Shown one piece after another: positions 1-64,000 of a DNA stretch of 64,000 nt. The notes beneath the pieces are model-generated. The model worked only from the letters and a program-made list of their open reading frames with translations, was not told the DNA's origin and made no database searches. Origin of the DNA: Dehalococcoidia bacterium (lineage in GTDB: Bacteria; Chloroflexota; Dehalococcoidia; DSTF01; JACRBR01); contig DASQHL010000133.1 in assembly GCA_035632115.1 (NCBI GenBank), positions 792-64,791 of the forward strand, given 5' to 3'. The position numbers were made by a program, and so were the translations under genes. How positions within the stretch are numbered: position 1 is the stretch's first letter; every line of letters starts with the position of its first letter.

Positions 1-1
1 G

Positions 2-472
2 CTGGACGCCCACTCGGACCTGCGTGACGAGTACCTGGACTCGCGCTACAACCACGCCTGCACGCTGCGGCGCGCGCTCGACGTGGCGCCGGTGACGCAG
101 GTCGGCCTGCGCAGCGCATCGGCCGAGGACGCGGCGCTGATTCGCGAGCGCGACCTCGCGTTCTTCTCGCCGGCGGCGTATCGGTCGGCTGGCGCGGCTG
201 CCGTAGCGGCACGCCTCGGCGACGACGTGTACATCACGATCGACCTCGATGGCTTCGACCCGTCTGAGATGTCGGCAGTGGGCACACCGGAGCCGGGCGG
301 CCTCCACTGGGACGAAGTGTCGGAGTTGCTGGCTGCCGTCGCGCGGTCGCGGCGCGTGGTGGGCTTCGACGTGACGGAGCTGTCGCCCTCACTGGGGCCG
401 CGGTCCTGCGCGCAGCTTGCGGCGAAGCTGGCGTACCGGCTGATCGGCCTGGCGCTCGGCCCGGTGGAGTAG
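2..472 (+). CDS. Arginase/agmatinase/formimidoylglutamase-family ureohydrolase, C-terminal fragment (the 5' end lies outside the window)
   Basis: Open frame from the window edge to the stop at 470-472. Translation ...ITIDLDGFDPSEMSAVGTPEPGGLHWDEV...VGFDVTELSP contains the ureohydrolase metal-binding motifs (DxDxxDP, S/G-x-D-V-x-E). Confidence 0.7.
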   Translation: MDAHSDLRDEYLDSRYNHACTLRRALDVAPVTQVGLRSASAEDAALIRERDLAFFSPAAYRSAGAAAVAARLGDDVYITIDLDGFDPSEMSAVGTPEPGGLHWDEVSELLAAVARSRRVVGFDVTELSPSLGPRSCAQLAAKLAYRLIGLALGPVE

Positions 473-476
473 CGCG

Positions 477-821
477 ATGCCCGAGCGCAAGGGACGAAAG
501 CGCCGCGCGGAGCGGCCGCGCACCCACGGGCGCGGGCGGGAGATAGGATCACGGGCGCCGCGTCCGGAGCGCGAGCCCCCGACTGCCCCCGCCTACACGA
601 CGCGGCCGGCGTTGCGCTGGCGCTACGCGGGCTTCCTCCTGGGCGCCCTGACGATGTTCTTCGCCGTGCTGACGGTGGCCCAGGGCGTGAGCAGCTCCGG
701 CGCGAACGCCCTGTTCCTGCTGGCCGTCGGCAGCTTCCTGGTCGCCCTGGCCGTCGTGCTGGCAGCGCTGTCGCTGGTGCCCGACCGCGTGCGGGCGCTG
801 TTCGTGCGCGGCGACCGGTAG
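477..821 (+). CDS. Small hypothetical membrane protein with an Arg-rich N-terminus followed by two predicted TM helices
   Basis: 114-aa ORF packed tightly between flanking genes. Hydrophobic segments GFLLGALTMFFAVLTVAQ and LLAVGSFLVALAVVLAAL. No recognisable family, and the start is uncertain. Confidence 0.35.
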   Translation: MPERKGRKRRAERPRTHGRGREIGSRAPRPEREPPTAPAYTTRPALRWRYAGFLLGALTMFFAVLTVAQGVSSSGANALFLLAVGSFLVALAVVLAALSLVPDRVRALFVRGDR

Positions 822-834
822 GCCACGCCCGGAC

Positions 835-1872
835 TTGCGCGAGAGCGCCGCGCGTGAACAATCGGACAGTATGGGACCAGCGCTGCTCCCCCCGTATCCG
901 AACGGCTGGTATACGCTGGCGCTCTCTCGGGACCTCCCGCGGGGAGCCGTGCAGCCACTGACCTTCATGGGAAAGGACGCGGTGCTGTTCCGCACGCGCT
1001 CGGGCGCCGTGGGCGCCGTCGACGCATACTGCCCGCACCTGGGGGCGCACCTGGGCTACGGCGGTACCGTGGAGGGCGAATCGATCCGCTGCCCGTTCCA
1101 CGGCTTCTGCTACGACACCGGCGGCGCATGCACGTTCATCCCATACGGGACGAAGCCGCCGCCGCTGGCGAGGCTGGCGACGCTCCACGCGCGCGAGGTG
1201 CACGGCCTGGTCATCGCCTACCACGACGCCGAGGGACTGGCGCCGGCCTGGGAGGTGCCCGACCTCGAGATGGACGGCTGGTCGCCGCTGCTCGTGAAGG
1301 CGTGGCGGCTGCGCGGGCACCCGCAGGAGACGTCGGAGAACAGCGTCGACTTCGGTCACTTCTCGCAGACCCACCGCTACACCGACGTGGAGGTCCTGCA
1401 GGAGCCGGTGACCGATGGCCCCTACCTCCACGCCGCGTACGCGATGACGCGTCCAGCCGGGCGGTTCGGACGCGGCGTGCGGACGGAGTTCGAGGCGCAT
1501 GTGCGGGGCCTCGGGTACTCGTTCGTGGAGATCCGCGTCCCGCAGTACGATCTCCGGGCGCGTCTGTTCGTGCTGGCGACACCGTCAGCGGGGCGCGAGA
1601 TCACGCTGCGCGTCGCCGTGAGCCTGCACGGGGATACGCGGCCCGCGCGCATCCACCCGCTCCTGGCCGCGGTGCCACGCTGGCTGGTCAACCGGATCAT
1701 CGCGCGCGCAACGTTCAACGGCGTGGTGCACGACGTGGAGCAGGACGTGCCGATCTGGCAGCACAAGCGCTACGTGCAGCCGCCGATCCTCGCGGCCGGT
1801 GACGGCCCGGTGGGGAAGTACCGCCAGTGGGCGAAGCAGTTCTACCGCGGCGCCGATGTAGCGCTGGTCTAG
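835..1872 (+). CDS. Rieske [2Fe-2S] non-haem iron oxygenase (PaO/Tic55/KshA-like alpha subunit)
   Basis: Rieske motif CPHLGAHL...CPFHGF. Mononuclear-iron motif E-x3-D-x2-H-x4-H (ENSVDFGHFSQTH). An alternative start is the ATG at 871. Confidence 0.85.
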   Translation: MRESAAREQSDSMGPALLPPYPNGWYTLALSRDLPRGAVQPLTFMGKDAVLFRTRSGAVGAVDAYCPHLGAHLGYGGTVEGESIRCPFHGFCYDTGGACTFIPYGTKPPPLARLATLHAREVHGLVIAYHDAEGLAPAWEVPDLEMDGWSPLLVKAWRLRGHPQETSENSVDFGHFSQTHRYTDVEVLQEPVTDGPYLHAAYAMTRPAGRFGRGVRTEFEAHVRGLGYSFVEIRVPQYDLRARLFVLATPSAGREITLRVAVSLHGDTRPARIHPLLAAVPRWLVNRIIARATFNGVVHDVEQDVPIWQHKRYVQPPILAAGDGPVGKYRQWAKQFYRGADVALV

Positions 1873-1878
1873 CGACGA

Positions 1879-3795
1879 TCAGACCAGCGAGAACATCTCG
1901 ATCGGCTTGACGAGGCCGCTGCGCTCCACCGCGGGCTTGCCCTTCGCCGCCAGGCGCAGGTCGAATCGGTCCAGGCAGTCGTCGGCGTTCTGATTCTGCA
2001 CGCCGCAGACGTTGCACGGCTGCTTGTGGCAGTCCGGCGTCTGTTCGTGCTTGAGGGTGCGCAGCCACTCCGCCCGCAGGTACGACTCCGTCACGCCGAT
2101 GTTGATGTGCGACCAGGGAAACGGGTCCCAGAGCCCCGGCGAGCGATACGCGAAGAACGCCGGGTCGAGGCTGGCGGCATCGAGGGCGCGCTCCCATCGT
2201 GGCCAGTCGTAGTGTTCGTGCCAGGCGTCGAAGCGGGCGCCGCCCCGCCACGCATGCTCGATCGCCGCGCCCAGGCGGCGGTCGCCCCGCGAGAGCACGG
2301 CTTCGAGGAGGCTGTGCTCGGGGTCTTCCCACGTGAAGGCGACGCCGGACTTCTTGAGCGCGTCGCGCAGGTAGAAGTGGCGCTCGCGGAGCACGTCCGG
2401 GCGTGCCTGCTGCGCCCACTGGAACGGCGTGTGGGCCTTCGGGATGAAGTTCGAGGTGCTGACGCGCACGCGCGCGCGGCCGCCGTGCCGCTTGCGCCCG
2501 ATCTCACGCACCCGCCGGGCCAGTGTGACGATGCCCTCGACGTCCTCGTGCGTCTCCGTGGGCTGTCCGCACATGAAGTACATCTTGACGTTGGTCCAGC
2601 CGGCCGCGAAGGCGCGCTCCGCCGCGGTGTACAGATCGTCGTCGGTGACGATCTTGTTGATCGTCATGCGGAGGCGCTCCGTGCCGGCCTCGGGCGCGAA
2701 GGTGATGCTGTGCTTGCCGCGCGAAGCGACAGCCTCGGCGATCTGCACGGAAAAGCTGTCGACGCGCATCGAGGGCAGCGACAGCGCCAGACGGTCGCCG
2801 AAGTGGCCGCGGACCGCATCGACGATCTCCATGATGCGGGAGTGGTCGGTGGTGCTGAGCGACATCAGTGATAGCTCATCGTAGCCAGTGTTCCGCACCA
2901 GCTCCTTCGCCGCCTCCAGCACCTCCTCGGGCCCCCTCTCGAGCCGGGGGCGGTAGATGATGCCTGCCTGGCAGAACCGGCACCCCTGCGTGCACCCGCG
3001 CTGGATCTCGATGGCGGCGCGGTCGTGCACCGTCTGGAGGAACGGCACGATGGGCCGCGTGAGCGGCGGCGGCAGCTCCTGCACGAAGCGCTTGGTGACG
3101 CGTGCGGGCAGCCAGTCGAGCGTCGGGCGGACGGCGCTGATCGTCCCGTCGGCGTTGTACTCCGGCCGGTAAAAGCGCGGAACGTAGATGCCCCAGATCT
3201 TCGCCAGGCGCTGCAGCATCTCGTCGCGGCTGCCGCGCCCCTGCCGCTTCCACTCGCGCACGAAGTCCGCGACATCGACGATCGTCTCCTCACCGTCGCC
3301 CAGCACGAACACGTCGACGAAGTCGGCGAGCGCGTCCGGGTTGAGCGCGCCGGACCCGCCGCAGATCACCAACGGGTGCGCGTCACTCCGCTCTTCGGCG
3401 CGCACCGGAAGGCCGGCGAGGTCGAGCATGTTGAGGATGTTCGTGTACGTGCCCTCGTAGCTCAGCGAGAAGCCGATGACGTCGAACTCGGTCAACGGGT
3501 GGCGCGACTCCAGGCTCCACAGCGGCACGCCCTCCGCCCTCATGAGCTGCTCCATGTCCGACCACGGCGCGAAGACCCGCTCGGCCAGCATCCCATCGCG
3601 GCGGTTGATGATGTCGTAGAGGATGCCGATGCCCATGTTGGACATGCCGATGTCGTAGAGGTCAGGGTAGGCGAACACCATGCGGACGTCGCAGGCTTCC
3701 CAATCGCGGACAGCCGAGTTCCACTCGCCGCCGGTGTAGCGGGCCGGCTTGCCGACGCGAGCGAACAGAGACTCCAGGTTGTGGAGTGCAGGCAC
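1879..3795 (-). CDS. Radical SAM protein, B12-binding-like N-terminal domain fused to a DUF2344-type C-terminal domain (TIGR03960/TIGR03936-like)
   Basis: 638-aa ORF with the CxxxCxxC radical-SAM cluster motif (CTQGCRFC). High GC3 throughout. Confidence 0.9.
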   Translation of the reverse strand: MPALHNLESLFARVGKPARYTGGEWNSAVRDWEACDVRMVFAYPDLYDIGMSNMGIGILYDIINRRDGMLAERVFAPWSDMEQLMRAEGVPLWSLESRHPLTEFDVIGFSLSYEGTYTNILNMLDLAGLPVRAEERSDAHPLVICGGSGALNPDALADFVDVFVLGDGEETIVDVADFVREWKRQGRGSRDEMLQRLAKIWGIYVPRFYRPEYNADGTISAVRPTLDWLPARVTKRFVQELPPPLTRPIVPFLQTVHDRAAIEIQRGCTQGCRFCQAGIIYRPRLERGPEEVLEAAKELVRNTGYDELSLMSLSTTDHSRIMEIVDAVRGHFGDRLALSLPSMRVDSFSVQIAEAVASRGKHSITFAPEAGTERLRMTINKIVTDDDLYTAAERAFAAGWTNVKMYFMCGQPTETHEDVEGIVTLARRVREIGRKRHGGRARVRVSTSNFIPKAHTPFQWAQQARPDVLRERHFYLRDALKKSGVAFTWEDPEHSLLEAVLSRGDRRLGAAIEHAWRGGARFDAWHEHYDWPRWERALDAASLDPAFFAYRSPGLWDPFPWSHINIGVTESYLRAEWLRTLKHEQTPDCHKQPCNVCGVQNQNADDCLDRFDLRLAAKGKPAVERSGLVKPIEMFSLV

Positions 3796-4018
3796 GGTAT
3801 GTCACCTCCCGGCGCGGTACATGGTATCGGGATGTCACCTGGGTTAGCAATTTTTGGCAGCCCAAAGTCGCGAAACGGGCATCGCCGGGCGGCTTCGGGA
3901 CGGCTTCGGGCGATCTTCCTGTTGCCGCGAAGGTCGAGCCGCACCGCTGGTGCGCACCAGAACCAGACGGGACGCCACATGGCGTCCCGTCTGACTGCTA
4001 TTCGATTGTTCGCGCGAT

Positions 4019-4414
4019 CTAGTAGCGGCGTCCGCCGCCACCACCACCGCCACGGCCACCGCCGCCGCCGTAACCGCCGCCGCCGCTCGGCGCGCGCTGC
4101 TGGAAGCAGTCGCGGCAGTACACCGGGCGGTCGCCGCGTGGCTGGAACGGCACCTCGGTCTCGCGGCCGCAGTTGGCGCACGTCGCCGGGTACATCTGGC
4201 GCGGGCCGGACGAGTAGCCGCCGCCACCCCCACCACCATAGCCTCCGCCGCCACCACCATCGCCGCGCGTCGCCTTGCGGGCGCGACGGCAGTCGGGGCA
4301 GCGCTTGGGCTCGTTGGTGAAGCCGCGGCTGGCGTGGAATTCCTGGTCGTCCGCGGTGAACACGAATGATGCACCGCAGTCGACGCAGGCCAGGTTCTTG
4401 TCGGTGTACGGCAC
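4019..4414 (-). CDS. Small protein with two CxxC...CxxC zinc ribbons (FmdB-like) separated and followed by GGY/RGG glycine-rich repeats
   Basis: GTG start at 4414 preceded by AGAGGAGG at the right spacing. The longer ORF to 4549 has no RBS. Motifs CVDCG...CPDC and CANCG...CRDC. Tracts GGGGGGYGGGGGGGY and GGGGYGGGGGRGGGGGGGRRY. Confidence 0.6.
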   Translation of the reverse strand: MPYTDKNLACVDCGASFVFTADDQEFHASRGFTNEPKRCPDCRRARKATRGDGGGGGGYGGGGGGGYSSGPRQMYPATCANCGRETEVPFQPRGDRPVYCRDCFQQRAPSGGGGYGGGGGRGGGGGGGRRY

Positions 4415-4591
4415 CTGACGACCTCCTCTGAACGTTTCCTTGTCGTCAGGGCGGAGCGCAGCGGTCGGCTGTCGCGGCGGACTTGGACGGGAAACTACTG
4501 TTAGACCCGCTAACAGTAACAGAGTCGTCAACTCCCTTGCAACGATCATTTCTACCGAGTAAAGGGGCCGTTTGGAGGCTGCGGCGCGGGC

Positions 4592-5539
4592 TCAGGCGAA
4601 GGCGGCCACCACCTCGTCATTGATGCGCTGGTACACCTCCCGTTTCCAGGGACCCTGGCTCATCATGATCATCTGGCTGACCCCGGCTCGCGCGTACTCC
4701 TCCACCACCCCGCGGACGTGCGCCGCGTTGCCGATGGGCAGGAGCCGCTTCGCCTCCTCCGGCGACAGCCCCATGCCCGCGCCGAACATCCCGGCGACCC
4801 GGTCGATCAGCCCCTGGTTCTCGCTCACGACAATCGTGGCGAACACTGTCTTCTCGATCTCCGCCGGATCGCGGCCGGCGTCGCGGCAGTGGCGTTCCAG
4901 CACGTCGATCTTCGCGCGGACGGCGGCGGGCGTGCCGGAGACATTCATCACGTCGCCGTACCGCGCCAGCGTGCGCAGCGTGCGCTTCTCGCCGCCACCG
5001 GCGACCATGATCGGCGCATGCGGGCGCTGCACGCACCGCGGCACGAAGACGGCATCGCGCAGCGCGTAGTGCTTGCCCTCGAAGTTGACGGGGCCCGTGG
5101 CGTCGAACAGCGCGCGGATCAGCGCGACGGCCTCCTCCAGCCGGTCCTCGCGCTCCCTCACGGGTGGAAAGGGAATGCCGTACATGCGATGCTCGCCCTC
5201 GTGCCAGGCAGCGCCGATGCCGAACTCCAGGCGGCCGTTGCTGAGGTGGTCGATCGTCGCCGCCATCTTCGCGAGGACCGCGGGTTGCCGGTACGTCACG
5301 CCCGTGACGAGGCACCCGAGCCGGATGCGCCGCGTGACGGCCGCAAGCGCGGCGAGCGCCGACCAGCCTTCGAAGCAGTTGGCGTTCACGTCCTGGCCGG
5401 CGCCCGGCGGGACAAAGTGGTCGAACGTCCAGGCGCTGTGGAACTGCGTCTCGCGGTCGAGGAACGTCCACATGTCCTCGATCTCACGCCATTCGACGTT
5501 GTTGAGACTCGTCTGGAGTCCGAAGCGCATGGTCGTCAT
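4592..5539 (-). CDS. Luciferase-like monooxygenase (LLM) family, F420-dependent oxidoreductase class
   Basis: 315-aa ORF. Full-length luciferase-like TIM-barrel similarity (…LEFGIGAAWHEGEH…, …IMVAGGGEKRTLRTLARYGDVMNV…). Confidence 0.85.
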   Translation of the reverse strand: MTTMRFGLQTSLNNVEWREIEDMWTFLDRETQFHSAWTFDHFVPPGAGQDVNANCFEGWSALAALAAVTRRIRLGCLVTGVTYRQPAVLAKMAATIDHLSNGRLEFGIGAAWHEGEHRMYGIPFPPVREREDRLEEAVALIRALFDATGPVNFEGKHYALRDAVFVPRCVQRPHAPIMVAGGGEKRTLRTLARYGDVMNVSGTPAAVRAKIDVLERHCRDAGRDPAEIEKTVFATIVVSENQGLIDRVAGMFGAGMGLSPEEAKRLLPIGNAAHVRGVVEEYARAGVSQMIMMSQGPWKREVYQRINDEVVAAFA

Positions 5540-5635
5540 GTCGTCCCCCTCGCTGCCACTGTCGCGAGCAGCAGGATACGCGGCTGTCGTGCTTCGGGAC
5601 AGCGCGGGCCGTCGGCTCAGGCGCCCGGAAGGGGG

Positions 5636-6253
5636 TTATGGCCAGAGGTCTGGATACCGCTGCTGGTGGCGCCCGCGCAGCTCCTCGAACAGGGCGCGAT
5701 AGACCGGGGTGGCGAGGTCAGGCGTGGTCATGAGCACGGCGTCCTCGTTGTTGTCGGTGTAGTAGCGCCGTCGGAGACCGACGCGGGAAAAGCCGTACTT
5801 CTCGTAGAGGAGCTGGGCGGCAGCGTTCGAAGCGCGCACCTCCAGCGTCACGCACTCCTGGTCGTACCCCCGCGCTTGCTCGATCGCCGTGATAACGAGG
5901 CGCTCGCCGATGCCCATGCGGCGGTACGCCTCCCGCACGGCGACCGTGACGATGTGCGCTTCGCCGACCATCAGCCAGATGCCGATGAACCCGAGCAGCC
6001 GCTCGCCGGATGCGCTGTCGTCGCTGCCGACGATGCGCCGGAGCGTGCTCCAGAGGCCGCCCGCCGGCTGCGCGTCCGCCTCCTCCGCGGGCGTGGTGAT
6101 GACCGTGTAGCGCGCAATCTGGTTGGTCAGCTCGCGGCGATAGGCGGTCGGCGGCCACATCGCCGAGAATGATTCCCGCTCGATCTCCGCGACCTGCACG
6201 ATGTCGTCGGCTGACATCGGCCGGAGCCGTGTCCGCAGAAGCGTACGCATCAT
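5636..6253 (-). CDS. rimI: GNAT N-acetyltransferase, ribosomal-protein-alanine acetyltransferase (RimI)-like
   Basis: GNAT motif …VAVREAYRRMGIGERLV… and the RimI-like N-terminus IVQVAEIERESF. The true start may be the internal Met at ~6217. Confidence 0.75.
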   Translation of the reverse strand: MMRTLLRTRLRPMSADDIVQVAEIERESFSAMWPPTAYRRELTNQIARYTVITTPAEEADAQPAGGLWSTLRRIVGSDDSASGERLLGFIGIWLMVGEAHIVTVAVREAYRRMGIGERLVITAIEQARGYDQECVTLEVRASNAAAQLLYEKYGFSRVGLRRRYYTDNNEDAVLMTTPDLATPVYRALFEELRGRHQQRYPDLWP

Positions 6254-6293
6254 CCCAGTCTAACATCGGCGGCGGGCGCCAGCCCCGCAGCCC

Positions 6294-8561
6294 TCAGCGC
6301 GGTAGCGACGGCCGGCCCACGCCCTCGTACAGCTGCCGGTAGCGCGCGTAGTTCTCCAGCACGAGGCGCACGTAGCTGCGTGTCTCGTCGAACTCGAGGT
6401 CTTCGACGAACAGGTCGTCGTCGGCGCCAGCGGCGGCTGCTGCGCTCGTGGCCGCGCCCGGCCCGCCGTTGTAGGCGGCGAGCGCCCGGTAGGGGTCGCC
6501 GTTGAACTGGCGGAGCTGGTCGGCGAGGTAGGTGGCGCCGAACCGCAGGCTGACACTCGGCCGGTAGAGGTCGCTGGCCGTGAAGGCGCCGTCGCCGAGC
6601 GCGGTGGCGATGGCCGCGCCGGTGGACGGGATCACCTGCGTCAACCCCAACGCGCCGGCGCTCGAGCCCGCCTGCGCGTCGTAGAAGCTCTCCTGTCGGA
6701 CGAGGGCCAGCAGCAGCGTTGGCGACACTCCCGCCGCCGCCGCGGCCGATGCCGTGAGGTCGCTGTACGCCAGTGGGTAGGCGATGCGAAGCAAGTCGTC
6801 CGGAGGGGCGGGCCGCCCGGCGCCGGTCATCAGCGCGATCAGCGTGGACGCGGCGCGGGCGGCGGCGCTGGTGCGGCCGTCCTGCTGCAGCCGCCGCGTG
6901 ACCTGGAACATCGCGCCCGCGTCCAGCGCGTTCGCCGTGATGATGCCGCGGTACACCGTCTCCGACTGAGCGTGGAGGCCGACGTCGTCCAGGTCCGCCG
7001 CGACGTCCCACTGCGCTCCGCTCGGCAGCTGGGCGGTCGCCGGATCGGCGCCCACCGCGTTGCGCACGAACGTCGCGATGCGCGACCAGTCGGGCGTGTA
7101 CGTCTTGATGTTCGGCTTGCGCTGGCGGGAGTCGTTCTTGCCCAGCAGCACCTCGGCCCGCAGCGCGTAGTAGCTGCCAGGCGCCCCTGGCGCCGTCTCA
7201 TCGACGACGCGTTGAAGCACCTGGCGCGCGCTGGCATCGTGCTCGGCGAGCAGCGCGCGGCCCTGCCAGAAGCGCGCGCGCGTCGCCGTCGCCGCGTCGC
7301 TGGCACTCGCGGCCGTAGCCCATGCCGCCGCCGCACCCGCGTCGTCGCCCGCGCGGAACATCACGAGGCCGCGGTGGAACGCGGCATCGGCTGCCCATTG
7401 CGACGCCGGATAGCCATCGACAAGGGCCTGGTACGTCGCGGCCGCGTCCGCCGTGCGCCCCGCCTGCTCCAGCAGGCGCCCGCGCCACCAGAGCGCGGAA
7501 TCGGCGAGCGTCCCGGTTGGATCGAGGTCGTGCGCGCGCTGGTAGCCATCCATCGCCGCCGCCGTGTTGCCCGCGCGCTCGTCCATGGCGGCGATGTAGT
7601 ACGTCGCCTCCGCGGCGTGGTCCCCCGCGACCACCGCGCGCGCGAGCGCCGCGCGCGCATCGGCGTCGTGGCCGGCGCGATAGGCGACGACGCCGCGCAG
7701 GTAGTCGCTCACGGGTACCGAAGCGGCGTCGAGCTCCGCCACCAGCCCGGCGGCCAGCGCGCTCTCTGGGCTCATCGCAACCGCGCGTTGGTACTGTGCG
7801 GCCCAGTCCGCGTTGCCCTGCCGCTTCTCGATGGCGCCGATGCGCGCGAGCGCGGACGGCACGTCGTCTCCGGCGTCGCGGGCACGGCCGTACCAGGCGA
7901 GTGCATCGGCCGTCGCGCCGCCGTCATCGAACGCCTTGCCGATGCTGAACATGAACGAGTTCTTGAACGCCGGCAGGACGTTGCTGCTCATCACCCGCTG
8001 TGCGGCGGCCTCGGCGTCCGCGGTCCGCCCCAGCCGCGCGAGGAGCTTCGCCTGCTCGATCCGCGCGAAGTCCGCGAGCGCGCCGCCCGCCGCGATGTAG
8101 CGCGTGTAGCCATCGACCGCGTGGAGCGGGTCGCCGGCGTCGTCAAGCGCAGACGCGAGCATGTAGGTCGCTTCGCTGCCATCGGCGCCGCCGCCGGCGC
8201 CGGCAAGGTAGGCGCGCAGGACCGGGATCGCCTCCGCGGCCCGGGAGGTGCGCACCAGGAGCTGCGCCTGCGCGAGGAGGGCGCGCTGGCGTTCCTCACC
8301 CGACTTCGCCGCCGCGACCGCCGCGTACACGTTGATCGCCGCCTCGAAGTCGCCCGTGGCGCGCAGCCTCTGGCCCAGCGCCGCGTCCGCCGGCGCAGGA
8401 GTGGCCGTCGCCGTAGCAGCGCCAGGCGCGAGTGTCGCTGGCGCGAGCGTGGCACTGGGCACGGCGCGCTTACCGCTTCCGCTGCACGCGGCGCAGAAGA
8501 TGCCGATGACGGAGATGAGCGTCGTTGCGCGCGCGGCGATGCGACTGCTGGTTGTGTGCAT
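6294..8561 (-). CDS. Lipoprotein soluble lytic transglycosylase with N-terminal TPR repeats and a C-terminal SLT domain
   Basis: Lipobox LISVIGIFCAACSG. Long TPR-like Ala-rich repeats. SLT catalytic region …LVRQESFYDAQAGSSAGALGLTQVIPSTG…AAYNGGPGA. Confidence 0.85.
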   Translation of the reverse strand: MHTTSSRIAARATTLISVIGIFCAACSGSGKRAVPSATLAPATLAPGAATATATPAPADAALGQRLRATGDFEAAINVYAAVAAAKSGEERQRALLAQAQLLVRTSRAAEAIPVLRAYLAGAGGGADGSEATYMLASALDDAGDPLHAVDGYTRYIAAGGALADFARIEQAKLLARLGRTADAEAAAQRVMSSNVLPAFKNSFMFSIGKAFDDGGATADALAWYGRARDAGDDVPSALARIGAIEKRQGNADWAAQYQRAVAMSPESALAAGLVAELDAASVPVSDYLRGVVAYRAGHDADARAALARAVVAGDHAAEATYYIAAMDERAGNTAAAMDGYQRAHDLDPTGTLADSALWWRGRLLEQAGRTADAAATYQALVDGYPASQWAADAAFHRGLVMFRAGDDAGAAAAWATAASASDAATATRARFWQGRALLAEHDASARQVLQRVVDETAPGAPGSYYALRAEVLLGKNDSRQRKPNIKTYTPDWSRIATFVRNAVGADPATAQLPSGAQWDVAADLDDVGLHAQSETVYRGIITANALDAGAMFQVTRRLQQDGRTSAAARAASTLIALMTGAGRPAPPDDLLRIAYPLAYSDLTASAAAAAGVSPTLLLALVRQESFYDAQAGSSAGALGLTQVIPSTGAAIATALGDGAFTASDLYRPSVSLRFGATYLADQLRQFNGDPYRALAAYNGGPGAATSAAAAAGADDDLFVEDLEFDETRSYVRLVLENYARYRQLYEGVGRPSLPR

Positions 8562-8590
8562 CAGACGCTCCGCCGGACGAAGGGTGTGTT

Positions 8591-8619
8591 TTGACAGGGT
8601 TCAGGTCGAATGGTACCTT
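8591..8619 (+). promoter_or_regulatory. Sigma70-like promoter (-35 TTGACA, 17-nt spacer, -10 TACCTT) upstream of the hypothetical gene at 8653
   Basis: Consensus -35 hexamer at correct spacing to a TAnnnT element in the divergent intergenic region. Confidence 0.35.
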
Positions 8620-8652
8620 CGGATTCAGAGCCCCCGCAATCGAGGCGGCGCG

Positions 8653-9135
8653 ATGAACCTGTTCCGCTTCACCATCATTGACCCGAACGGCGGCATCAGC
8701 TTCGTGGCGCACGGCGAGGCGCTGCCCGCGCTCCTGAAGGCGTGCGCGACGGAGCCGGCGGCGATGGACGAGCTGCTCGATCGCGCGGAGCCGTACTACC
8801 ACGGCCTGCGCGAGCGCGTCGCCAACGGCCTCGCCATGTTCGATGAGCGGAACGCACCCGGCCGGTACGCCGCGATCCACGGCGCGCTCCGCCAGGCGAA
8901 CCCCGACGAGACGCCGCTCTTCCGCATCGTCGACGAGGAGACGCGCGAGGCGAGCCTGCGGCCGGTGAAGGCAGGCGGCGTCATCTTCAACCTGATCGAC
9001 CGCCGCATCGTCACGTTGCAGAACGGCTACCAGGAGATCACGCGCAACGGGCGCGGCGAAGTGTTCGACGGCGAGCGCATGACGGGCGCGACGTTCATCT
9101 ACCGGCTGCCCAAGACGTGGGCGCTCGTACCGTAG
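8653..9135 (+). CDS. Hypothetical protein of 160 aa with no recognisable domain
   Basis: ATG at 8653 in frame with ORF 8248..9135. The upstream part of that ORF is antisense to the transglycosylase. A sigma70-like promoter lies upstream at 8591-8619. High GC3. Confidence 0.5.
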   Translation: MNLFRFTIIDPNGGISFVAHGEALPALLKACATEPAAMDELLDRAEPYYHGLRERVANGLAMFDERNAPGRYAAIHGALRQANPDETPLFRIVDEETREASLRPVKAGGVIFNLIDRRIVTLQNGYQEITRNGRGEVFDGERMTGATFIYRLPKTWALVP

Positions 9136-9171
9136 CGCCGCGCCGGGACGCTTTCCCGTATCCTGAGGCCC

Positions 9172-10368
9172 ATGGATCCCGCCCGTCGCTGGCAGGGCCG
9201 CCCGGTCTGGGCGGAGATCGATCTCGATGCGCTCGCGCACAACGTGCGCGCGCTGACGGCGCGCGCGGCGCCGGCGCGGCTCTGCGCCGTCGTGAAGGCG
9301 AACGCGTACGGACACGGCGCGGTGGCCGTGGCGCGTGCCGCTCTGGACGCTGGTGCGGCGAGCCTGGGAGTCGTCTGTGTCGACGAGGCCGAGGAACTCC
9401 GGCTCGCCGGCATCGAGGCGCCGGTGCTGGTGCTCGGCTACACCCAAGCGTCGGAGGCGGAGCGCATCGTCGCTCTGGGGCTGACGCCGACCGTGGACTC
9501 CGCGCAGACGGCGCTGGCGTTGTCGCGCTTCGCGGCGCAGCGCGGCGTCACGCAGCGCGTCCACGTCGAGTTGGAGAGCGGCCTGAACCGGCACGGCTTG
9601 CCCATCGATGAGCTCGTGCCGTTCGCGGAAGGGCTGCGGGCGCTGCCGGCGATCGAAGTGGAAGGGATCTTCACCCATTTCGCCGCGGCCGAAGAGGGCG
9701 ACAGCGCCTTCACGCGCATGCAGTACGATGCGCTGCTCGCCGCGGCGCGCCGCCTGCCGTGGATCCCCGTGCGGCACTGCTCCGCATCGGCCAGTGTGCT
9801 GCTGACGCCGGACATGGCGCTGGACATGGTGCGCGCCGGCCTGGGCATCTACGGCTACGAGCCGGCGCCGGGCGCGTCCGGCCACGTGGAGTTGCGGCGC
9901 GTGCTCTCGCTGAAGAGCCGCGTGGCGCGCGTCATCGACATCGACCCGGGGGCCACCGTGGGCTACGGCCGCACGTGGACCGCGCAGCGACCCTCGCGCA
10001 TCGCGCTGATCATGTGCGGCTACGCCGACGGGCTGCGGCGCGCCCTCTCCAACCGCGCCGGCGTGTTGCTGCGTGGCCGGCGCGCGCCGATCGCGGGCCG
10101 CATCGCCATGGACATGTGCATGGCCGACGTGACGGACATCGACGGCGTTGCGCCGGACGACGAGGTCGTTATCATTGGTGCGCAGGGCGGCGCAGCCGTC
10201 GACGCCGACGAGTTGGCCGCGCTCGCCGGCACCATTTCGTGGGAGGTCCTGGCGGGGATCAGCGCCCGTGTGCCGCGCCTGTACCTGGCCGGCGGGGTCC
10301 CCGTCTCGGAGACAACGCTGAACCAACGCGTGCCCGCGCCCCTCCGCGAGGTGACGCCCGCCCGCTGA
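9172..10368 (+). CDS. alr: Alanine racemase
   Basis: PLP-lysine motif AVVKANAYGHGA. Full-length alanine racemase similarity. Confidence 0.9.
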   Translation: MDPARRWQGRPVWAEIDLDALAHNVRALTARAAPARLCAVVKANAYGHGAVAVARAALDAGAASLGVVCVDEAEELRLAGIEAPVLVLGYTQASEAERIVALGLTPTVDSAQTALALSRFAAQRGVTQRVHVELESGLNRHGLPIDELVPFAEGLRALPAIEVEGIFTHFAAAEEGDSAFTRMQYDALLAAARRLPWIPVRHCSASASVLLTPDMALDMVRAGLGIYGYEPAPGASGHVELRRVLSLKSRVARVIDIDPGATVGYGRTWTAQRPSRIALIMCGYADGLRRALSNRAGVLLRGRRAPIAGRIAMDMCMADVTDIDGVAPDDEVVIIGAQGGAAVDADELAALAGTISWEVLAGISARVPRLYLAGGVPVSETTLNQRVPAPLREVTPAR

Positions 10369-10381
10369 CCGGAGAGACACC

Positions 10382-10900
10382 ATGCCGGAACAGAGCCCGA
10401 ACGTCTTTACCTACCCACGCAACGAGCCCGGCACCCAGGGCCACCTCGACCTCGTCGAGGCGCTGCGCGTGATGCCGCAGCAGCTCGCCGAAGCCCTGCG
10501 TGGCGCGACCGACGCCGAGGCGGTCCGGCGCGAGGCGCCCGGCCGATGGTGCATCAAGGAGCTGGTCGGTCACCTGCGTGACGCCGCCGAGGTCTACCAT
10601 CAGCGGCTGTACATGATGGCCACGCAGACCGATCCCGTGCTGGAGCCGTACGATCAGGATGCCTTCGCCGCGGAGCACCACTATATGGATCGCGACATCG
10701 ACGCGATGCTGCGCGAGCTGGCGTCGTTTCGCGCCGTTACCGTGGAGCTGCTGACGACCCTGGTCAACTGGAACTGGGCGCGGACGGGCCAGCACCTGGA
10801 GACCGGCCGCCTCAGCATCCGCCAGATCGTGGAGCACATGGTGGAGCACGAAACCGGCCACATCGGCGAGATCCGGCGGCTGCGAGCGGGTGCCCCGTAG
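10382..10900 (+). CDS. DinB/YfiT-family (DinB_2) metal-dependent protein, a putative thiol-dependent transferase/hydrolase
   Basis: DinB_2 four-helix-bundle signature with conserved His residues (…KELVGHLRDAAEVYHQRL…, …IVEHMVEHETGHIGEI…). Confidence 0.75.
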   Translation: MPEQSPNVFTYPRNEPGTQGHLDLVEALRVMPQQLAEALRGATDAEAVRREAPGRWCIKELVGHLRDAAEVYHQRLYMMATQTDPVLEPYDQDAFAAEHHYMDRDIDAMLRELASFRAVTVELLTTLVNWNWARTGQHLETGRLSIRQIVEHMVEHETGHIGEIRRLRAGAP

Positions 10901-10924
10901 CGGACGCCAGCGAGCCCGCCAGGG

Positions 10925-11962
10925 TTAGCGCCGGCGCAGGCGCCGCCGCCGGTCGAAGCGGTCCGTCAGCACCACCTCCCGGTCACCTGCGTGCAGCGCG
11001 AACGTGAAGAACCAGCCGGCTAGCGCCAGCATGAGCGCGCCGCCGAAGAACGACCACTTCCACCACTGCGTCGTCGCGCCGTCGTTGCCGGCGGAAGGCA
11101 GCCCGCCGGCCTTGCCGCTCGCCGTCGGTTCGACACCGCCCGCAGGGGGCGCCGCGAGCGCCGGCGTCGGCTGGTTGGCATTGGAGATGACGGTGATGCG
11201 CGGCGTCGCCGTTGGTGCCGCCGTCGTGGTGGCGGCGGGCGTGCCCGTGGTCGTGGCCGCCGGTGTGCCCGTCGCCGTCGTCACGGGCGTGTTGGTGCTG
11301 GTGGCGGTTGCCTGCGGCGTCGCCGTAGACGGGGCCACCGGCGTGCTCGTTGGGGTCGCAGTGACCGTCGGCGAGAGCGTCGGCGTCGCCGTCGGCACGG
11401 CGCCGCCCACCACGACGATCGTCGGGTTGCCGAGCGCCGGCGTGCTGGGCGTCGCCGTGCCGTCCTTTACCTGCACCCAGCTCCACTGGATGTTGGCGTT
11501 CCCGTTGGCCAGCGCGATGAACTGGATCGTCGCGACCGTGCCACCCCCGCTCACCTCCAGGCCGCTGTTGAGCTGGTACTCGTAGTTGATCTGGCCCGCC
11601 GGGTTCACCGAGTTGGTCAGCACGGCGCCCTCGGTCTGGTAGTTGAGGTCGGTGCCCGGGAACCACCCTGGCAGGATCTGCGTGCCGGGGGTCGCGTTGT
11701 CGGAGTCGGTCACCGCCACGATCGACGGATCGTACGTAATGCGGAATGCGACGTCATTGACGCTGGTGGCGTTCGACGCGGAGACCACCACCAGCACGCT
11801 CTGGCCGACGTTGAGCGACTGGCTTGACGGGGTCATCGATAGCGTGGCGGACGGGTTGGCCTGGACGCTGGGCGTGCGGACCAGCAGCAGCGCGCACACG
11901 GCTGCGATAGCGACCGGGAGGCGCGCGAGCACGCGCGCGCGGAGACGGTGCCGTCCTTGCAT
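10925..11962 (-). CDS. Exported cohesin-domain protein with a Thr/Pro/Ala-rich linker and a C-terminal TM anchor
   Basis: Signal peptide MQGRHRLRARVLARLPVAIAAVCALLLVRTPSVQA from the internal ATG at 11962. Cohesin-like beta-sandwich region. About 90-aa TPTATPT… low-complexity linker. C-terminal hydrophobic helix followed by an RRRRLRRR tail. Confidence 0.7.
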   Translation of the reverse strand: MQGRHRLRARVLARLPVAIAAVCALLLVRTPSVQANPSATLSMTPSSQSLNVGQSVLVVVSASNATSVNDVAFRITYDPSIVAVTDSDNATPGTQILPGWFPGTDLNYQTEGAVLTNSVNPAGQINYEYQLNSGLEVSGGGTVATIQFIALANGNANIQWSWVQVKDGTATPSTPALGNPTIVVVGGAVPTATPTLSPTVTATPTSTPVAPSTATPQATATSTNTPVTTATGTPAATTTGTPAATTTAAPTATPRITVISNANQPTPALAAPPAGGVEPTASGKAGGLPSAGNDGATTQWWKWSFFGGALMLALAGWFFTFALHAGDREVVLTDRFDRRRRLRRR

Positions 11963-12139
11963 GCAGATCCTCGAGTCGGTATCGGAGCCGGCGCACGGAC
12001 GGCGCAAGGTGCTGCCACCCAGCGCGTCCCAGATACGGCGATCCGCGGCGCCGCGTCGGGGAACTCCGGGGTGAACATCAGGGAGACGCGTCGCGGAATG
12101 CCGCGTCCCGCGCGCCAGGCCGTCGTACCGTCGTACGTG

Positions 12140-12811
12140 CTACGCCTGCGGGGTCAGCTTCGCGACAAGATGCAGACGCCGGTCGAAGAGCAGGCTCGCC
12201 GGCCACGGGTACAGCCCCGCGTGCTCGCTCCACTGCCGCACGTCCAGGCCTGCCGCCGCAAACGCGGCGCGCCACTCGCCCGGCGAGAGGTAGTGGTACG
12301 GGAGCGCCACGCCGTGCTGGTGATTCCCGAACCAGTCCATGAAGCGCAGCGTGCGCTGCGCCAGCAACCCCTGCCGCAGGTGGTCCTTGATCACGATGCA
12401 ATCGCCCGCCACCCGCCGCGCCTCCCGGAGCAGCGGCAGCGGGTCGATCGTGTGGTGCAGCACGTCGACGAACAGCACGGTATCGAAGCTGGCGGCCGGA
12501 TGCGGGATCGTGCTCCCATCGAACTGCTCCACGGGGATGCGCGCGCCCGGCCGCACGAGCACCTCGACGCCGTGGATCGTGACGTCCGGACGCTCGCGGA
12601 GGATCATCGCGTCGAGCGTGCCATCGCCGCAGCCGACGTCCAGGATGCGCGCCCCCCGCGGCAGGAGCGGTCCGAGCTGCGCGGCGAGCCTGCGCACTCT
12701 GCGTCCGAAGACGAACCTCGCGTGGATGTCGCCGCCCCGCCTGTTCGCCGTCGCGCCGGGCGGCGTCGGCTGCCCCTGCGGCGGCGGCCGGCCGGGCTCC
12801 CCGGCGTTCAC
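12140..12811 (-). CDS. Class I SAM-dependent methyltransferase
   Basis: Motif I ILDVGCGDGTLD. GTG start overlaps the TGA stop of the upstream GT2 gene (GTGA). The remainder of ORF 12140..13675 is antisense to the GT2 gene. Confidence 0.7.
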   Translation of the reverse strand: MNAGEPGRPPPQGQPTPPGATANRRGGDIHARFVFGRRVRRLAAQLGPLLPRGARILDVGCGDGTLDAMILRERPDVTIHGVEVLVRPGARIPVEQFDGSTIPHPAASFDTVLFVDVLHHTIDPLPLLREARRVAGDCIVIKDHLRQGLLAQRTLRFMDWFGNHQHGVALPYHYLSPGEWRAAFAAAGLDVRQWSEHAGLYPWPASLLFDRRLHLVAKLTPQA

Positions 12812-13977
12812 TCCGTCTCCAGCAGGCTGGCGAGCGCGCCGACGAGGCCGATGTTGACGCCGACAATGATCAGCGCCTGCGCGATCGCGGCCAGGTCGAG
12901 CGTGCTGATACCGGAGATGGTGACAAAGGCGAGCACCAGGTCCAGCGCGGCGCCGGCGGCGATCAGCGCCAGCGCCAGCGCGATCAGCGCCTCCAATCCC
13001 AGGTAGCGGCGGTAGAAGCGCAGCACCGCGTCTTCGTTCGTGATGCCGCGCCGCGTCGTGAACAGCCGCGAGGCGAAGCCCAGCAGCAGCGCGTTCACGC
13101 CCACGACCAGGAAGATGCCGCCGGCGAAGATCGGCTGCCAGCGCGTGTCGCCGATCTGGATGCCGTTCGCCGGCAGCGCCAGAGCGAGCGTCAGCACGCC
13201 GACGACCGTCAGCAACGCGCCCGGGAGCGTGAACAGGTAGTTCGGGCTGGCGAGCAGCAGGAAGCGCAGGTGGCGCCACCCGTCTCGGAACGTGTTGAGC
13301 TTCGCCTCGCCGAGCCGTTCGCCGTACGGCACCGGCACCTCGGCGACCTTCAGGCCCCGGCGTGCCGCCTTGAGGATCATCTCGGACGCCAGCTCCATGC
13401 CGTCCGTGCGCAGCTCCAGCCGGTCGAGCGCGCCCCGCGTGAAGGCGCGGAGGCCGCACTGGCTGTCGCCGGCACGGAGGCCCGTGAACAGCTTCAGCAG
13501 GAACGAGATCGCCGGCGTGCCAATGTAGCGGTGGCTCCACGTCATGGCCCCGGGCGCGATGCCCCCGGCGAACCGGTTGCCCACCGACATGTCGTACCCC
13601 TCGGCCAGCGGTTGGATCAGGCCGCCGAGGTCGCTGAAATCGTACGTGTCGTCGCAGTCTCCCATGACCAGCCATTCGCCGCGCGCCTCGGCGAAGCCGC
13701 GGCGCAACGCCGCCCCGTAGCCGCGCGCGGACTCGCGCACCACCCGCGCCCCGGCGGTGGCGGCTATCTCGGCGGAGGCGTCCTCCGACCCGTTATCGAC
13801 GACGATCACCTCGCCCGGCGTTCGGGTGCGCTTCAGCCAGTCCTGCGCCTTCCGCACGCAGACGCCGACCGTCTGCTCCTCGTTCAGGCACGGCATGACG
13901 ATGGAGACGAACGCCTGCGCGTTCACCGCGGCGGCGCGCGCCTCGTACGCCGGTTGACCGGGACTGTTGCTCGCCAC
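12808..13977 (-). CDS. GT2-family polyprenyl-phosphate sugar synthase-like glycosyltransferase (DPM1/GtrB/Ppm1-like), catalytic domain plus C-terminal TM helices
   Basis: N-terminal …SIVMPCLNEEQTV…VIVVDNGSEDASAEIA… (GT-A DxD region). Four C-terminal hydrophobic helices. GTG start at 13977 follows GAAAGGG. The upstream part of ORF 12808..15291 is non-coding or antisense. Confidence 0.75.
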   Translation of the reverse strand: MASNSPGQPAYEARAAAVNAQAFVSIVMPCLNEEQTVGVCVRKAQDWLKRTRTPGEVIVVDNGSEDASAEIAATAGARVVRESARGYGAALRRGFAEARGEWLVMGDCDDTYDFSDLGGLIQPLAEGYDMSVGNRFAGGIAPGAMTWSHRYIGTPAISFLLKLFTGLRAGDSQCGLRAFTRGALDRLELRTDGMELASEMILKAARRGLKVAEVPVPYGERLGEAKLNTFRDGWRHLRFLLLASPNYLFTLPGALLTVVGVLTLALALPANGIQIGDTRWQPIFAGGIFLVVGVNALLLGFASRLFTTRRGITNEDAVLRFYRRYLGLEALIALALALIAAGAALDLVLAFVTISGISTLDLAAIAQALIIVGVNIGLVGALASLLETE

Positions 13978-14211
13978 GCCGCACCCTTTCGAGGCAGGAC
14001 ACGTCCAACCGTGCTGTCGCGTGACGCTGCCCCACGCGGTCCGGCCTCGCGGTCTACCATACTGCCCGTGGGCGCCGGCGGCCAAGCGATCGGGCCACCA
14101 CGCGGCCGAATGGCCGCGTTCCCGCTGCTGGGAGCACGCGGGGCGCCATTGTGGGGAGCGATCCGCGGCAGATACGCTGCCGGGCAGCATGCCGATGCAC
14201 GTGACCCGGGG

Positions 14212-17025
14212 ATGCCTGTACCAGCGGTGCTGCCCGTGAGCGCGCCACGTCGGTGGGCGCAACGTCTCCGCCGGACGTGGCCCCGGACGCCAGCCTCCAT
14301 CGCCATCACCATCGCCCTGGGCGTCAACCTGCTGGTGGCCGGCGCATACCTCTGGAGTCGCGGCGGCGAGACGATTCATCTGCGGATGGTCGCGCAGGAT
14401 GACCACTTCACGGTGTTCGTCAACGGGCGCGAGCAGGCGTCGGCGCGGCTCGAGGCGGCCGCCACGGGCGGCATCCGCCTGACGGTCGCCGACACGGGCG
14501 CGATCCCGAGCCTGCCGACGCCGCGCGGGATCGATAGCGTCCGCGTCACGGACCTCGCCACCAATGCTGTGCTCTTCCAGGACGACTTCTCCAGGTCGCC
14601 GCGGGACAACGCGGCGTGGCGCATCGTGGGGACGCCACTGGTGAACGGCGGTGCCGTCGGCGCAGGCCAGCAGGGCGTGACGCTGCAGTCCTTCGGCCAC
14701 CCGTGGCACAACTACGCCGTCGATGTCACGTATCGCAACATCGTGGCGGCGTCCGTCCGTGTGCGCGCGGCGGACGAGCAGAACGGCGTCGATTTCAGCT
14801 TCCGGCCATTCCGGCACCTGGACAACTCGCTCTCGCTCCTCGTCAACGGCAAGACCGTCACGTCGATCTCCGGTCCGACCCTGAAGCTCTCGCCGCAGAC
14901 GACGATCCGGTCGATGCTGTGGACGCTGCTGGACCCGTATCCAAAGGTCGCGCTGCTGCTGCTCGTGGGGTTGATCGCCGTGGCGGTGCTGCAGTTCGTG
15001 CCGGCGGAGACCGTGCGTGCGCTGCATGTGCCGCTGCCGCGGGCCGCACCGTGGCTCGCCGTCGGAGCGATGGCGGCGGTGGCGTTCGCCGTGACGTTGT
15101 TCCTGGGGTACGTGTACGGGAGCCACATGCCACACGTCCCGGATTCGGTGTCGTACGTGTTCCAGGCGAAGGTGCTGGCTGCGGGCCACCTCTCGGCGCC
15201 GGCGCCCCCCTCTCCGGCGTTCGACTTCTTCTTCCCTCCACTGATCGAGGTGCACCACGGGCGTTGGGCCAGCGTCTACCCGTTCGGCCACCCGCTGGTC
15301 CTCGCGGTCGGCGAGCTGTTCCGCGCCATCTGGCTGGTGCCACCGCTGATCGGCGCGGCGGGCGTGGCGCTGATGTTCGCGGTCGGGCGGCGCCTATACA
15401 ACGTGCGGACGGCGTTGCTGGCCGCCCTGCTGCTGGCCGGCTCGCCGTTCTTCATGATGTCGGCAAGCGACTACATGTCGCACAACACCGCCGCGTTCTA
15501 CGTGCTGCTGTCCGTGCTGTTCCTCGTGTTGCACGATCGGCGGCCGCTGTTGTTCCCGTTCCTCTCCGGTGTCTTCTTCGGGCTGCTCTTCAACACCCGC
15601 CCGCTGACGGCGGCGGGCCTCGTCGCGCCGTACGGCGTCATGCTGCTGAGCTTCCTGGTGCCCCGCAACGGGCGGAAACTCGCGCTGAAGCAGATCGTCG
15701 CATTCGCAGCCGGAGGGCTGCTGATGCTGCTGGCGTACTACCTGTACACGTGGGGCGCGACGGGTAGCCCGTTCACGATCTCCGCCACGCAGGCGAATAA
15801 GAACAACGTCGGGTTCGGCGGGACCCACACCCTGGCTGCCGGCGTCTCGAACGACCAGACGCAGCTGGCCATGCTGGCTCTTGTCCTCAACGACTGGCCC
15901 GTGTACCTCGGCCTGGTGGTGGTGCTCCTGCCGTTCATCCTGGGTACGCGCAACCGCTGGGACTGGTTCTTCCTCGCGTGCGCGGCCATGGCCATGGGCG
16001 TGTACACGCTCTACTACTCGCCGGGAATCATGCACGGGCCGCGGTACTGGTACGAGGCGACGCCGTTCCTGCTCCTCCTGACGGCGCGTGGCGTCGACCG
16101 CGCGGCGCGGTTGCTGGCGGCCGGCGCGGCGCACCTGCGGACGCGGCTGCTGCGCACGGAGGCCGCGCCGGCCGAGTGGGCCGGCGTGTCCGTCACGTAC
16201 GCGTTCGTCGTCGTGCTGATAGCGGCGGGCGCCTACGGGTGGCTGCGCGGCGACGGCAAGCCCTGGCGCATCGACCTCATGCCGGCGCATGCGCGCGACC
16301 TGCGTGGATTCAACGGCGCCAACGACGCCTTCACCCGGACGGTCGCCGCTGCCCACCTGCACAACGCCCTCGTGCTGATGCAGCCGTGCCCGAACTGGCA
16401 GTGCTACGGCACCGTGTTCTGGACCATGTCGCCGTGGCTCACCGGGAACGTGGTCTACGCGCGGAACCTCGATGGTGGGCTCCAGCCCGTCTTTGACGCC
16501 TTCCCGGATCGCCGGGTCTACATCGGCGACTGGGCTGCGCGCACCCTCCTGCCCTACGGCGCCACGCCGGCCGCGGTCGGGCCCTCGCAAGGCCCGGCGA
16601 CCGCGCCGCGCGCGAAGGAGATCCCCACCGAGGCACCGCGCGCCACGCCCACCCCGGCGCCGACTCCGACCATCGATGTGGCGCTCGCGTCGCGGCGGGA
16701 TACCGCCCGCCGCAAGGATCTGGACGCCGTGGCAGCGGCGCTCGATCGGTACCGGTCGCAGCACGGCGCCTATCCGCAGGTCAACGGCGTGCAGACGCTC
16801 TGCGGCTACCCGTCCGATGTCGGCTGCGTGCTCAAGAAGGTGCTCGACCCGCTGCCGACCGACCCACGGAACAACCAGTCGTACTGGTACACGTCTGACG
16901 GCACGTCGTTCACGCTGTTTGCGGAGATGGAAGAGGCGCCCGGGCCGTCCCAGTGCCCCAACCCCGCGCCCGAGCACCTGGCCGGCGTGCCGAATCTGTA
17001 CTGCGTCCATCGTGGCTCCGGTTGA
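14212..17025 (+). CDS. PMT/ArnT-like (GT-C fold, PMT_2/GT39-GT83-like) membrane glycosyltransferase with an N-terminal beta-rich extracytoplasmic domain and a C-terminal T2SS GspG/pseudopilin-like domain
   Basis: Uses the frame of ORF 13270..17025, whose 5' part is antisense to the GT2 gene. Candidate starts are the ATGs at ~14110 and ~14212. There are at least 10 predicted TM helices. C-terminal motif LDAVAAALDRYRSQHGAYPQ…DPLPTDPRNNQSYWYTSDGTSFTLFAEME matches GspG-type pseudopilin globular domains. Confidence 0.75.
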   Translation: MPVPAVLPVSAPRRWAQRLRRTWPRTPASIAITIALGVNLLVAGAYLWSRGGETIHLRMVAQDDHFTVFVNGREQASARLEAAATGGIRLTVADTGAIPSLPTPRGIDSVRVTDLATNAVLFQDDFSRSPRDNAAWRIVGTPLVNGGAVGAGQQGVTLQSFGHPWHNYAVDVTYRNIVAASVRVRAADEQNGVDFSFRPFRHLDNSLSLLVNGKTVTSISGPTLKLSPQTTIRSMLWTLLDPYPKVALLLLVGLIAVAVLQFVPAETVRALHVPLPRAAPWLAVGAMAAVAFAVTLFLGYVYGSHMPHVPDSVSYVFQAKVLAAGHLSAPAPPSPAFDFFFPPLIEVHHGRWASVYPFGHPLVLAVGELFRAIWLVPPLIGAAGVALMFAVGRRLYNVRTALLAALLLAGSPFFMMSASDYMSHNTAAFYVLLSVLFLVLHDRRPLLFPFLSGVFFGLLFNTRPLTAAGLVAPYGVMLLSFLVPRNGRKLALKQIVAFAAGGLLMLLAYYLYTWGATGSPFTISATQANKNNVGFGGTHTLAAGVSNDQTQLAMLALVLNDWPVYLGLVVVLLPFILGTRNRWDWFFLACAAMAMGVYTLYYSPGIMHGPRYWYEATPFLLLLTARGVDRAARLLAAGAAHLRTRLLRTEAAPAEWAGVSVTYAFVVVLIAAGAYGWLRGDGKPWRIDLMPAHARDLRGFNGANDAFTRTVAAAHLHNALVLMQPCPNWQCYGTVFWTMSPWLTGNVVYARNLDGGLQPVFDAFPDRRVYIGDWAARTLLPYGATPAAVGPSQGPATAPRAKEIPTEAPRATPTPAPTPTIDVALASRRDTARRKDLDAVAAALDRYRSQHGAYPQVNGVQTLCGYPSDVGCVLKKVLDPLPTDPRNNQSYWYTSDGTSFTLFAEMEEAPGPSQCPNPAPEHLAGVPNLYCVHRGSG

Positions 17026-17165
17026 CCGGCCCTGCTCGAGCGGCGGGGTATGATGGTGCCCGATATGGAGCATGAGGCCCCAGCCGCCCGCCCGCGCACG
17101 GTGGCACGCGCTCTGCCACGCCCGTCCCGGCTGACGAACGACCTGCGCATTAGCCTCCTGAAACC

Positions 17166-19157
17166 GTGATGATGCCTAGAAATCCCTTCGACATCCTTGG
17201 CATCTCGTTGGACGCCGAGCCAGAGGTCATCCTAGCCGCCTACAGGACGCTTGCGAAGAAGTACCATCCTGACCTTAACCCTAACGATTCGCCAAGTTAC
17301 CTCAACGAGCGCATGGCCGATCTGAACTGGGCGCGAGCAGAACTCGATCGCGATCTGCCCGGCTGGCGAGCGAGGAAGAGAGCCGAGACGCGCCAGTCGG
17401 GCGCTGGATACGCACAGCCACGCCAACCCCCCCCCCCACGTCACGCTCCAGCGCCGTCGGATGCGCCGCCCTCCAAAGCCCCGGGCCAGGCCCAAAGTAC
17501 CGGCGCAGGTACCGTTTCCGAAGCTCAAGCTACACGCGCGCCACGGCCGTCGTGGCTATCGAACGAACTGCTCATCGAGATCGCGTTCGTCGCCGCCGTG
17601 ACCGCGGCGGCGCTGCTGATGCGCCTGTGGGGTCTCTCCGGCCTGCCGCACGGGCTCCACGGCGACGAGGCGGCGACCGGCCTCGACGCGCGAAAGATCC
17701 TCGCCGGCACCGACCTCTTCCCCTACACGCCGAGCGCGCTCGGCCAGCCGTCCGGGCCGATGTACTGGGCGGCGCTCTGGATCAAGCTCCTCGGCTCGAC
17801 GATCTTCGCTGTCCGCCTGGCCATGGCACTGCTCGGCGTAGGCACGGTCGTCCTCGGCTACTACGCGTTTCGGCTGCTCTTCGGGCGGCCGGTGGCATGG
17901 GCGGGCGCCACCATGCTCGCCTTCTCATCGTGGCTCGTCTTCTACAACCGCACAGGCTTCACCGCATCGGCGATGCCGTTCACGGAGATGGCGGCGCTGC
18001 TGGCCGTGGCCGTGGCGCTGCGAAAGGGTTCGCCCGCGTGGTTCATCCTCGCCGGCGCAGTGGTGGGCGCCGGCATCTACGGCTACTTCTCGTTCCCGCT
18101 CTTCGCCGTGGCGCTCGCGGTGTGGCTCGTCCTCCACGCGCTCGTCGAGCGGCTGCGACCGTTCGGCCTCACTGAGCCGTTCTGGCTGCACGCGCGCAAC
18201 GGCGCGCTGATGGCGCTGACCGCGCTGCTGCTCATCCAGCCGATGTGGCCCTACTTCACCGGCAAGAACCAGGGCTACACGCACGACCGCCAGGTGTTCG
18301 CACTCTCGAAGACACAGGCATACCAGCAGGCGGACACCCTCGGGCGTGTGCGGCTCTACTGGGACAACGCCCGCCACGTGATCAACGTGCTGCGGGAAGG
18401 TGGCCACCCCGACGCCTCGGACGGCTCGGGCGAAGTGTCGGCGCTGGACCCGCTACTGGTCGTGCTCTCACTGGCCGGCGCGGCCCTGTGCGCCGTCCTT
18501 GCCGTGACGCGGAAGCGCGCCGCCTACCTGCTGCCGCTGATCGTCGTCCCGATCGTGCTCATCGGCCCCATCTGGAGCGCCGGCGGCGTGCACCGGCGCT
18601 CGCTGGGGATCCTGCCCTTTGTGATCATGCCGGCCGCCGTGCTGCTGGGCACTGCGTGGGAGTGGCTCCGCGACCACGGCCGGCCGGGGCTTGCGGCGGC
18701 CGCCCTCTGCGTGCCGCTGGCGCTGTTCGCCGCCACGAACATCGACCGCTACTTCCGCCAGACGCCGGACTCGCAGGTGATGCTGTTCACCTACGCGCCG
18801 GAGCTGACCGACGCGGCGCTGCTGATCGATGCGCAGCCCCGGGACGTGCACGTCTACTTCGCCTCCGGGCGCTGGTCGGCCGGGTACGAGACGGTGCAGT
18901 ACCTCGTGCCGAATCGCGCGCTCGGCGACGGCACGCTGGAGGACCGGTCGAAGGAGTTCAGCAAGATCACCGGGTACGGCGGCCTCGACCGGACGCACCC
19001 TGCCTTGATCGTGCTCATGAACAACTACATGCAGGACGCGGACAAGGTCGCCGCCGAGTACCCGGAAGCGAAGAAGCTCGTCGGCGCCACGGTGAACAGG
19101 CTGCCGGCCTTCATCGCATTCTCCATCCCGGCACGGCAGGCGACGGGCGCGCCATGA
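17166..19157 (+). CDS. DnaJ J-domain fused to a PMT/ArnT-like (PMT_2) GT-C membrane glycosyltransferase
   Basis: N-terminal J domain with HPD (FDILGISLDAEPEVILAAYRTLAKKYHPDLNPND). Pro-rich linker. Multi-TM GT-C domain with the ArnT/PMT-type motif LHGDEAATGLDARKI in the first periplasmic loop. Confidence 0.8.
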   Translation: MMMPRNPFDILGISLDAEPEVILAAYRTLAKKYHPDLNPNDSPSYLNERMADLNWARAELDRDLPGWRARKRAETRQSGAGYAQPRQPPPPRHAPAPSDAPPSKAPGQAQSTGAGTVSEAQATRAPRPSWLSNELLIEIAFVAAVTAAALLMRLWGLSGLPHGLHGDEAATGLDARKILAGTDLFPYTPSALGQPSGPMYWAALWIKLLGSTIFAVRLAMALLGVGTVVLGYYAFRLLFGRPVAWAGATMLAFSSWLVFYNRTGFTASAMPFTEMAALLAVAVALRKGSPAWFILAGAVVGAGIYGYFSFPLFAVALAVWLVLHALVERLRPFGLTEPFWLHARNGALMALTALLLIQPMWPYFTGKNQGYTHDRQVFALSKTQAYQQADTLGRVRLYWDNARHVINVLREGGHPDASDGSGEVSALDPLLVVLSLAGAALCAVLAVTRKRAAYLLPLIVVPIVLIGPIWSAGGVHRRSLGILPFVIMPAAVLLGTAWEWLRDHGRPGLAAAALCVPLALFAATNIDRYFRQTPDSQVMLFTYAPELTDAALLIDAQPRDVHVYFASGRWSAGYETVQYLVPNRALGDGTLEDRSKEFSKITGYGGLDRTHPALIVLMNNYMQDADKVAAEYPEAKKLVGATVNRLPAFIAFSIPARQATGAP

Positions 19158-19159
19158 GC

Positions 19160-19184
19160 AAACGCCCGGCAGTCCACCGGGCGT
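19160..19184. terminator. Probable bidirectional intrinsic terminator (hairpin AACGCCCGG-N7-CCGGGCGTT) between convergent genes
   Basis: 9-bp perfect GC-rich stem immediately after the stop of the J-domain GT-C gene and about 30 nt beyond the erpA stop. Confidence 0.45.
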
Positions 19185-19214
19185 TGCGTCATCTCGTGCC
19201 TGAGTGGGAGCCGG

Positions 19215-19592
19215 CTAGCAGCAGCTCTTCGCCTGGCCGCCGCCGTCGGCCGTTTGGAAGCTCGAACCGCACGCGCAGCCCTTGACGGCGTTCGGATTGA
19301 AGATCGTGAACCCGGACTTCATGATGTCGTCCACGTAGTCGATCTCCGCGCCCCGCATCAGCGGCGCGCTCTCCGGATCAACCAGCACCTTCACGCCCGC
19401 GTGTTCGAGCACGATGTCGCCCTCTTCGGTGCCCTGGGCGATCGCCATGCCGTACTGGTAGCCGGAGCAGCCGCCCCCGACGACGAAGACGCGCAGCGCG
19501 CCGTTCTCGACGCCGCGGTCCTTGAGCAGCGCCGCCGCCTTCTCCGCCGCCTTGTCCGTGATCGTCACGATGGCTTCGATGTCCTGGACCAT
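19215..19592 (-). CDS. erpA: Iron-sulfur cluster insertion/A-type carrier protein (ErpA/IscA/HesB family)
   Basis: ATG at 19592 preceded by GAAGGGAG. Three conserved Cys (…GGGCSGYQYG…KGCACGSSF). 125 aa. The rest of ORF 19215..19943 is an upstream extension without an RBS. Confidence 0.85.
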   Translation of the reverse strand: MVQDIEAIVTITDKAAEKAAALLKDRGVENGALRVFVVGGGCSGYQYGMAIAQGTEEGDIVLEHAGVKVLVDPESAPLMRGAEIDYVDDIMKSGFTIFNPNAVKGCACGSSFQTADGGGQAKSCC

Positions 19593-19693
19593 TCCGGGCT
19601 CCCTTCCGAGCGACCCGCCGGCGGCGGGGGATTTACACAGTGCGCAGTTAGTATATCGGCCCGAGCAACCTTCTTCAACGCCCCTCCCGGCCC

Positions 19694-20953
19694 CTACCGT
19701 ACCGGCAGCAACTCCTCGTACAGCGCCGCTACCGCGTCCGCCACGTTCGCCCAGCGGAAGCGCTCGACCGCCTCGCGCCCGGCGCGGCCAAACGATGCCC
19801 GAAGCTCGTCGTTCTCCAGCAGCAGCTCCAGGCGCTCGGCGAACGGCTCTGGACAGCGCCACGGCACCAGGTACCCCGTCTCGCCGTCGCTGACCGTGCT
19901 GGTCAGCCCGCCGACCCGTGACGCGATTACCGGCGTTCCGCACGCCATCGATTCCACCGCCACCAGCCCGAAGCTCTCGTAGTACGACGGCACGACGCAG
20001 ACGTCTGCGGCGTTGTAGTACAACGGCAGCGTCTCGTGCGGCACGGCGCCGATGAACGAGATGTGATGGTCGATGCCGAGGGCCGCGGCGTGCCGGCGCA
20101 GCTCATCGATCTGCGCCCGCGCCCGCGCGTCGCCGCCGACGATCAGCACGGCGAAGTTCTCGTCATCGTGGAGCTGCGCCGCCGCGCTGATCAGGATGTC
20201 GATGCCCTTGAGCGGCTCGATGCGGCCGACGAAGAGGATGATCCGCTGTGACGCGCCGATGCCGAGACGCCGCCGCGCGAACTCCTTGTCCATCGGCGCG
20301 AACAGGTCCAGGTCAACGCCGCACGGCACCACCGAGATCGCATCGCCTCGCGCGCCGTACAGCGACATCAGCAGGTGCCGCTCGTGCTGGCTCGCCACCA
20401 CGATGCGGTCGGCGGCGGCGGCGATCGCGCGCTCGGCGGCGATCCGGCCGGCGGGCTCATGCTCGCCCGCATGGGCGCGATTCTTCACTTCGCCCAGCGT
20501 GTGGAACATCGCCACGTGCGGCACGCCCCAGTCCGCCGCCAGGCGCGACGCCACCACCCCGGACATCCAGTAATGGCTGTGCACCACGTCGTACGCGGAG
20601 CCCTCCCGCGTCACGAACGCGCGCACGCCGGCCTCGAACTCGTCCAGCACGCCGGCGATCGCTTCCTTCTCGACCGGCGCGTTCGGCCCGGCGGCGATGT
20701 GCACGACGCGCGCGTTCGGGCCGAACGGCTGCACCTCCGGCGCCGCGTCCGACGCCAGGCGCGTGAACACGTCGATGGTGTACCCGCGTGAGCCAAGTTC
20801 GCGGCTCAGCTCGCGCACGTAGACGTTCATGCCGCCCGTCTCGCGCCCACCCAGCGTGGCCAGCGGCGACGTGTGTGCCGAGATCACGGCGATGCGGCGG
20901 CTCCGCGGCGCGCGCCTGGCGGCGGGCGGCACGGGCTCGTGGAGGGCTGTCAC
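19694..20953 (-). CDS. GT4 retaining glycosyltransferase of the MshA (D-inositol-3-phosphate glycosyltransferase) family
   Basis: MshA-type N-terminal signature RIAVISAHTSPLATLGGRETGGMNVYVRELS. C-terminal GT4 E-x7-E region (…VVPSYYESFGLVAVESMACGTPVIAS…). GTG start overlaps the upstream stop (GTGA). Confidence 0.8.
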   Translation of the reverse strand: MTALHEPVPPAARRAPRSRRIAVISAHTSPLATLGGRETGGMNVYVRELSRELGSRGYTIDVFTRLASDAAPEVQPFGPNARVVHIAAGPNAPVEKEAIAGVLDEFEAGVRAFVTREGSAYDVVHSHYWMSGVVASRLAADWGVPHVAMFHTLGEVKNRAHAGEHEPAGRIAAERAIAAAADRIVVASQHERHLLMSLYGARGDAISVVPCGVDLDLFAPMDKEFARRRLGIGASQRIILFVGRIEPLKGIDILISAAAQLHDDENFAVLIVGGDARARAQIDELRRHAAALGIDHHISFIGAVPHETLPLYYNAADVCVVPSYYESFGLVAVESMACGTPVIASRVGGLTSTVSDGETGYLVPWRCPEPFAERLELLLENDELRASFGRAGREAVERFRWANVADAVAALYEELLPVR

Positions 20954-21936
20954 TTCGTCAACACCAGCCGGTACACCTGCTGGTCCTTTCCGCCAAGGTC
21001 GTACTTGTAGCTCTCGTCGCCTCGCAGGAAGTCTACGCACGAGCGGCCCTGTTCGATCGCGTCCCGGAGCAGCAGCGCCTTGGACATCAGGCCGACCGCG
21101 TAGTGCGCGTAGGCGGGGTCGTACCCACTATTGTACATGTACAGCCGCCCGCCCAGGTCGAAGTTGAGCACCGCCGCCACCGCCTGGCCATCCAGCGTCA
21201 AGATGTACAGCCGCAGCATCCCCTCCGAGGCCATCGTCGACGTCATCTCCCGGAAGAACGCCTCCATGCCCGGCCGCTCCAGGAACTCCTCCTTGTGGTG
21301 CGAGCTGATGCGCATCAGGTGGAACAGCGTATCGAGCGATGCGCCCGCTTCCTCCGCCTCCGTGACGGCGCGGAGCCGCAGGTCCCCGCCGGCGCTCTCC
21401 AGCCGCCGCAGCTTGCGCCGCAGCTCGTGGCGGTCCTTCTTGGAGAGCGTCGCCAGGTAGCCGTCCCACGTGTCCGGCAGGTCCACCGTCGGCGAGTGCG
21501 CCTCGTCCTCGCGCTGCACGGCCAGGCCCAGGGCGGCGGCGGCATCGGCCGCGGCGGACGTCGTGGGGCTGGCCGCCCGCAGGCCGCGCAGGTCGATTTC
21601 GCGCACCCCGTCCGCCAGCAGGCGTTCCAGCACGGCGGGGAAGAACGACCGCTCGAAGCCCGGCGTCACGACCACGTCCATGTAGTCGCAGATGGAGTAG
21701 TGCCCGACCAGCTCCGCCCGCTCGCCCTCGCAGAGCAACGGCGCCACGCCGATCAGGCGCTCGCCGTCCCGCGCGGTCAGCAGGCGCACGCGGCGCCCCG
21801 CCTGGAAGTGCTTCAGCCAGACGCGTTGCCAGGCCGGCGTGACGAACGGCACCGGGTTCGATACCTGCCCGAGCAGCCCGACCCACTCCGCGCTGATCCG
21901 GTCGAGCGGCTCATCCAGCACCGTCAACGGCGTCAC
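20950..21936 (-). CDS. FemAB/CelD-like GNAT (Acetyltransf_6/BioF2-like) acyl- or aminoacyl-transferase
   Basis: 329-aa protein of the GNAT-fold FemAB/CelD family (…[44 protein letters not shown]…). GTG start overlaps the folE stop (GTGA). Confidence 0.7.
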
Positions 21937-22535
21937 GAGCCGCGCACCAGCGAGAGGAACTCGGCCCGCGTCACCTGGTTCTGCCGGAAGATCCCGCGCG
22001 TCGCCGAGGTGACCATCCGGCTGCCCGGCTTCTTGACACCGCGCTGCGTCATGCACAGGTGTTCCGCTGCGATGACGACGGCGACGCCGTCGGGCTGCAG
22101 CGTCTCCAGGATCGCGTCCGCCACCTGCCCCGTGAGCCGTTCTTGGAGCTGTGGCCGCCGCGCGTACCCCTCGACCAGCCGCGCCAGCTTGCTCACGCCG
22201 ACCACGCGGCCGTCCGGGATGTAGCCGACGGCCGCCGTTCCGTGGAACGGCATGAAGTGGTGCTCACAGACGCTGTAAAACGGGATGTCGCGCAGGATCA
22301 CCATCTCGTCGTGCCCCACCTCGAATCCGACCTTCAGGTACTCCCTCGGGTCGATGTGGAGCCCTTCGAACAGCTCCGCGTACATCCGGGCCACCCGTGC
22401 GGGCGTGTCGCGAAGCCCCTCCCGGTCCGGCGCCTCCCCTACAGCTACGATGATCTCGCGCACGGCGGCCTCGATCCGGCCGAGGTCCATCGGGCCGGAG
22501 GCGTCGATGCGGTGGCGGATGTCTTCGAGCGTCAT
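21933..22535 (-). CDS. folE: GTP cyclohydrolase I
   Basis: 200-aa FolE with catalytic motifs …[21 protein letters not shown]… and the zinc ligands C…HH…C. The rest of ORF 21933..23414 is non-coding or antisense. Confidence 0.9.
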
Positions 22536-22691
22536 CAGGTGCAGCGTACCGCCGGGTGATTCGGGAGGGGTGGGTCTGAGTGACGGCTTCAGAAATGCTA
22601 GCAACCCCCCGCCGCCGACGGCAACAAACGCACCCCGCTGGCTTCGGCGGGACGGCGCTGATAGTGTGCGCGCATTGCGAGGGGAGGCCGC

Positions 22692-24806
22692 ATGAGCGGC
22701 GTCGACCACCCGGACGGCCCGCGCACGTTCGCGACGTGGCTGCGCGATAGCGCGCCGGTACCCCCGGACGTCATCGAACGCCTCATCGGGCTGGACCTGG
22801 GCCGCCACCCGACGCTCAGCGAGCTGCGCGCCGCCCTGGGGCTGGACTTCGACGCCGAGGCGGCGGCCGCCGCCGCCCGCGACGCCTGGCCCGGCCGCGA
22901 CGTGCTCCCCTCCGATGACGACCTCTGTGCCGTCCTGGACGCGATGTACCGCGCCGTCCGCTCGACCCGCATGGTGCGCGCCCGCTGCACCGTCGCCGGG
23001 CCGGAGCTCTCGCGCGAGGGCGGCGCCATCACCCTGCGCGACGGCGATCACCTGGTGCTGCTCGCCTTTGCCGACAACGAGACCGATGGCAGCGTGGCGT
23101 TCTCCTCCGAAGCCCACGGCGAGGGCGTCGGCGGCCACGTGGAGCAGCGCCGCTCGGGCTCGGCGCTGCTGGACGCAGGTGAGATGCACGCCGGTTCGTA
23201 CCTTCTCCCCGTGCTCGTTGTGGCCGACGGCCGCCCCGCCACGATCGACCTGCCGATCGAGTGCCGCCCGTCCGGCATGCTGGCGGTGCGGATCCTGGAC
23301 GCCGCTGGCGGCGAGCCCGTGGCGGCGCGCGTCTACCTGCTCGATGCCGTCGGCGCGGCGTGGCCCGACGGCGCGACCGTGCGCATCGACCAGCACGGCA
23401 ACGCCTACTTTCACGCCGAGGGTTCATTCGAGGCGCGTGTCAGCGGCGAGGTGCGGGTCCGCGTCGCCCGCGGCGTGGAGTACGAGCCGTGGGAGGAGAC
23501 GCTCACCGTGCCCACCGACGGCCGCGCCGAGCGCACGGCGCGCCTCGCGCGCTGGTCGGACATGGCGGCCGACGGCTGGCACAGCGGCGACGTCCACGTG
23601 CACATGCACTACGGCGGCGAGTACCAGCTCGAGCCGGAGGACGTCGCGCTGGTGCAGCGCGCGGAGGACGTGCGCTTCCTGAACATGATGGTGGCCAACC
23701 AGGACAGCGGCTGGGTGCACGACACGACGCGCTTCAGCGGGACCGACCACGCGTTGAGCACCGCAACCCACGTGCTGCGCTGGGGCGAAGAGTATCGCAA
23801 CGACTTCTACGGCCACCTCTGCATGTTCGGCATCCGCGCCCTCGTGCCGCCGATCTACAGCGGCTTCCGCGCCAGTGCCCACCCGCACGACGTGCCGGCG
23901 AACGCCGTCGCGGCGCGCGCCGCCCGCGACGCCGCGGGCACCCTGAGCTACGCCCACCCCATGATGGCCGACGGCGCGCTCGACCGCGTGTTCGAGAGGA
24001 AGCGCGCGTATGAGGCCAAGGAGCTCCCCGTCGACGCAGCGCTCGGCCTCATCGACGCGGTCGACGTGATGTCCTACCCCGCGAGCCATATCGATACGGC
24101 ACGGCTCTGGTATCGCCTGCTCAACTGCGGGCTGCGCCTCGCGGCGACCGCCGGCAGCGACACCTTCATGAACTGCTGCGAGCACGGCGAGTTCAGCAAC
24201 CCGCCCGGCGGCGTGCGCGCGTTCGTCCGCATCGATGGCGCGTTCTCAAGCGAGGCCTGGTGCGCGGGCGTGCGCGCCGGCCGCACCTTCGTCACCAACG
24301 CGCCGATGCTCTCGCTCGAGGCGACCCACGCTGGCGCGATGTACGGGGTCGGCGACGAGATCGCCGCGCGACCGGGCGACGTGATCCGCATCGAAGCGGC
24401 GGCGGGCGCCCACGTGAATATGGAGCGTCTCGAACTGCTGGTGGACGGCGAGATGGTCGAGGCGGTCGTGTCGGACGGCGGGATGGATCGCGCGGCGTTG
24501 ACCTACGAACTGACCGCGCGCGAGAGCTGCTGGTTCGCGCTGCGGGCGCAGGGTCCGGCCGACCCGCGAGTGATGGACGACGCCGTCTTCGCGCACACCA
24601 GCCCCGTGTACGTGAACGTGGACGGGGCGCCGCGACGCCACGCGGCGGACGCGGCGTACTTCGCCGAGTGGATCGAGCGCCTGATCGCGATGACCGAACG
24701 CGAGGGCCGGTTCCCGGACGATGCGTCGCGCGACGCCGTCATCGCCGAGTTCCGCGCGGCACAGGCGTACTATCGCGGCTCGGATGGCGCGGCGGGCGAG
24801 CGCTGA
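22692..24806 (+). CDS. CehA/McbA-family (PHP-like) metal-dependent hydrolase with an additional N-terminal domain
   Basis: 704-aa ORF. Central region …[16 protein letters not shown]…, …SYAHP…, …[18 protein letters not shown]… matches CehA/McbA metallohydrolase motifs. Confidence 0.6.
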
Positions 24807-24828
24807 CGACACAGGCTCCCGTCTGGCG

Positions 24829-25902
24829 TCAGCCGAGCGCGCGCTCGATCGCGGCGCCCAACTCTTGCGTGCTGACCGATGCGCCGCCCGCCGCGATGTC
24901 CGGCGTGCGCAGACCGTCCGCGAGCGCGCCGCGCACCGCCGCCTCGACAGCCGCCGCCTCCGCCTCCAGGCCGAACGACAGCCGCAGCATCATCGCGGCG
25001 CTCAGAACCATCGCGATCGGGTTCGCCTTGCCCTGCCCGGCGATGTCCGGCGCGGACCCGTGGATCGGCTCGTACATGCCGAACCCCTGCGCGTTCAGGC
25101 TCGCGGACCCCAGCATGCCGAGCGAGCCGGCCAGAACGCTCGCCTCGTCGCTCAGGATGTCGCCGAAGATGTTGTTCGTCAGCAGCACGTCGAACTGCCG
25201 CGGGTTGACGATCATCTGCATCGCCGCGTTATCGACGTGCAGGTAGTCGTGCGCCACGTCCGGGTACGCCGGCGCGATCGTCGCCAGCACCTGCCGCCAG
25301 AGCACCGAGCTGTCCATGATGTTCGATTTCGCGACCAGCGTGACGTGGCGCCGCCGCCCGCGCGCCAGCCGGAATGCCGCGTGCGTGATCCGCGCGATCT
25401 CCCCCTCCGTGTACGCCTCCGTGTCCCACACCTGCCGCTGCCCGTCCACCATCCGCTCGCCGCGCTCGCCGAAGTAGATCCCGCCGGTCAGCTCGCGCAC
25501 GATCAGCATGTCCGCGCCCTCGACGATCTCCGGCCGCAGCGGCGAGAGCGCGACGACCTCCGGGTACACGACGACCGGACGCAGGTTCATGAAGAGATCG
25601 AAGGCGCGCCGCAGGCCCAGGATCGCCGTCGTTTCGACGCCCTTCCACTTCGGGTGGTCCTGCTCGCTGGTGGGCCCGCCGAACGGGCCCTTCAGGATGG
25701 CGTCGGCCGCGCGGCAGGCGTCCAGCGTGACCGCGGGGAGGTGCTCGCCGTAGCGCTCCCACGCCTCTCCGCCCGCGTACGCCTCGACGAACTCGAACTC
25801 GTGCCCGTGGCGGCCGCCCACCGCCTGCAGCACGCGCAGCGCCTCGTCCACGATCTCGGGCCCGACGCCATCGCCCCGTAGCACGGCGATCCGGTAGTGC
25901 AT
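24829..25902 (-). CDS. leuB: 3-isopropylmalate dehydrogenase family (isocitrate/tartrate/IPM beta-decarboxylating dehydrogenase)
   Basis: Full-length similarity (MHYRIAVLRGDGVGPEIV…, …NIFGDILSDEASVLAGSLGMLGSASL…). Confidence 0.8.
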   Translation of the reverse strand: MHYRIAVLRGDGVGPEIVDEALRVLQAVGGRHGHEFEFVEAYAGGEAWERYGEHLPAVTLDACRAADAILKGPFGGPTSEQDHPKWKGVETTAILGLRRAFDLFMNLRPVVVYPEVVALSPLRPEIVEGADMLIVRELTGGIYFGERGERMVDGQRQVWDTEAYTEGEIARITHAAFRLARGRRRHVTLVAKSNIMDSSVLWRQVLATIAPAYPDVAHDYLHVDNAAMQMIVNPRQFDVLLTNNIFGDILSDEASVLAGSLGMLGSASLNAQGFGMYEPIHGSAPDIAGQGKANPIAMVLSAAMMLRLSFGLEAEAAAVEAAVRGALADGLRTPDIAAGGASVSTQELGAAIERALG

Positions 25903-26003
25903 GCGCGCAGGGTACAGAACGGCGGAGCGGCACCCCAGATCGGCTGCCGGGGACGCGCGCGGAGCTTGGTCGTAGCCGGCGGCTGACGTACGCTCTGCGC
26001 ACG

Positions 26004-26762
26004 ATGACCACCGTCAAGCTCGCCACGCTCAACATCTTCAACCGCATGGGCCAGTGGGGCACCCGCGCGCCCCTGCTCATCGATCAGCTGGAGGAGCTGC
26101 GCCCCGACGTCCTGGGGCTGCAGGAGGTCGACCTCGTGCTCGACCAGGGGATGTGGATCAGCCGCCAGATCAACAAGCGCCTGCCGGGCGAGCCGCACTA
26201 CCGCATCAAGCACGCCACGAACCCGGACACCCGCGCCAGCTACCACGCAATCGCCACCATGTCGCGCATCGGCTTCCAGGAGCACGACGTCTTGGATCTG
26301 ATGACCTTCGAACGGGTGGCCCAGCGCTTCGTCTTCCGCTGCGGCGACCGGCCGTTCGTCTTCGTGAACACGCACCTCCACTTCCCGCCGGAAGGCCAGC
26401 AGGAGCGCGTGCAACAGCTCAACTACCTGCTGGCGTGGCTGGACCGCGACGAGCGCCGCCTGCCGACGGTGATCGCCGGCGACTTCAACGCCTACGCCGA
26501 GCCACCGGAGCCCGCCGTCACCCTCATGAAGGCACGCTTTCGCTCCGCCTACGAGACGGTGCACGGGCGCGAGCCGGAGAAGACCTGGACGACGCCGGTC
26601 AACACCTACGACCCGGCGCCACACGGCACGCTCGACTACATCTTCGTCTCGCCGGAGTTCCGCGTAGCCGATGCCGGCCTCTGCTTCGACAAACCATCCG
26701 CCGCAGACCCGGACGTCTTCCCGTCCGACCACATCGGCGTGTACGCAGTGCTGGAGCTGTAG
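26004..26762 (+). CDS. Endonuclease/exonuclease/phosphatase (EEP) family protein
   Basis: EEP motifs …DVLGLQEVD…, …GDFNAY…, …SDHIGVYAVLEL at the C-terminus. Confidence 0.8.
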   Translation: MTTVKLATLNIFNRMGQWGTRAPLLIDQLEELRPDVLGLQEVDLVLDQGMWISRQINKRLPGEPHYRIKHATNPDTRASYHAIATMSRIGFQEHDVLDLMTFERVAQRFVFRCGDRPFVFVNTHLHFPPEGQQERVQQLNYLLAWLDRDERRLPTVIAGDFNAYAEPPEPAVTLMKARFRSAYETVHGREPEKTWTTPVNTYDPAPHGTLDYIFVSPEFRVADAGLCFDKPSAADPDVFPSDHIGVYAVLEL

Positions 26763-26771
26763 CGGCGGAAC

Positions 26772-28751
26772 TCAGCCGGCGGCCCGCGCCCCGTCGCTCG
26801 AGCGCGCGTCCACGAAGCGGCGGAACGTATTGCCACCGTGGCGCTTCGCCTCGTACATCGCTACGTCAGCGCTTCGCAACAGGCTCTCCGCGTCCGGCGC
26901 GTCCTGCGGGAACGCGGCAATGCCGACGCTGGCCGCGACCGGCGCGCCCGCGCCGTCCGAGAGCACCTCCGGCGCGAGCGTCCGCAGCACGCGCTCCGCG
27001 ACGGTCGCGGCGTCGTCCGGACGCGAGAGCCCCGGCAGCGCCAGCACGAACTCGTCGCCGCCGACGCGGGCGAGCGTGTCGCCCTCGCGCAGCATCTTGC
27101 CCAGCTCGCTGGCGACCCGCTGGAGCAGCCGGTCGCCCGCCGCGTGCCCCTGCAGGTCGTTCACCTGCTTGAAGCCGTCGAGGTCCAGGAAGAGCAGCGC
27201 CACCACGCTCCCGTCGCGGCGCGCCTGCGCCAGGTTCTGCGTCAGCCGGTCCATCAGCACCGGCCGGTTCGCCACGCCCGTGAGCGCATCGTGGAACGCC
27301 AGGTGGCGGATCGTCTCTTCGGCCCGGCGGCGCTTGGTGATGTCGCGCGCCACGGCGATCACTGCGCGAAACTCGCCGTCCGGGCCTAGCACCCTTGACG
27401 CGCTCACTTCCGCCGGGAAGCGCGTCCCGTCGCGGCGCACCAGCGTGTACTCGATGTCCCGCGCGACGAGCAGACCGTCCGTCTGCGCGAAGCTTGCGGC
27501 GAGCCGCTCGCGGTCGCCCGCCTCGACGAGATCCATGGCGCTGATGCCGCGCAGTTCGTCCGGGCTGCCGACACCAATGATCTCTGCCGCGCGCCCATTC
27601 GCCATCAGGATGCGCCCGCCCGGCTCCGAGAAGATGACCGCGTCCGGCGATGTCTCCACCAGCGTGCGGTACAGCGTCTCGCTCGCCCGGAGCGCCTGCT
27701 CCGCCGCCTGCCGCTCCGTGATGTCGTGCACGATGCACGCCGTCGCCAGCCAGTCAACGCCGCGGTCGGCGATCTTCGACGCCGTCACCTGCATCGTCCC
27801 CTGCTGGCCGTCGCCGCGGCTGTACGCGATCTCCGCGCGGTCGATGGACCCTTCGCGGATGATCGGCGCCAGCGACCCGCGAAACCAGCGCGCATCGACC
27901 TCCGCCACCGGCGCTCCGACCAGCGCCGCCATCGTCGTGCCCAGCATCTCGATCACCGCCTCGTTGGCGACGCGCACCACGCCGTCCCGGTCGAACAGGA
28001 GCACCCCGTCGTCCATCGTCCGGACGATCTGGCTCGCCGCGAGCGCCGGCGTGATATCGACCAGCCGGTCGCGCCAGATCGCGCGCGCGGCCAGCAGCAC
28101 GAACGCGCCGATGAACAGGTAGCCCACCGGGTAGACCCCCACGCCGAATGTCGGGAGGAAATCCCCCGACGCGAGGTACGAGATCACGAGTGCGAGCCAG
28201 ATCGTCTTCAGCCGCCGGCGGTTGGTCGGCGATTGCGTCGTCTTCCACGCCGTGCGCAGCATGTGCTCGCTCGCGCCCAGCAGGCCGCCAAAATAGACCA
28301 GGAACAAGACGATGAGCGGCCCGGACGTCGGATAGTAGCCCCAGTAGTAATGGCGCACGCCCGAAAGCATCGTGTCCGTGAAGATGAATACCGCGTAGAA
28401 GCACGCGGACGCTGCGACCGCGCCGATCGCGAACACCCGCTTCGTGCGCAGCTGCGCCGTCACCATCAGCGCGAACAGGAAGACCATGGCCGGGATGCTG
28501 ACCAGGCCAATGTGCTCGACCCGGATCCAGTCGAACGCCAGCGCCTGATCGTCGGAGGAGTAAATCGCCGCGAAGCTCAACAGCCAGAGTGCCGCGGCCC
28601 CGGTCATGGCGAAGAACGTGAGGCTCACGCGCGACCCACGCTCGCGGATCACGGTGGCCACGCCCAGCGCCATGTTCAGCGCGCCAAAGAAGAGCAGCGG
28701 CATCGCGAAGACGCTGAAAGAGTAGGCCGAATAGTCGAACAGGTCGGTCAC
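26772..28751 (-). CDS. Membrane sensor diguanylate cyclase (multi-TM N-terminal domain, PAS domains, GGDEF)
   Basis: GGDEF active-site region …RVGGDEFVLAL…. Upstream PAS-like segments. Eight or more N-terminal TM helices. Probable start is GTG at ~28751 (alternatives: ATG ~28703 or the ORF start at 28823). Confidence 0.8.
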   Translation of the reverse strand: MTDLFDYSAYSFSVFAMPLLFFGALNMALGVATVIRERGSRVSLTFFAMTGAAALWLLSFAAIYSSDDQALAFDWIRVEHIGLVSIPAMVFLFALMVTAQLRTKRVFAIGAVAASACFYAVFIFTDTMLSGVRHYYWGYYPTSGPLIVLFLVYFGGLLGASEHMLRTAWKTTQSPTNRRRLKTIWLALVISYLASGDFLPTFGVGVYPVGYLFIGAFVLLAARAIWRDRLVDITPALAASQIVRTMDDGVLLFDRDGVVRVANEAVIEMLGTTMAALVGAPVAEVDARWFRGSLAPIIREGSIDRAEIAYSRGDGQQGTMQVTASKIADRGVDWLATACIVHDITERQAAEQALRASETLYRTLVETSPDAVIFSEPGGRILMANGRAAEIIGVGSPDELRGISAMDLVEAGDRERLAASFAQTDGLLVARDIEYTLVRRDGTRFPAEVSASRVLGPDGEFRAVIAVARDITKRRRAEETIRHLAFHDALTGVANRPVLMDRLTQNLAQARRDGSVVALLFLDLDGFKQVNDLQGHAAGDRLLQRVASELGKMLREGDTLARVGGDEFVLALPGLSRPDDAATVAERVLRTLAPEVLSDGAGAPVAASVGIAAFPQDAPDAESLLRSADVAMYEAKRHGGNTFRRFVDARSSDGARAAG

Positions 28752-28910
28752 GGCACCTTCTGATCTGGATCGCGTTCGCCTGGACACGCTGGCGAACGCC
28801 GTGGCCCTCTGAGCCGCGTCCAATGGGAATCCCGTTTCTGGGTTATCGGCCCCCGCCGGAGGCCGCTGGAGAGCCGCTAGATGAAATGCCGCAGCCGATT
28901 CGCCTGGCTC

Positions 28911-29921
28911 CTAGGGGTGTACCCCTACCCAGGCGACGACAGCGTCCTCGATCGTGCGTTGGGCCGCGGCGGCGTCGTCCAGCGTCTTGTGGCTGACGAG
29001 CGCCAGCCCGCCGCCGCCGTCGCTTGGCGCCACGGGGGCGCGCTCCGTGCTCGCGTCGACGTTCGTCACGTTCGGCCGGCCGATGCCCGAGCCGTGCCAC
29101 CCCTCGTTGAGCTGGTACACGTTGAGGATCGGCGTCCGCAGTGGCATCTCGGTGGCATTGCGGTCGTACAGCGCGGTTGTGCGGTCGATGATGACGCCGT
29201 ACATCCGCGCCCCGAAGCGCATGTCGAGCGCGGCCGTGACCGACGTGACCGTCACCGCCCCGTGGCTGTGGCCCAGCAGCACGGCGCGCAGGCACGGCAT
29301 CGCCTCCAGGCGGAGCGCCACCTCGTGCCCAAGCCACTGCTCCATGCGTGTCTGCGGCAGATCCGCGCCGAACAGCGCCGATGTGGCCAGCACCGTGTCC
29401 GTCGCCACGCCCGCCGCCCCCAGCCGCTGCTGCAGCGTGCGCACGATGTCCAGCAACCCCATGCTCTCGCCCCCCGACGGATCCAGCAGGTTGCTGCCGG
29501 CGCTCGCCGCGGAGACGATCAACACGGGCGGCACACGCGCGGCGCAACTGTACCCCGCGGCGTCAGACGGCGGGCCGGCGTAGAAGTCGCTGCGATGCGC
29601 CGGATCGATGCAAGCCTCGCCGGCGACCAGCGGGATGTCGAGCCCGGCCAGCGCGCTGCCGTCACCCGCATTCAGCCGGCCGTCATGGTCGCGGTCAAGG
29701 CAAGAGATCTGGATCGGCACGCCGCCGCGGGACGTCGCCAGCCCCTCGATCCACGTCGCCGGCAGTGGCGTCGCCGTCGGTTGCGCGGGCGACGGAGTGT
29801 GCGTCGGGAGGGGGATCGTGGCGGACTGGCTGCTGCCGGCGCCGTTCGCGAACACGAGGTACAGCACTGCCGCTGCCACCGTGGCCACGGCAAGCAGCAC
29901 CAGCGCGGACGCGAATCTCAT
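28911..29921 (-). CDS. Secreted alpha/beta-hydrolase (lipase/esterase-like) protein
   Basis: N-terminal signal/TM MRFASALVLLAVATVAAAVLYLV. Thr/Pro-rich spacer. GxSxG nucleophile elbow in LLGHSHGAVTV. Confidence 0.6.
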   Translation of the reverse strand: MRFASALVLLAVATVAAAVLYLVFANGAGSSQSATIPLPTHTPSPAQPTATPLPATWIEGLATSRGGVPIQISCLDRDHDGRLNAGDGSALAGLDIPLVAGEACIDPAHRSDFYAGPPSDAAGYSCAARVPPVLIVSAASAGSNLLDPSGGESMGLLDIVRTLQQRLGAAGVATDTVLATSALFGADLPQTRMEQWLGHEVALRLEAMPCLRAVLLGHSHGAVTVTSVTAALDMRFGARMYGVIIDRTTALYDRNATEMPLRTPILNVYQLNEGWHGSGIGRPNVTNVDASTERAPVAPSDGGGGLALVSHKTLDDAAAAQRTIEDAVVAWVGVHP

Positions 29922-30310
29922 CCCGTGGCGCGGCGTGCGCCCCCGAGGAGGCTGCGCGGGACGGCGTTCCGGCGGCCGCGCTCGATGTCGCGCAGCCAGG
30001 CGCGGACGCGGCGCCCGGCGACGATCGCGGCGCCGGTCAGGTCGAACGTGGCGGCGTCATCGCCGGCGCGTACGCGGATCCGGCTGCCGCCCGCCCGCTC
30101 CACCGCGGCGACGTCGGCGAGCCAGAACGCAGCCCGCGTGGCCTCGTTGCCCTCCACATCCGCGACGAAGAACAGGCGCTCGCTGGTCAGCGTCAGCCAG
30201 CCCTCCCACCAGTGCGGCGGGCCGGCAACGCGGAGCCGGGCCGCGCCCGACCGGGCGAGTTGCTCGCGAGCATGCAAGGCGTCCCGCTCGTGTCGGCTGG
30301 ACGGTGCCAT
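29918..30310 (-). CDS. Bacterial PH/GRAM-like domain protein (hypothetical)
   Basis: 130-aa ORF whose stop overlaps the start of the downstream hydrolase gene by 4 nt (ATGA). Core WWEGWLTLTSERLFFV resembles bPH/GRAM domains. Confidence 0.45.
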   Translation of the reverse strand: MAPSSRHERDALHAREQLARSGAARLRVAGPPHWWEGWLTLTSERLFFVADVEGNEATRAAFWLADVAAVERAGGSRIRVRAGDDAATFDLTGAAIVAGRRVRAWLRDIERGRRNAVPRSLLGGARRATG

Positions 30311-30356
30311 GCATCCAGTATAGGCAATTCAGTGGCCCGCAACTGTGACGATGCCA

Positions 30357-31229
30357 TCATGAAGTCGCCGGAGGACGGAGCGCGCAGCGGTGCGGCGCGC
30401 GGCCGGCAAAGCTCACCACCTCCCGGTAACCCGCCCGCTCCGCGAGATCGGCGAGCGCGCCGAATCCCTCGCCGACGCGCTCCGGCGTGTGCGCGTCGGA
30501 GCCGAACGTGATCGGCAGGCCCAGCGCGTGCGCCCGCTCGAGCAGCGGCGCCGCCGGGTAGATCTCGTGCACCGGCTTGTTAAGGCCGTTGCTGTTCAGC
30601 TCCAGCGCCATCCTGTGCACCGCCGCGCCGGCGAGGATCTCGTCGTGCATCGGCGTCTCGTCCGGCGGCCGGTGGCCGAACACCTTGACCACGTCCGGGT
30701 GCGCCAGCACATCCGCCAGCCCCGACGCCGCCAGTTCGCGCACAAGCCCGCCGTAGTCGCGCCACACCGCCGCCACGTCGCGCTTGCGCCACTCCGCGTC
30801 GAACGCCGGTTCATCGAAACCCCACGAGCCGATGTAATGCACCGAGCCCAACACGATGTCCCAGTCGTACGGCGCCAGGAACGCCCGCAGCTGGTCCTCC
30901 CGGCCGCGCACCCAGTCCATCTCCAGCCCCAGCAACACCGGTACGCCCGCGCTCTTCGCCCCTTCGACGAGGCGCACGTAGTCGGCCACGCTGCCGGAGA
31001 CGTGATCGCGCCAGTAGCGCTCCGCCAGGCGCGCCAGGTGCGGGTCCGGGTCGTCGTCCCACCAGCCCCGCAGCAGCTCGTACGCCTCGCGAAAGCGGAA
31101 CAGGTGCTCCGTGATGCAGATCGCCTCCACGCGGCGCTCTCCGGCCACGCGCACGTACTCGTCGATGCGTGCGCGCGTCATCGGCGGCTGCTCGCCGTGC
31201 GGCTGCAGGTGCGTGTGAGAATCGATCAC
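30357..31229 (-). CDS. hisK: Histidinol-phosphatase, PHP family (HisK-type)
   Basis: N-terminal VIDSHTHLQPHGEQPP and other PHP metal-ligand motifs (…ITEHL…, …GSVHYI…, …FGSDAHTP…). GTG start overlaps the upstream stop (GTGA). The rest of ORF 30357..31514 is upstream extension. Confidence 0.8.
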   Translation of the reverse strand: MIDSHTHLQPHGEQPPMTRARIDEYVRVAGERRVEAICITEHLFRFREAYELLRGWWDDDPDPHLARLAERYWRDHVSGSVADYVRLVEGAKSAGVPVLLGLEMDWVRGREDQLRAFLAPYDWDIVLGSVHYIGSWGFDEPAFDAEWRKRDVAAVWRDYGGLVRELAASGLADVLAHPDVVKVFGHRPPDETPMHDEILAGAAVHRMALELNSNGLNKPVHEIYPAAPLLERAHALGLPITFGSDAHTPERVGEGFGALADLAERAGYREVVSFAGRAPHRCALRPPATS

Positions 31230-31690
31230 CCGCGCAGCCCCAATTCGTCGATGATCGGCTCCATGCCGCGCATCAGCGAGACGATACGACCCGCGGCCTC
31301 GTCCGCCAGCTCCGGCGTCAGCGCAGGCGCGTCCAGCGAGCGGTGCAGCCGCGTCCACGACGGCGTCCACTCCTCCAGCTCGTACTCCGTGCCGATGCGT
31401 GCCTGCACCTCGGGCGCGCGCGCCGCCAGCGCTGCCGCCGCCTCGTAGTTGCGCTCCCGCTCGCCCTCGAAGTGCAGCCCGACCTCCACGCGCGCGCTCT
31501 TGCGCTGTGCCCACACCTCGTAGTGGATCTCCGGAGAGCCGCGGTAGTACTGGAGGTAGCCGAACCGCTGGCGCGACGCGAAGCCGTCGAGCCCATCGCC
31601 CACCCGCGCGCCCACGCGTTCATACACCAGCGCCAGGAACTCGCGGACGGTGAGGGACGGCAGGCCGGGTCCGGTGCGCCGCTTCGCCAT
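31226..31690 (-). CDS. Hypothetical protein of 154 aa with no recognisable domain
   Basis: ATG at 31690 (MAKRRTGPGLPSLTVREFLALVYERV…). Translationally coupled to hisK. The upstream part of ORF 31226..32155 overlaps the divergent gene and is non-coding. Confidence 0.5.
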   Translation of the reverse strand: MAKRRTGPGLPSLTVREFLALVYERVGARVGDGLDGFASRQRFGYLQYYRGSPEIHYEVWAQRKSARVEVGLHFEGERERNYEAAAALAARAPEVQARIGTEYELEEWTPSWTRLHRSLDAPALTPELADEAAGRIVSLMRGMEPIIDELGLRG

Positions 31691-31780
31691 GGCGGCATGG
31701 TAGGCGACGCGCTCGCGCACGCCCAGCGCGGCCCCGCCGCGTCCGGTTGCGTCTGCTCCGGACGGCCGTATGCTGGGCTT

Positions 31781-32281
31781 ATGCGCATCGGCGTCGTCTC
31801 CGACACGCACGGCTACGTCGACCCGCGGCTGGCGGCGGCCTTCGCTGGCGTCGAGGCGATCCTCCACGCTGGCGACGTCGGCGGCATGGACGTGTTGGCT
31901 GCATTGCAGGCAATGGCGCCCCTGTACGCTGTCCGCGGCAACAACGACGAAAAGCTCGGCGGGCTGGGCCTGCCGCTGCGACGGGACGTCGCCCTCGACG
32001 GCATCCCGTTTCATATCGTCCATCGCTTCCCGGACGCGCGCCCGCCAGCGCACGCCGGCGTCGTCGTCTTCGGACACAGCCACCGCGCGCTGATCGAGCG
32101 TGGCCCTGGCGCCATGCGCGTCAATCCCGGCGCCGCCGGCCGCGTGGGCTTCCACCGCATCCAGACCGTGGCGCTGATCAGCACCGCCGCCGGCGCCGTC
32201 GCCGAAGCGCGCGTTGTCGAGCTGGGCGCGCGCCTGCCGCCTCCGCCCCGCCGCTCCGCATCGAAGGGCGGTGCGCGATGA
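31781..32281 (+). CDS. YfcE/MJ0936-type metallophosphoesterase (MPP superfamily phosphodiesterase)
   Basis: MRIGVVSDTHGY…ILHAGDVG…VRGNND…GHSH motifs. ATG at 31781 in the frame of ORF 31169..32281. Confidence 0.75.
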   Translation: MRIGVVSDTHGYVDPRLAAAFAGVEAILHAGDVGGMDVLAALQAMAPLYAVRGNNDEKLGGLGLPLRRDVALDGIPFHIVHRFPDARPPAHAGVVVFGHSHRALIERGPGAMRVNPGAAGRVGFHRIQTVALISTAAGAVAEARVVELGARLPPPPRRSASKGGAR

Positions 32282-33741
32282 CCGATGCGCTGCTCGATGA
32301 GCTGGACCGGGAGGCTGAGGCGTTCGCCGAGGCGGTCGAGCGCGAACAGTACCTGAACGGATCCGGCCAGAAAGACCGCGTGGAGCTGCAGGCGATCTAC
32401 CGCCGTCACGCGCGACTGTTCTCGCGCGAGACGATCGATGCGCTGGCTCGCGCCGACGCCGCCGACGAGCGCCGGCGCGAGCTGCGTCGCCTGGCCGTCG
32501 AGGGTTACCTGGACGCCGCCGCGGACGAGCTCACCGAGGCGATCGCGCTGCGCGAGACGGCCGATGCGGTCGAATGGGACGGCGCCGCCGTGCCCTACCG
32601 GTCCGTTGCGCCGCTGGTGCGCAACGAGCCCGATGCCGCGCGCCGTCATGCGCTGGAACGCCGCCTCGCCGCGGTGACGGCGGCCCAGAACGCGCTCCGC
32701 GAGCGCCGCTGGGACGTCCTCCACGGGCGCGCGAACGAGCTGGGCTACGGAAGCTACCGGCAGCTCATCGAGGACGTGGGCGGGTTGGACATCGCTGCGC
32801 TCGCTGCGACGCTCGGCCGCTTCCTGCGCGACACGGAGGCGCCGTATCGCGACGCGCTGGCGACGCGCCTCCGCGCTATAGGCATCGACCCCGCGTTTGC
32901 CGAAAAGAGCGACCTGGCGTTTCTCTTCCGCGAGCCGGCGTTCGATCGCTGGTTCGCGGCGGACCGGCTGCTGGAGACCTACGCGGAGACGATGCGCGGA
33001 CTGGGGCTGGCGGACCAGGCGCAGGCGCGCATCATCCTCGATGTGGAGCCGCGGCCCACGAAGTCGCCCCGCGCGTTCTGCTCGGCGCTCCGCATTCCCG
33101 ACGAGATCTACCTTGTGATCAGCCCGCAGGGCGGCGAGAGCGACTACGGCGCCATCCTGCACGAGGGCGGCCACGCCCAGCACTTCGCGCACGTCGGTCG
33201 CTCGCTGCCCTTCGCCCTCCGCGGCCTCGGCGATAACTCCGTGACGGAGGGCTTCGCCTTCGTGCTCGAACACATCATGGCGATCCCCGCCTGGCTCGAG
33301 CGTCATCTCGGCATGCAGGATCCCGGCGCCTACCTGGCGGCGCACCGCTTCAACCGGCTCTACATGGTGCGCCGGTACGCCGCCAAGCTGCTGTACGAAG
33401 CGGAGCTGCACGCTCGCGACGAGGTGCGCGGCGGCCAGAAGCGCTACGCCGATCTCCTGACGGCGGCGACCGGCGTGCGCTACCAGCCGGAGGACTACCT
33501 CGCCGATGTGGACGACGCGTACTACTGCGCGCGCTATCTCCGCGCCTGGATCTTCGATGCGCAGGTGCGCGCGCTGCTGCGCCAGCGCTTTGGCGATGGC
33601 TGGTTCGCGTCGCCGGCCGCGGGTGCGAAACTCGTCGAGCTCTGGTCGCGCGGCCAGCGCTACGACGCGCCCGAGCTGCTGCGGCGCGAAGGGCTCGCCG
33701 GCCTCGACCCGGCCGCGCTCGTGTCGGACCTCGCCGGCTGA
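32278..33741 (+). CDS. HExxH zinc metallopeptidase (M3/oligoendopeptidase-like family)
   Basis: ATG overlaps the upstream stop (ATGA). Zincin motif ILHEGGHAQHF with a downstream E (…TEGFAFVLEH…). 487 aa. Confidence 0.6.
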   Translation: MTDALLDELDREAEAFAEAVEREQYLNGSGQKDRVELQAIYRRHARLFSRETIDALARADAADERRRELRRLAVEGYLDAAADELTEAIALRETADAVEWDGAAVPYRSVAPLVRNEPDAARRHALERRLAAVTAAQNALRERRWDVLHGRANELGYGSYRQLIEDVGGLDIAALAATLGRFLRDTEAPYRDALATRLRAIGIDPAFAEKSDLAFLFREPAFDRWFAADRLLETYAETMRGLGLADQAQARIILDVEPRPTKSPRAFCSALRIPDEIYLVISPQGGESDYGAILHEGGHAQHFAHVGRSLPFALRGLGDNSVTEGFAFVLEHIMAIPAWLERHLGMQDPGAYLAAHRFNRLYMVRRYAAKLLYEAELHARDEVRGGQKRYADLLTAATGVRYQPEDYLADVDDAYYCARYLRAWIFDAQVRALLRQRFGDGWFASPAAGAKLVELWSRGQRYDAPELLRREGLAGLDPAALVSDLAG

Positions 33742-33790
33742 TCGATCGACGGGCGCGCCCGGCGCGCTCTGTTATCATCTCCCGGTGACG

Positions 33791-34564
33791 ATGCCGCAGA
33801 CGACGCCCGCGTACCAGCTCACGCTGCCGATCTTCGAGGGTCCCCTCGATCTGCTCCTCCATCTCATCGAGCGGGAGGAGCTGGATATCACGAATATCGC
33901 CCTGGTCGCCGTCGCCGACCAGTACATGGCGTATCTGCACACCGCCGAGCGGATCAACCTCGACCAGTTGGCCGAGTTCATCGTCATCGGCGCGCGGCTG
34001 CTGCTGCTGAAGTCGCGCGCGCTGCTGCCCCGCCCCCCCGGTGCCCCCCTCGCCGACGATGAGGAGGACGAGAGCGGCGACCTCGCGCGCCAGCTCATCG
34101 AGTACAAGCTGTTCAAGGAAGCCGCGGGACAGCTCCGCGCCATCGAGACCGCCGGCCTCCACTCCTACCCGCGCATCGCGCCGCCGCCGGAGCTGCCCGC
34201 GCCGACGGGCCTGGACGGCGTCACGCTCGACCTCCTGCAGCAACTCGTCATGGACGCGCTCACACGCCAGCCTGAGGAGGAGGAGCCGGCGCAGGTTATC
34301 CAGGCCCACCGCTTCACCGTGCGCGAGAAGGTCGCGCTGATCACCGAGCTGCTGGCGGCGTCCGGCCGCGTCAGCTTCCGCGATCTCATCGCACAGTGCC
34401 GCTCCCGCATGGAGATCATCGTTTCGTTCATGGCGGTGCTGGAGCTGATCAAGTCGCGCCTCCTCGATGCGGTGCAGGACGCCGCCTTCGCCGATATCTC
34501 GCTGGTGCCATCAGGCGAACGCCTGCTGGATGTCGAAGTCACCTCCGAGTTCGACGACGACTGA
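33791..34564 (+). CDS. scpA: Segregation and condensation protein A
   Basis: ScpA N-terminal motif LTLPIFEGPLDLLLHLIEREELDITNIALVAVADQYMAYL. C-terminal winged-helix region. Confidence 0.85.
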   Translation: MPQTTPAYQLTLPIFEGPLDLLLHLIEREELDITNIALVAVADQYMAYLHTAERINLDQLAEFIVIGARLLLLKSRALLPRPPGAPLADDEEDESGDLARQLIEYKLFKEAAGQLRAIETAGLHSYPRIAPPPELPAPTGLDGVTLDLLQQLVMDALTRQPEEEEPAQVIQAHRFTVREKVALITELLAASGRVSFRDLIAQCRSRMEIIVSFMAVLELIKSRLLDAVQDAAFADISLVPSGERLLDVEVTSEFDDD

Positions 34565-34588
34565 CCGGCGCGTACAGCCCGCCATCAC

Positions 34589-35182
34589 ATGAGCCTCGAC
34601 CCGCGTTCGCCTGCAGCGTCGCCGCCCCGCCGCGTCGTCGTCGTCGGTACCACCGGCGCCGGCAAGACGACGTTCGCCCGCGCCGTCGCCGCCGCGATCG
34701 GCGCGCCGCACACGGAGCTGGACGCGTTGAACTGGGAGCCCGGCTGGACGCCGGCGGAGCCGGCGGCCTTCCGCGCGCGGGCCGATCAGGCGGCCGCCGG
34801 ACCCGCCTGGGTGATCGATGGCAACTACGGCCAGGTGCGCGATGTGGTCTGGGCCCGCGCAGATACCCTCGTCTGGCTGGACTACCCGTTTCCGCTGGTG
34901 ATCCGGCGGCTCTTCGTGCGTTCGCTCCGTCGCGGCCTCCGGCGCGAGCAACTCTGGAACGGCAACCAGGAGCGCCTCAGCATGCAGTTCCTCAGCCGCG
35001 ACTCGCTCTTCCTCTGGGCGGTGAAGACGCACTGGCGCCGTCGCCGCGAGTACCCCGAACGCCTGCGCGAACCCGCGCTGGCGCACCTGGCAGTGCACCG
35101 CTTCCGGCACCCACGCGCTGCCGGGCGCTGGCTCGCCGCACTGCGCGCGCAATCGGAGAGCGGCAGCCGCAGTGATCCGTAG
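34589..35182 (+). CDS. P-loop NTPase/nucleotide kinase-like protein (adenylate-kinase/topology-modulation FlaR-like)
   Basis: Walker A VVVVGTTGAGKTTFARA. About 197 aa. Confidence 0.65.
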   Translation: MSLDPRSPAASPPRRVVVVGTTGAGKTTFARAVAAAIGAPHTELDALNWEPGWTPAEPAAFRARADQAAAGPAWVIDGNYGQVRDVVWARADTLVWLDYPFPLVIRRLFVRSLRRGLRREQLWNGNQERLSMQFLSRDSLFLWAVKTHWRRRREYPERLREPALAHLAVHRFRHPRAAGRWLAALRAQSESGSRSDP

Positions 35183-35294
35183 CGGATGTTGCGGCGTCGC
35201 CGTCCGCAGCGAATGTTGCGGCGCGCCGGCGCTGACCTTTCCGCCGCCCCCCATGGTCGTCCGCTACAATCCCGCGGTGCCCGGAAGAGGTGTG

Positions 35295-36407
35295 ATGAAG
35301 CGGACCCGGTGGCGCGTCGCGCCGATCGCCGTCGCCTGCGTGACAGCGCTCGCGCTCGCTGCGTGCGGCGGCGGCGCAAAGAAGGCGGGTGGGCCGGCCC
35401 AGGGGCCGCCACGCTCCTTCATGATGGGGATCAGTACGTTGCCGCGCGCGCTCAACGCCCGGTCGTACGCCGACAGCTTCCGCCTCGCCGGCCAGACCGG
35501 CGACATGGTGCTGATCCAGCGCACCCCACCCTGGGCCGACTTCCTGCCCGGCGCCGATGTCAGCAACGCCACCGCCACCACCACCGCCAGCGAGAAGGCC
35601 GCGCTCAGCGATCGCCACCTGAAGCTCTTCTACGCCATCGACCCAACGGACGGCTCCACCGGGCGCGATCGCCTGGCCGGCCTGCCACCCGCGCTCGCCG
35701 GCCGCAACTTCGGCGATGCCCAGGTGCGCGCCGCCTTCCTCTCCTACGCCAAGTACGTCGCCCTGAACTACAAGCCCGCCTACCTCGCGCTCGGCGTCGA
35801 GATGAACCTCTACTACGAGCGCAACAAGGATGACCTGAAGAACTTCACGTCGTTGTACGACGAGGCCTACGACCAGGTGAAGCAGATCTCGCCGGCGACG
35901 CAGATCACCGTGACGTTCCAGTACGAAGACCTCCAGGGCATCCTGCCCACGCAGAACGCACACTTCGCCGACTGGCAGCTGCTCAAGCAGTTCGAGCCCA
36001 AGATGGACGTGACCGCGATCAGCACCTACCCCAGCTTCTCGTTTACCAGTGAGGCGGCCATCCCTGCCAATTACTACAGCCAGCTCCGCGCCTTCACCGA
36101 CCGCCCGATCGTCATCGCCGAGATGGGCTACTCCTCCGCTCCCGGCGCGCAGGGGATGAACAACGGCACGGACGCCGACCAGGCGAGCTTCGTGCGGCGC
36201 GTGCTGACGGAAGCGCAGGACCTCCACATGCCGTTCATCATCTGGTTCGCCGGCTGGGACCCCGCCTACGCCCAGGACACGCCGTACAGCGTCTTCCAGC
36301 ACATCGGCCTCCGCCGCGCCGACGACACCGCCAAACCCGCCTGGCAGCTCTGGAGCGACGCGGCGCGCCGCCCCTACCAGCCGCCCGCCCGCGCCGCGTC
36401 CGGATAG
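35295..36407 (+). CDS. Lipoprotein, putative TIM-barrel glycoside hydrolase (GH5/GH26/GH113-like)
   Basis: RBS GGAAGAGG then ATG at 35295. Lipobox LALAACGG. Candidate catalytic Glu pair (…LGVEMNLYYE… and …IVIAEMGYSS…). Confidence 0.55.
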   Translation: MKRTRWRVAPIAVACVTALALAACGGGAKKAGGPAQGPPRSFMMGISTLPRALNARSYADSFRLAGQTGDMVLIQRTPPWADFLPGADVSNATATTTASEKAALSDRHLKLFYAIDPTDGSTGRDRLAGLPPALAGRNFGDAQVRAAFLSYAKYVALNYKPAYLALGVEMNLYYERNKDDLKNFTSLYDEAYDQVKQISPATQITVTFQYEDLQGILPTQNAHFADWQLLKQFEPKMDVTAISTYPSFSFTSEAAIPANYYSQLRAFTDRPIVIAEMGYSSAPGAQGMNNGTDADQASFVRRVLTEAQDLHMPFIIWFAGWDPAYAQDTPYSVFQHIGLRRADDTAKPAWQLWSDAARRPYQPPARAASG

Positions 36408-36468
36408 CCTCCGCCGTTGACACAGCCGCCGCCGTAAGTTGGAATAAGTCGCTCGTGGGAGGAGGCGA

Positions 36469-36729
36469 ATGTTGCAGTTGGATCCGGCACGGCTTGGCTC
36501 GCTTGAGCTCGACGAGATGTGGGTCCCCTACGCCGACCTCTACGACCTGGACTTCCTGCCGACGCGCCTGCGTCTCGGCAACGAGGAGTACCAGTTCGAC
36601 TGCAGCTTCCTGGTGCAGGGCCACGGCGCGCTCATGCCGCCGAAGATCCGCGAGTTGCGCGCCGCCGGCAAGCCGCCCGTGGTAGTGGAGCGCAGCGACC
36701 GCTACTACGTCTTCGTCCCCGCCGCCTGA
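36469..36729 (+). CDS. Small hypothetical protein (86 aa)
   Basis: Strong RBS GGGAGGAGG 6 nt upstream of the ATG. High GC3. Confidence 0.5.
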   Translation: MLQLDPARLGSLELDEMWVPYADLYDLDFLPTRLRLGNEEYQFDCSFLVQGHGALMPPKIRELRAAGKPPVVVERSDRYYVFVPAA

Positions 36730-36730
36730 C

Positions 36731-36922
36731 ATGCCCCCCCGCAAGAAGGTCAACGAGCCCCACGTGAAGCTCTACCAGTCCGACTGCCCCACCTGCGGCC
36801 GCCACTACGAGGGCAACTTCCCCATGTGGGTGCGCATCGGCGACTTCCCCTGCATCTGCGGCGCCTCCGTGCCCGCCCCGGCCGGCCAGGGCGGCTGGGA
36901 CGACTACCGCTACGAGGACTGA
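36731..36922 (+). CDS. Small Cys-rich (CxxC…CxC) putative zinc-binding protein (63 aa)
   Basis: Starts 2 nt after the preceding stop. Motif CPTCGRHYEGNFPMWVRIGDFPCICG. Confidence 0.4.
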   Translation: MPPRKKVNEPHVKLYQSDCPTCGRHYEGNFPMWVRIGDFPCICGASVPAPAGQGGWDDYRYED

Positions 36923-36935
36923 CGGGACACCGGGC

Positions 36936-37415
36936 ATGGACTACCGCGTCACGGTCGAACGCAACAAGCTGAAGTTCGCCGCCGCCCACTTCGCCACCTT
37001 TGGCGGCGCGTGCGAGCCGCTCCACGGCCACAACTACGCCGTCACGATCGAGGTCGCCGGCACGCTCACCGCTGATTCATGGGTGTGCGACTTCTCGACG
37101 CTCAAGTCGCTGGGCAAGGCGCTCTGCGACGAGCTCGACCACAAGTTCCTGCTCCAGCGCGACAGCCGCGTCCTCACCATCGATGAGGGCATGGCGAACT
37201 GGAAGGTCCGCTTCCAGGAGCGCGGCTGGGTCTTCCCGAAGGCCGACGTCCTCCCGCTGCCCATCGACAACACCACGGCGGAGCGCCTCGCCGAGTGGTT
37301 CGTCGGCCGGCTCGGCGTGTCGTTGCGGGAGCGCGGCGCCGCGAACATCACGGCGATCACCGTGGGCGTAGAAGAAGCCCCCGGCCAGACCGGCTGGGCG
37401 TCGGCCGCGCCGTAG
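36936..37415 (+). CDS. queD: 6-pyruvoyl-tetrahydropterin synthase / 6-carboxy-tetrahydropterin synthase (PTPS/QueD family)
   Basis: PTPS fold motifs …FAAAHFATFGGACEPLHGHNY… with the Zn-binding His and the catalytic Cys/His. Confidence 0.85.
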   Translation: MDYRVTVERNKLKFAAAHFATFGGACEPLHGHNYAVTIEVAGTLTADSWVCDFSTLKSLGKALCDELDHKFLLQRDSRVLTIDEGMANWKVRFQERGWVFPKADVLPLPIDNTTAERLAEWFVGRLGVSLRERGAANITAITVGVEEAPGQTGWASAAP

Positions 37416-37458
37416 GGACGGGCGCGCCCGTCCCCACGGCACATGCCCGTCGGATCCG

Positions 37459-38457
37459 CTACGCGCTGCCACCCGACTCAGCCGGCGGCGCGGGTCGCGG
37501 GTGCGCCCGCAACTGACGCCGGCCGACGTACCAGCCGCCCGCCGCCAGCGGCAGCAGCCACCACGAGAACGCCGCCACCGCCAGCACCACCGTCGCCGCC
37601 CCTCTCAGCACCTCGATCGACTGCCAGAACGCGTCCGCCGCGACGTGCAGCGGGTTGTTCGAGCCACCCTGCGGCTGCGGCTTCGCCGGCACCACGGGCG
37701 CCAGGTGCACCGTGATCGTCGCCAGGTCCGTCTGGTTGTTGAGCAGGTTGATCCGCCCCTGCGTCTGCTCGATCTCCGCCTGCGTCTGGTTGATCCGGTC
37801 CTGCACCTGCAGCACCTGCCCGATGTCGCCCGCCCGCGTCAGGAACCCCAGGTACTGCTGCAGCGCCGCCTGCAGGCTGTGCAGCCGCGACTGCAGGTCC
37901 GTGTAGTCCTGCGTCACGTCGTTGCTGTTGCTCTGCTCGTCCTGCACCGTGCCGAGCTGGCGCAGGCGCCCCAGCGCGTCCTGGTACTTGTCGGCGGGCA
38001 CGCGGATCGTCACCGAAGCTGTCTCCTTCCCGTCCTGGTGACCGAACGCCGAGCTGGCGATGAAGCCGCCGTCGACGGTCGCGATGTTGCCCGCGTCCTC
38101 GAAGCCCCGCGCCACATCCTTCACGCCCACGCTGAGCGTGGAGACCATCACGATCTTCCGGCCCAGCACGTCCGGCAGCGCCAGGGCGCCTCGCGCCGAC
38201 GTCGCGCCGTTGGCCGGGGCGGCCCCCCCGGACGCCGAGGACTGCGCCGACGCACCGGAGGGCGCCGGCGCGCCGGCTGGAGCATACGCGGCGGTGTCTT
38301 TCATCGTCAGCGTAGACGACGCCCCTCCGCCGCCCGACCCCGCCGGCGGCGCGCCGCCGCTCTTCGTCGCTGTGCCGCCGCAGGCCGCCGCGGCGATCAG
38401 CACGATCCCCGCCGCGCCCAGCGCCAGCAGCCGCTTCGCGTTCAATGTGCCTGTCAT
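37459..38457 (-). CDS. DUF4349-domain lipoprotein
   Basis: ATG at 38457 preceded by GAGGAGG. Lipobox LIAAAACGG. Gly/Ala/Ser-rich spacer. Coiled-coil segment and C-terminal TM helix typical of DUF4349. Confidence 0.7.
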   Translation of the reverse strand: MTGTLNAKRLLALGAAGIVLIAAAACGGTATKSGGAPPAGSGGGGASSTLTMKDTAAYAPAGAPAPSGASAQSSASGGAAPANGATSARGALALPDVLGRKIVMVSTLSVGVKDVARGFEDAGNIATVDGGFIASSAFGHQDGKETASVTIRVPADKYQDALGRLRQLGTVQDEQSNSNDVTQDYTDLQSRLHSLQAALQQYLGFLTRAGDIGQVLQVQDRINQTQAEIEQTQGRINLLNNQTDLATITVHLAPVVPAKPQPQGGSNNPLHVAADAFWQSIEVLRGAATVVLAVAAFSWWLLPLAAGGWYVGRRQLRAHPRPAPPAESGGSA

Positions 38458-38615
38458 TGTGTTCCTCCTCGTAACTCCCGGTGGCGGGGGTACAAGAAAG
38501 ACGCCACGGCTGCCCCCGGTGTTCCCGTGCCCCGCCACGTTTTTTTCAGAGCGTTTACCCGGGGATCGCCTTCCTCCCACACAACACCCACCGTGTTGGG
38601 CGATGATTCAGTGCG

Positions 38616-40160
38616 ATGGACGCACCAACGGAAGCCGCCCCGGAACCAGCACCGCCGCCGCGCACCGGCGCCGTCCGCATCAGCCGCCGCAAGCTTCTCG
38701 GCGGCGCCGCCGCCGCGGCGGCGCTCGTCACGGCCGGCGGCGCCACGGCCGTCGTCCTCAAGGAACGCGGCGCCGGCTCATCGAGCGGAGGCAGCGCGCC
38801 TCTGGCCGCCGGCCTGAACACGCCGCCGGACGCGCTGAAAGACGCCGATACGCGCCTGCGCCACCTCCTCCGCCGTACCACCTTTACGGCAACGCCTGCC
38901 GATGTCGCCCGCTACCACGGGACGGCGCTTGAGAAGGTGACGGACGACATCCTCGCCAGCGCCGCCCTCGACGACAGCGCCGCAGATCAGTCCCTCGCGT
39001 CGCTCAACCTCGATACGACGAAGCCGGCCGACGTGATCGCCACCTGGGTCGCCCGCATGCTCTACACGCGCCGCCCGATCGTCGAGCGCATGACGCTGTG
39101 CTGGCATGGCCTGCTGACCAGCGGGTTGGAAAAGGTCGGCGGCAAGCGCGCCAGCCTCATGCTCGACCAGAATCAGTTCTTTCGCCAGCACGCCTTCAGC
39201 ACCTTCGACGTGCTGCTGAAGGGCGTCGTGCGCAACCCGGCGATGATGCTCTGGCTGGATCTGCAGACCAGCCGCAAGGGCCACCCCAACGAGAATTACG
39301 CCCGCGAGCTGATGGAGCTCTTCACGCTGGGCGCCGGCAACTACAGCGAGCAGGACGTGCGCGAGTCCGCGCGCGCCCACACCGGCTACTCCCTCGACCG
39401 GTCGCTCGCCTTCGTGTTCCGGCCGGCGCTCCACGACGACGGCCAGAAGACGTTCCTCGGCCAGACCGGCAACTTCGACGCGGACGCGGTCGTCGACATC
39501 ATCCTCAAGCAGGACGCCGCGCCCACGCACTTCGCGCGCAAGATCTTCGAAGCGTTCGCCTATCCCGCGCCGGACTCTGCCACGCTCAAGCCGATCGCCG
39601 ATGTCGCCCGCCGCACCGCCTTTGATACGAAGCAAGTCCTGCGCGCGGTGCTCACCTCCGATGCCTTCTACTCGCCGCTGGCCTACCGGGCGCTGGTCAA
39701 GAGCCCGACGCACTACACCATCGGCGCCTTGCGGCTGTTCGGTGCGCAGCCCGATCCGCGCCTGGTCGTCGCCGCGAGCCGCAACATGGGGCAGGTGCTG
39801 TTCGACCCGCCGAACGTCGCCGGCTGGCCCGGCGGCGGCACCTGGCTCGCTACCAGCACCTGGTTCGCGCGCGTCAACTTCGCCGCCGCCATGATGAACG
39901 GCGTCGGCCGCGGCGCGCGCGGCGCCCCCGTCGATACCACGGCGATCTTCCGCACGCCGCCGGCCAGCGCCGCCGCCGCCGTCGACGCCGCCGCGCTCGC
40001 GACGATCGACGGCGTGTTGGCGTCCGATGCGCGCCAGACCCTCGTCGCCTACCTCGACGAAGGTGGTGGCTTCTCGTCGCTGCCCGATGCCACGCGACAG
40101 GAGCGGCTGCGCGGCATGCTCGCGCTCCTGCTCGCGTCACCCGACTACCAGCTCGCCTGA
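38616..40160 (+). CDS. DUF1800-family protein with a Tat signal
   Basis: Tat-like SRRKLLGGAAAAAALVTAG. Full-length DUF1800 similarity. Confidence 0.75.
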   Translation: MDAPTEAAPEPAPPPRTGAVRISRRKLLGGAAAAAALVTAGGATAVVLKERGAGSSSGGSAPLAAGLNTPPDALKDADTRLRHLLRRTTFTATPADVARYHGTALEKVTDDILASAALDDSAADQSLASLNLDTTKPADVIATWVARMLYTRRPIVERMTLCWHGLLTSGLEKVGGKRASLMLDQNQFFRQHAFSTFDVLLKGVVRNPAMMLWLDLQTSRKGHPNENYARELMELFTLGAGNYSEQDVRESARAHTGYSLDRSLAFVFRPALHDDGQKTFLGQTGNFDADAVVDIILKQDAAPTHFARKIFEAFAYPAPDSATLKPIADVARRTAFDTKQVLRAVLTSDAFYSPLAYRALVKSPTHYTIGALRLFGAQPDPRLVVAASRNMGQVLFDPPNVAGWPGGGTWLATSTWFARVNFAAAMMNGVGRGARGAPVDTTAIFRTPPASAAAAVDAAALATIDGVLASDARQTLVAYLDEGGGFSSLPDATRQERLRGMLALLLASPDYQLA

Positions 40161-40171
40161 GGAGGATCGCC

Positions 40172-41422
40172 ATGATCGGTCGACGGGATTTCGTGAAGCG
40201 CGGCGTAGCGCTCGTGACGCTGGGCACCATGCACGCCGCGCTGCCGCCCGTGTTCAAGGGCGCCTTCGCCGTCCGCGCGTCGGATGCGGAAGCCGCGACC
40301 GAGGGCCAGGGCCGTACGCTCGTCATCCTCCAGCTCGCCGGCGGCAACGACGGGCTGAACACCCTCGTCCCCTACCGCGACCCCGCCTACCCCACGCTCC
40401 GGCCGACGCTGAAAGTGGACCCCGCGCAGGTCGTCCAGCTCAGCGACCAGTTCGGCCTCCACCCGAAACTCGCCGCGCTCAAGCCGCTCTGGGACAAGAA
40501 GCAGCTCGCCATCGTCCACGGCGTCGGCTACCCGCAGCCCAACTTCTCGCACTTCCAGTCGATGGCCATCTGGCAGAACGCCACCGCGCAGAACATCGAC
40601 CACGGCTGGCTCGGCCAGTATCTCGCGAAGCTCGAATCGCAGGAGCACGACCCGTTGCACGGCTTCAACGTCGGCCAGTTCGTGGCGGAAGAGCTCTACT
40701 CGCCGAACGCGCCCGTCGTCGCCGCCCCCAACGCAACGTCGTACGGCTTCCAGCGTCTGGCCCCGGACGAGGCCGAAGCACGGCGCCGCCAGACCGCACT
40801 GCTCAAGCTCTACGACCAGTTCCCGAAGAACATGCCCTACGCCGCGCTGATCGAGAGCACCGCGAACGACGCCGTCTCCAGCTCGCAAGCCGTCGAAGCA
40901 GCGGCCGCGGCGCACACGCCGGCGGTGACCTACCCGCAGACGTCGCTCGCCAGCGGCCTCAAACTCGTCGCGCAGGTGATCGCCAGCGGCGCGAAGCTGC
41001 GCGTCGCCCACGTCACGCTCGGCGGCTTCGATACGCACTCCGCGCAGCTCAACGAGCACGAGACGCTGCTCGGCCAGCTCGGCGACGCGATCGCCGCCTT
41101 CTACGCCGACCTGACTTCGATGGGTCGCGACAAGGACGTGCTCACCATGACCTGGTCGGAGTTCGGTCGCCGCGCGGCCCAGAACGCCAGCGAAGGCACC
41201 GACCACGGCACCGCCGCGCCCATGTTCGTGGTGGGCGGCAGCGTGGCCGGCGGCGCCTTCTACGGCCAGCCCGTATCGCTCAGCAACCTGGACAGCGGCA
41301 ACCTGCGCTTCACCACGGACTTCCGCTCCGTCTACGCCAGCGTCCTGGAGAAGTGGGTCGGCGTGCCGCCCGACGACATCCTGGGCGCGCACTTTGCGCC
41401 CGTCGATGGCCTTGTGGCCTGA
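40172..41422 (+). CDS. DUF1501-family protein (sulfatase/alkaline-phosphatase superfamily-like) with a Tat signal
   Basis: Tat motif GRRDFVKRGVALVTLG. Signature …SEFGRRAAQNASEGTDHGTAAPMFVVGG…. The usual genomic partner of DUF1800. Confidence 0.85.
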   Translation: MIGRRDFVKRGVALVTLGTMHAALPPVFKGAFAVRASDAEAATEGQGRTLVILQLAGGNDGLNTLVPYRDPAYPTLRPTLKVDPAQVVQLSDQFGLHPKLAALKPLWDKKQLAIVHGVGYPQPNFSHFQSMAIWQNATAQNIDHGWLGQYLAKLESQEHDPLHGFNVGQFVAEELYSPNAPVVAAPNATSYGFQRLAPDEAEARRRQTALLKLYDQFPKNMPYAALIESTANDAVSSSQAVEAAAAAHTPAVTYPQTSLASGLKLVAQVIASGAKLRVAHVTLGGFDTHSAQLNEHETLLGQLGDAIAAFYADLTSMGRDKDVLTMTWSEFGRRAAQNASEGTDHGTAAPMFVVGGSVAGGAFYGQPVSLSNLDSGNLRFTTDFRSVYASVLEKWVGVPPDDILGAHFAPVDGLVA

Positions 41423-41495
41423 CACCACGTCCCCACCGCGCGTCCGCGGGCCCGAGGGCTAACGCCGTCCCCCGCCGAACCTGTACCCTGCCCCC

Positions 41496-42761
41496 ATGGC
41501 GCAGGGATCGGAGAAGTACCGGATCACGGGTGGCCGCCCGCTGGCGGGGCGCGTACGCATCAGCGGCTCCAAGAACGGCGCCGACTACGCCATGGCCGCC
41601 GCCCTCCTCACCGCCGATGACGTCGTGCTCCACAACGTCCCCGATATCGGCGACGTGCGGCAGATGGAGGAGATCCTCGCGCACCTCGGCGCGCGCGTCG
41701 AGCACGCCGGCCCCGGGACCCTGCGCATCAACTGCGCCAACGTCACCCGCTACGACGTGCCGCCCCGCCTCGCCGTCCAGCTCCGCGCGAGCTTCCTCGT
41801 CATGGGCCCGCTCATCGCCCGCTTCGGCCGCGCGTCGTGTCCGCCGCCCGGCGGCGACGCCATCGGCATCCGCCCGCTCGACGTGCACCTCGCGGGCTTC
41901 CGCATGCTCGGCGCCACCGTGCGCCAGAAGGGCGACGTCTTCGACGCCCAGGAGGAGGGCGCCCTCCGCGGCGGCCGCGTCGTCCTCGACTACCCCAGCG
42001 TCATGGGCACGCTCAACGTCATGCTCGCCGCCACGCTCGCTGAGGGCGAGACGACGATCGTCAACGCCGCCAGCGAGCCCGAGATCGCCAGCCTCGCCGT
42101 GATGCTGCAGCACATGGGCGCGCGGATCAGCGGTGCCGGCACGTCCTTCGTGCGCATCGAAGGCGCGCGGTCGCTCTGCGGCGCCGAGCACCGCGTGATC
42201 GCCGACCGGCTCGAAGCCGGGACGTTCGCGCTCGCCGCCGCGATCACCTGCGGCGAGGTCGAGCTGGAGGAGGCTGTCCCGGAGCACCTCGACACCCTGC
42301 TCTGGAAGATGCGTGAGGCCGGCGCCGAGGTCGAGCCCACCGACGCCGGCCTGCGCGTCCGTGGGCCGGGCGGCTATCGCGCCGTCAACGCCCAGGCGCT
42401 GCCCTACCCCGGTCTCGCCACGGACCTGCAACCCCAGCTAGCCGCGTTCTTGACGCAGGCCGACGGCGCCAGCACCATCCACGAGCGCGTCTACGACAAC
42501 CGCCTGCTCTACATCGCCGAGCTCCGCAAGATGGGCGCCAACGTGGTGGCCACCGGCCAGACCGCCATCATCACCGGCCCCACGAAGCTGCGTGCCGCCC
42601 GCGTCTCCGCCCTCGACGTCCGCGCCGGCAGCGCCTGCGTCCTCGCCGCGCTCGTGGCGGACGGCACCACCGAGATCAGCGATGTCTACCACATCGACCG
42701 TGCGCACGAGGACCTGCATGGTAAACTGCGCGCGTTGGGGGCTGAGATCGAACGGGCCTAG
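41496..42761 (+). CDS. murA: UDP-N-acetylglucosamine 1-carboxyvinyltransferase
   Basis: Full-length MurA similarity, including the active-site Cys region (…RASCPPPGGDAIGIRPLD…). Confidence 0.95.
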   Translation: MAQGSEKYRITGGRPLAGRVRISGSKNGADYAMAAALLTADDVVLHNVPDIGDVRQMEEILAHLGARVEHAGPGTLRINCANVTRYDVPPRLAVQLRASFLVMGPLIARFGRASCPPPGGDAIGIRPLDVHLAGFRMLGATVRQKGDVFDAQEEGALRGGRVVLDYPSVMGTLNVMLAATLAEGETTIVNAASEPEIASLAVMLQHMGARISGAGTSFVRIEGARSLCGAEHRVIADRLEAGTFALAAAITCGEVELEEAVPEHLDTLLWKMREAGAEVEPTDAGLRVRGPGGYRAVNAQALPYPGLATDLQPQLAAFLTQADGASTIHERVYDNRLLYIAELRKMGANVVATGQTAIITGPTKLRAARVSALDVRAGSACVLAALVADGTTEISDVYHIDRAHEDLHGKLRALGAEIERA

Positions 42762-42876
42762 CCTGTCCCGGGCATCCGGGTGGCGCGCCGCCTGAAGCGG
42801 CCGCGCCTGCGCCGAGCCTCCTCGCCGTCTCACGGATCGCCCGCGTATCGACCCGGACAGGAAGGGCAACCAGCCA

Positions 42877-43908
42877 ATGCTCTCGAAGCACATCGGCATC
42901 GACCTCGGCACGGCGAACGTGCTGGTCTACGTGAAGGGCCGCGGCATCGTCGTCAACGAGCCGTCGGTCGTGGCCCTGGCCAACCGCGACAACACCGTCG
43001 TGGCCGTCGGCCGCGACGCCCTCGAGATGATGGGCCGCGTGCCCGGCAGCATCTCTGTCATCCGCCCCATGCGCGACGGCGTCATCGCCGACTACCTGAT
43101 CACCGAAGCCATGCTCCGCTACTTCATCACGAAGGTCGTCGGCCGCTTCAACCTGATCAAGCCGGAGGTGATGGTCTGCATCCCCGCCGGCGTCACCAGC
43201 GTCGAGCAGCGCGCCGTGCGCGACGCCGCCGAGCAGGCCGGCGGACGCCGCCCCGTCCACCTCGTGCCGGAGCCCCTCGCCGCCGCCATCGGCGCCCGCA
43301 TCCCCGTCCACTCCCCCAGCGGCAACATGGTCGTCGATATCGGCGGCGGCCGCACCGAGGCCGCCGTCATCTCCATGTACGGCATCGTCGTCAGCGAGAG
43401 CGTGCGCGTCGCCGGAGACCGCCTGGACGATGCCATCGTCGCCTACGTCAAGCGCCGCTACAACCTCCTCATCGGCGAGCGCACGGCAGAAGAGATGAAG
43501 ACGACGATCGGTGCCGCCGTGCCGCTGGAGACCGAGCTGCGCATGGACATCCGCGGCCGCGACCAGATCAGTGGCCTGCCCAAGACCGTCTCCGTCACCT
43601 CCGCCGATGTCACCGCCGCGATCCAGGACGCGCTCGCCACCATCGTCTCCGTCGTCCGCACCGTGCTGGAGCGCATCCCCCCGGAGCTCGGCTCGGACGT
43701 CATCGACCGCGGCATCGTCCTGACCGGCGGCGGTGCCCTCCTCCGCCACCTCGACATCCTCCTCACGCAGGAGACCGGCATCCCCTGCCAGGTCGCCGAG
43801 AACCCGCTCGACTGCGTGGCCATCGGCGCCGGCGTCGCGCTCGAGTATCTGGACGTCATCCGCCGCGCGCTCCCCACCGAGGAGGAGACGCTGGTCGCCA
43901 GCTACTGA
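42877..43908 (+). CDS. mreB: Rod shape-determining protein MreB
   Basis: Actin-fold motifs [14 protein letters not shown]…, …[15 protein letters not shown]…, …[11 protein letters not shown]…. Confidence 0.95.
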
Positions 43909-44114
43909 GCGCCGGCCACCACGCGCGCGCTCTCCCCGGCGAACGCTCCCGCGAGCCCAACATTTGCGAATACATTAATCAGTCCCTCCGGGCGGATGCG
44001 CTCCGCGGTCTGCTACCTTGCCATGTCGAGGACGCGAGAGCGCCCGGCCGCCCCCGCGCGAGTGCCCGTGGGCCTCGGTCGCCGGATGGGGCGGCGCCAG
44101 CAAAGGACACCCTG

Positions 44115-44864
44115 ATGACCACCGAACCACTGCGCACCGTCGGCACGCCCTCGCGCGACGGCCGCGACTTGATCATCGATGCCCGCGACGTCGCCAAGAC
44201 CTATCACTCCGACGACGTCACCGTCCACGCCCTGCGCGGCGTCTCCTTCAGCGTCGCCCGAGGCGAGATGGTGGCGATCATGGGCCCGTCGGGCTGCGGC
44301 AAGACCACGCTCCTCAACTGCCTCAGTGGCCTCGACACCATCGACGAGGGCATCATCCTCATCAACGGCGAGGACATCAACAAGCTGTCCGACGACAAGC
44401 GCACCGAGTTCCGCGCCCGCAAGATGGGCTTCGTCTTCCAGTTCTACAACCTGCTGCCCGTCCTCAGCTCCATCGAGAACGTCGAGCTGCCCCTGCTAGT
44501 CTCCGGCACGAGGTCCGCCGCCGCGCGCGCCAGGGCCGACGCCGCGCTCGACCTCGTCCACCTGCGCGACTGGGCGAAACACAAGCCGTCGCAGCTCTCC
44601 GGCGGCCAGCGCCAGCGCGTCACCATCGCCCGCGCACTCGTTAACGACCCCGCGATCGTCTGGGGCGACGAGCCCACCGGCGACCTCGACACGCAGAACG
44701 CCGAGGAGATCATGGATCTCATCACCGATCTCAACGTGCGCAAGCACCAGACCTTCGTCATCGTCACGCACGCACCCGAAGTCGCTGCCCGCTGCCACCG
44801 CATCATCCGCATGCTCGATGGCCGTATCGTCAGCGAGGAGATCGCGCGGGGACTCGCCGGATGA
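44115..44864 (+). CDS. ABC transporter ATP-binding protein (MacB/LolD/FtsE-like)
   Basis: Walker [10 protein letters not shown], signature LSGGQRQR, Walker [16 protein letters not shown] at 44115 in the frame of ORF 42780..44864. Confidence 0.9.
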
Positions 44865-47800
44865 ACGACCTCTTCGGCCTCTCGATGACCTACGTCATGA
44901 TCGCCCTGCTGGTGATCCTCGGTATCGCCGCGTCCAGCATCGCCTGGGTCGTGCTCCGCAACCGCGTCATGTTCCTCATCGGCGTCCGCAACATCCCGAG
45001 GCGGCGCGCGCAGACCGTCCTCATCATCATCGGACTGATGCTCAGCACGCTGATCATCAGCACCGCCTTCAGCATTGGCGATACCGTGAGCTACAGCCTC
45101 ACCAGCCAGGTGTACGAACGGCTGCACAGCGTCGACGAGGTGGTGCACACCGCCACCGACCAGAGCGGCACGGGCGGCGATACCTCGCTCGTCACCACCA
45201 AGCCCATCCCTGGCGACCAGGCCCGCTCCTACGTGGCGCGCTTCAAGGCGGTCCCCGGCGTCGATGGCGCGCTTAGCATCATCCGCACAACGGTGCCCAT
45301 CGCGAACCCCCGCACCCGCCTCCACGATCCGAAAGCCGGCCTCGTCGGCGCCGCGCCCGGCCAGATGCAGGGCTTCGAAACCGACATCCAGACCCTCGAT
45401 GGCCGGCAAGCATCGTTGGACGCGCTCGGCCCCAACGAGATCTACGCGAACAAGGCGCTCGCCGACAAGCTGGACGTCGTCAAGGGCGACACCCTCCAGA
45501 TCTTCGTCTCCGGCCAGTCCCACACCTTCAAGGTGCGCGACATCGTCCAGGACCGCGTGCTCGCCGGCGCGCTGCTCGACCAGTCGAGCGGCGTGGTGCT
45601 CGGCCTGCCGGCCGCCCAAACACTCCTCGGCCGCCCCGACAACGTTGACCTCATCGTCGTCTCCAACAACGGCGGCGTCCACGCCGGCATCAACAACTCC
45701 GGGCAGGTCAAGGATGCGCTGAACGCCATCCTCGCCGGCTCCAGCTGGAGCGCCGATGCCACCCTGAAGGACCTCGTCAAGCAGGCCAACACCGCCGCCA
45801 GCTTCCTCACCACCTTCTTCGTCGTGCTCGGCCTCTTCTCCATCGCCGCCGGCGCGCTGCTCATCTTCCTCATCTTCGTCATGCTGGCGGCCGAGCGGAA
45901 GGTGGAGATGGGGATGATCCGCGCCGTCGGCACCAAGCGCAGCCACCTCGTGCAGATGTTCATGTCGGAGGGCATGGCGTACAACACCGCGGCCGCCGCC
46001 GTCGGCTGCGCCCTCGGGGTCGTCGTCTCGATCGGCATGGTCCGGATCATGGCGTCGCTGTTCGCCGGCGGCGGCCTGGGGATCACGTTCCACGTCACCG
46101 CGCGCAGCCTGATCGTGTCGTACTCGCTCGGCGTCGTCCTCACGTTCCTCACCGTCACGTTCTCGTCGTGGCGCATCGGCAACCTCAACATCGTCAGCGC
46201 CATCCGCGATACCGCGGATCCGACCGCGCAGGTCGCGCGCCCCCGCGGCGGCCGCGGCATCCTCACCCTGCTCACCTACGCGAAGTGGATCATCGTCAAA
46301 CCCGAACGCCTGCGCGACTGGATCGTCGGCTTTGCCTTCTTCCTCCTCGCCGCGCTGCTCATCGCCCTGACCGCCGGCTCCTTCATCGGCGCCGTGGCCA
46401 TCTACGGCTCGACCGCCGCCGCCAGCGTCGCCGCCGTGCTGCTCGGCGTGCTCGGCGTCTGCGCGGCCATCGCGTCCGTCGTCGCCGTCGGCATCGCCCT
46501 CACCCGCATCTTCCAGACCGGCGCCATCGCGTTGATCGTCGGTGGCCTGCTGGTGGCCGTCGGCCTGATCTCCTGGCAGGCCGCGGCGTACACCGGCGGC
46601 ACCTCGCTCGTCTTCATCGGCGCCGCGCTGACGCTCGTCATGCTGCGCGTGCCCGCGCGCCCCGTGTTCACCACCATGGGCCTCTCCCTGCTCGTCTACT
46701 GGCTGCTCAGCGCCGGCCGCCAGCTCCCGCCCCACATGAACGGCGGCATCGAGATGTTCTTCCTCAGCGGCATCACCATGGTCCTGTCCTCGACGTTCGT
46801 CCTCATCTACAACGCCGACGTAATGCTCGCTGTGCTCACCCGCGTGGGCAGCCTGAACGCCGGCCTGGTGCCGGCCATCCGCACCGCCGTCGCCTACCCG
46901 CTGGCGAACAAGTTCCGCACCGGCATGACCATCGCCATGATCTCGCTCGTCATGTTCGCGCTTGTGATGATCTCCACCATGAACAGCAACTTCAGCCGCA
47001 TCTTCCTCAGCAACGACGCGCTCGGCGGGTACGACGTCGTCGTCCAGGAGAACCCGAACAACCCCATCCCCGACCTCACCACCGCCATCCAGCGCGCGGG
47101 CGGCGATGCCGCGGGCGTCGCTTCCGTGGATGTCGTGCACGTCGCCAATCCCATCGTCTCCGAAGTGCGCATGGCGCCGGCCGCGGCGAGCGCCGGCTCG
47201 ACGAGCACGCCCGCCACCCCCGCCGCCGGCGCCGCAACGGGCACCTTCAGCCGCTACATGGTCCTCGGGCCGAGCGACGCCTTCATCAACGGCAACGGCA
47301 TCAAGTTCCACGCTCGCGCCGACGGGCTCACGACCGACGCCCAGGTCTGGCACGAACTCCTCACCAACCCCAACGCCGCCGTGATCGATGCCTTCGCCAT
47401 CGGCGGCGGCGGCTTCGGCGGCGGCGGCGGCTTCACGCTCACCGGCATCAAGCCCGCCGACACCACCTTCAAGCCGATCAAGGTCCAGGTGCGCGACGCC
47501 GCCAACCCCGCCAACATCCGCGATCTCGAGATCGTCGGCATCTTCAGCACGAAGGCCAGCGCCGTCTACCACGGCCTGTACGTCGCGCCCCCGGCGTTTG
47601 CCGCCGTGTTCCCAAAGCCTGACTTCGGTCTGCACTTCGTCAAGGTCGCGCCCGGCGTCGACTCAACGCGCGAGGCCAAGTACATCGAGGCGACATTGAG
47701 CAGCCAGGGCGTGCAGAGCGACTCCCTCCGCAAGCTGATCAACGACCAGCGCGCTCAGAACCAGGCCTTCCTCTACCTCATCCAGGGATTCATGGGCATC

Positions 47801-48169
47801 GGCCTCTTCGTCGGCATCGCCGCCGTTGGCGTCATCGCCTTCCGCACCGTCGTCGAGCGCCGCCAGCAGATCGGCATGATGCGCGCGCTCGGCTACACCC
47901 GCCGCGCCGTCGCCGTCAGCTTCATCATGGAGTCGTCGTTCATCGCCCTGCTGGGGATCCTCAGTGGCATCGGGCTGGGCCTCCTGCTCGCCTACCAGCT
48001 CCTCCAGGGCGATAGCTTCGCCGGCGGTGCCATCGATAGCTTCTACATCCCCTGGCTGCAGATCCTGGCGATCGGCGGATTCGCCTTCATCGCCTCGCTC
48101 CTGATGACGATCATCCCCTCGCGCCAGGCATCGAGCATCCCCATCGCCGAGGCGCTGCGCTATGAATAG
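44861..48169 (+). CDS. ABC transporter permease with duplicated FtsX-type domains (MacB-like, 1102 aa)
   Basis: ATG overlaps the ATPase stop (ATGA). Two 4-TM FtsX-like modules, each preceded by a large extracytoplasmic domain. Confidence 0.85.
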
Positions 48170-48184
48170 AGCGGGAGGCGTTGC

Positions 48185-48394
48185 GTGAAGACGGAAATCT
48201 GGGAGTCGGATCCGTTCACGCCCCAGAAGGGGCGCCTGCTCGCCTCCATCGAGAGCGAGTACCGCTTCGAGAAGGGCGACGAGCTCTTCTTCGACGACGC
48301 GCCCGGTCGCCTCAAGGTGCGCATCATCAACGTGCGCCTGCACGTGAGGCGCGGCGGCGACCTGTACCGCGAGATTCTGGCCCTGAAGCTGTGA
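48185..48394 (+). CDS. Small hypothetical protein (69 aa)
   Basis: GTG start 13 nt after the permease stop. High GC3. No known domain. Confidence 0.4.
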   Translation: MKTEIWESDPFTPQKGRLLASIESEYRFEKGDELFFDDAPGRLKVRIINVRLHVRRGGDLYREILALKL

Positions 48395-48435
48395 ACGCCC
48401 CGCCCGTCTGGCTTGGAGCGTAGGGCAAACCCGCG

Positions 48436-48464
48436 TTGACCGTTGATCGGGTCGGTGCTACATT
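48436..48464 (+). promoter_or_regulatory. Sigma70-type promoter for rex: -35 TTGACC (48436-48441), 17-nt spacer, -10 TACATT (48459-48464)
   Basis: Near-consensus hexamers at optimal spacing in an otherwise GC-rich intergenic region, about 60 nt upstream of the rex ATG. Confidence 0.5.
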
Positions 48465-48481
48465 GCGCAAAATTGCGCAAT
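48462..48481 (+). promoter_or_regulatory. Candidate Rex operator: tandem palindromic half-sites aTTGCGCAAaaTTGCGCAAt overlapping the -10/+1 region
   Basis: Two copies of the self-complementary octamer TTGCGCAA, 2 nt apart. Resembles the Rex box TTGTGAA-N-TTCACAA. Positioned for autorepression. Confidence 0.45.
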
Positions 48482-48524
48482 CTGGCGGATCTTCCTCGCT
48501 CGCGAGCCCCCGCGCAGGAGCCGG

Positions 48525-49169
48525 ATGCCCATCGAGATCCCGGACGTTGTCATCGACCGCCTTCCCGTGTACGCGCGCGCCCTCGCGTCGCTGGAGCGCG
48601 CCGGGCGCGAGGTCGTCTCCTCGCAGGAGCTGGGCACCCAGCTCGGCGTGACCCCCGCCCAGATCCGCAAGGACCTGAGCTACTTCGGCCGCTTCGGCAA
48701 GCAGGGGCGCGGCTACAACGTGCGGCGCCTGCTGGAAGAGCTGCATCAAATCCTCGGCCTCGACCGCCGCTGGACGATGGTCGTCGTCGGCGTCGGCCAG
48801 CTCGGGCGCGCCGTCCTCAGCTACGGCGGCTTCGCCCCGCAGGGGTTCGAGATCATCGAGGCGTTCGACGCCGACCCCGCTGTCGTCGGCTCCCGCATCG
48901 ATCACCTCGTCGTCAAGCCGGTCGACGAGATCCGCTCGCTGTTGTCCGGCCGCGGCGCCGACATCGGCATCGTCGCCACACCCGCCGCCGCCGCGCAGAA
49001 GGTGATCGATGCGCTCGTCGACAGCGGCGTCCGGGCGATCCTCAACTACGCGCCCATCGCCGCCCACGTGCCGCCGTACGTCCACATCAAGGACATCGAC
49101 CCCGTGCTGTCGCTGCAATCCATGACCTTCTACCTGAAGGACGAAGTCGCTCCGACAACCTCCAAGTAG
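48525..49169 (+). CDS. rex: Redox-sensing transcriptional repressor Rex
   Basis: N-terminal winged helix …RLPVYARAL…, Rossmann NADH-binding …VVVGVGQLGRAV…. Full-length Rex similarity. Confidence 0.9.
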   Translation: MPIEIPDVVIDRLPVYARALASLERAGREVVSSQELGTQLGVTPAQIRKDLSYFGRFGKQGRGYNVRRLLEELHQILGLDRRWTMVVVGVGQLGRAVLSYGGFAPQGFEIIEAFDADPAVVGSRIDHLVVKPVDEIRSLLSGRGADIGIVATPAAAAQKVIDALVDSGVRAILNYAPIAAHVPPYVHIKDIDPVLSLQSMTFYLKDEVAPTTSK

Positions 49170-49217
49170 CGCCCGCCCGGTCGGCGTCTCGCCCGCACAC
49201 GCCACATATACTGCCGC

Positions 49218-49946
49218 ATGCTGCCTTCGCGCCGGACTGAATTCCTCGCCGGCGTGCGCGCCCAGCTCCCGCTGCTGCTGGGCGTCGCCCCCTTCGGCAT
49301 GGCCTACGGCGCCTACGCCGTGAAGGCCGGACTCCCGTCCGGCCTGTCGCAGGCCATGTCGGCGATCGTCTTCGCCGGCGCCAGCCAGTTCGTCGGTGTC
49401 CGCCTGATCGTGCGCGACGTCCCCGCCGCCGTCATCGTGCTGACCGTCCTGCTGGTCAACTTGCGCCACGTCCTGTACAGCGCCTCCCTGGCGCCCTACG
49501 TCGAACACCTGGACCGCCGTTGGCGCTGGCTCCTCGCCTACCTGCTGACCGATGAGGCGTACGCCACGGCGATCGTCCGCTACCGCGGCGCTGCCCCCTC
49601 GCCGTACAAGCACTGGTTCTTCCTCGGCACGGCGATCACCCTGTGGGCGGCCTGGCAGGTCAGCACCGGCGCCGGCGTCTTCGTCGGCACCGCCGTGCCC
49701 AACTCGTGGTCGCTGGACTTCGCGCTGCCGCTCACCTTCATCGCCCTGCTGGTGCCCATGGCGTCGGAGCGGCCCGCGCTGGCCGCCGCCGCCGTGGCGG
49801 GACTGGTCGCCGTCGTGGGGTTCCGCTGGCCGTACGGCATCGGGCTGATCGTCGCCGCCGGCGCGGGCATGGCGGCGGGGATCGCGCTTGACCGCGCGCT
49901 CTCCCCATCTGCTCCGGCCGCCGCCGATGTCGAGGCCGGCCCGTGA
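49218..49946 (+). CDS. azlC: AzlC-family branched-chain amino acid exporter subunit
   Basis: AzlC signature …SAIVFAGASQFV…; 6 TM helices. Confidence 0.85.
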   Translation: MLPSRRTEFLAGVRAQLPLLLGVAPFGMAYGAYAVKAGLPSGLSQAMSAIVFAGASQFVGVRLIVRDVPAAVIVLTVLLVNLRHVLYSASLAPYVEHLDRRWRWLLAYLLTDEAYATAIVRYRGAAPSPYKHWFFLGTAITLWAAWQVSTGAGVFVGTAVPNSWSLDFALPLTFIALLVPMASERPALAAAAVAGLVAVVGFRWPYGIGLIVAAGAGMAAGIALDRALSPSAPAAADVEAGP

Positions 49947-50263
49947 GGCTCTGGCTGATCGTGCTCGCGATGGGCGCCGGCACCTACGGCATCCGGCTCT
50001 CCGTGCTCGCGCTGGTGCATCATTCGGCCCTGCCGCGCACCGCCCGCGAGGCCCTGCGCTTCGTGACACCCGCCGTGCTCTGCGCCATCGTCCTGCCCGC
50101 GGTCCTCTACACCGGCCCGGCTGCCGCGTTCGATGCCGGGCCGGGCAACCAGCGCCTGCTCTCCGCCATCGTCGCCGCGCTGGTCGCCTGGAGCGCGAAG
50201 AACGTCTGGCTCACGATCGGCGCCGGCATGGGCGTGCTCTGGCTCCTCCAGTGGGCCTCCTGA
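49943..50263 (+). CDS. azlD: AzlD-family branched-chain amino acid exporter small subunit
   Basis: GTG start overlaps the azlC stop (GTGA). 106-aa, 3-4 TM helix AzlD-like protein. Confidence 0.8.
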   Translation: MRLWLIVLAMGAGTYGIRLSVLALVHHSALPRTAREALRFVTPAVLCAIVLPAVLYTGPAAAFDAGPGNQRLLSAIVAALVAWSAKNVWLTIGAGMGVLWLLQWAS

Positions 50264-50321
50264 CCGCTGCGCCTTTGCTACACTGCCGCCACCCCCGCGG
50301 GATCCGCCCGAGGAGATCGCC

Positions 50322-51593
50322 GTGACGATCACCGCATCCGAGATCGAGCAGAAGGCGCGCGAGGCGAAGCAGGCCGCCCGCACGCTCGCCACGCTCTCCA
50401 CCCAGGTCAAGAACGCCGCCCTCAACGCGCTCGCCGACGCGCTAGTGGCACGGACGGACGAGATCCTCGCCGCGAATGCGCGCGACCTTGACCGCGGCCG
50501 CGCGGACGGGCTCACCGCTGCTGTCACCGATCGCCTGACGCTCGACGCAGCCCGGCTCGCCGCCATCGCGAAGGACGTGCGCACCGTCGCCTCGCTGCCG
50601 GACCCGGTCGGCGAGATGCTGGAGATGCGCACCCTCCCCAACGGCATGATGGCCGGCAAGATGCGCGTCCCCTTCGGCGTCATCGGCGCCATCTACGAGA
50701 ACCGCCCGAACGTCACCGTCGACATCGCCTCGCTCTGCCTCAAGGCCGGAAGCGCTACCATCCTGCGCGGCGGCAAGGAGGCGCTGGAGTCCAACGTCGT
50801 CCTCGGGCGCGTGATCCACGCCGCGCTCGCATCCGCCGGCGTCCCGGCTGCTGCCGTCCAGATCATCGAATCGAGCGACCGCGCCATCGTCGCCGAGATG
50901 CTGGCGATGAACCAGTACATCGACCTCGTCGTTCCGCGCGGCGGCGAAGAGCTCATCCGCTTCGTCGAGCGAAACGCGCGGATGCCGGTGCTCATCGGTG
51001 GCATCGGCGTCTGCCACACCTACGTCGATCGCGCCGCGGACCTCGCGAGGGCGCGCGACATCGTCGTCAACGCGAAGACGCGCCGCTACAGCATCTGCAA
51101 CGCGCTCGATACCATCGTCGTCCACGCGGACGTCGCCGCCCGCTTCCTCCCGGACGCCGCCGACGCCCTCGCCGAAAAGGGCGTCGAACTGCGCTGCGAC
51201 GAGCGCGCCCACGCCCTCCTCCGGGGCCGCCCGGGCGTCACGCCCGCCACCGACGCCGACTTCGGCAAGGAGTGGCTCTCCCTCGTCGCCTCCGTCAAGG
51301 TCGTTGATTCGTTCGATGACGCCGTCGATTTCATCTACCGCTACAGCAGCGGCCACTCCGACGCCATCATCACGGAGGACTACTCCGCCGCGATGCGCTT
51401 CCTGCGCGAAGTCGATACCGCCGTCTGCTACGTGAACGCCAGCACGCAGTTCACCGACGGCGCGCAGTTCGGCCTCGGCGCGGAGATCATCGATGCCACC
51501 CAGAAGTTCCACGCCCGCGGCCCCGTCGGCCTGCGCGAGATCTGCACGTACAAGTGGATCGTCTTCGGCACCGGCCAGGTCCGGCCCGCCTGA
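50322..51593 (+). CDS. proA: Gamma-glutamyl phosphate reductase
   Basis: RBS GAGGAG then GTG at 50322. ProA/aldehyde-dehydrogenase motifs (…ICNALDTIVVH…, catalytic Cys). Confidence 0.9.
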   Translation: MTITASEIEQKAREAKQAARTLATLSTQVKNAALNALADALVARTDEILAANARDLDRGRADGLTAAVTDRLTLDAARLAAIAKDVRTVASLPDPVGEMLEMRTLPNGMMAGKMRVPFGVIGAIYENRPNVTVDIASLCLKAGSATILRGGKEALESNVVLGRVIHAALASAGVPAAAVQIIESSDRAIVAEMLAMNQYIDLVVPRGGEELIRFVERNARMPVLIGGIGVCHTYVDRAADLARARDIVVNAKTRRYSICNALDTIVVHADVAARFLPDAADALAEKGVELRCDERAHALLRGRPGVTPATDADFGKEWLSLVASVKVVDSFDDAVDFIYRYSSGHSDAIITEDYSAAMRFLREVDTAVCYVNASTQFTDGAQFGLGAEIIDATQKFHARGPVGLREICTYKWIVFGTGQVRPA

Positions 51594-51615
51594 TCGCTAC
51601 CCGCCCCCGGAGCTC

Positions 51616-52386
51616 TCACGCGCTCTCGACGCTGCCGCGCCCGGCGCGCGGCCGCCGCGTCCGCAGCACCTTCACCCCCCGGTCGTCGTAGAGCAGCGGC
51701 ACCGTCGCTGAGACATCGATCTGCGCCGCGTAGCGTAGGTCCTCGACGAAGCCGCCTTCCTCCAGCGTCCTGCCGTGCTTCGACTGGCGGAAGATCCGCC
51801 CCGCGTCGCCGCGGTACCATCGCCAGAGGTGCAGCGCCGCCCACGCCTCGTCCGTGAGCGCCAGCGCCGGATCGGCGTCCCGCGCCGCCTCGACGATGGC
51901 GCCGGCTGCGGCCGTGTCCTCCAGGCTGAACGCCGTGCCGCGCTCCGTCCCCGCGCACACCACCGCGATGTCCAGCCGCCGCCGCCCCGCCTCGTCCACC
52001 ATCCGCCCGGCCACCGCGCGCCGGTTCGTCAGCGCCGCCGCCGCCACGACCGGCGCGTCCGCCGCCGCCGCGAGCGCCCGTGTGCCGTTCGTCGTGCACA
52101 GCACCGCCGACTTGCCTCGAAACGATAAGTGAGAGAACTCGGCCGGCGAATTGCCGTAGTCGAACCCCGGTGGTGGCGCCGCGCGAACCTCCCCGCAGAG
52201 CAGCGCGAAGTTGGCCAGCGCCAGCTTCCGTGCCTGCTGCAGGTTCTCGCTCACCATCGCCCGCAGCAGCCCGCCCTCGAACATCGCCACCAGCGACGTC
52301 GTCGCGCGCAGCACGTCGACGACGGCGACGGCGTGGCGGCGCGGCTCACGCAGCAGCCCCGGCGTCAGCGCCACCGTGATCCTCAT
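51616..52386 (-). CDS. 2-phosphosulfolactate phosphatase (ComB) family protein
   Basis: ATG at 52386 (MRITVALTPGLL…). ComB-family similarity across 256 aa. Confidence 0.75.
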   Translation of the reverse strand: MRITVALTPGLLREPRRHAVAVVDVLRATTSLVAMFEGGLLRAMVSENLQQARKLALANFALLCGEVRAAPPPGFDYGNSPAEFSHLSFRGKSAVLCTTNGTRALAAAADAPVVAAAALTNRRAVAGRMVDEAGRRRLDIAVVCAGTERGTAFSLEDTAAAGAIVEAARDADPALALTDEAWAALHLWRWYRGDAGRIFRQSKHGRTLEEGGFVEDLRYAAQIDVSATVPLLYDDRGVKVLRTRRPRAGRGSVESA

Positions 52387-52519
52387 GATGCGAGCGTACG
52401 CCGCCCTGCCCCGCAGGTCGAGGGCGCGCGTCAACTTGACGGCCCGCCCACGCCCGCCGCCGCGCTTTCGCCGCCGGAGGCGCCGCTGGCCGTGCCTGCC
52501 CATCCCCTATCATGCAGCC

Positions 52520-54289
52520 ATGGCCCGCATTGAGGCCTCGATCGAGGACTTCGGCACGCGCGTCGCCTCCCTCCCGCGGGGCTTCTGGCGGCGCGGCCGC
52601 GCCGATACGTCGCTGGAGACGCTGCCCGGCGGCATCCGCCTCGCCGTCCTCACCTCACCTTTCATCGTGCGCTGGGCCGCCTGGCTGGTCGCCGTCCTCA
52701 TCGTCGTCATCGCCAACGAACCGCGCGTCAACGTGCGCTTCGAGCCGTGGCTCCTGCTCGGCACGATGGTGCAGACGGCACTCGTCACCTTCTACGTGCC
52801 AGTCATCCGCCCGGCCCTCCTCCCCGTCCTCCGCCGCTGGTTCGAGACGCCGGAGAACAACGACGTGCTCGTCCTCGGCCTCGCCGACCTTACGCTCTCG
52901 ATGACCGCCGTCTACCTCAGTGGCGGCTGGGGCAGCCCGTACTACCACTTCGCGCTGACCGCCCTGCTCATCCCCGCGTTCTTCTTCACCTTCCGCGGCG
53001 TGCTGCTGCTCGGCGGCGCCTTCATGGCAGCCTACGTCTTCGGACTGATGACCTTCGGCGATGGCGTCCACGGCGGCTGGAAGGACACCAACCTCAACAG
53101 CTTCATCGGCGCCATGGTGACGCCGCTCCTCGTCGCCCTCGTCCCGAACTACCTCGGCACCGTCCTGCGCGAGCTCGATGCCGCGCGCCAGGACGCCGTG
53201 GAGGCCCTCGGCGATAGCGACCTCCTCTATCGCGTCGCGCGCGCCTTCCTGGAGGGCGCCCGCCAGCCCGCCGCCGTGCTGCCTAACGTCGCCGCCTCCG
53301 CCGTCGAGGAGTCGCGCTTCTCCCGCGTCGCGCTGCTCGTCCCGCGCGATGGCGCCGTCCAGGCCTTCGGTACGGACCTCGACCCACCACCGGAGCTGGA
53401 GCGCCTGCGCACGGCGTTCGATGCCGAGGGCGCGCGCACCTGGCTTGCCGACGCGCTGCCGCCGCCGCTCGATGCCGCCTTGCGCGGCTGCGCCTGGTGC
53501 GGCGTCGTCCCCCTGCGCTCCTCCGATGGCATCGAAGGCTGGGTCGTCGCCGGCGCGCTCGAACGGCCCGCCTCCATCCTCCATCAGATCCGACTGCTCG
53601 ACGCCATGGCCGGGCAGATCGCGCTGGGCGTCCGCAACATCCGCCTCACCGCCCGCGTCGCCGAACTGGCTGCCGAGTACGAGCGGGGCCGCATCGCGCG
53701 CGAGATCCACGACGGCATCGCCCAGATGGTCTACATGCTCTCCCTCAGCCTGGAGACCGCCATCGATCGCGTCGGCAGCGACCCCGCCGAGCAGCGCCAG
53801 CGCCTGAAGGACCTGACGGCGCTCGCCAAACATGCGCTCTGGGAAGTGCGCCAGTACATCTTCGACCTCCGGCCTCTGCTCAGCGGCGACGAGGGCCTCG
53901 CCGGCGCCGTGCAGGGTCAGGTCCAGGAGTTCCAGGCTGTCTCCGATCTGCCGGTGGACTTCGTCGTCCGCGGCGAGCCTGGCCCCCTCCCCATGGAGAC
54001 CAGCGCCGCCCTCTACCGCATCGTGCAGGAGGGGCTGGGCAACATCTTCCGCCACGCCCAGGCCTCGCACGTCGCGATCGAGCTGGCCTTTCGCGACGCC
54101 TCCGTCGCGCTCGCCATCAGCGACGACGGCGTCGGCATCAGCGACGCCGAGCCCGGCGCGCGCGTAGGCTACGGCATGGCGAACCTGCGCGAGCGCGTCG
54201 AGGCACTGCGCGGCACCCTCGCCGTGCGCAGCGAACCCGGCGAGGGTACACGTATCGAGGTCGCAGTGCCGGTCGGAGGAGACACATGA
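52520..54289 (+). CDS. Membrane sensor histidine kinase, NarL/LuxR-partner type (HisKA_3 + HATPase_c)
   Basis: ATG at 52520. N-terminal multi-TM sensor region. H-box …EYERGRIAREIHDGIAQ…. N and G boxes …IVQEGLGNIFRHA… and …DDGVGI…. Confidence 0.85.
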   Translation: MARIEASIEDFGTRVASLPRGFWRRGRADTSLETLPGGIRLAVLTSPFIVRWAAWLVAVLIVVIANEPRVNVRFEPWLLLGTMVQTALVTFYVPVIRPALLPVLRRWFETPENNDVLVLGLADLTLSMTAVYLSGGWGSPYYHFALTALLIPAFFFTFRGVLLLGGAFMAAYVFGLMTFGDGVHGGWKDTNLNSFIGAMVTPLLVALVPNYLGTVLRELDAARQDAVEALGDSDLLYRVARAFLEGARQPAAVLPNVAASAVEESRFSRVALLVPRDGAVQAFGTDLDPPPELERLRTAFDAEGARTWLADALPPPLDAALRGCAWCGVVPLRSSDGIEGWVVAGALERPASILHQIRLLDAMAGQIALGVRNIRLTARVAELAAEYERGRIAREIHDGIAQMVYMLSLSLETAIDRVGSDPAEQRQRLKDLTALAKHALWEVRQYIFDLRPLLSGDEGLAGAVQGQVQEFQAVSDLPVDFVVRGEPGPLPMETSAALYRIVQEGLGNIFRHAQASHVAIELAFRDASVALAISDDGVGISDAEPGARVGYGMANLRERVEALRGTLAVRSEPGEGTRIEVAVPVGGDT

Positions 54290-54933
54290 CAACGCGGCTG
54301 ATGATCGTCGATGACCACGAGGTGGTGCGGATGGGGCTGCGCGCGGCGTTGGAGGTGGAGCCGGACTTCATCGTCGTCGCGGAGGCCGGCAACGGTCAGG
54401 ACGCCATCGATAAGGCGCGTGCCCACCAGCCCGACATCGTGCTCATGGACGTGCGGATGGACGGCATGGACGGCATCGAAGCCTGCCGCGAGATCCGCAA
54501 CGAGTTGCCGGCCACGAAGGTGCTGATGCTCACCTCGTTCGCGGAAGAAGAGACGGTGGTGGCCGCCCTCCTCGCCGGCGCCGCCGGCTACGTGCTCAAG
54601 AACGTCGCCCGCTCACGCCTGCTGGAGGCGCTCCGCTCCGTCGCCGCCGGCGAATCGCTGCTCGATTCCAAGGTGACCAGGGCGGTGCTCGATAAGCTCG
54701 TCGCTCAGCGCCAGTCCGCCCCGGTCGATGACGGCGCCGAGCTGACGGCCCGTGAGCGCGAGGTGCTGGCGCTGATCGCCGAGGGCGCTACCAACAAGGA
54801 GATCGCCGCCAGCCTCGTCGTGAGCGAAAACACCGCCCGCAACCACGTCAGCCACATCCTTTCGAAGCTCGGCTTTAGCCGCCGCTCCGAGGCTGCCGCC
54901 TACGCCGTCAAGAAGGGCATCGTGCGCGAGTAG
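54286..54933 (+). CDS. Response regulator, NarL/FixJ family (REC + LuxR HTH)
   Basis: ATG overlaps the HK stop (ATGA). REC motifs MIVDDHEVVR…DIVLMDVRMDGMDG. LuxR HTH …LTAREREVLALIAEGATNKEIAASL…. Confidence 0.9.
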   Translation: MTTRLMIVDDHEVVRMGLRAALEVEPDFIVVAEAGNGQDAIDKARAHQPDIVLMDVRMDGMDGIEACREIRNELPATKVLMLTSFAEEETVVAALLAGAAGYVLKNVARSRLLEALRSVAAGESLLDSKVTRAVLDKLVAQRQSAPVDDGAELTAREREVLALIAEGATNKEIAASLVVSENTARNHVSHILSKLGFSRRSEAAAYAVKKGIVRE

Positions 54934-54957
54934 CCGCCATGCGCCCGACGAGCTTCG

Positions 54958-55518
54958 CTACCAGCGCTGCTCCGCCCACGGTTCGCCGGTAATGTCCGCC
55001 ACGTGCATCCGCACGTGCTGCACCGCGACCGCCATCAGCACGCCCGCCAGCGGCCCCGTGATCCCGCCCGCGGAGCGGATCGGCGCGGCGAGCAGCGCGG
55101 AGTCCACGCCTTCCACCGCCGCGATCGTCCGCGCCCGGTTCGCCGCCAGCTCGTCGATCAGCTCCGCCGCACTCGCCCCGGCGCGCTTCTCCACCTGCCG
55201 CGCGTTGTAGTCGTCGATGCCCCCCCGCGCGCTGCGGGTCGCCATCCCGGCGCCCTCCGCCTCGTTCGTGCGGCGGACCCCGCCGGCCGGCGCCGCCCCC
55301 GGAGGTGCGTCCTTCGCCACGTCCAGCAGCCGCGCGTACGTCCACTCGATGGATGCGATGTGGGCCAGGATCTCGCGTCCGTTCCAGCCGTTCTCGTACC
55401 GCCCCTGCTCGAACGCCGCCGCGTCCATCGCCCGCAGCCGCGCGACGGCCTCGTCGCCGCTCCCCCGCAACGCCGCCAGCAGCTCCGCCTTCGTCGGTGT
55501 GCGCTCTTCCGTGATCAC
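54958..55518 (-). CDS. DinB/YfiT-family (DinB_2) protein, second paralog
   Basis: DinB_2 His triad context (…GREILAHIASIEW…, …AVQHVRMHVADI…). Confidence 0.7.
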   Translation of the reverse strand: MITEERTPTKAELLAALRGSGDEAVARLRAMDAAAFEQGRYENGWNGREILAHIASIEWTYARLLDVAKDAPPGAAPAGGVRRTNEAEGAGMATRSARGGIDDYNARQVEKRAGASAAELIDELAANRARTIAAVEGVDSALLAAPIRSAGGITGPLAGVLMAVAVQHVRMHVADITGEPWAEQRW

Positions 55519-55884
55519 ACCTTCCCCTTCGCCTTCTGCCGGTAGTTGTATTGCAGTGACGAGCTCAGATCAACGCCATCGGTACGCCGCACCCGCGCCA
55601 GTGCGGCCTCGTAGCGCGCCCCTGCTTGACGGCGGCCCACGCCGCTGTAACGCCGTACAGGGCCGCCCGTTTGTGTCTGTGTCGAAGGAGGCGGGGCCTT
55701 CGACAACAAACGGGGTACGGCAGCAATGCCGCACTCCGTTTGTTTGTCCGCCGCATTCGTCATCGCCGCCCCGCGCCTCGCCGAAACGCGCATACCTGCT
55801 CGCCTTGGCGCCCTCCGGTTTGCCGCCCTGCGTGCCGATCCGGTACACATAGGCGACCGATCCCGGAGCCCGCAGGACCCCATA

Positions 55885-57345
55885 TTGAACGTCCTCTTCG
55901 CGACCATGGAGATGAGCCCACTCGCCAAGGTGGGTGGACTCGGCGACGTCGCTGGCTCGCTGCCCCGCGCCCTCCGTGCGACCGGCGCCGATGTGCGCGT
56001 CGCCATGCCCATGCACGGCGCCATCGAGCGTGCGTCGCTGCCGCTCCGGCGCGTGCTCCAGGGGGTGGAGGTGGCGTGGCCCGACGGCCCCCAGCACGTC
56101 GATGTCTGGCAGACCGACGCCCGCGGCGTGCCCGTCTACCTGCTCGAGAACGAGCGCTACTTCGGCCGCCCCACCGTCTACGGCTTCGACGATGACCTCG
56201 AGCGGTTCATCTTCTTCTGCGACGCGCTGCTCGCCTGCGCCCCGCACCTCGGGTTCCGGCCGGACGTCGTCCACGCCCAGGACTGGCACACCGCGTTCCT
56301 CATGACACGCCTCGCCACCTCGCCCGCCCATCCCTGGGCCGATGCCGGCCGCGTCTACACCATCCACAACCTCGCGCTGCAGGGCAACTTCGATGAAGGG
56401 TTCGCCCACCGCCACGGCCTCGCCTCCGCCGATCTCGCTCCGCCCGATGGCCTCCCCTGGAGCACCGGCCTCAGCGGCATGGCGCAGGGCATCATGCACG
56501 CCGACCGCGTCAACACCGTCAGCGACACCTACGCCCGCGAGATCCTCACCCCCGAGTACGGCGCCGGTCTCGACCCGCTGCTGCGCGCCCGCGCCGCCGT
56601 CGTCTCCGGCATCGTCAACGGCATCGATTACGACGAGTTCAACCCCCGCACCGACCCGGCCATCGCGTGCCACTTCAGCGCCGATGATCCGGCCGGCCGC
56701 GCCGACGATCGCCGCGCGCTCCAGGAGGAGGCCGGGCTGCCCGCCAGCGAGACGGCCGTTGTCTTCGCCGCCGTCACGCGCCTCTTCGCGCAGAAGGGCA
56801 TGGACCTCGCTGCCTCGGCGTTCGAGCGCCTGCTCGACGGCCAGGACGCCCAGCTCATCATCCTCGGCACCGGCGACGAGGAGCTGCACCGCACGCTGCT
56901 CCGTCTCCAGGATGCGCACCCCGACCGCGTCAAGATCTGGCTCGACTTCAACCCGCCGCTGGGCCAGCGGATCTACGCCGGCTGCGACGCCTTCCTCATG
57001 CCCTCGCGCTACGAGCCCTGCGGCCTGGGCCAGCTGATCGCGCTCCGCTACGGCGCCGTGCCGCTGGCGCGCCGCACCGGCGGCCTCGCCGATACGGTGC
57101 AGGACGCCGATCTCGCCGCCGCCGCTGGCAACGGATTCGTCTTCGATCAGCCAACCGCCGCCGACCTGCAGGCAGCGGCGGAGCGCGCGCTCGCGGCCTT
57201 CCGCGATCGCGCCGGCTGGCGGGCACTCCAGGACCGCGGCATGCGACAGGACTGGTCGTGGGGCCGCGCCGCCGGTAAGTACCTGGAGCTGTACCGCGCC
57301 GCGCACGCCGTGCGCCTCCAGGAGCGCGGGGTCGCCGGCGCATGA
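55885..57345 (+). CDS. glgA: Glycogen/starch synthase (GT5, ADP-glucose type)
   Basis: N-terminal ILNVLFATMEMSPLAKVGGLGDV (K-x-GGL motif). Full-length GlgA similarity. Putative TTG start at 55885. The in-frame ATG at 55726 adds 53 aa of low-GC3, rare-codon sequence, judged non-coding. Confidence 0.8.
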   Translation: MNVLFATMEMSPLAKVGGLGDVAGSLPRALRATGADVRVAMPMHGAIERASLPLRRVLQGVEVAWPDGPQHVDVWQTDARGVPVYLLENERYFGRPTVYGFDDDLERFIFFCDALLACAPHLGFRPDVVHAQDWHTAFLMTRLATSPAHPWADAGRVYTIHNLALQGNFDEGFAHRHGLASADLAPPDGLPWSTGLSGMAQGIMHADRVNTVSDTYAREILTPEYGAGLDPLLRARAAVVSGIVNGIDYDEFNPRTDPAIACHFSADDPAGRADDRRALQEEAGLPASETAVVFAAVTRLFAQKGMDLAASAFERLLDGQDAQLIILGTGDEELHRTLLRLQDAHPDRVKIWLDFNPPLGQRIYAGCDAFLMPSRYEPCGLGQLIALRYGAVPLARRTGGLADTVQDADLAAAAGNGFVFDQPTAADLQAAAERALAAFRDRAGWRALQDRGMRQDWSWGRAAGKYLELYRAAHAVRLQERGVAGA

Positions 57346-58322
57346 ACACGCAGACGCTGTTCGGCGGCGTCGACCTGGGCGGCACCAAGATCCTGGTCCT
57401 TGTCTCCGATGGCGCCGGCAACGTCGTTGGCTCCGGCAGGGTCGCCACCGAGGCGGCTCAGGGGCCGGAGCCGGTCATCGGGCACATCGTCCAGGCCGCG
57501 AAGGAAGCCGCCGCCGAAGCGCAGGTGCCCCTCTCGGCCCTGCGCGCGGTCGGCGTCTCCGCGCCGGGTCCCATAGAGACCGCCGTGGGCGTGATCACGG
57601 ATCCGCCGAACCTCCCCGGCTGGCACAACGTGCCGCTCGCGCGCATCCTGCGCGAGCGCCTCGGCGTGCCCGCCGTGCTCGAAAACGACGCGAACTGCGG
57701 CGCCGTCGGCGAACACGCCTTTGGCGCCGGCCGCGGCTACCGGCACCTCATCTTCGTCACCGTCAGCACCGGTATCGGCGGCGGCATCATCATCGACGAT
57801 CGCCTGTACGCCGGCGCATCCGGCGCCGCCGGCGAGGTCGGCCACCTCGGCGTCTCCGTCGACGGGCCAACCTGCGGCGCCGGCCACGTCGGCTGCCTCG
57901 AAGCGTTCGCCTCCGGGACCGCCATCGCCGCCCGCGCCCGCGAGATGATCGCCGCCGGCGGCCTGCCCCGCACCGCCCGCCTCGCCGGACAGGACCCCCC
58001 GCTCTCCGCGAAGACCGTCTTCCTGGCGGGCCAGCAGGGCGAGGTCGAAGCCGCGGAGATCATCCGCTCGGCGGGGCGCTACCTGGGCATCGGCCTGGCC
58101 AGCATCATCAACGCCTTCAATCCGCAGGCCATCGTCATCGGCGGCGGCCTCACGAACATGGGAGACGCCATCCTGGGACCAGCAGTGGAGACCGCCCGCA
58201 CCCGGTCGTTCGCCCAGTCGTTTACAGACGTGCGCATCGTGGAGGGGGAGCTAGGCGAGCGCGCGGCGGCGCTCGGCGCGATCGCGGTCGCCCGCAACCG
58301 CGTCGCTGCGGAGGCCGCATGA
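57342..58322 (+). CDS. ROK-family sugar kinase (glucokinase-like)
   Basis: ATGA overlap with glgA. ROK motifs …VDLGGTKILV… and the CxCGxxGCxE zinc motif (…CGAGHVGCLEAF…). Confidence 0.85.
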   Translation: MNTQTLFGGVDLGGTKILVLVSDGAGNVVGSGRVATEAAQGPEPVIGHIVQAAKEAAAEAQVPLSALRAVGVSAPGPIETAVGVITDPPNLPGWHNVPLARILRERLGVPAVLENDANCGAVGEHAFGAGRGYRHLIFVTVSTGIGGGIIIDDRLYAGASGAAGEVGHLGVSVDGPTCGAGHVGCLEAFASGTAIAARAREMIAAGGLPRTARLAGQDPPLSAKTVFLAGQQGEVEAAEIIRSAGRYLGIGLASIINAFNPQAIVIGGGLTNMGDAILGPAVETARTRSFAQSFTDVRIVEGELGERAAALGAIAVARNRVAAEAA

Positions 58323-58413
58323 CGGCGCACCAGTGGGGGTCCGGCAGCTGGCTGCCGATACTCTCCACGAGGTCGTCGTCGGAGCGCGCGCGCATCCAGG
58401 GGGTGGGGCGGAC

Positions 58414-59691
58414 ATGCAGTCTCTTCTCGCGGGCCGTGTAGCGCCGCTGCTCCGGGGCGATGGCGCGCGCGTCGCCAAGCTGGCGATCGTCGTCTTCCTC
58501 TGGCAGGCCGCCGTCGGTATCTACTTCCTGTCCCTCGTCCAGCAGTACCTGCCGCAGGCCCTCCACGCCGGGCTCGCCTATCCCGGCTACGCTATGGCCT
58601 CCTACGGCGTCGCCAAGTTCGCCTGGCAGCCCGCCGCCGGTTGGATCGCCGACCGCATCGGCCGCCGCGTCACCATGGTCGCCGGCATGGCCCTCAGCAT
58701 CCCCGCCCTCACGCTCATGATGAGTGTCCCGGACGCGCGGGCGTTCCTCGGCTTCTCCGCGCTCCTGGGCATCGGCGCCGCCACCATGTGGCCCGCCTTC
58801 ATGGCGCACGTGGGCGATACGACCCCCCGCGGCCGCCGCGCCCGGACGATGTCGCTGCTCAACATCGCGCAGATGACTGGCATCGGCCTGGGCACGTTGT
58901 GCGGCGTGCTGATGGTGGACTACGTCACCTACAGCGGCGCCTTCTGGGCCTGCATGGGCTTCAGCGTGCTCGCGCTCGCCATGGTGGTGCGCGGCGGCGT
59001 CGAGAACGACGCCGGCCAGCGGCGCGACGTGGCTCCGGCGCCCGCCCCTCGGGCGGTGCGAGACGCCGCCAGCTGGACCCCCGGTCTGGCCATGCTCTCC
59101 GTCATCGTGCTCTTCCTCACGCTCGGCACCAGCCTCCACACGCCGATGATCGGCGCCTACACGCACGACGTGCTGCGCGTGCGGATGTCCTTCATGGCGC
59201 TGCTCTTTCCCGCCCCCGCCGCGCTCGCCGGGTTCGCGCTCTGGAAGTTCGGCCACCTGACCGACCGCTACGGCCGCCATGTGCCGCTGGTCGCGGGGCT
59301 GTTCGTCGCCTCGCTCTCGATCTTCGCGCTCACGCTCACGCGGAACCCCTTCATCGCCGTCAACTTCGTCGTGCTCGCCGGCCTCGCCTACGCCGTCAGC
59401 ATCCCCGCCTGGGGCGCCGCCGCGCTCGATGCCACCGACGTCGGCGGGCGCGGCCTGCTGCTTGGCGTGCTCACGGCCGTCCAGGGCTTGGGCGTTGCCG
59501 CCGGCCAGGCCCTCGGCGGCGTCATCGGCGGCTTCTGGGGGCCGCTCGCGCCCTTCAAGCTGGCCGCCCTGCTGTTGATGGTCGCCCTGCTCCTCATCCT
59601 CTCGCAGCTGCGGCTGCACGCCCGTCGCCGTCGCGCCCCCGCGACCGCAACACTCGCGCTCGCACCCGCATGGCTCGCGCCCGGCGACTGA
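58414..59691 (+). CDS. MFS transporter
   Basis: ATG at 58414 preceded by GGGGGTGGGG. 12 predicted TM helices. MFS loop motif …ADRIGRRVTMV…. Confidence 0.8.
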   Translation: MQSLLAGRVAPLLRGDGARVAKLAIVVFLWQAAVGIYFLSLVQQYLPQALHAGLAYPGYAMASYGVAKFAWQPAAGWIADRIGRRVTMVAGMALSIPALTLMMSVPDARAFLGFSALLGIGAATMWPAFMAHVGDTTPRGRRARTMSLLNIAQMTGIGLGTLCGVLMVDYVTYSGAFWACMGFSVLALAMVVRGGVENDAGQRRDVAPAPAPRAVRDAASWTPGLAMLSVIVLFLTLGTSLHTPMIGAYTHDVLRVRMSFMALLFPAPAALAGFALWKFGHLTDRYGRHVPLVAGLFVASLSIFALTLTRNPFIAVNFVVLAGLAYAVSIPAWGAAALDATDVGGRGLLLGVLTAVQGLGVAAGQALGGVIGGFWGPLAPFKLAALLLMVALLLILSQLRLHARRRRAPATATLALAPAWLAPGD

Positions 59692-59769
59692 CCGGCGCCG
59701 TCGCCGCACGCGCGTAGCAGTCTCCCAACGTGATCACCGCCCGCGCCTCGCGGCCCCTATACTGCCACC

Positions 59770-60765
59770 GTGCCGCGCCCATCCCGCCGCATCGTCACGC
59801 TGCTCCTCTTCTCGGTGGCCACCTGCGCCGCGCTCACCGGCTGCGGCATCGTCGGCGGCGCCTCCGCCACGTCGACCCCCACCCTGACCGCCACCGCGAC
59901 GCCCACCCTGACGCCCACGCTCACCCCCACCTTCACCCCTTCCCCGACGCCCAGCGCTACCTCCACGCCCGCGCCGCCCGCCACGCCTGAGGTCGAGATG
60001 TCGCAGGGCCGCACCGCCGTGCTCCACGTCGGCAACGGCGGCGCCTCCGGGGCCACGGCAGTCTTCCGCGGCCGCACCTACACACTGGTGCCGGACAGCA
60101 CCGGCTTCTGGGTGCCCATCGGTGTGGGCGCCACCGTCAAGCCCGGCGACTATGTTGCCACCGTCACCCTCACCGATGCCTCGGGCGGCGTCATCCAGAC
60201 CGAGAATCTGCTGGTGCGCGTCGACCCCACGAACTTCCCGTCGGAGAACGTCGATGTCGCGACCAGCGGGCCGAACGGCCTCCAGCCCCCCGACCAGGTG
60301 CAGAAGGAGCTGGAGATCCGCGCCTCCATCTACGCGAAAGAGAGCCCGGTCAAGCTCTGGAGCGGCCCTTTCATCATCCCCGCGCCCGGCCCCATCACCA
60401 CCGCCTTCGGCACCGCGCGCAGCTACAACGGCGGCCCGATCTCGGAGCACCACAGCGGCACGGACATCGGCGCCGCCGAGGGCACGCCCGTCGTCGCCGC
60501 TAACGCCGGCCGCGTCGTCTTCGTCGGCATGCTCACAACGCGTGGCAACTCCGTGATCATCGATCACGGTCTCGGCGTCTTCACCGCCTACCATCACCTG
60601 TCCGCGTTCAGCGTGACCGAGGGCCAGGTCGTGCAGAAGGGCCAGACCATCGGCGCGGTCGGCATGACCGGCCTGGCCACCGGGCCGCACCTGCACTGGG
60701 AGCTCGTCGTCGGCGGCCAGAACGTCGACCCGGTCTACTGGACCTTCGAAGGTGTCGCACCCTAG
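59770..60765 (+). CDS. Lipoprotein M23-family metalloendopeptidase with a Thr/Pro-rich linker
   Basis: Lipobox LLFSVATCAALTGCG. TPTLTATATPTLTPTLTPT linker. M23 motifs HxxxD (…EHHSGTDIGA…) and HLH (…TGPHLHWEL…). Confidence 0.85.
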   Translation: MPRPSRRIVTLLLFSVATCAALTGCGIVGGASATSTPTLTATATPTLTPTLTPTFTPSPTPSATSTPAPPATPEVEMSQGRTAVLHVGNGGASGATAVFRGRTYTLVPDSTGFWVPIGVGATVKPGDYVATVTLTDASGGVIQTENLLVRVDPTNFPSENVDVATSGPNGLQPPDQVQKELEIRASIYAKESPVKLWSGPFIIPAPGPITTAFGTARSYNGGPISEHHSGTDIGAAEGTPVVAANAGRVVFVGMLTTRGNSVIIDHGLGVFTAYHHLSAFSVTEGQVVQKGQTIGAVGMTGLATGPHLHWELVVGGQNVDPVYWTFEGVAP

Positions 60766-61459
60766 CCCGGCGGCGCGCCCCGCCGCCCCGCCACCCGCAC
60801 CCGCCCTCGTGCGCCTCCACGCCGCACTCGCATCGGCGTACGCCGGCCAGCTGTGGCACTGGGCGCCCGGCGTCGCCCGCGGCCCGATGGAGATCATCGC
60901 CGGCGCGGTCCTCGTCCAGCACACCACCTGGACCAACGCGGAGCGCGCGCTCGACGCCCTCCGCACGGCCGGCGCGCTCGACGCATCCGCCCTCGCCGCC
61001 CTGCCGGAGCGCGAGATCGCCGCGCTCGTCCGCGTCAGCGGCACGCCCACGGTGAAGGCCCGCCGCCTGCGCGCCGTCGCCCGCACGATCGAGGCGGCCG
61101 GCGGTCTCGATGCGCTGCTCGCGCTCCCGCACCACGCCCTCCGCGCAGCCCTGATCGAGACGCACGGCATCGGCCCCGAGACCGCCGACGCGGTCGCCCT
61201 CTACGCTGCCGGCCATCCCGCCTTCGTCATCGACGCGTACACGCGACGCCTGTTCGGGCGTCTCGCCCTCGGCCCCGGCGCGCGCGCGTCGTACGCTGCC
61301 TGGCAGCGCTGGTTCGAAGACCGCCTGCCGCCCGACGTCACCCTCTACCGAAACCTCCACGCCTACATCGTCCTGCACGGCAAGACGCTCTGCCGCGCCG
61401 TGCCCCGCTGTGACGCGTGCCCGCTCCGCCCGCAGTGCCCCGAAGGCTGCGGCCGATGA
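60752..61459 (+). CDS. HhH-GPD superfamily DNA glycosylase (endonuclease III-like with a C-terminal [4Fe-4S] cluster)
   Basis: HhH-GPD region …LIETHGIGPETADAV…. C-terminal C-x6-C-x2-C-x5-C (CRAVPRCDACPLRPQC). Confidence 0.8.
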   Translation: MSHPSPAARPAAPPPAPALVRLHAALASAYAGQLWHWAPGVARGPMEIIAGAVLVQHTTWTNAERALDALRTAGALDASALAALPEREIAALVRVSGTPTVKARRLRAVARTIEAAGGLDALLALPHHALRAALIETHGIGPETADAVALYAAGHPAFVIDAYTRRLFGRLALGPGARASYAAWQRWFEDRLPPDVTLYRNLHAYIVLHGKTLCRAVPRCDACPLRPQCPEGCGR

Positions 61460-62202
61460 CGCGCGCGCTGGCGCGGCCCTTCGCGGCCGGGCTGCTGGCC
61501 GCAATCGTTGCGCTCTCGCTGGGCTGCTCCGCCGCGCGAAGTGTGCGCGACCGCATCACCGGCGCCGGCACGCCCGCGCCCATCCGCACGCCCACCCACA
61601 CGCCGACCATCACGCCGACGCCCACCCCCACCTTCACGCCCACCCCCACGGCCACGCCCACGCCCGTGCTCCCGCAGAACCCCGCCGGGCTCGATCGCTG
61701 GGATACCCTGCCCATCCCCTACTGCGTCTCCACCGGCGGCGCGGGCTACGTCAGCAACGCCCTCTTCGTCATCGCCGTGCAGCGCGCGTTCACCGCTTGG
61801 GGTGTGCCGACCCGCTACACCGGCCAGTGCGGCCCGCCGAAGCAGGACGACGGCATCAACGAGATCGGCTGGGGTGCCCTCAACTCTGAGCGCGCGCAGA
61901 TCTACGAAGCCGGCATCACCCTCCGCATCACCTCGCAGTGTCGCAGCAACTGCGACCCCAACGACCGCATCCGCCTGGCCGAGGCCGATATCACGGTCGA
62001 CTCGCACCCGCCCGCCGAGTTCCGCACCGCCAACTGCCTCTACGCCACGCTGCTGCATGAGACCGGCCACTTCCTCGGTCTCGAGCACCTGCCGGCGCCC
62101 TCCGTCATGGAGGCCGAGACCTCCGGCTGCCGCACGCAACTCACCGCCGCCGACCGCCAGGCGCTCCTCGCCCGCTACGGCGCCCGCGCCCACCCGCAAT
62201 AG
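61456..62202 (+). CDS. Lipoprotein metzincin-type zinc metalloprotease (matrixin/M10-like) with a Thr/Pro-rich linker
   Basis: ATG overlaps the upstream stop (ATGA). Lipobox LSLGCSA. TPTHTPTITPTPTPTFTPTPTATPTP linker. Metzincin motif HETGHFLGLEH. Confidence 0.7.
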   Translation: MTRALARPFAAGLLAAIVALSLGCSAARSVRDRITGAGTPAPIRTPTHTPTITPTPTPTFTPTPTATPTPVLPQNPAGLDRWDTLPIPYCVSTGGAGYVSNALFVIAVQRAFTAWGVPTRYTGQCGPPKQDDGINEIGWGALNSERAQIYEAGITLRITSQCRSNCDPNDRIRLAEADITVDSHPPAEFRTANCLYATLLHETGHFLGLEHLPAPSVMEAETSGCRTQLTAADRQALLARYGARAHPQ

Positions 62203-62211
62203 CGCCCGCCG

Positions 62212-62748
62212 CTACCCGCCCAGTTGCTGGATCCACGCCCGCGCCACGCCGTCCGTGACCTCGAGGAACCCGACCGTCCCGAGCCGCCGCGTCAGGTTCC
62301 GCGGGAACGTCGGGCTCCCGGGATTCACCAGCAGCACGCCCCGCATCTCCTCGACCTCCGCCACGTGCGTGTCGCCGTGTACCAGCACGTCCACGCGCCC
62401 GCCGAAATGGTGCTCCATGATCGATTCCAGCGTGCGGTGCGGTGGCCACTCCGGCAGCGTCGCATCGTGCACCATGCCGATGCGGATCCCCTCGACCGTC
62501 AGCGTCTGCACGGGCTTCATCCGCGGGTCGTCCGGGCAGACCGGGCGACCGCCCCCACCGTCGTCACCGTTCCCGCGCACGGCCAGCACCGGCACGCCGC
62601 ACCGCTCCTCCAGCCAGTCCAGCACCTCCACGACGTGCAGATCTCCCGCGTGCAGGATCAGTTCCGCGCCGCGAAGCGCATCGTACGCTTCGTCCCACAG
62701 CGGCCCCGCCTCCGGGTAGTGCGTGTCGCCGATCAGGCCGATCCGCAC
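62212..62748 (-). CDS. YfcE/MJ0936-type metallophosphoesterase
   Basis: GTG at 62748 preceded by GGAGTGGAGG. Motifs RIGLIGDTHY…ILHAGDL…VRGNGD…GHTH. Confidence 0.8.
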   Translation of the reverse strand: MRIGLIGDTHYPEAGPLWDEAYDALRGAELILHAGDLHVVEVLDWLEERCGVPVLAVRGNGDDGGGGRPVCPDDPRMKPVQTLTVEGIRIGMVHDATLPEWPPHRTLESIMEHHFGGRVDVLVHGDTHVAEVEEMRGVLLVNPGSPTFPRNLTRRLGTVGFLEVTDGVARAWIQQLGG

Positions 62749-63529
62749 GCAATCTCGCCTCCACTCCGCACGCGCGCTAGGCTGCATTGTGGATCAAGCA
62801 CCGCCCGCGGCGAAGCGCGCCGCCGCGAACCGCATCGGCGCCGCCGCACTCGGCATCGGGCTGACATCGCTCATCGGCGGCCTCGGCGTCGTCGCCGTGT
62901 ACTACCCTCTCCGGCACACGCCCTACGCCGTGCAGTGGCTGCTCGTCTTTGCCCTGATGACCGGCGAGAGCGCGGCGATCCACCTGCCCAGCGAGGTGAT
63001 CCTGCCCGTTGCCGGGTGGCTGCTGGTGCGCGACCACCACCTCGGCGTCAGCGGCCTGCTCGCCCTCAGCGCCGTCGCCGCCGCTGGCAACACCGCCGGA
63101 TCGTCGCTCCTCTACGCCGCCGGTCGCTCTGGCGGCCGCCCGCTCGTCCGCCGCTACGGACGCTGGGTGCTCCTGCACGAGGACGACGTGGACCGCGCCG
63201 AGCGGCACATGCGCCGCCACGGCGTGTGGGCCACCTTCGTCGCCCGGCTGCTCCCCGTCGTGCGCACCTACGTGGGGTTCGTCGCCGGCATGCTGCGCGT
63301 GCCCCTGCCCGCGTTTCTCGCCGCCACCTTCGCCGGGTCCTTCGTCTGGTCCGCCGCATTCATCGCCGTCGGCGAGCAGCTCGGCACCCACTGGTCCCGC
63401 ATTCGCGGCCCCATGGAGGTGGCCGGAGTCGCCGTCGCGGCGCTGCTGCTCCTCGTGCTCGCCGCTGTCACCCTGCGCCAGCTCCGGCGCACCGCCGCGC
63501 ACCCCACAAAGCCAGAACCCCGTCTGTGA
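62723..63529 (+). CDS. DedA/SNARE-associated family membrane protein
   Basis: DedA signature region …LLYAAGRSGGRPLVRRYGRW… flanked by TM helices. The start is uncertain (ORF GTG at 62723 or an internal GTG). Confidence 0.7.
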   Translation: MSPIRPIRTQSRLHSARALGCIVDQAPPAAKRAAANRIGAAALGIGLTSLIGGLGVVAVYYPLRHTPYAVQWLLVFALMTGESAAIHLPSEVILPVAGWLLVRDHHLGVSGLLALSAVAAAGNTAGSSLLYAAGRSGGRPLVRRYGRWVLLHEDDVDRAERHMRRHGVWATFVARLLPVVRTYVGFVAGMLRVPLPAFLAATFAGSFVWSAAFIAVGEQLGTHWSRIRGPMEVAGVAVAALLLLVLAAVTLRQLRRTAAHPTKPEPRL

Positions 63530-63565
63530 CGGGGCTCGCTCGATGCCGCCTGTTCGTTGCCGGGC

Positions 63566-63775
63566 TTACGCTGTCTTCGTCTGGCTCCGCAGGCAACGCG
63601 TGCAGATCTTGACGCGAATGGCGTCCCCGCCGACGCGCACCACCTGCTTGTGCAGGTTCGGCCGGAACGCCCGGTTCGTCTTGTGGGCTTCCCGCTCCCA
63701 GCGGCCGGAGTGCCGGTGGCGGATGTTGCGGCCGAAGGTCGTCCCCTTGCCGCAGACGGCACAGATCGCGGGCAT
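63566..63775 (-). CDS. rpmB: 50S ribosomal protein L28
   Basis: MPAICAVCGKGTTFGRNIRHRHSGRWEREAHKTNRAFRPNLHKQ… is a canonical bL28 sequence. Confidence 0.95.
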   Translation of the reverse strand: MPAICAVCGKGTTFGRNIRHRHSGRWEREAHKTNRAFRPNLHKQVVRVGGDAIRVKICTRCLRSQTKTA

Positions 63776-63867
63776 GTCGTCAGTCCTCGCCGGGCGCTGG
63801 GCCCGTGTTAGAATCGTGAACGCAGCACTCTAGCACGCAATCTGAATCTGAGGCAACCCGCCACCCC

Positions 63868-64000
63868 ATGCCCGAACCCCACCAACCGCCGGCGCCCATC
63901 GGCCCGCCAGCCGCGCGGCAGATCGATGGGCCCGCCCTCGCGCGCGCCTTCGCCGCCGCCCTGGACGCCCTCCGCGGCCAGGCCGACGCCCTCAACGCCA
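63868..64000 (+). CDS. DAK2-domain protein (YloV-like), N-terminal fragment running off the window
   Basis: ATG at 63868. …QIDGPALARAFAAALDALRGQADALNA matches the N-terminus of DAK2/YloV proteins. It is divergent from rpmB, as in many bacteria. Confidence 0.5.
   Translation, partial: MPEPHQPPAPIGPPAARQIDGPALARAFAAALDALRGQADALNA

What the first reader, a model, noticed from the sequence alone, without database searches (positions are those of the whole stretch)
10925..11962. Exported proteins with Thr/Pro-rich linkers are candidate O-glycosylation acceptors for the GT-C enzymes
Three exported or lipid-anchored proteins in the window carry long low-complexity (T/P/A)n spacers between their signal peptide and catalytic or binding domain. 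These are the cohesin-domain protein here (linker ~11180-11400), the M23 peptidase (59770-60765, TPTLTATATPTLTPTLTPT) and the metzincin lipoprotein (61456-62202, TPTHTPTITPTPTPTFTPTPTATPTP). In actinobacteria such linkers are the sites of Pmt-dependent O-mannosylation. Their presence near a PMT-like locus supports a functional protein O-glycosylation system. The cohesin domain is itself uncommon outside cellulosome-forming bacteria.
Basis: inference. Interest (0 to 1): 0.5.

Follow-up and report, generated by a model that had tools for sequence, protein, structure and literature searches.

The report
Membrane-anchored cohesin protein on Thr/Pro stalk
The gene encodes a previously undescribed, Chloroflexota-specific surface protein (a cohesin-fold head on a long threonine/proline-rich stalk with a C-terminal membrane anchor). 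In many relatives it sits directly beside membrane glycosyltransferase genes, so sugar decoration of the stalk is plausible but unproven.

Summary
Window 10925-11962 (-) encodes a 345-aa exported protein with a cohesin fold and a ~90-aa Thr/Pro/Ala stalk. The M23 peptidase and the metzincin are lipobox proteins with T/P tethers.

Two corrections are needed:
- In the cohesin protein the stalk follows the domain.
- Only this gene lies next to the GT2/GT-C genes. The other two are 41-45 kb away.

The protein belongs to a narrow, unnamed family of about 100 homologues, all from Chloroflexota/Dehalococcoidia MAGs. All 16 GT-C genes found in 528 kb of flanking DNA lie within 7 kb upstream of the family gene. 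They occur in 12 of 28 loci, fall into about 5 clades, and represent at least 4 GT-C types.

This supports a functional link for this protein only. The enzymes match PMT_2 or GT87, not demonstrable GT39 Pmt. The fold is closest to ArnT and the oligosaccharyltransferases. No glycosylation data exist.

T/P tethers are generic here: 4 of 50 ORFs carry one, and each adjoins a membrane anchor.

The parts
10925..11962 (-). Gene for the 345-aa cohesin-module surface protein (focal gene)
   Evidence: ATG with GAGGA SD. The exact product is on Logan contig SRR6788488. About 100 homologues of 325-360 aa.
11858..11962 (-). N-terminal signal peptide (aa 1-35, MQGRHRLRAR..., predicted cleavage VQA|N)
   Evidence: Conserved MQGxHxxRAR plus a hydrophobic core plus AxA in alignment A1. 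KD hydrophobic peak at aa 10-28. Cleavage is inferred, because no SignalP was available.
11408..11857 (-). Cohesin-fold module (aa 36-185)
   Evidence: PF00963 E=3e-4, 21.4 bits, below GA. Model pLDDT >=90. Foldseek top 50 hits are all cohesins, best 5k39_A at E=4e-10.
11135..11407 (-). Thr/Pro/Ala-rich disordered stalk (aa 186-276; core 11198-11401)
   Evidence: T 32%, A 22%, P 18%. pLDDT <50. Composition is conserved across the family but sequence is not (median 77 aa, T 35%). It is encoded partly by 6- and 24-nt tandem repeats.
11174..11209 (-). Conserved juxta-stalk motif ATPRITVISNAN (aa 252-263)
   Evidence: Consensus [AST]TPR[IV]T[VIM]xx[ND]SN in A1. Function unknown.
11087..11101 (-). 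LPSAG motif (aa 288-292), sortase-signal-like LPx[A/T]G
   Evidence: Present in 99 of 102 homologues with a variable third position, 55-66 aa from the C-terminus.
10988..11065 (-). C-terminal transmembrane helix (aa 300-325, WWKWSFFGGALMLALAGWFFTFALHA)
   Evidence: Predicted helix 300-325. Hydrophobic peak. Nearly invariant W/F/G positions.
10928..10987 (-). Conserved cytoplasmic tail [20 protein letters not shown]
   Evidence: Conserved GDxEVVLxDRFDRRRRRR. The C-terminal 75 aa occur only in this family among 1.84e9 representative proteins.
12140..12810 (-). SAM-dependent methyltransferase gene, same strand, 177 bp upstream of the focal gene (start approximate)
   Evidence: Methyltransf_23 E=9e-17. 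Methyltransferases recur with GT2/GT-C in L004, L016, L023 and L025.
12808..13977 (-). GT2 with C-terminal TM helices; polyprenyl-phosphate sugar synthase type (start approximate)
   Evidence: Glycos_transf_2 E=5e-27. AglJ and dolichyl-P-hexose transferase models. Closest solved relatives are ArnC 9bhc/8vxh and DPMS 5mlz. 4-5 hydrophobic segments at aa 289-427.
14212..17025 (+). GT-C1: large PMT_2-type GT-C with an extracytoplasmic N-domain, a TPTPAPTPT linker (16624-16677) and a pseudopilin-like C-domain (16702-16905)
   Evidence: PMT_2 31.8 bits and T2SSG 19.5 bits. LA_3751/3752 family E=4e-10. About 10 TM segments.
17169..19157 (+). GT-C2: PMT_2-type GT-C (about 520-550 aa core) with an in-frame N-terminal J-domain (17184-17327); HGDE motif at 17658-17669
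   Evidence: PMT_2 49.1 bits and DnaJ 35.2 bits. Homologues are about 550 aa and named 'GT family 39 protein' by NCBI. Invariant H27, D29 and E30. Model pLDDT 93, GT-C fold nearest to ArnT/AglB.
59770..60765 (+). M23 peptidoglycan endopeptidase lipoprotein; lipobox LTGC 59833-59844; T/P tether 59860-59997
   Evidence: PF01551 E=7e-33. Pgp3/ShyA-type NCBIfam hits. Sequence read. Tandem 12/24-nt repeats.
61417..62202 (+). Metzincin lipoprotein; lipobox SLGC 61513-61527; T/P tether 61558-61689; HExxHxxGxxH at 62056-62088
   Evidence: Peptidase_M10 21.4 bits, below GA. Motifs read. Tandem 6/24-nt repeats.
28911..29921 (-). Fourth T/P-tethered protein: N-terminal TM anchor, then TIPLPTHTPSPAQPTATPLPAT (29754-29819), then a domain with no family match
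   Evidence: No Pfam or NCBIfam family.

Best explanation
The focal gene encodes a type-I membrane-anchored cell-surface protein of an unnamed family restricted to Chloroflexota (GTDB class Dehalococcoidia MAGs). A Sec signal peptide exports it. A single cohesin-fold module is held away from the membrane by a 70-110-aa extended, disordered Thr/Pro/Ala stalk. The protein is retained by a conserved LPx[A/T]G motif, a TM helix and an Arg-rich tail.

The T/P segments in this protein, in the two lipoproteins and in a fourth membrane protein are all tethers. Each joins a membrane anchor to an extracytoplasmic globular domain.

For the cohesin-like protein specifically, the stalk is most likely decorated on Thr by the neighbouring extracytoplasmic glycosylation machinery. 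The proposed steps are these. The GT2 loads a sugar onto polyprenyl phosphate at the cytoplasmic face. The lipid-linked sugar is flipped. The GT-C enzymes then transfer it to the stalk outside the membrane. The adjacent methyltransferase may modify the sugar.

Shown: the architecture, the fold, family conservation, gene adjacency and enzyme class. Inferred: signal-peptide cleavage, topology, and that the stalk (rather than a glycan or lipid) is the GT-C acceptor.
For: Architecture and family:
- establish the architecture and the family.
- The stalk's composition is conserved while its sequence is not.
- All four T/P segments adjoin a membrane anchor, far above the chance expectation of 0.035.

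Enzymes:
- The GT2 is of the polyprenyl-phosphate glycosyltransferase type.
- GT-C2 has a confident GT-C fold with an invariant HGDE motif in loop 1.

Gene context:
- GT-C genes lie directly upstream of the family gene in the window, L002, L003, L004, L006 and L007.
- They also do so in L016, L019, L020, L021, L023, L025 and L033.
- 16 of 16 GT-C ORFs in 528 kb of flanks fall in the 35% of sequence within 7 kb upstream, and none fall elsewhere.
- The adjacent enzymes belong to at least 4 GT-C groups in about 5 clades. This argues for repeated recruitment rather than one inherited accident.

Precedents:
- PT linkers of Cellulomonas enzymes carry up to 32-65 mannoses added by GT39 (PMC12757957, PMC11727336).
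- C. bescii Cbes_1864 is a 556-aa GT-C encoded close to celA. It is required for glycosylation of T/P-linker enzymes (PMC6151902).
Against: - No biochemical evidence of protein glycosylation exists in this lineage. A literature search found nothing relevant.
- 16 of 28 loci with enough upstream sequence have no GT-C within 7-10 kb, including a whole clade.
- The region is broadly syntenic, with a GCH1-AcT6-GT4 block upstream and a radical-SAM gene downstream. Part of the association is therefore inherited.
- The GT-Cs match PMT_2 or GT87, not Pfam PMT or PMT_4TMC.
- By fold they are closest to ArnT, which has a lipid acceptor, and to N-oligosaccharyltransferases. Pmt4 ranks only 16th.
- GT87 enzymes are known, from my own knowledge, for glycolipid and lipoglycan mannosylation rather than protein glycosylation.
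- T/P tethers occur on proteins with no glycosyltransferase neighbours, so they can function as plain spacers.
Confidence: 0.45

Rival explanations
1. Plain spacer model. The T/P/A segments are unglycosylated, extended, protease-resistant tethers that let membrane-anchored domains reach through or across the wall. The neighbouring GT2/MT/GT-C genes build or modify a non-protein envelope component, such as a wall polysaccharide, glycolipid or lipoglycan. They are near the cohesin-like gene only because both belong to a conserved envelope-biogenesis region.
For: - T/P tethers occur in four unrelated anchored proteins, three of them far from any GT-C.
- GT-C2's best structural match is ArnT, a lipid A-modifying enzyme.
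- GT87 neighbours occur in one clade.
- The region is broadly syntenic, with GT4, a FemAB-like acetyltransferase, SLT, Ala racemase and a radical-SAM gene.
- 16 of 28 loci lack an adjacent GT-C.
Against: - At least four different GT-C groups are placed at exactly the same position relative to the same small gene, either divergent or co-directional with gaps of about 110-180 bp. None lies elsewhere in the flanks.
- Thr-dominated composition (T:S about 5:1) is conserved across about 100 homologues. It resembles proven O-mannosylated PT linkers (PMC12757957).
Confidence: 0.3
2. Sortase-substrate model. LPx[A/T]G, a hydrophobic segment and a cationic tail form a cell-wall sorting signal. A sortase cleaves after the fourth residue and links the protein to peptidoglycan. 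The T/P stalk is then the wall-spanning region, as in Gram-positive surface proteins. This model is compatible with glycosylation of the stalk.
For: - An N-terminal signal peptide is present.
- LPx[A/T]G occurs in 99 of 102 homologues, with L, P and G fixed and the third position free (S, D, A, H, T, N, Q, G, V). It sits at a fixed distance from the C-terminus.
- A TM helix and an Arg-rich tail follow.
- The organism has peptidoglycan genes: M23, SLT, Ala racemase and MreB.
Against: - The TIGR01167 LPXTG_anchor model scores only 9.3 bits against a cutoff of 15.9, and it aligns only the TM part.
- The segment after the motif is 55-66 aa, longer than usual. The TM helix and the 20-aa tail are strongly conserved and unique to this family among 1.84e9 representatives. 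That is more typical of a functional anchor than of a discarded signal.
- No sortase-like ORF occurs in the window or in 36 loci.
Confidence: 0.2
3. Anchoring-scaffoldin model. The cohesin module binds dockerin-bearing (or otherwise cognate) secreted proteins and displays them at the cell surface. The stalk is only a spacer. The GT-C neighbours are unrelated or modify the partner.
For: - The fold is unambiguously cohesin, with type II and type I cohesins as best matches.
- Cohesin, linker and membrane or wall anchor is the layout of anchoring scaffoldins. This last point is from established knowledge of cellulosome systems.
Against: - No duplicated dockerin-type Ca-binding motif occurs in any ORF of the window or of 36 related loci.
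- Sequence identity to solved cohesins is only 13-22%.
- There is a single module per protein.
- No glycoside hydrolase context is present.
Confidence: 0.15

Closest known systems
Actinobacterial Pmt (GT39)/Ppm1 protein O-mannosylation of Pro/Thr linkers (Cellulomonas fimi CenA/Cex, M. tuberculosis, S. coelicolor)
   Same: - The substrates are exported proteins with disordered Thr/Pro-rich segments.
- The enzyme logic pairs a GT2 polyprenyl-phosphate sugar synthase with a polytopic GT-C.
- GT-C2 carries a loop-1 DE motif (HGDE) (PMC11727336, PMC12757957).
   Different: - There is no hit to Pfam PMT PF02366 or PMT_4TMC, only PMT_2.
- No sequence similarity to solved PMTs was found, even with a profile.
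- ArnT, AglB and STT3 are closer by fold than Pmt.
- The phylum differs.
- Several GT-C types, including GT87, occupy the same genomic position.
- The sugar is unknown, and a methyltransferase is adjacent.
Caldicellulosiruptor bescii Cbes_1864 (CAZy GT39) and CelA
   Same: - It is a roughly 550-aa polytopic GT-C encoded close to genes for its T/P-linker substrates, in a non-actinobacterial monoderm.
- The linker motif TPTPTATATP resembles the M23 tether TPTLTATATPTLTPT (PMC6151902, PMC12757957).
   Different: - The substrates there are secreted multidomain cellulases, not a membrane-anchored cohesin protein.
- Function there was shown by gene deletion. Here nothing is tested.
- I could not compare the sequences because Cbes_1864 is not available in the tools.
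Cohesin modules of anchoring scaffoldins, and non-cellulosomal cohesins (e.g. A. fulgidus 2xdh, C. perfringens 2jh2)
   Same: - It has the nine-stranded beta-sandwich fold, with TM-score to targets of 0.6-0.78.
- The layout is one module, a linker and a cell-surface anchor.
   Different: - The Pfam score is below the gathering cutoff.
- No dockerin partner lies in the neighbourhood.
- The anchor is a C-terminal TM helix with LPx[A/T]G rather than SLH repeats or a canonical LPXTG signal.
Gram-positive LPXTG cell-wall sorting signals (sortase substrates)
   Same: - It has the tripartite C-terminus: a pentapeptide with a free third position, a hydrophobic stretch and a cationic tail.
- A Pro/Thr-rich putative wall-spanning region precedes it.
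   Different: - The fourth residue is mostly Ala.
- The signal is longer (55-66 aa), highly conserved and family-specific.
- It falls below the TIGR01167 cutoff.
- No sortase was seen nearby.
Haloarchaeal TafF (Tat-fimbria membrane anchor) and PGF-CTERM/Thr-rich S-layer glycoprotein stalks
   Same: - It has a Sec signal, an N-terminal beta-sandwich of about 140 aa, a low-complexity region and a C-terminal TM anchor (PMC11821415).
- A Thr-rich O-glycosylated stalk preceding a C-terminal anchor is the design of haloarchaeal S-layer glycoproteins. This last point is from my own knowledge.
   Different: - The TafF model scores only 16 bits against a cutoff of 420, and it aligns to the low-complexity and TM part. 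It is an analogy, not membership.
- No taf-like or archaeosortase genes were seen.

Membership tests
Cohesin (Pfam PF00963) | Sequence match to the family HMM above the gathering score | tested here: not met
   21.4 bits against GA 24.1, E=3e-4, aa 62-176. Sixteen homologues carry precomputed PF00963 hits.
Cohesin (Pfam PF00963) | Nine-stranded jelly-roll beta-sandwich superimposable on solved cohesins | tested here: met
   Model pLDDT >=90 over aa 40-185. The top 50 Foldseek PDB hits are all cohesins, E down to 4e-10, TMt 0.6-0.78.
Cohesin (Pfam PF00963) | Cognate dockerin-bearing partner proteins | tested here: inconclusive
   No duplicated dockerin-type motif occurs in ORFs of the window or of 36 loci. 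Whole genomes could not be searched.
GT39 protein O-mannosyltransferase (Pmt) | Match to Pfam PMT (PF02366) and PMT_4TMC (PF16192) | tested here: not met
   Only PMT_2 PF13231 is found, at 31.8 bits (GT-C1) and 49.1 bits (GT-C2). phmmer and a profile search against PDB sequences find no PMT.
GT39 protein O-mannosyltransferase (Pmt) | Polytopic GT-C fold | tested here: met
   The GT-C2 model has pLDDT 93. It matches ArnT, AglB, STT3, PglB, ALG9 and Pmt4.
GT39 protein O-mannosyltransferase (Pmt) | PMTs are the nearest structural relatives | tested here: not met
   ArnT 5f15 (E=5.5e-9) and AglB rank first. Pmt4 ranks 16th (1.2e-6) and Pmt1/2 score about 5e-4 to 1e-3.
GT39 protein O-mannosyltransferase (Pmt) | Conserved Asp-Glu (DE) motif in the first extracytoplasmic loop | tested here: met
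   GLHGDEA is invariant (H27, D29, E30) in GT-C2 and its homologues. It is absent from GT-C1 and from the GT87 neighbours. The motif's role in GT39 is described in PMC11727336.
GT39 protein O-mannosyltransferase (Pmt) | Partner polyprenyl-phosphate mannose synthase (GT2) | tested here: inconclusive
   An adjacent GT2 resembles AglJ, DPMS and ArnC. Its sugar specificity is unknown.
GT39 protein O-mannosyltransferase (Pmt) | Transfers mannose to Ser/Thr of secreted proteins | not testable with these tools
   This needs MS or a lectin blot with and without the enzyme.
Sortase substrates (LPXTG cell-wall sorting signal) | N-terminal signal peptide plus C-terminal LPXTG-like pentapeptide, hydrophobic segment and basic tail | tested here: met
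   LPx[A/T]G occurs in 99 of 102 homologues. A TM helix spans aa 300-325 and the tail is Arg-rich.
Sortase substrates (LPXTG cell-wall sorting signal) | Match to the TIGR01167 LPXTG_anchor model above its cutoff | tested here: not met
   9.3 bits against a cutoff of 15.9, with only the TM part aligned.
Sortase substrates (LPXTG cell-wall sorting signal) | A sortase encoded in the genome | tested here: inconclusive
   No SrtA-like ORF or TLxTC signature occurs in the window or in 36 loci.
Bacterial lipoproteins (M23 and metzincin proteins) | Signal peptide ending in a lipobox [LVI][ASTVI][GAS]C or the PROSITE PS51257 pattern | tested here: met
   M23 has ...CAALTG|C and the metzincin has ...VALSLG|C, read directly. 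The pattern rule is from my own knowledge, and no predictor was run.
TafF family fimbrial anchor (NF052523) | Match to the equivalog model above its cutoff | tested here: not met
   16 bits against a cutoff of 420.

The most novel reading that the evidence does not exclude
The cohesin-like protein may be the dedicated protein acceptor, or primer, of a GT-C-built surface glycoconjugate. On this reading it is a mucin-like, possibly methyl-hexose-decorated membrane glycoprotein specific to a large uncultured Chloroflexota lineage. Different clades would have recruited different GT-C families (PMT_2 groups, GT87, large multidomain GT-Cs) to decorate the same stalk. That would be a protein O-glycosylation system outside GT39. 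Its unique LPx[A/T]G-TM-tail module would serve as a recognition or retention element rather than a classical sortase signal.
Probability: 0.2. Interest if true: 0.6.

Novelty: new member of a known kind. Interest (0 to 1): 0.35.

Why it matters
If the stalk is glycosylated by the neighbouring enzymes, this would be the first defined enzyme-substrate pair for protein O-glycosylation in Chloroflexota. This phylum is abundant in soils, sediments and groundwater, and its envelope is poorly understood. It would also show PMT_2 or GT87-type GT-C enzymes, most of which are uncharacterised, acting on a protein.

The pair is compact: one small gene beside its candidate transferases. It is therefore directly testable by heterologous co-expression.

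If instead the tethers are bare spacers, the finding is ordinary. T/P linkers next to membrane anchors would then be a routine design in high-GC monoderm bacteria.

Tried and rejected
- **Start codon.** The longest ORF (TTG at 12007) has no exact match in public assemblies. The ATG at 11962 does.
- **Known C-terminal sorting domains.** An NCBIfam scan at E<=10 of the C-terminal 70 aa gave only sub-threshold LPXTG_anchor and TafF hits. I treat TafF as an analogy after reading PMC11821415.
- **Shared sorting signal.** I searched the C-terminal 75 aa against 1.84e9 representatives. There were only 19 hits. All are the same family or fragments of it, plus one repeat artefact, P0107. I rejected the idea.
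- **Dockerin partners.** Regex scans for duplicated Ca-binding motifs found none.
- **Sortase nearby.** A phmmer search with S. aureus SrtA (sequence from memory) and a TLxTC regex found none.
- **N-oligosaccharyltransferase reading.** L002's neighbour has a weak STT3 hit, but no GT-C ORF carries a WWDxG motif. I rejected this reading.
- **GT-C detection in the loci.** Single-sequence phmmer was too insensitive for GT-C detection. I replaced it with an iterated HMM and Pfam spot checks of candidate neighbours. Those turned out to be patatin, T2SSE, PBP and ParA-like proteins.
- **Sequence searches of the GT-Cs against PDB.** Single-sequence and profile searches found nothing.
- **Promoter and terminator scan.** It was uninformative for operon structure.
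- **Literature.** Searches for O-glycosylation or sortases in Chloroflexi/Chloroflexota returned nothing relevant.
- **Source contig.** Looking up P0115, which is 100% identical to GT-C2, failed to recover the source contig.
- **Not done.** I did not search for homologues of the M23 and metzincin proteins, because the result would not change the verdict.
Full report
**Observation**

The window is about 71% G+C. The focal ORF lies on the minus strand. The longest reading (TTG at 12007) has no public counterpart. The ATG at 11962 is preceded by GAGGA, and its exact 345-aa product is on record.

The protein reads as follows:
- MQGRHRLRAR followed by a hydrophobic core ending VQA|N.
- A globular domain, aa 36-185.
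- A Thr/Pro/Ala-rich segment, aa 186-276 (window 11135-11407). Composition is T 32%, A 22%, P 18%.
- A conserved ATPRITVISNAN motif.
- GGLPSAGNDG.
- A hydrophobic helix, WWKWSFFGGALMLALAGWFFTFAL.
- The tail [20 protein letters not shown].

Its stated position, between signal peptide and domain, is wrong for this protein. The C-terminal anchor was missed.

The M23 protein has PF01551 at E=7e-33 and lipobox LTGC. The metzincin has HETGHFLGLEH and lipobox SLGC. Both carry T/P tethers directly after the lipobox Cys.

A scan of 50 window ORFs finds four with such segments, against 0.035 expected after within-protein shuffling. The fourth is an unannotated N-terminally anchored protein at 28911-29921. 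GT-C1 also has a short TPTPAPTPT interdomain linker. Every one of these segments adjoins a membrane anchor. The linker DNA consists of imperfect 6/12/24-nt tandem repeats.

**The domain**

Pfam Cohesin scores 21.4 bits, below the 24.1 gathering cutoff. An AlphaFold2 model built on a 25-sequence alignment has pLDDT >=90 across aa 40-185 and <50 across the stalk. It also has a confident helix at aa 300-325.

Its 50 best PDB matches are all cohesins, led by 5k39_A at E=4e-10. They include the non-cellulosomal cohesins 2xdh and 2jh2. The fold call stands. The remark that cohesins are uncommon outside cellulosome producers does not. No dockerin-type duplicated motif occurs in any ORF of the window or of 36 related loci.

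**The family**

About 100 homologues of 325-360 aa cover the full length. Where named, they are from Chloroflexota/Dehalococcoidia MAGs. The 99%-identical P0001 is labelled Steroidobacteraceae, on a 5.4-kb contig, and this is probably a binning error.

A scan of species-representative genomes returned 29 loci, all Chloroflexota. In the alignment the N-terminus, the cohesin module and the C-terminal 75 aa are conserved. The stalk keeps its composition (median 77 aa, T 35%, P 17%, A 18%, S 7%) but not its sequence.

LPx[A/T]G occurs in 99 of 102 members, with the third position free, 55-66 aa from the C-terminus. The C-terminal module was searched alone against 1.84 billion representative proteins. 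It found only 19 hits. Apart from one repeat artefact (P0107), all are the same architecture or fragments of it. It is therefore not a sorting tag shared among many substrates. No curated model covers the family. A 16-bit TafF hit is an analogy only.

**The neighbours**

Directly upstream on the same strand are a methyltransferase and a GT2 with C-terminal TM helices. The GT2's closest characterised relatives are AglJ, dolichyl-phosphate hexose transferases, ArnC and P. furiosus DPMS.

Divergent from the GT2 are two GT-C genes:
- **GT-C1** is large. It has an extracytoplasmic N-domain and a pseudopilin-like C-domain.
- **GT-C2** has a core of about 520-550 aa, with an in-frame J-domain upstream.

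Both hit only PMT_2, not PMT or PMT_4TMC. Neither a single sequence nor a 22-sequence profile finds any solved GT-C by sequence.

A pLDDT-93 model of GT-C2 is a GT-C fold. Its nearest matches are ArnT (5f15, E=5.5e-9), then AglB/STT3/PglB and ALG9. Pmt4 ranks 16th. GT-C2 and its relatives keep an invariant GLHGDEA in the first loop, reminiscent of the DE motif of GT39 (PMC11727336). No WWDxG oligosaccharyltransferase motif is present.

The enzyme class fits a polyprenyl-phosphate-sugar-dependent extracytoplasmic transferase. The acceptor class cannot be read from sequence or fold. No other GT-C and no sortase is present in the 64-kb window. The M23 and metzincin genes are 41-45 kb from the GT-C genes.

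**Gene context elsewhere**

Six homologues on long contigs were looked up. In five, a PMT_2 or GT87 gene sits immediately upstream of the family gene, either divergent or co-directional with gaps of about 110-180 bp.

I built an iterated GT-C HMM and ran it over all ORFs of 31 distinct loci plus the window. It finds 16 GT-C ORFs. All lie within 7 kb upstream of the family gene, which is 35% of the 528 kb examined, and none lies elsewhere. Twelve of 28 loci with at least 2 kb of upstream sequence have one.

The neighbouring enzymes fall into at least four groups: PMT_2 group I, PMT_2 group II with its outliers, GT87, and large GT-Cs. A distance tree of the cohesin-like proteins shows that each arrangement follows a clade. 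That gives roughly five independent arrangements. One sizeable clade has no GT-C within 10 kb.

The region is otherwise broadly syntenic. A GCH1/FemAB-like/GT4 trio lies upstream in 9 loci and a B12-radical-SAM gene lies downstream in 12 or more. Part of the signal is therefore inherited. The recruitment of different GT-C families to the same position is harder to explain without a functional link.

**Mechanism**

The best-supported reading is an exported type-I membrane protein that displays a cohesin module on an extended stalk. All T/P segments in the window are tethers between a membrane anchor and an extracytoplasmic domain. For the cohesin-like protein, O-glycosylation of stalk Thr by the adjacent GT2/GT-C machinery is the most likely additional feature. 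I put confidence in the whole statement at about 0.45.

Experimental precedents exist:
- PT linkers of Cellulomonas enzymes carry up to 32-65 mannoses added by GT39 (PMC12757957, PMC11727336).
- In the Firmicute C. bescii a 556-aa CAZy-GT39 gene, Cbes_1864, lies close to celA. Its deletion removes glycosylation from T/P-linker enzymes (PMC6151902).

The rivals are these:
- Bare spacers, with the GT-Cs acting on glycans or lipids (0.3).
- A sortase-type wall anchor (0.2, compatible with glycosylation).
- A dockerin-binding scaffoldin (0.15).

For the M23 and metzincin lipoproteins there is no evidence beyond composition.

**Comparison and novelty**

The system works like Pmt/Ppm1-type protein O-glycosylation. 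Membership in GT39 is not established: two of the defining features were tested and not met. The protein is a new, unnamed family that combines known parts, namely a cohesin fold, a PT stalk and an LPXTG-like C-terminus.

I found no literature on protein O-glycosylation in Chloroflexota. I file it as a new member of a known kind, with modest interest (0.35). The more novel reading is a dedicated GT-C/acceptor pair defining a non-GT39 protein O-glycosylation system in an uncultured lineage. Its probability is about 0.2.

Noticed in passing
window 14212-17025 (+), especially 16624-16905: GT-C1 is a ~940-aa GT-C. It has a ~200-aa extracytoplasmic N-domain, then a TPTPAPTPT linker, then a C-terminal domain weakly matching type II secretion pseudopilin GspG/T2SSG (19.5 bits; PDB 2kep E=0.009). 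A pilin-like domain fused to a GT-C is unusual. The L002 counterpart carries PA14/NHL instead.
   Followed up: partly
window 17169-17580 (+): A J-domain (DnaJ PF00226, 35 bits, 17184-17327) and a Pro-rich linker are in frame with GT-C2, with no stop between them. NCBI's 100%-identical protein P0115 starts later (519 aa), and homologues are ~550 aa without a J-domain. This is either a real J-domain/GT-C fusion or an upstream small gene that has lost its stop. L004 has a separate 103-aa DnaJ gene near its GT cluster.
   Followed up: partly
L004 11562-21020; L026 11501-13303; L028 11658-13397: In three related loci a T2SSE/FlaI-type ATPase lies just downstream of the cohesin-like gene. In L004 it is followed by a KaiC-like ATPase and four archaeal-type flagellin (archaellin) genes. 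This is an archaellum-like cluster in a Chloroflexota MAG, flanked by the GT87/GT2/methyltransferase block.
   Followed up: no
window 28911-29921 (-): A ~337-aa protein with an N-terminal TM anchor, a T/P tether and a ~280-aa domain with no Pfam or NCBIfam match.
   Followed up: partly
window 30357-33771: Long overlapping ORFs on both strands have similar, atypically low GC3 (~0.77-0.80 against ~0.9 elsewhere). They have no Pfam hit except PHP at 30357-31619. The true coding strand and frame are unclear.
   Followed up: no
window 19694-23423 (-) and loci L002, L003, L005, L011, L016, L017, L031, L032: A conserved trio of GTP cyclohydrolase I, an Acetyltransf_6/FemAB-like protein and GT4 recurs upstream of the cohesin-like gene across the lineage. 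The combination and its product are unexplained.
   Followed up: partly
window 22665-24806 (+): A 713-aa protein has a C-terminal CehA/McbA-family metallohydrolase domain (NCBIfam E=6e-57). It has a ~300-aa N-terminal part with no family match and no Pfam hit at all.
   Followed up: no
L024 and L028 (same contig CAVUOT010000003.1, ~14 kb apart): Two paralogues of the cohesin-like gene lie on one contig. One is beside a cNMP-binding patatin-like phospholipase and the other beside a T2SSE ATPase. Neither has an adjacent GT-C.
   Followed up: no
P0001: The 99%-identical homologue is deposited as 'Steroidobacteraceae bacterium' on a 5.4-kb contig. All other relatives are Chloroflexota, so this is probably a mis-binned contig.
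   Followed up: no
window 11004-11585 (+): An antisense ORF of 193 aa has GC3 0.92 opposite the stalk-coding region. It is an artefact of the repetitive ACC/CCG/GCC codon structure, not a gene. A similar antisense ORF lies at 59757-60077 opposite the M23 tether.
   Followed up: yes

Follow-up and report, generated by a model that had tools for sequence, protein, structure and literature searches.

Type IV pilins are defined by an N-terminal polymerisation helix, and their globular head has so far been regarded as filament cargo. Both these pilins and the pseudopilins GspG, EpsG and PulG carry a class III signal peptide with a peptidase site, and the N-terminal half of helix α1 (α1N). Glycosylation of pilins by GT-C-type enzymes is established. 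The pilin-glycosylating membrane enzymes of proteobacteria, TfpW, TfpO/PilO and PglL, are polytopic glycosyltransferases or oligosaccharyltransferases acting in the periplasm; their targets are separate canonical pilins, and none of them contains a pilin domain itself. In actinobacterial cellulases and xylanases, which are soluble hydrolases, a Pro/Thr-rich (PT) linker joins the catalytic domain to a carbohydrate-binding module (CBM) of a recognised fold.

Among GT-C enzymes, the mycobacterial arabinan enzymes EmbC and AftD carry CBMs, and the GT136 enzyme ORF12 of Citrobacter youngae has a C-terminal CBM that is acceptor-binding and not required for activity (PMC11127046). Streptococcus sanguinis has modular type IV pilins, PilB and PilC, that combine a pilin module and an unrelated functional module in one polypeptide; the pilin module, with IPR012902/class III signal peptide, is N-terminal, and PilC has a ConA-like lectin module (PMC8179133).

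Here we describe a gene of a Dehalococcoidia bacterium in which the C-terminus of a PMT_2/GT-C enzyme continues in frame into a GspG-type pilin head, as the original prediction had proposed. The gene lies in a stretch of 64,000 nucleotides, the whole of which is called the window below. The features of the gene are as follows.

14212..17025, forward strand: whole gene, a 937-aa multidomain GT-C glycosyltransferase (continuous open reading frame)
14212..14352, forward strand: Arg-rich, predicted cytoplasmic N-terminus and signal-anchor TM1, aa 29-47 (hydropathy, charge count)
14353..14949, forward strand: extracytoplasmic ConA-like lectin/glucanase jelly roll, aa 48-246
14950..16236, forward strand: GT-C transmembrane core of PMT_2 type, aa 247-675 (Pfam PMT_2, NCBIfam, hydropathy)
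15133..15156, forward strand: motif of the first outside loop, H308-V-P-D311-S-V-S-Y315 (family-invariant Asp)
16237..16557, forward strand: C-terminal extracytoplasmic GT-C domain, aa 676-782 (mean pairwise identity 0.47)
16558..16665, forward strand: flexible Pro/Thr/Ala-rich linker, aa 783-818 (composition, low identity); the sequence through aa 826 is GATPAAVGPSQGPATAPRAKEIPTEAPRATPTPAPTPTIDVALA
16666..17022, forward strand: pilin/pseudopilin-like head, aa 819-937 (profile matches, structural matches, homologue alignment)

The open reading frame extends from 13270 to 17025 with no stop inside, and the start codon of the gene is most likely ATG 14212 or GTG 14236. The GTG start gives a 929-aa product, as in the NCBI protein P0001, 'glycosyltransferase family 39 protein [Dehalococcoidia bacterium]', which is 100% identical. 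The GC3 of the gene is 0.91. The C-terminal region and the transmembrane core had been claimed to form a single protein, and this held: neither a stop nor a frameshift separates them, and the C-terminal residues quoted for their pseudopilin pattern are present in the translated protein.

The N-terminus has 6 K/R and no D/E and is, by the positive-inside rule, predicted to be cytoplasmic. The β-rich outside domain expected after it was found, and its β-jelly-roll places it in the superfamily of Concanavalin A-like lectin/glucanase domains. The core has about 10 hydrophobic segments. PMT_2 matched aa 366-508 with 31.8 bits (Pfam gathering cut-off 26.1), and the NCBIfam LA_3751/LA_3752 putative glycosyltransferase model matched with E 3.7e-10. 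When the full-length profile was searched against the PDB, no GT-C matched at E up to 1, and sequence therefore does not identify the nearest GT-C of solved structure.

Characteristic of GT-C enzymes is an acidic residue conserved in their first loop outside the membrane, and D311 in H-V-P-D-x-x-x-Y is such a residue. H308, D311 and Y315 were invariant across 36 full-length homologues, and the H[VIL]PD motif, followed by E, S, A, D or G, was present in 97 of 120. From general GT-C knowledge, we take D311 to be a candidate catalytic base. Inactivation through D-S in place of D-E after this Asp was considered and rejected, because all five of these residues are found at this position across the family. 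The C-terminal GT-C domain (aa 676-782), with its nearly invariant C726 and C731 in the homologue alignment, is also kept in homologues without a pilin head.

The head consists of an α1C helix, an αβ-loop and a three-stranded sheet, with four invariant cysteines (C864, C872, C915 and C931). Such a globular head, with α1C packed on an antiparallel β-sheet, is characteristic of type IV filament subunits. In the modelled head the helix begins at aa 824, straight after the linker. When the C-terminal 119-141 aa were scanned alone, the T2SSG profile (PF08334) matched with 23.8-24.4 bits (E 3-5e-5), above its Pfam gathering score of 21, and the same profile matched 26 of 44 homologous C-terminal domains. 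In the context of the full-length protein the score was 19.5 bits, below the threshold; the head is therefore unannotated and currently invisible in databases, where PF13231 is the sole precomputed annotation of the protein.

The score for NCBIfam TIGR01710 (GspG) was 22.4 bits, far under its equivalog cut-off of 88.85. The head is thus a true homologue of pilin heads and not an equivalog of GspG, and the protein is outside the GspG family proper and is not a pseudopilin. These modest scores could be taken as a sign of an artefact, that is, of a spurious similarity or of a separate pilin gene joined through a frameshift or misassembly. The artefact reading is effectively refuted by the profile and structural matches, both of which are significant, by the single open reading frame and by the conservation of the fusion in homologues, and we regard it as having almost no chance of being right.

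Profile alignments to EpsG stopped at position 81-86 of 119, and the invariant pair C915/C931 lies in the remaining segment. Judged from the alignment, this suggests that a disulfide takes the place of the Ca2+ site that is specific to GspG and lies in its C-terminal β2-β3 loop, an arrangement like the D-region of type IVa pilins. A further invariant pair, another difference from GspG and pilins, lies in the αβ-loop, and the two family-invariant pairs are likely to close the αβ-loop and the C-terminal 'D-region' as disulfides.

The mean pairwise identity was 0.44 for the head; the core had 0.47 and the linker (aa 783-826) 0.27. The identity near that of the catalytic core, together with 11 invariant positions (the four cysteines among them), indicates that the head is under selection. 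The most conserved residues are fold determinants common to GspG (LPxDP, YxYxS-G), so that conservation alone reveals no binding site. A head that evolves under constraint without its helix implies that filaments are not the only place where the pilin fold is of use.

As originally noted, the prepilin leader and the hydrophobic helix are absent. The residues ahead of the head (PRAKEIPTEAPRATPTPAPTPTIDVALAS) contain no class III signal peptide, that is, no short leader ending in Gly/Ala and followed by F/M-x-x-x-E, and a search for the prepilin motif in the 145 best-scoring relatives, stand-alone forms included, found none. There is also no hydrophobic α1N of ~21 residues continuous with α1C. 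The last hydrophobic segment (aa 656-674) is ~150 residues upstream, and the Pro/Thr/Ala-rich linker, not the N-terminal half of α1, precedes the head. With the class III signal peptide and α1N lost, neither cleavage by prepilin peptidase nor filament polymerisation is expected. The modular pilins of S. sanguinis (PMC8179133) share a ConA-like lectin module with this protein in the case of PilC; here their logic is inverted, with the pilin module at the C-terminus of a polytopic enzyme, lacking the motif and the polymerisation helix, as a displayed accessory.

In one rival reading, for which the homology of the head to pilin heads speaks, the substrates of the GT-C are type IV pilins or surface proteins resembling them. 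The head would then recruit them, or the pilus or secretion platform, by head-to-head mimicry, and pilin heads on stalks would be substrates. Like TfpW, TfpO/PilO and PglL, this protein appears to be a polytopic glycosyltransferase acting outside the membrane and tied to the pilin fold. In contrast to them, it has its own pilin domain, and the loci scanned contained neither a pilin substrate nor pilus genes. A Pfam scan of 30 window genes found no ATPase (GspE/PilB), platform protein (GspF/PilC), prepilin peptidase or N_methyl pilin of type IV pilus or type II secretion systems, and the filament machinery genes were also missing from the Pfam lists of eight related loci (L001-L008). These neighbourhoods lend no support to docking onto a pilus or secretion apparatus. 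Filament subunits, moreover, make contact chiefly through α1N, which is missing here, and the class III signal peptide is present in 0 of the 145 relatives. Fused and split arrangements of head and GT-C, described below, would be expected of an enzyme-substrate pair as well; on balance we consider docking unlikely.

Of the 120 closest homologues, 83 contain the fusion as a single open reading frame, and so do about 30 genome loci. The latter, found by a scan with the full-length alignment A3, are in species-representative MAGs, every one labelled Chloroflexota or Dehalococcoidia; a genome scan with the single head domain as query found no relatives. Homologues without a head fall into at least three distinct clades, which are nested between head-bearing ones, and often retain a PT-rich tail. 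By this distribution the head appears to have been lost repeatedly and to be modular and dispensable, much as the C-terminal module of GT136 is dispensable.

The same head is present at the end of a second and further PMT_2 families (P0141, P0158 and P0265), in proteins with tandem heads (P0121, P0122 and P0224), and in stand-alone form, as N-terminal signal-anchor proteins on a Pro/Thr stalk. In total, at least 405 head clusters at 50% identity (E up to 1e-10) were found, on enzymes and on simple membrane stalks. In L008, two adjacent GT-Cs of different families ('family A', that of our protein, and 'family B') both end in the head. In L089, the gene for a stand-alone head with a TM anchor and a PT stalk lies 14 bp upstream of that for a head-less family-B GT-C, the only split example seen beside a GT-C. 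The occurrence on several PMT_2 families, on both GT-Cs of L008 and in the split pair of L089 ties the head functionally to GT-Cs. Stand-alone or tandem-head genes were also found in unrelated neighbourhoods (L088 and L090).

These arrangements might mean that heads bind each other. The heads of family A and family B GT-Cs, or of a GT-C and a stand-alone head, would then assemble a hetero-oligomeric glycosylation complex, with a logic like that of Pmt1-Pmt2 heterodimers. Families A and B are neighbouring genes that both carry the head in L008, the stand-alone gene of L089 directly precedes a family-B GT-C, and tandem-head proteins exist. In the window, however, the head is on family A alone and is the only copy. 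Around the head-less loci L006 and L007 and in 79 genome loci, no second copy or split head gene was found except in the second GT-C of L008, and at most loci no second copy lay within ±6-10 kb. Pilin heads with a truncated N-terminus are, in addition, generally monomeric. Oligomerisation through the head is accordingly improbable.

The linker offers another explanation. Measured as aa 783-826, it is rich in Pro (21%), Ala (16%) and Thr (13%), with 7 Thr and 10 Pro in 44 residues, and its length in homologues is 26-47 aa. Ser/Thr in Pro/Thr-rich linkers of actinobacterial secreted proteins are O-mannosylated by PMT-type enzymes. The enzyme might thus O-glycosylate its own Thr/Pro linker, and possibly the head, while the disulfide-bonded head merely keeps the stalk extended or blocks C-terminal proteolysis. 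The clades that dispense with the head and often keep the PT-rich tail fit this explanation. A mere cap, however, would need neither 44% mean identity nor 11 invariant positions, and its recurrence on several further protein families would be unexpected. We consider such a cap improbable.

The C-terminal part of the protein is predicted to be outside the membrane, since stand-alone heads are N-terminal signal-anchor proteins, the cysteines are invariant, and the N-terminus fits the positive-inside rule. The reading we favour, at a probability of roughly 45%, is that the orphan head is an exapted, non-polymerising recognition module that tethers the GT-C to a conserved envelope component. The enzyme would work on the outer face of the cytoplasmic membrane with a sugar donor that is presumably a polyprenyl-phosphate sugar, made by the divergent GT2 described below. 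Its core would bear two extracytoplasmic accessory modules, the ConA-like jelly roll, placed after an extra N-terminal TM hairpin, and the GspG-type head, on the tip of a Pro/Thr/Ala-rich stalk ~36 residues long. The head would bind an endogenous partner, either an acceptor glycan or glycoconjugate, or a component of the wall or surface layer. Such tethering would be comparable to that of a cellulase by a CBM on its PT linker, and to acceptor binding by the CBMs of EmbC, AftD and GT136.

A binding module is indirectly supported by the PT linker, the repeated loss, the fused or split association with GT-Cs and the precedent of CBMs on GT-C enzymes. The protein seems to resemble EmbA/B/C, AftD and GT136 ORF12 (PMC11127046) in its polytopic GT-C core, lipid-linked donor outside the membrane and extracytoplasmic accessory domains. 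It differs from them in having a pilin fold on a long flexible PT stalk instead of β-sandwich CBMs packed on the core, and in its PMT_2-like core, for which no PDB relative is detectable by sequence. With the cellulases and xylanases it shares a carbohydrate-active enzyme with a small terminal disulfide-bonded module on a flexible, Pro/Thr-rich and probably O-glycosylated linker; the difference is that it is a membrane transferase with a pilin-fold module. Against tethering, carbohydrate binding is not an established role of the pilin fold, the lectin-like domain already present at the N-terminus makes a further glycan binder unnecessary, and a long stalk may hold the distal module too remote from the active site for it to position an acceptor.

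The architecture had been claimed to be undescribed, and full-text literature searches for a pilin-like domain on glycosyltransferases found no description of it. For glycobiology, the head would be a new kind of accessory module for GT-C enzymes. It is also conceivable, though with low odds, that several PMT_2-type GT-Cs of Dehalococcoidia rely on head-to-head mimicry by this domain to pick out their glycoprotein substrates or complex partners, which would be membrane-anchored pilin heads on stalks or true pilins. If true, this would be a previously unrecognised glycosylation circuit, with the head, freed from the filament-forming helix, as a mobile extracytoplasmic domain.

The gene is accompanied by the following neighbours.

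12140..12811, reverse strand: SAM-dependent methyltransferase, a conserved member of the cluster (Pfam Methyltransf_23, E 6e-17)
12808..13940 (start approximate), reverse strand: divergent GT2 with four C-terminal hydrophobic helices (Pfam Glycos_transf_2, E 5e-27)
17166..19157, forward strand: another PMT_2 GT-C, of 'family B', with a J-domain at the N-terminus and without a pilin head (Pfam DnaJ aa 7-54, PMT_2 aa 197-328)

A cohesin-like, Thr/Pro-rich gene lies nearby at 10925-12007. It was considered as a conserved substrate gene and rejected; since its conservation extends no further than the closest relative, L001, it was left out as evidence.

The divergent GT2 is a candidate polyprenyl-phosphate-sugar synthase that would make the lipid-linked donor. 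A GT2 with C-terminal TMs recurs beside the GT-C in L001, L004, L006 and L008, and the orthologous neighbours in L001, L006 and L008 also match GT2_TM_C. A three-component extracytoplasmic glycosylation system of the GtrA/B/C type has its polyprenyl-P-sugar synthase, flippase and GT-C encoded together; in the window the synthase-like GT2 adjoins the GT-C. GT136 ORF12 also belongs to a synthase and GT-C gene set (PMC11127046). No candidate flippase was found beside the cluster in the window; an LPG_synthase_TM candidate flippase was present in L001, L003, L004 and L008. The position of the methyltransferase is likewise filled in L001, L004 and L008, and relatives of the family-B GT-C carry the pilin head in P0141 and L008. 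The GT2, the methyltransferase, the LPG_synthase_TM-like protein and the two GT-Cs constitute a candidate envelope glycosylation pathway of uncultured Dehalococcoidia.

The G+C content of the window is about 70%, so that long spurious ORFs are common in it. The frame holding the GT-C glycosyltransferase is open from 13270 to 17025. Third-position GC and an identical NCBI protein (P0001, 929 aa, annotated as 'MAG TPA: glycosyltransferase family 39 protein [Dehalococcoidia bacterium]') placed the true gene at 14212 or 14236 to 17025. The residues from which a GspG-type pseudopilin head had been predicted lie in the same frame as the transmembrane core, with no stop between.

The predicted head was recovered by profile and structure searches. 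When the C-terminal region was searched alone, its last 119-141 residues matched T2SSG of Pfam with scores of 23.8-24.4 bits, above the gathering score of 21 (E 3-5e-5). Inside the whole protein the head scored only 19.5 bits, which explains its absence from the precomputed annotations of the 120 homologues, all of which list PMT_2 as the sole domain. In an alignment of 44 homologous C-terminal domains (A1), 26 matched T2SSG individually. The top four matches of the A1 profile among 177,635 PDB sequences were EpsG/GspG (E 2.6e-4 to 2e-3). AlphaFold2 on A1 gave a confident model (pLDDT 93.6, pTM 0.87) with an N-terminal helix of 28 residues, a short loop helix and three beta-strands, and pilins and pseudopilins made up all of its best 12 Foldseek matches, among them PulG at a probability of 0.98. 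With the NCBIfam GspG equivalog model the domain reached 22 bits, where the cut-off is 88.85; it is therefore related to the head without being an orthologue of GspG.

Resemblance to GspG does not extend to most of the features that define a pilin, namely signal peptide, alpha1N and machinery context. As originally predicted, the head has no leader peptide and no hydrophobic helix adjoins it, the closest hydrophobic segment being aa 656-674. A G|F-T-L-x-E motif is likewise absent, and before the head lies a linker rich in Pro/Thr/Ala (…PRAKEIPTEAPRATPTPAPTPTIDVALAS-RRD…). Its helix starts exactly where alpha1C starts in canonical pilins; therefore, the polymerisation half of alpha1 is absent. 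Four of the 11 family-invariant positions in the head are cysteines, paired as C864/C872 in the alphabeta-loop and C915/C931 flanking the last strand. Each pair would form a disulfide, and the second would replace the D-region disulfide of pilins or the calcium site of GspG. In this orphan head, loops known for hypervariability in true pilins are conserved and probably stapled by disulfides.

At the N-terminus of the protein, TM1 (aa 29-47) follows a segment with six Arg/Lys and without acidic residues, so that by the positive-inside rule aa 48-246 would lie outside the membrane. This region, found in all 120 homologues, was modelled as an all-beta fold (pLDDT 91.5), in agreement with the beta-rich domain expected there. 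The core has a PMT_2 match above threshold and an invariant H-V-P-D-x-x-x-Y motif in its first outside loop; sequence searches, including one with a profile built from 36 sequences, detected no solved GT-C. The last TM is followed by a conserved domain (about 107 aa) carrying a C-x4-C pair, then by the linker, whose length varies from 26 to 47 aa among homologues and whose composition is P 21%, A 16% and T 13%, and finally by the pilin head. Pairwise identity averaged 0.41 in the N-terminal, lectin-like domain, 0.47 in the core, 0.47 in the C-periplasmic domain, 0.27 in the linker and 0.44 in the head, which is under a selective constraint similar to that on the enzyme.

The fold and the fusion are established, as are the missing polymerisation helix, the selective constraint on the head, its dispensability and its association with GT-Cs; the function of the head is a matter of conjecture. 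We infer that a flexible stalk, which may be O-glycosylated, would hold the head outside the membrane, where it may serve as a tethered module that recognises a conserved endogenous partner. This reading draws on three points. An enzyme, a PT linker and a small disulfide-bonded terminal module form the layout of CBM-bearing carbohydrate-active enzymes; the GT-Cs EmbC, AftD and GT136 ORF12 bear acceptor-binding modules, that of ORF12 being C-terminal and dispensable (PMC11127046); and the loops hypervariable in pilins are here conserved and probably stapled. A stalk glycosylated in cis, with the head as its cap, is ranked lower than a tethered recognition module.

The search for orthologues with the same fusion found the head on 83 of the 120 closest homologues; the other 37 stop shortly past the periplasmic domain, mostly with a PT-rich tail. 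When the cores were placed on a neighbour-joining tree, proteins without the head formed at least three separate clades plus singletons, and their nesting among head-bearing clades indicates that the module is dispensable and was lost repeatedly. In a GTDB scan with one genome per species (79 loci), the A1 HMM found the head at the GT-C C-terminus in about 30 loci, all from MAGs labelled Dehalococcoidia, Chloroflexota or 'Chloroflexia' except one. Head-bearing genomes often have multiple paralogues. Distant core-only relatives, with neither accessory domain, occur in Gemmatimonadota, Acidobacteriota, Gammaproteobacteria and CPR. The exception, a full-length fusion homologue on a 5.2-kb contig (CAYGYP010000147.1) from a bin labelled 'Candidatus Bathyarchaeia archaeon', was most likely misbinned, because the distribution is otherwise strictly Chloroflexota.

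The genes around the GT-C gene are as follows.

Upstream, divergent: GT2 with four C-terminal hydrophobic helices
Upstream, divergent: SAM methyltransferase
17166-19157 (+), downstream: second GT-C, with an N-terminal J-domain
Downstream: IscA/HesB protein, GT4 and GNAT/FemAB-like protein

When 1.84 billion cluster representatives were searched with a profile of the head, 405 proteins matched at an E threshold of 1e-10 and 7,297 at one of 1e-3. Architectures were sorted for the 145 new proteins among the best-scoring 150 matches, and none of these had a class III signal peptide. The head occurred in the family of the window GT-C, in that of the second GT-C (P0141, P0158), in other PMT_2 proteins (P0265), in proteins with two to six tandem heads, and in about 50 small proteins with an N-terminal signal-anchor helix, a PT-rich stalk of 30-60 aa and a single head. 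In L008, the syntenic counterpart of the window gene pair, the head terminates both GT-Cs; in another locus (L089), a head-less GT-C gene of the second family is preceded, at a distance of 14 bp, by a gene for a stand-alone head on a stalk (P0156). Such an alternation of fused and split forms links the head to PMT_2 GT-Cs in function. Oligomerisation of the two GT-Cs through their heads, to which the doubly fused locus is relevant, is placed below a tethered recognition module. Two other head genes were found in unrelated contexts (L088, L090). One of these, L090 8001-10268, encodes six tandem heads (P0121, 755 aa), each preceded by a short hydrophobic stretch (…FFGTLFALD…), and has toxin-antitoxin pairs and genes for phage portal and terminase proteins as neighbours.

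Neither the 30 window genes covered by the scan nor the listed neighbourhoods included a gene for type IV filament or T2SS machinery. Docking of the GT-C onto pilins or a pilus also ranks lower than recognition of an endogenous partner. In four loci (L001, L003, L004, L008) homologues adjoin GT2, methyltransferase and LPG_synthase_TM genes, at times with GT4. In L002 (7817-10004; also L014), with an adh_short gene upstream, a DprE1-like FAD_binding_4+ALO gene overlaps the start of the homologue by 4 bases and is translationally coupled to it; this suggests a donor of polyprenyl-phospho-pentose type in that lineage. In L007 (6837-14959), a head-less homologue lies among genes for inositol-1-phosphate synthase, two Lip_A_acyltrans, GT4 and CDP-OH_P_transf (CDP-alcohol phosphatidyltransferase), resembling actinobacterial phosphatidylinositol-mannoside biosynthesis genes and hinting that some members act on inositol glycolipids. 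From these contexts, the family looks like an envelope glycan/glycolipid (or glycoprotein) glycosyltransferase fed by lipid-linked sugars, a logic in common with three-component systems (PMC11127046).

The architecture is real, conserved and unannotated. Accessory CBMs on GT-C enzymes are already known, but a pilin-fold accessory is not known: a literature search found no paper on one, in line with the original view of the architecture as undescribed. Modular pilins always retain the N-terminal pilin module (PMC8179133); the fusion inverts that logic.

The second GT-C (17166-19157) has a cytoplasmic J-domain at its N-terminus (DnaJ, aa 7-54, E 1.3e-8, HPD motif present), joined to its PMT_2 core by a low-complexity linker, an unusual architecture in itself. 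Its counterpart in L001 (552 aa) has no listed J-domain match, and that in L008 has the pilin-head C-terminus instead. Five sizeable ORFs with coding-like GC3, 22692-24806 (+), 28911-29921 (-), 31226-32155 (-), 32278-33741 (+) and 35292-36407 (+), matched no Pfam model at an E threshold of 1e-5. DUF1800 and DUF1501 neighbours (38616-41422 (+); E 1.7e-104 and 1e-35) form a conserved pair of unassigned function. The window also carries peptidoglycan/rod-shape genes (SLT, alanine racemase, MreB, M23 peptidase). Of the relatives, only the closest (L001) conserves the gene at 10925-12007 (-). Its product has a signal peptide, a cohesin-like domain with a weak match (E 3e-4), repeats rich in Thr/Pro/Ala that span about 110 residues, and a TM anchor at the C-terminus whose tail is Arg-rich; encoded beside the cluster, it is a plausible O-glycosylation substrate.

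What the first reader, a model, noticed from the sequence alone, without database searches (positions are those of the whole stretch)
17166..17440. J-domain (DnaJ, HPD) fused to a membrane GT-C transferase; the fusion segment is low-GC and ends in an 11-C homopolymer
The first ~65 codons of the 17166-19157 gene encode a canonical J domain (…KKYHPDLNPND…). A J domain on a polytopic periplasm-facing glycosyltransferase implies Hsp70 (DnaK) recruitment to the enzyme, for example coupling chaperoning or translocation of substrates to glycosylation. That arrangement is essentially undescribed in bacteria. The J-domain DNA (17166-~17360) has strikingly atypical composition for this ~72% GC genome: codons such as AGA, AAT, CTT, CTA, AGT, TAC, CCT. 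This is consistent with recent domain acquisition. The linker then contains a run of 11 consecutive C (17427-17437, encoding PPPP). Such homopolymers are slippage-prone, so the downstream GT-C domain could be phase-variable while the J domain remains expressed. Alternatively the run is a sequencing-error hotspot.
Basis: partly seen in the sequence, partly recalled or inferred. Interest (0 to 1): 0.75.

Follow-up and report, generated by a model that had tools for sequence, protein, structure and literature searches.

The report
J-domain cassette inserted into glycosyltransferase gene
A membrane sugar-transferase gene in an uncultured Dehalococcoidia bacterium picked up a chaperone-recruiting J domain through a small DNA insertion whose scars are still visible, giving a domain combination I found nowhere else, but it is known from one metagenome-assembled genome and its function is untested.

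Summary
ORF 17166-19157 (663 aa) encodes an intact N-terminal J domain with HPD, a Pro/Ala-rich linker containing an 11-C run, and a GT39/PMT_2 GT-C enzyme.

Comparison with relatives shows how it arose. About 50 homologues, in identical gene order, are about 550 aa and have no J domain. Their start region and first 39 codons survive in the window at 17050-17169, out of frame. This remnant ends in a TGA that overlaps the ATG of the J ORF (TGATG). The J domain and linker (about 17151-17539) are flanked by a diverged 36-46-nt direct duplication of the target. GC3 of the insert is 0.65, against 0.91 for the window. The nearest relatives of the J domain are standalone or membrane-anchored J proteins from organisms of about 64% GC.

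The GT part shows no relaxed selection, and a complete TM1 can only be translated through the J ORF. I conclude the fusion is real and expressed. Recruitment of DnaK to the cytoplasmic face is inferred, not shown.

Phase variation at the C tract is compatible with the reading frames, but there is no evidence for it. The tract is also not exceptional for this base composition.

No other J-GT-C fusion appeared among the top hits from 1.84 billion representative proteins. This is a singleton from one MAG.

The parts
17050..17169 (+). Remnant leader ORF (39 codons, MMVPDMEHEAPAARPRTVARALPRPSRLTNDLRISLLKP*). This is the original start region and N-terminus of the GT39 gene. It now sits in frame +1 relative to the J ORF.
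   Evidence: It aligns to the start region of the un-inserted orthologues L001 and L002, including an identical GGGTATGATGGTGCCCGATATGGA block. The peptide matches the N-termini of P0002-P0006. The 24-nt gap after the upstream gene equals the 22-26-nt gap in the homologous loci.
17115..17150 (+). Direct repeat, copy 1 (target duplication, left). It can be extended to 17105 if a 3-nt gap is allowed.
   Evidence: the repeat finder family D1: 36 nt, 81% identity, spacing 425 nt.
17151..17539 (+). Inserted DNA: 18 nt of leader, then the J domain and the Pro/Ala-rich linker.
   Evidence: Absent from all homologues. GC3 is 0.65 against a window mean of 0.91. The J part is 79% identical in nucleotides to L005 4306-4500.
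17167..17171 (+). TGATG stop/start overlap. The TGA of the remnant ORF overlaps the ATG (17169) of the J-GT39 ORF. A second TGA/ATG pair follows directly.
   Evidence: Sequence and the frame table. There is no Shine-Dalgarno-like match upstream of 17166-17172.
17184..17327 (+). J domain core (aa 7-54 by Pfam). The model puts helices at aa 7-11, 19-32 and 43-78. HPD lies at 17265-17273.
17400..17561 (+). Disordered, basic, Pro/Ala-rich linker (about aa 79-132).
   Evidence: Low pLDDT and no secondary structure in the model.
17427..17437 (+). 11-C homopolymer (PPPP) inside the linker.
   Evidence: With 10 or 13 C the product is 144-145 aa. With 9 or 12 C it is 335-336 aa. All of these lack the GT domain.
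17540..17575 (+). Direct repeat, copy 2 (target duplication, right). It encodes PRPSWLSNELLI, where the GT39 sequence resumes.
17562..17639 (+). TM1 of the GT-C enzyme (aa 133-158).
   Evidence: Helix 133-158 in the model. Hydrophobic segment 131-160. Conserved in homologues.
17658..17669 (+). HGDE motif in the first extracytoplasmic loop. This is the acidic pair expected of GT-C enzymes.
   Evidence: G43, D44 and E45 of alignment A2 are invariant and H42 is nearly invariant (at least 90%) in 28 sequences. Position.
17754..18149 (+). PMT_2 (PF13231) core of the GT39-type glycosyltransferase.
17166..19157 (+). Complete chimeric ORF, J domain - linker - GT39, 663 aa.
   Evidence: The NCBI protein P0001 for the same gene starts only at GTG 17598, inside TM1.

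Best explanation
This is a genuine, lineage-specific gene fusion in a Dehalococcoidia MAG.

**How it arose.** A fragment of about 390 bp was inserted after codon 34 of a conserved GT39/PMT_2 glycosyltransferase gene. The fragment carried the start codon, J domain and juxtamembrane linker of a J protein from a lower-GC relative. Its closest relatives are J-linker-TM proteins. The insertion duplicated about 36-46 nt of the target.

**How it is probably expressed.** The old ribosome-binding region and first 39 codons remain as a short leader ORF. The stop of that ORF overlaps the J start (TGATG). Ribosomes probably terminate there and re-initiate, producing one 663-aa protein.

**Layout of the protein.** A cytoplasmic J domain (HPD intact) is followed by a flexible linker of about 55 residues and then TM1 of a polytopic GT-C enzyme. 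The catalytic HGDE loop of that enzyme faces outward.

**Likely function.** The J domain would dock ATP-bound DnaK at the cytoplasmic face of the enzyme. The most likely role is to help insertion, folding or turnover of this large membrane protein, or to concentrate DnaK at that membrane site.

**Status of each step.** Shown: the insertion anatomy, the foreign composition, the intact domains, the continued constraint on the GT part and the uniqueness of the architecture. Inferred: translational coupling, cytoplasmic location of the J domain, DnaK recruitment and its purpose.
For: **Insertion**
- All 51 homologues have PMT_2 only, and the full-length close ones are about 545-560 aa.
- Their N-terminus is found at 17050-17169, out of frame.
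- Gene order is identical in L001-L004.
- A direct repeat lies at 17115-17150 and 17540-17575.

**Foreign origin**
- GC3 is 0.65-0.69, against 0.91 for the window.
- The J DNA is 79% identical to L005, which has GC 0.64 and gene GC3 mostly 0.72-0.74.
- The J subfamily includes J-linker-TM proteins P0112, P0143 and P0145.

**J domain intact**
- Pfam score is above the cut-off.
- HPD and the basic residues of helix II are invariant in the family.
- The AF2 model has pLDDT 82, and every top PDB fold match is a J domain, including the DnaK-bound 5NRO_B.
- dN/dS against L005 is 0.10.

**GT part still constrained**
- The window has 38 lineage-unique amino-acid changes and L001 has 37. Pairwise dN/dS is about 0.16.

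**Fusion required for expression**
- There is no in-frame start codon between codon 50 and codon 145, which lies in the middle of TM1. There is none in the other two frames before the C tract either.

**Topology**
- The invariant HGDE motif follows TM1.
- Homologues carry zinc-ribbon, PAS or receiver modules at the same N-terminus.
Against: - The fusion is known from one assembly only. No reads, second genome or metagenome contig confirm the junctions or the C-tract length.
- There is no Shine-Dalgarno-like sequence before the J start, so expression depends on an inferred coupling mechanism.
- No sister lineage retains the fusion, so there is no evidence of long-term selection for the J domain in this context. 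The dN/dS of the J domain is measured over a path that is mostly pre-insertion history.
- The argument for constraint after the insertion depends on a rough age estimate from 7 mismatches in 36 nt.
- There is no functional link between DnaK and GT-C enzymes in the literature I could search.
Confidence: 0.6

Rival explanations
1. The fusion is real, but the J domain is a passenger. The insertion happened to supply a start codon and an in-frame N-terminal extension, which kept the essential GT39 enzyme expressed. The J domain is tolerated and has no role tied to the enzyme. It looks intact only because too little time has passed for it to decay.
For: - The fusion is a singleton among about 50 orthologues and among the top hits from 1.84 billion representatives.
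- The N-terminus of this GT family accepts many unrelated modules, so it is permissive.
- GC3 of the insert has not ameliorated, so the insert is relatively young.
- The window's J domain has slightly more lineage-specific amino-acid changes (P15L, A28T, A48E) than its closest relative.
Against: - HPD, the basic face of helix II and every family-invariant residue are retained.
- There are no stops or frameshifts in 125 inserted codons, although the flanking duplicates have diverged by 19%.
- The donor family already includes J-linker-TM proteins, so the module arrives suited to working next to a membrane.
Confidence: 0.25
2. The 11-C tract is a contingency switch. Slippage toggles between the full J-GT39 enzyme (11 C) and a truncated soluble J protein with no glycosyltransferase (10 or 12 C), giving phase-variable surface glycosylation.
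For: - It is the only homopolymer longer than 7 nt in 64 kb.
- Changes of +1 or -1 give 144-aa or 336-aa products that keep the J domain and lose the GT domain.
- In the closest J relative (L005-L008), the J ORF and the downstream linker-TM ORF are split by a frameshift at the equivalent junction, next to C5 and G5 runs. This is seen in four near-identical contigs.
Against: - No length polymorphism could be observed (one search gave 0 hits).
- A tract of this kind is expected by composition in 13% of shuffles.
- Pro runs are common in this linker family, for example PPPPP in P0054, so the tract may simply encode prolines.
- SSR phase variation has not, to my knowledge, been described in Dehalococcoidia.
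- The GT part shows ordinary purifying selection.
Confidence: 0.1
3. The feature is an artefact or a dead gene. Either the contig is mis-assembled or has a homopolymer miscount, or the insertion inactivated the GT39 gene, so the long ORF is a coincidence. The NCBI annotation, which ignores the J part, would then be closer to the truth.
For: - The source is a MAG and I had no access to reads.
- NCBI calls only a 519-aa product starting at 17598.
- Homopolymers are sequencing-error hotspots.
- A random insertion is in frame one time in three.
Against: - A de Bruijn mis-join cannot create a diverged (81% identical) flanking duplication plus a stranded leader ORF.
- The 519-aa call begins in the middle of TM1 and lacks residues present in all homologues.
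- The GT part evolves under the same constraint as its un-inserted orthologue.
- The frame is open across 663 codons with the tract as assembled.
Confidence: 0.07

Closest known systems
Un-fused orthologous GT39/PMT_2 glycosyltransferases of Dehalococcoidia (P0002-P0008; loci L001-L004)
   Same: They are 60-79% identical over the whole GT part. They share the gene neighbourhood (GT2, 931-aa GT39 paralogue, Fe-S protein, GT4, acetyltransferase, GTP cyclohydrolase I) and the same HGDE loop.
   Different: They start about 30 residues before TM1 with MxxDME... and have no J domain, no linker and no C tract. In the window that N-terminus is stranded as a leader ORF.
J-linker-TM proteins of the same J subfamily (P0112, P0143, P0145; L005 J ORF P0052 plus the overlapping TM ORF)
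   Same: The J subtype is the same (NPFEILGISPDAEPEV..AAYRALA.KYHPD..LNWA..EL.RDL.GWR). It is followed by a basic, Pro-rich linker and then a membrane helix, so the J domain sits on the cytoplasmic side of the membrane.
   Different: Their membrane part is a single helix plus a small, uncharacterised extracytoplasmic domain. It is not a polytopic enzyme.
E. coli membrane-anchored J proteins DjlA, DjlB and DjlC (from established knowledge; DjlA appears in the papers listed)
   Same: A J domain is tethered to the cytoplasmic face of the inner membrane and localises DnaK or HscC there. DjlA overproduction acts on the Rcs capsule pathway, which is a precedent for a link between a membrane J protein and envelope polysaccharide.
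   Different: DjlA has an N-terminal TM segment and a C-terminal J domain, and none of these proteins is fused to an enzyme. I detected no sequence relationship beyond the J domain.
GT39 homologues with other N-terminal cytoplasmic modules (double zinc ribbon in P0207, P0126 and P0252; PAS in P0183, P0045 and P0141; receiver-like in P0192)
   Same: The design principle is the same: a soluble cytoplasmic module, then a low-complexity linker, then TM1 of the same GT-C family.
   Different: Those modules are sensory, regulatory or zinc-binding. None is a co-chaperone domain.
Eukaryotic membrane J proteins that recruit Hsp70 to a membrane machine (Sec63, Pam18/Tim14), and the DNAJB1-PRKACA J-enzyme chimera (PDB 4WB7 and 8FE2 appear among the fold matches)
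   Same: A J domain is placed on a membrane protein, or on the N-terminus of an enzyme, by a genomic rearrangement. It brings Hsp70 to a specific site or client.
   Different: These are different kingdoms and partners, and there is no homology outside the J domain. The Sec63 J domain faces the ER lumen.

Membership tests
J-domain protein (Hsp40 co-chaperone, PF00226) | Sequence match to the DnaJ-domain profile above the curated threshold | tested here: met
   35.2 bits against a cut-off of 27.8, aa 7-54. phmmer hits to 45 solved J domains, best E = 2.5e-7.
J-domain protein (Hsp40 co-chaperone, PF00226) | HPD tripeptide in the loop between helices II and III | tested here: met
   H34-P35-D36 at 17265-17273. 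Invariant in alignments A1 and A3. The model places it between helix 19-32 and helix 43-78.
J-domain protein (Hsp40 co-chaperone, PF00226) | Helical-hairpin J fold with a basic helix II | tested here: met
   AF2 model with 42 sequences, pLDDT 81.9. All of the top ~36 Foldseek PDB matches are J domains at probability 0.99-1.00, including 5NRO_B at rmsd 2.2 A over 64 columns. K31 and K32 are invariant and R27 nearly invariant. Helix IV is not resolved separately, because helix III runs on as one long helix.
J-domain protein (Hsp40 co-chaperone, PF00226) | Stimulates the ATPase of its Hsp70 partner in an HPD-dependent way | not testable with these tools
   Needs biochemistry or a J-domain swap complementation assay.
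GT-C glycosyltransferase, GT39/PMT_2 type | Match to PF13231 above the curated threshold | tested here: met
   49.1 bits against 26.1. NCBI names the identical protein 'glycosyltransferase family 39 protein'.
GT-C glycosyltransferase, GT39/PMT_2 type | Polytopic membrane protein with a conserved acidic motif in the first loop after TM1 | tested here: met
   At least 9 hydrophobic segments. In the HGDE motif (aa 165-168), G, D and E are invariant and H nearly invariant in 28 homologues.
GT-C glycosyltransferase, GT39/PMT_2 type | Detectable relationship to a solved GT-C structure | tested here: inconclusive
   The single sequence gave no PDB hit. The family profile gave one weak hit, a protein O-mannosyltransferase (9i5k), at E = 5.8e-4. 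No full-length model was made.
GT-C glycosyltransferase, GT39/PMT_2 type | Uses a polyprenyl-phosphate-linked sugar donor on the outer face of the membrane | not testable with these tools
   Donor and acceptor are unknown.
Phase-variable (simple-sequence contingency) gene | Long homopolymer inside the ORF whose +1/-1 change switches the product off | tested here: met
   11 C at 17427-17437. With 10 C the product is 144 aa, and with 12 C it is 336 aa. No rescue start exists.
Phase-variable (simple-sequence contingency) gene | Tract length varies within or between populations | tested here: inconclusive
   An exact-flank search of JGI metagenome contigs allowing 8-14 nt between the flanks gave 0 hits. 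No reads or second assembly were available.
Phase-variable (simple-sequence contingency) gene | Tract is longer or more frequent than composition predicts | tested here: not met
   13 of 100 dinucleotide-preserving shuffles reach the observed number of C9 matches. It is nonetheless the only run longer than 7 nt in the real window.
Transposable element / MITE insertion | Terminal inverted repeats, a short target duplication (2-14 bp) and multiple copies | tested here: not met
   There are no inverted repeats at the ends of the insert (17151-17539). The only pair spanning it, I3, is a weak 71% self-match within the target duplication. The duplication is 36-46 nt. There is no second copy of the insert or the J domain in the window.
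DjlA-type membrane J protein | N-terminal transmembrane segment with a C-terminal J domain | tested here: not met
   The order is reversed here: J domain at aa 7-78 and first TM at aa 133-158.

The most novel reading that the evidence does not exclude
The J domain is functionally integrated with the enzyme. It recruits DnaK to a periplasm-facing GT-C glycosyltransferase, for example to gate its membrane insertion or turnover, or to hand over substrates. In addition, the C11 tract at the J-linker boundary acts as a slippage switch that separates a soluble J protein from the enzyme. The closest relative (L005) hints at the same behaviour, because its J ORF and TM ORF are split by a frameshift at the equivalent position.
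Probability: 0.1. Interest if true: 0.75.

Novelty: new variant of a known kind. Interest (0 to 1): 0.45.

Why it matters
J domains decide where Hsp70 acts. Placing one on a polytopic glycosyltransferase would be a new kind of chaperone targeting in bacteria.

The locus is also an unusually clear record of how a multidomain protein is born. Four things are still visible together:
- the donor type;
- the target duplication;
- the stranded original start, re-used as a coupling leader;
- the un-ameliorated base composition.

The locus also shows that the public annotation of this gene (519 aa, starting inside TM1) is probably wrong. The weight of all this is limited, because the fusion is a singleton in one MAG and its function is inferred.

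Tried and rejected
- **Genome-collection scan with a J-domain alignment.** It gave nothing on the source genome or its paralogues.
- **Exact search for the C-tract flanks in metagenome contigs.** No hits, so there are no population data.
- **Family-motif DNA scan (NWARxELxRDL) of metagenome contigs.** Seven hits. Two were true family members (L091 and L094, J plus ExoX-like_C type). The rest were unrelated enzymes. No fusion was found.
- **Look-up of the NCBI protein P0001 to recover the original contig and its annotation.** Not on record.
- **Single-sequence AF2 model of aa 1-200.** pLDDT was 54. I used it only for secondary structure and the TM1 position, and replaced it with an alignment-based J-domain model.
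- **Mobile-element idea.** No terminal inverted repeats and no other copy in the window. Rejected.
- **Idea that a slipped C tract could give a J-less enzyme from another frame.** There are no start codons after the last stops in either alternative frame. Rejected.
- **Sigma-70 promoter and intrinsic-terminator scan of 16900-19300.** Nothing found.
- **First mafft alignment of the window against the homologous loci.** It was misleading because of the duplication, so I redid it as local pairwise alignments.
- **First dN/dS run.** It used the wrong frame. Corrected.
- **Literature searches for a J-domain plus GT-C or GT39 combination.** No relevant paper.
Full report
**1. What is in the sequence**

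The ORF at 17166-19157 (+) is open for 663 codons.
- Pfam finds a DnaJ domain at aa 7-54 (35.2 bits, cut-off 27.8) and PMT_2 at aa 197-328 (49.1 bits, cut-off 26.1). NCBIfam gives only partial J-domain matches to DnaJ models and a weak Agl23-like GT match.
- The HPD codons are at 17265-17273. The run of 11 C at 17427-17437 encodes PPPP.
- GC falls to 0.53-0.59 between 17150 and 17374, in a window of 70.7% GC.
- GC3 is 0.57-0.77 from 17166 to about 17570. It then jumps to 0.87-1.0 for the rest of the gene.
- Coding 65-codon windows across the 64 kb have mean GC3 0.91 (sd 0.08). The J segment (0.69) lies in the lowest 4%, and most other low windows are non-coding 5' extensions of stop-to-stop ORFs.
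- The C tract is the only homopolymer longer than 7 nt in the window. Composition-preserving shuffles produce comparable C runs in 13 of 100 trials, so on its own it is not a statistical anomaly.

**2. The J domain and linker are an insertion into a conserved gene**

- A search of 5.8 billion proteins with the full ORF found 51 relatives. All have PMT_2 only, and none has a DnaJ domain. The full-length close ones (47-79% identity) are 545-560 aa and cover only the last 80% or so of the query.
- NCBI's own product for this gene (P0001, 'MAG TPA: glycosyltransferase family 39 protein [Dehalococcoidia bacterium]') is 519 aa and starts at GTG 17598.
- The N-termini of the close homologues (for example MMVRDMERD...ARPAWLTDERLRELALVAA) are present in the window, but upstream and in another frame. 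Positions 17050-17169 encode MMVPDMEHEAPAARPRTVARALPRPSRLTNDLRISLLKP*.
- At the DNA level, 17036-17147 aligns with the start region of the un-inserted genes in L001 and L002, including an identical 24-nt block around the ATG.
- The gap after the upstream 931-aa GT39 paralogue is 24 nt in the window and 22-26 nt in the homologous loci.
- Gene order is the same throughout: GT2, GT39-931, GT39-550, Fe-S biogenesis, GT4, acetyltransferase, GTP cyclohydrolase I.
- The GT sequence resumes at about 17540 with PRPSWLSNELLIEIAFVAAV.
- The 36 nt at 17115-17150 and at 17540-17575 form a direct repeat of 81% identity, 425 nt apart. This extends to about 43-46 nt if a 3-nt gap is allowed. Both copies share PRPS where homologues have ARPA, which indicates that the duplication arose within this lineage.
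- There are no terminal inverted repeats and no other copy in the window.

This looks like a one-off illegitimate duplicative insertion, not a mobile element.

**3. Where the insert came from**

- The J domain with its linker finds a specific J subfamily (NPFEILGISPDAEPEV..AAYRALA.KYHPD..LNWA..EL.RDL.GWR).
- The closest member is P0052 (76% aa identity), on JGI contigs L005-L008. It is 79% identical in nucleotides across the J domain and even shares the rare CTA codon in GTCATCCTAGCCGCCTAC.
- That organism has GC 0.64 and gene GC3 mostly 0.72-0.74, which matches the insert and not the host.
- dS between the two J domains is about 1.0, so L005 is a relative of the donor and not the donor itself. 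dN/dS is 0.10.
- Members of the subfamily carry varied C-terminal partners. These include a beta-rich domain plus ExoX-like_C (about 330 aa; P0113, P0117, L091, L094), TY-Chap3 (P0149), and a linker followed by one TM helix and a small outer domain (P0112, P0143, P0145).
- In L005 the 80-aa J ORF overlaps, out of frame, an ORF encoding a Pro-rich linker, a TM helix and an outer domain. The four contigs carrying this are 99.97% identical with no gaps, so it is one population and not noisy reads.

The acquired module is therefore of a type that already works next to a membrane.

**4. Is the chimera expressed and functional?**

- The TGA of the remnant ORF (17167-17169) overlaps ATG 17169 (TGATG), and a second TGA/ATG pair follows.
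- No Shine-Dalgarno-like sequence precedes the J start. The original initiation region upstream of 17050 is conserved with homologues. Termination followed by re-initiation is therefore the most economical route to expression. This is inference.
- There is no in-frame ATG, GTG or TTG between codon 50 (inside helix III of the J domain) and codon 145 (the middle of TM1). There is none in the other two frames between their last stop and the C tract. A protein with a complete TM1, which all homologues have, can therefore only be made through the J ORF with the tract as assembled.
- The GT part is not decaying. With L002 as outgroup, the window lineage has 38 unique amino-acid changes and L001 has 37. 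Lineage-specific N/S counts are 30/60 and 24/66. Pairwise dN/dS is about 0.16.
- The flanking duplicates have diverged by 19%. The insertion is therefore not brand new, and a 1.6-kb ORF would be unlikely to stay open and constrained if it were dead. This is an inference from few sites.

**5. Domain integrity and topology**

- HPD, K31 and K32 are invariant and R27 is nearly invariant across 42 family sequences.
- An alignment-based AF2 model (pLDDT 81.9) shows helix I (7-11), helix II (19-32), the HPD loop and a long helix III (43-78).
- All of the top ~36 PDB fold matches are J domains, including the E. coli DnaJ J domain bound to DnaK (5NRO_B; rmsd 2.2 A). phmmer also hits solved J domains.
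- Residues 79-132 are predicted to be disordered, and TM1 is aa 133-158.
- TM1 is followed by HGDE. Its G, D and E are invariant and its H nearly invariant in 28 homologues. This is the expected position of the GT-C acidic motif in the first outward-facing loop (established knowledge of PMT and ArnT structures).
- Homologues carry double zinc ribbons, PAS domains or a receiver-like domain at the same N-terminus. This independently argues that the N-terminus is cytoplasmic, where DnaK is.
- The GT family is only weakly linked to solved structures. The profile gives one hit, to the protein O-mannosyltransferase 9i5k, at E = 5.8e-4, and the single sequence gives none.

**6. How unusual is it?**

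- I ran phmmer with aa 1-230 (J domain, linker, TM1 and first loop) against 1.84 billion representative proteins. It gave 3852 hits.
- Among the best 150, every protein matched either the J part or the GT N-terminal part, and none matched both.
- I inspected the N-terminally extended GT hits, and none contains a J domain.
- Literature searches for the combination found nothing relevant.
- Membrane-tethered J proteins as such are well known. DjlA is one example, and this J subfamily has its own J-linker-TM members.

The novelty is the partner, a polytopic GT-C enzyme, and not the principle.

**7. The C tract**

- With 10 or 13 C the product stops at 144-145 aa. With 9 or 12 C it stops at 335-336 aa. 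All of these keep the J domain and lose the GT domain.
- That is compatible with an ON/OFF switch, and the frameshift split at the same junction in L005 is suggestive.
- However, I could obtain no length variation, the tract is not over-represented for this composition, and proline runs are common in this linker family.

I treat phase variation as an untested minority possibility.

**8. Verdict**

The scars show the mechanism of acquisition: a duplicative insertion into codon 34 of a pre-existing gene, with the old start re-used as a coupling leader.

DnaK recruitment is plausible from domain integrity and topology, but it is unproven. Any link to glycosylation is speculative.

This is a new domain combination of known parts, seen once, in a MAG.

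Noticed in passing
window 14230-17025 (+): The upstream 931-aa GT39 paralogue ends in a domain resembling type II secretion pseudopilin G (Pfam T2SSG, E = 0.001, below the cut-off). The sequence is ...YRSQHGAYPQVNGVQTLCGYPSDVGCVLKKVLDPLPTDP...YWY.... The same C-terminal module recurs on distant GT39 homologues (P0033, P0034, P0036, P0121, P0255).
   Followed up: partly
L005 4306-5335 (also L006-L008): In the closest relative of the J domain, the 80-aa J ORF and the following 272-aa linker-TM-ectodomain ORF overlap by 32 nt in different frames, next to C5 and G5 runs. This could be a split gene, a pseudogene or a frameshift site. The four contigs are 99.97% identical, so it is the consensus of one population.
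   Followed up: partly
window 17598-19157 (+): The public NCBI protein for this gene (P0001, 519 aa) starts at a GTG in the middle of TM1. It omits both the J domain and residues conserved in all homologues, so the start is probably mis-annotated.
   Followed up: yes
proteins P0207, P0126, P0252, P0183, P0045, P0141, P0192 (homologues from other sources): The cytoplasmic N-terminus of this GT39 family is a hotspot for domain accretion. Different members carry a double zinc ribbon, PAS domains or a receiver-like domain ahead of TM1.
   Followed up: partly
window 19161-19185: A perfect 9-bp GC-rich hairpin (AACGCCCGG cagtcca CCGGGCGTT) lies directly after the stop codon, between the convergent GT39 and Fe-S biogenesis genes. 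It has no T run, so the terminator scan did not report it.
   Followed up: no
window 50048-50362 (-) and 21859-22083 (-): These are further stretches of unusually low GC3 (0.62-0.71) inside high-GC3 stop-to-stop ORFs. I did not check whether they are gene 5' ends, non-coding extensions or other foreign segments.
   Followed up: no
window 17232-17528 (-): A 98-aa antisense ORF lies across the insert. It has no support and is probably spurious in this high-GC sequence.
   Followed up: no
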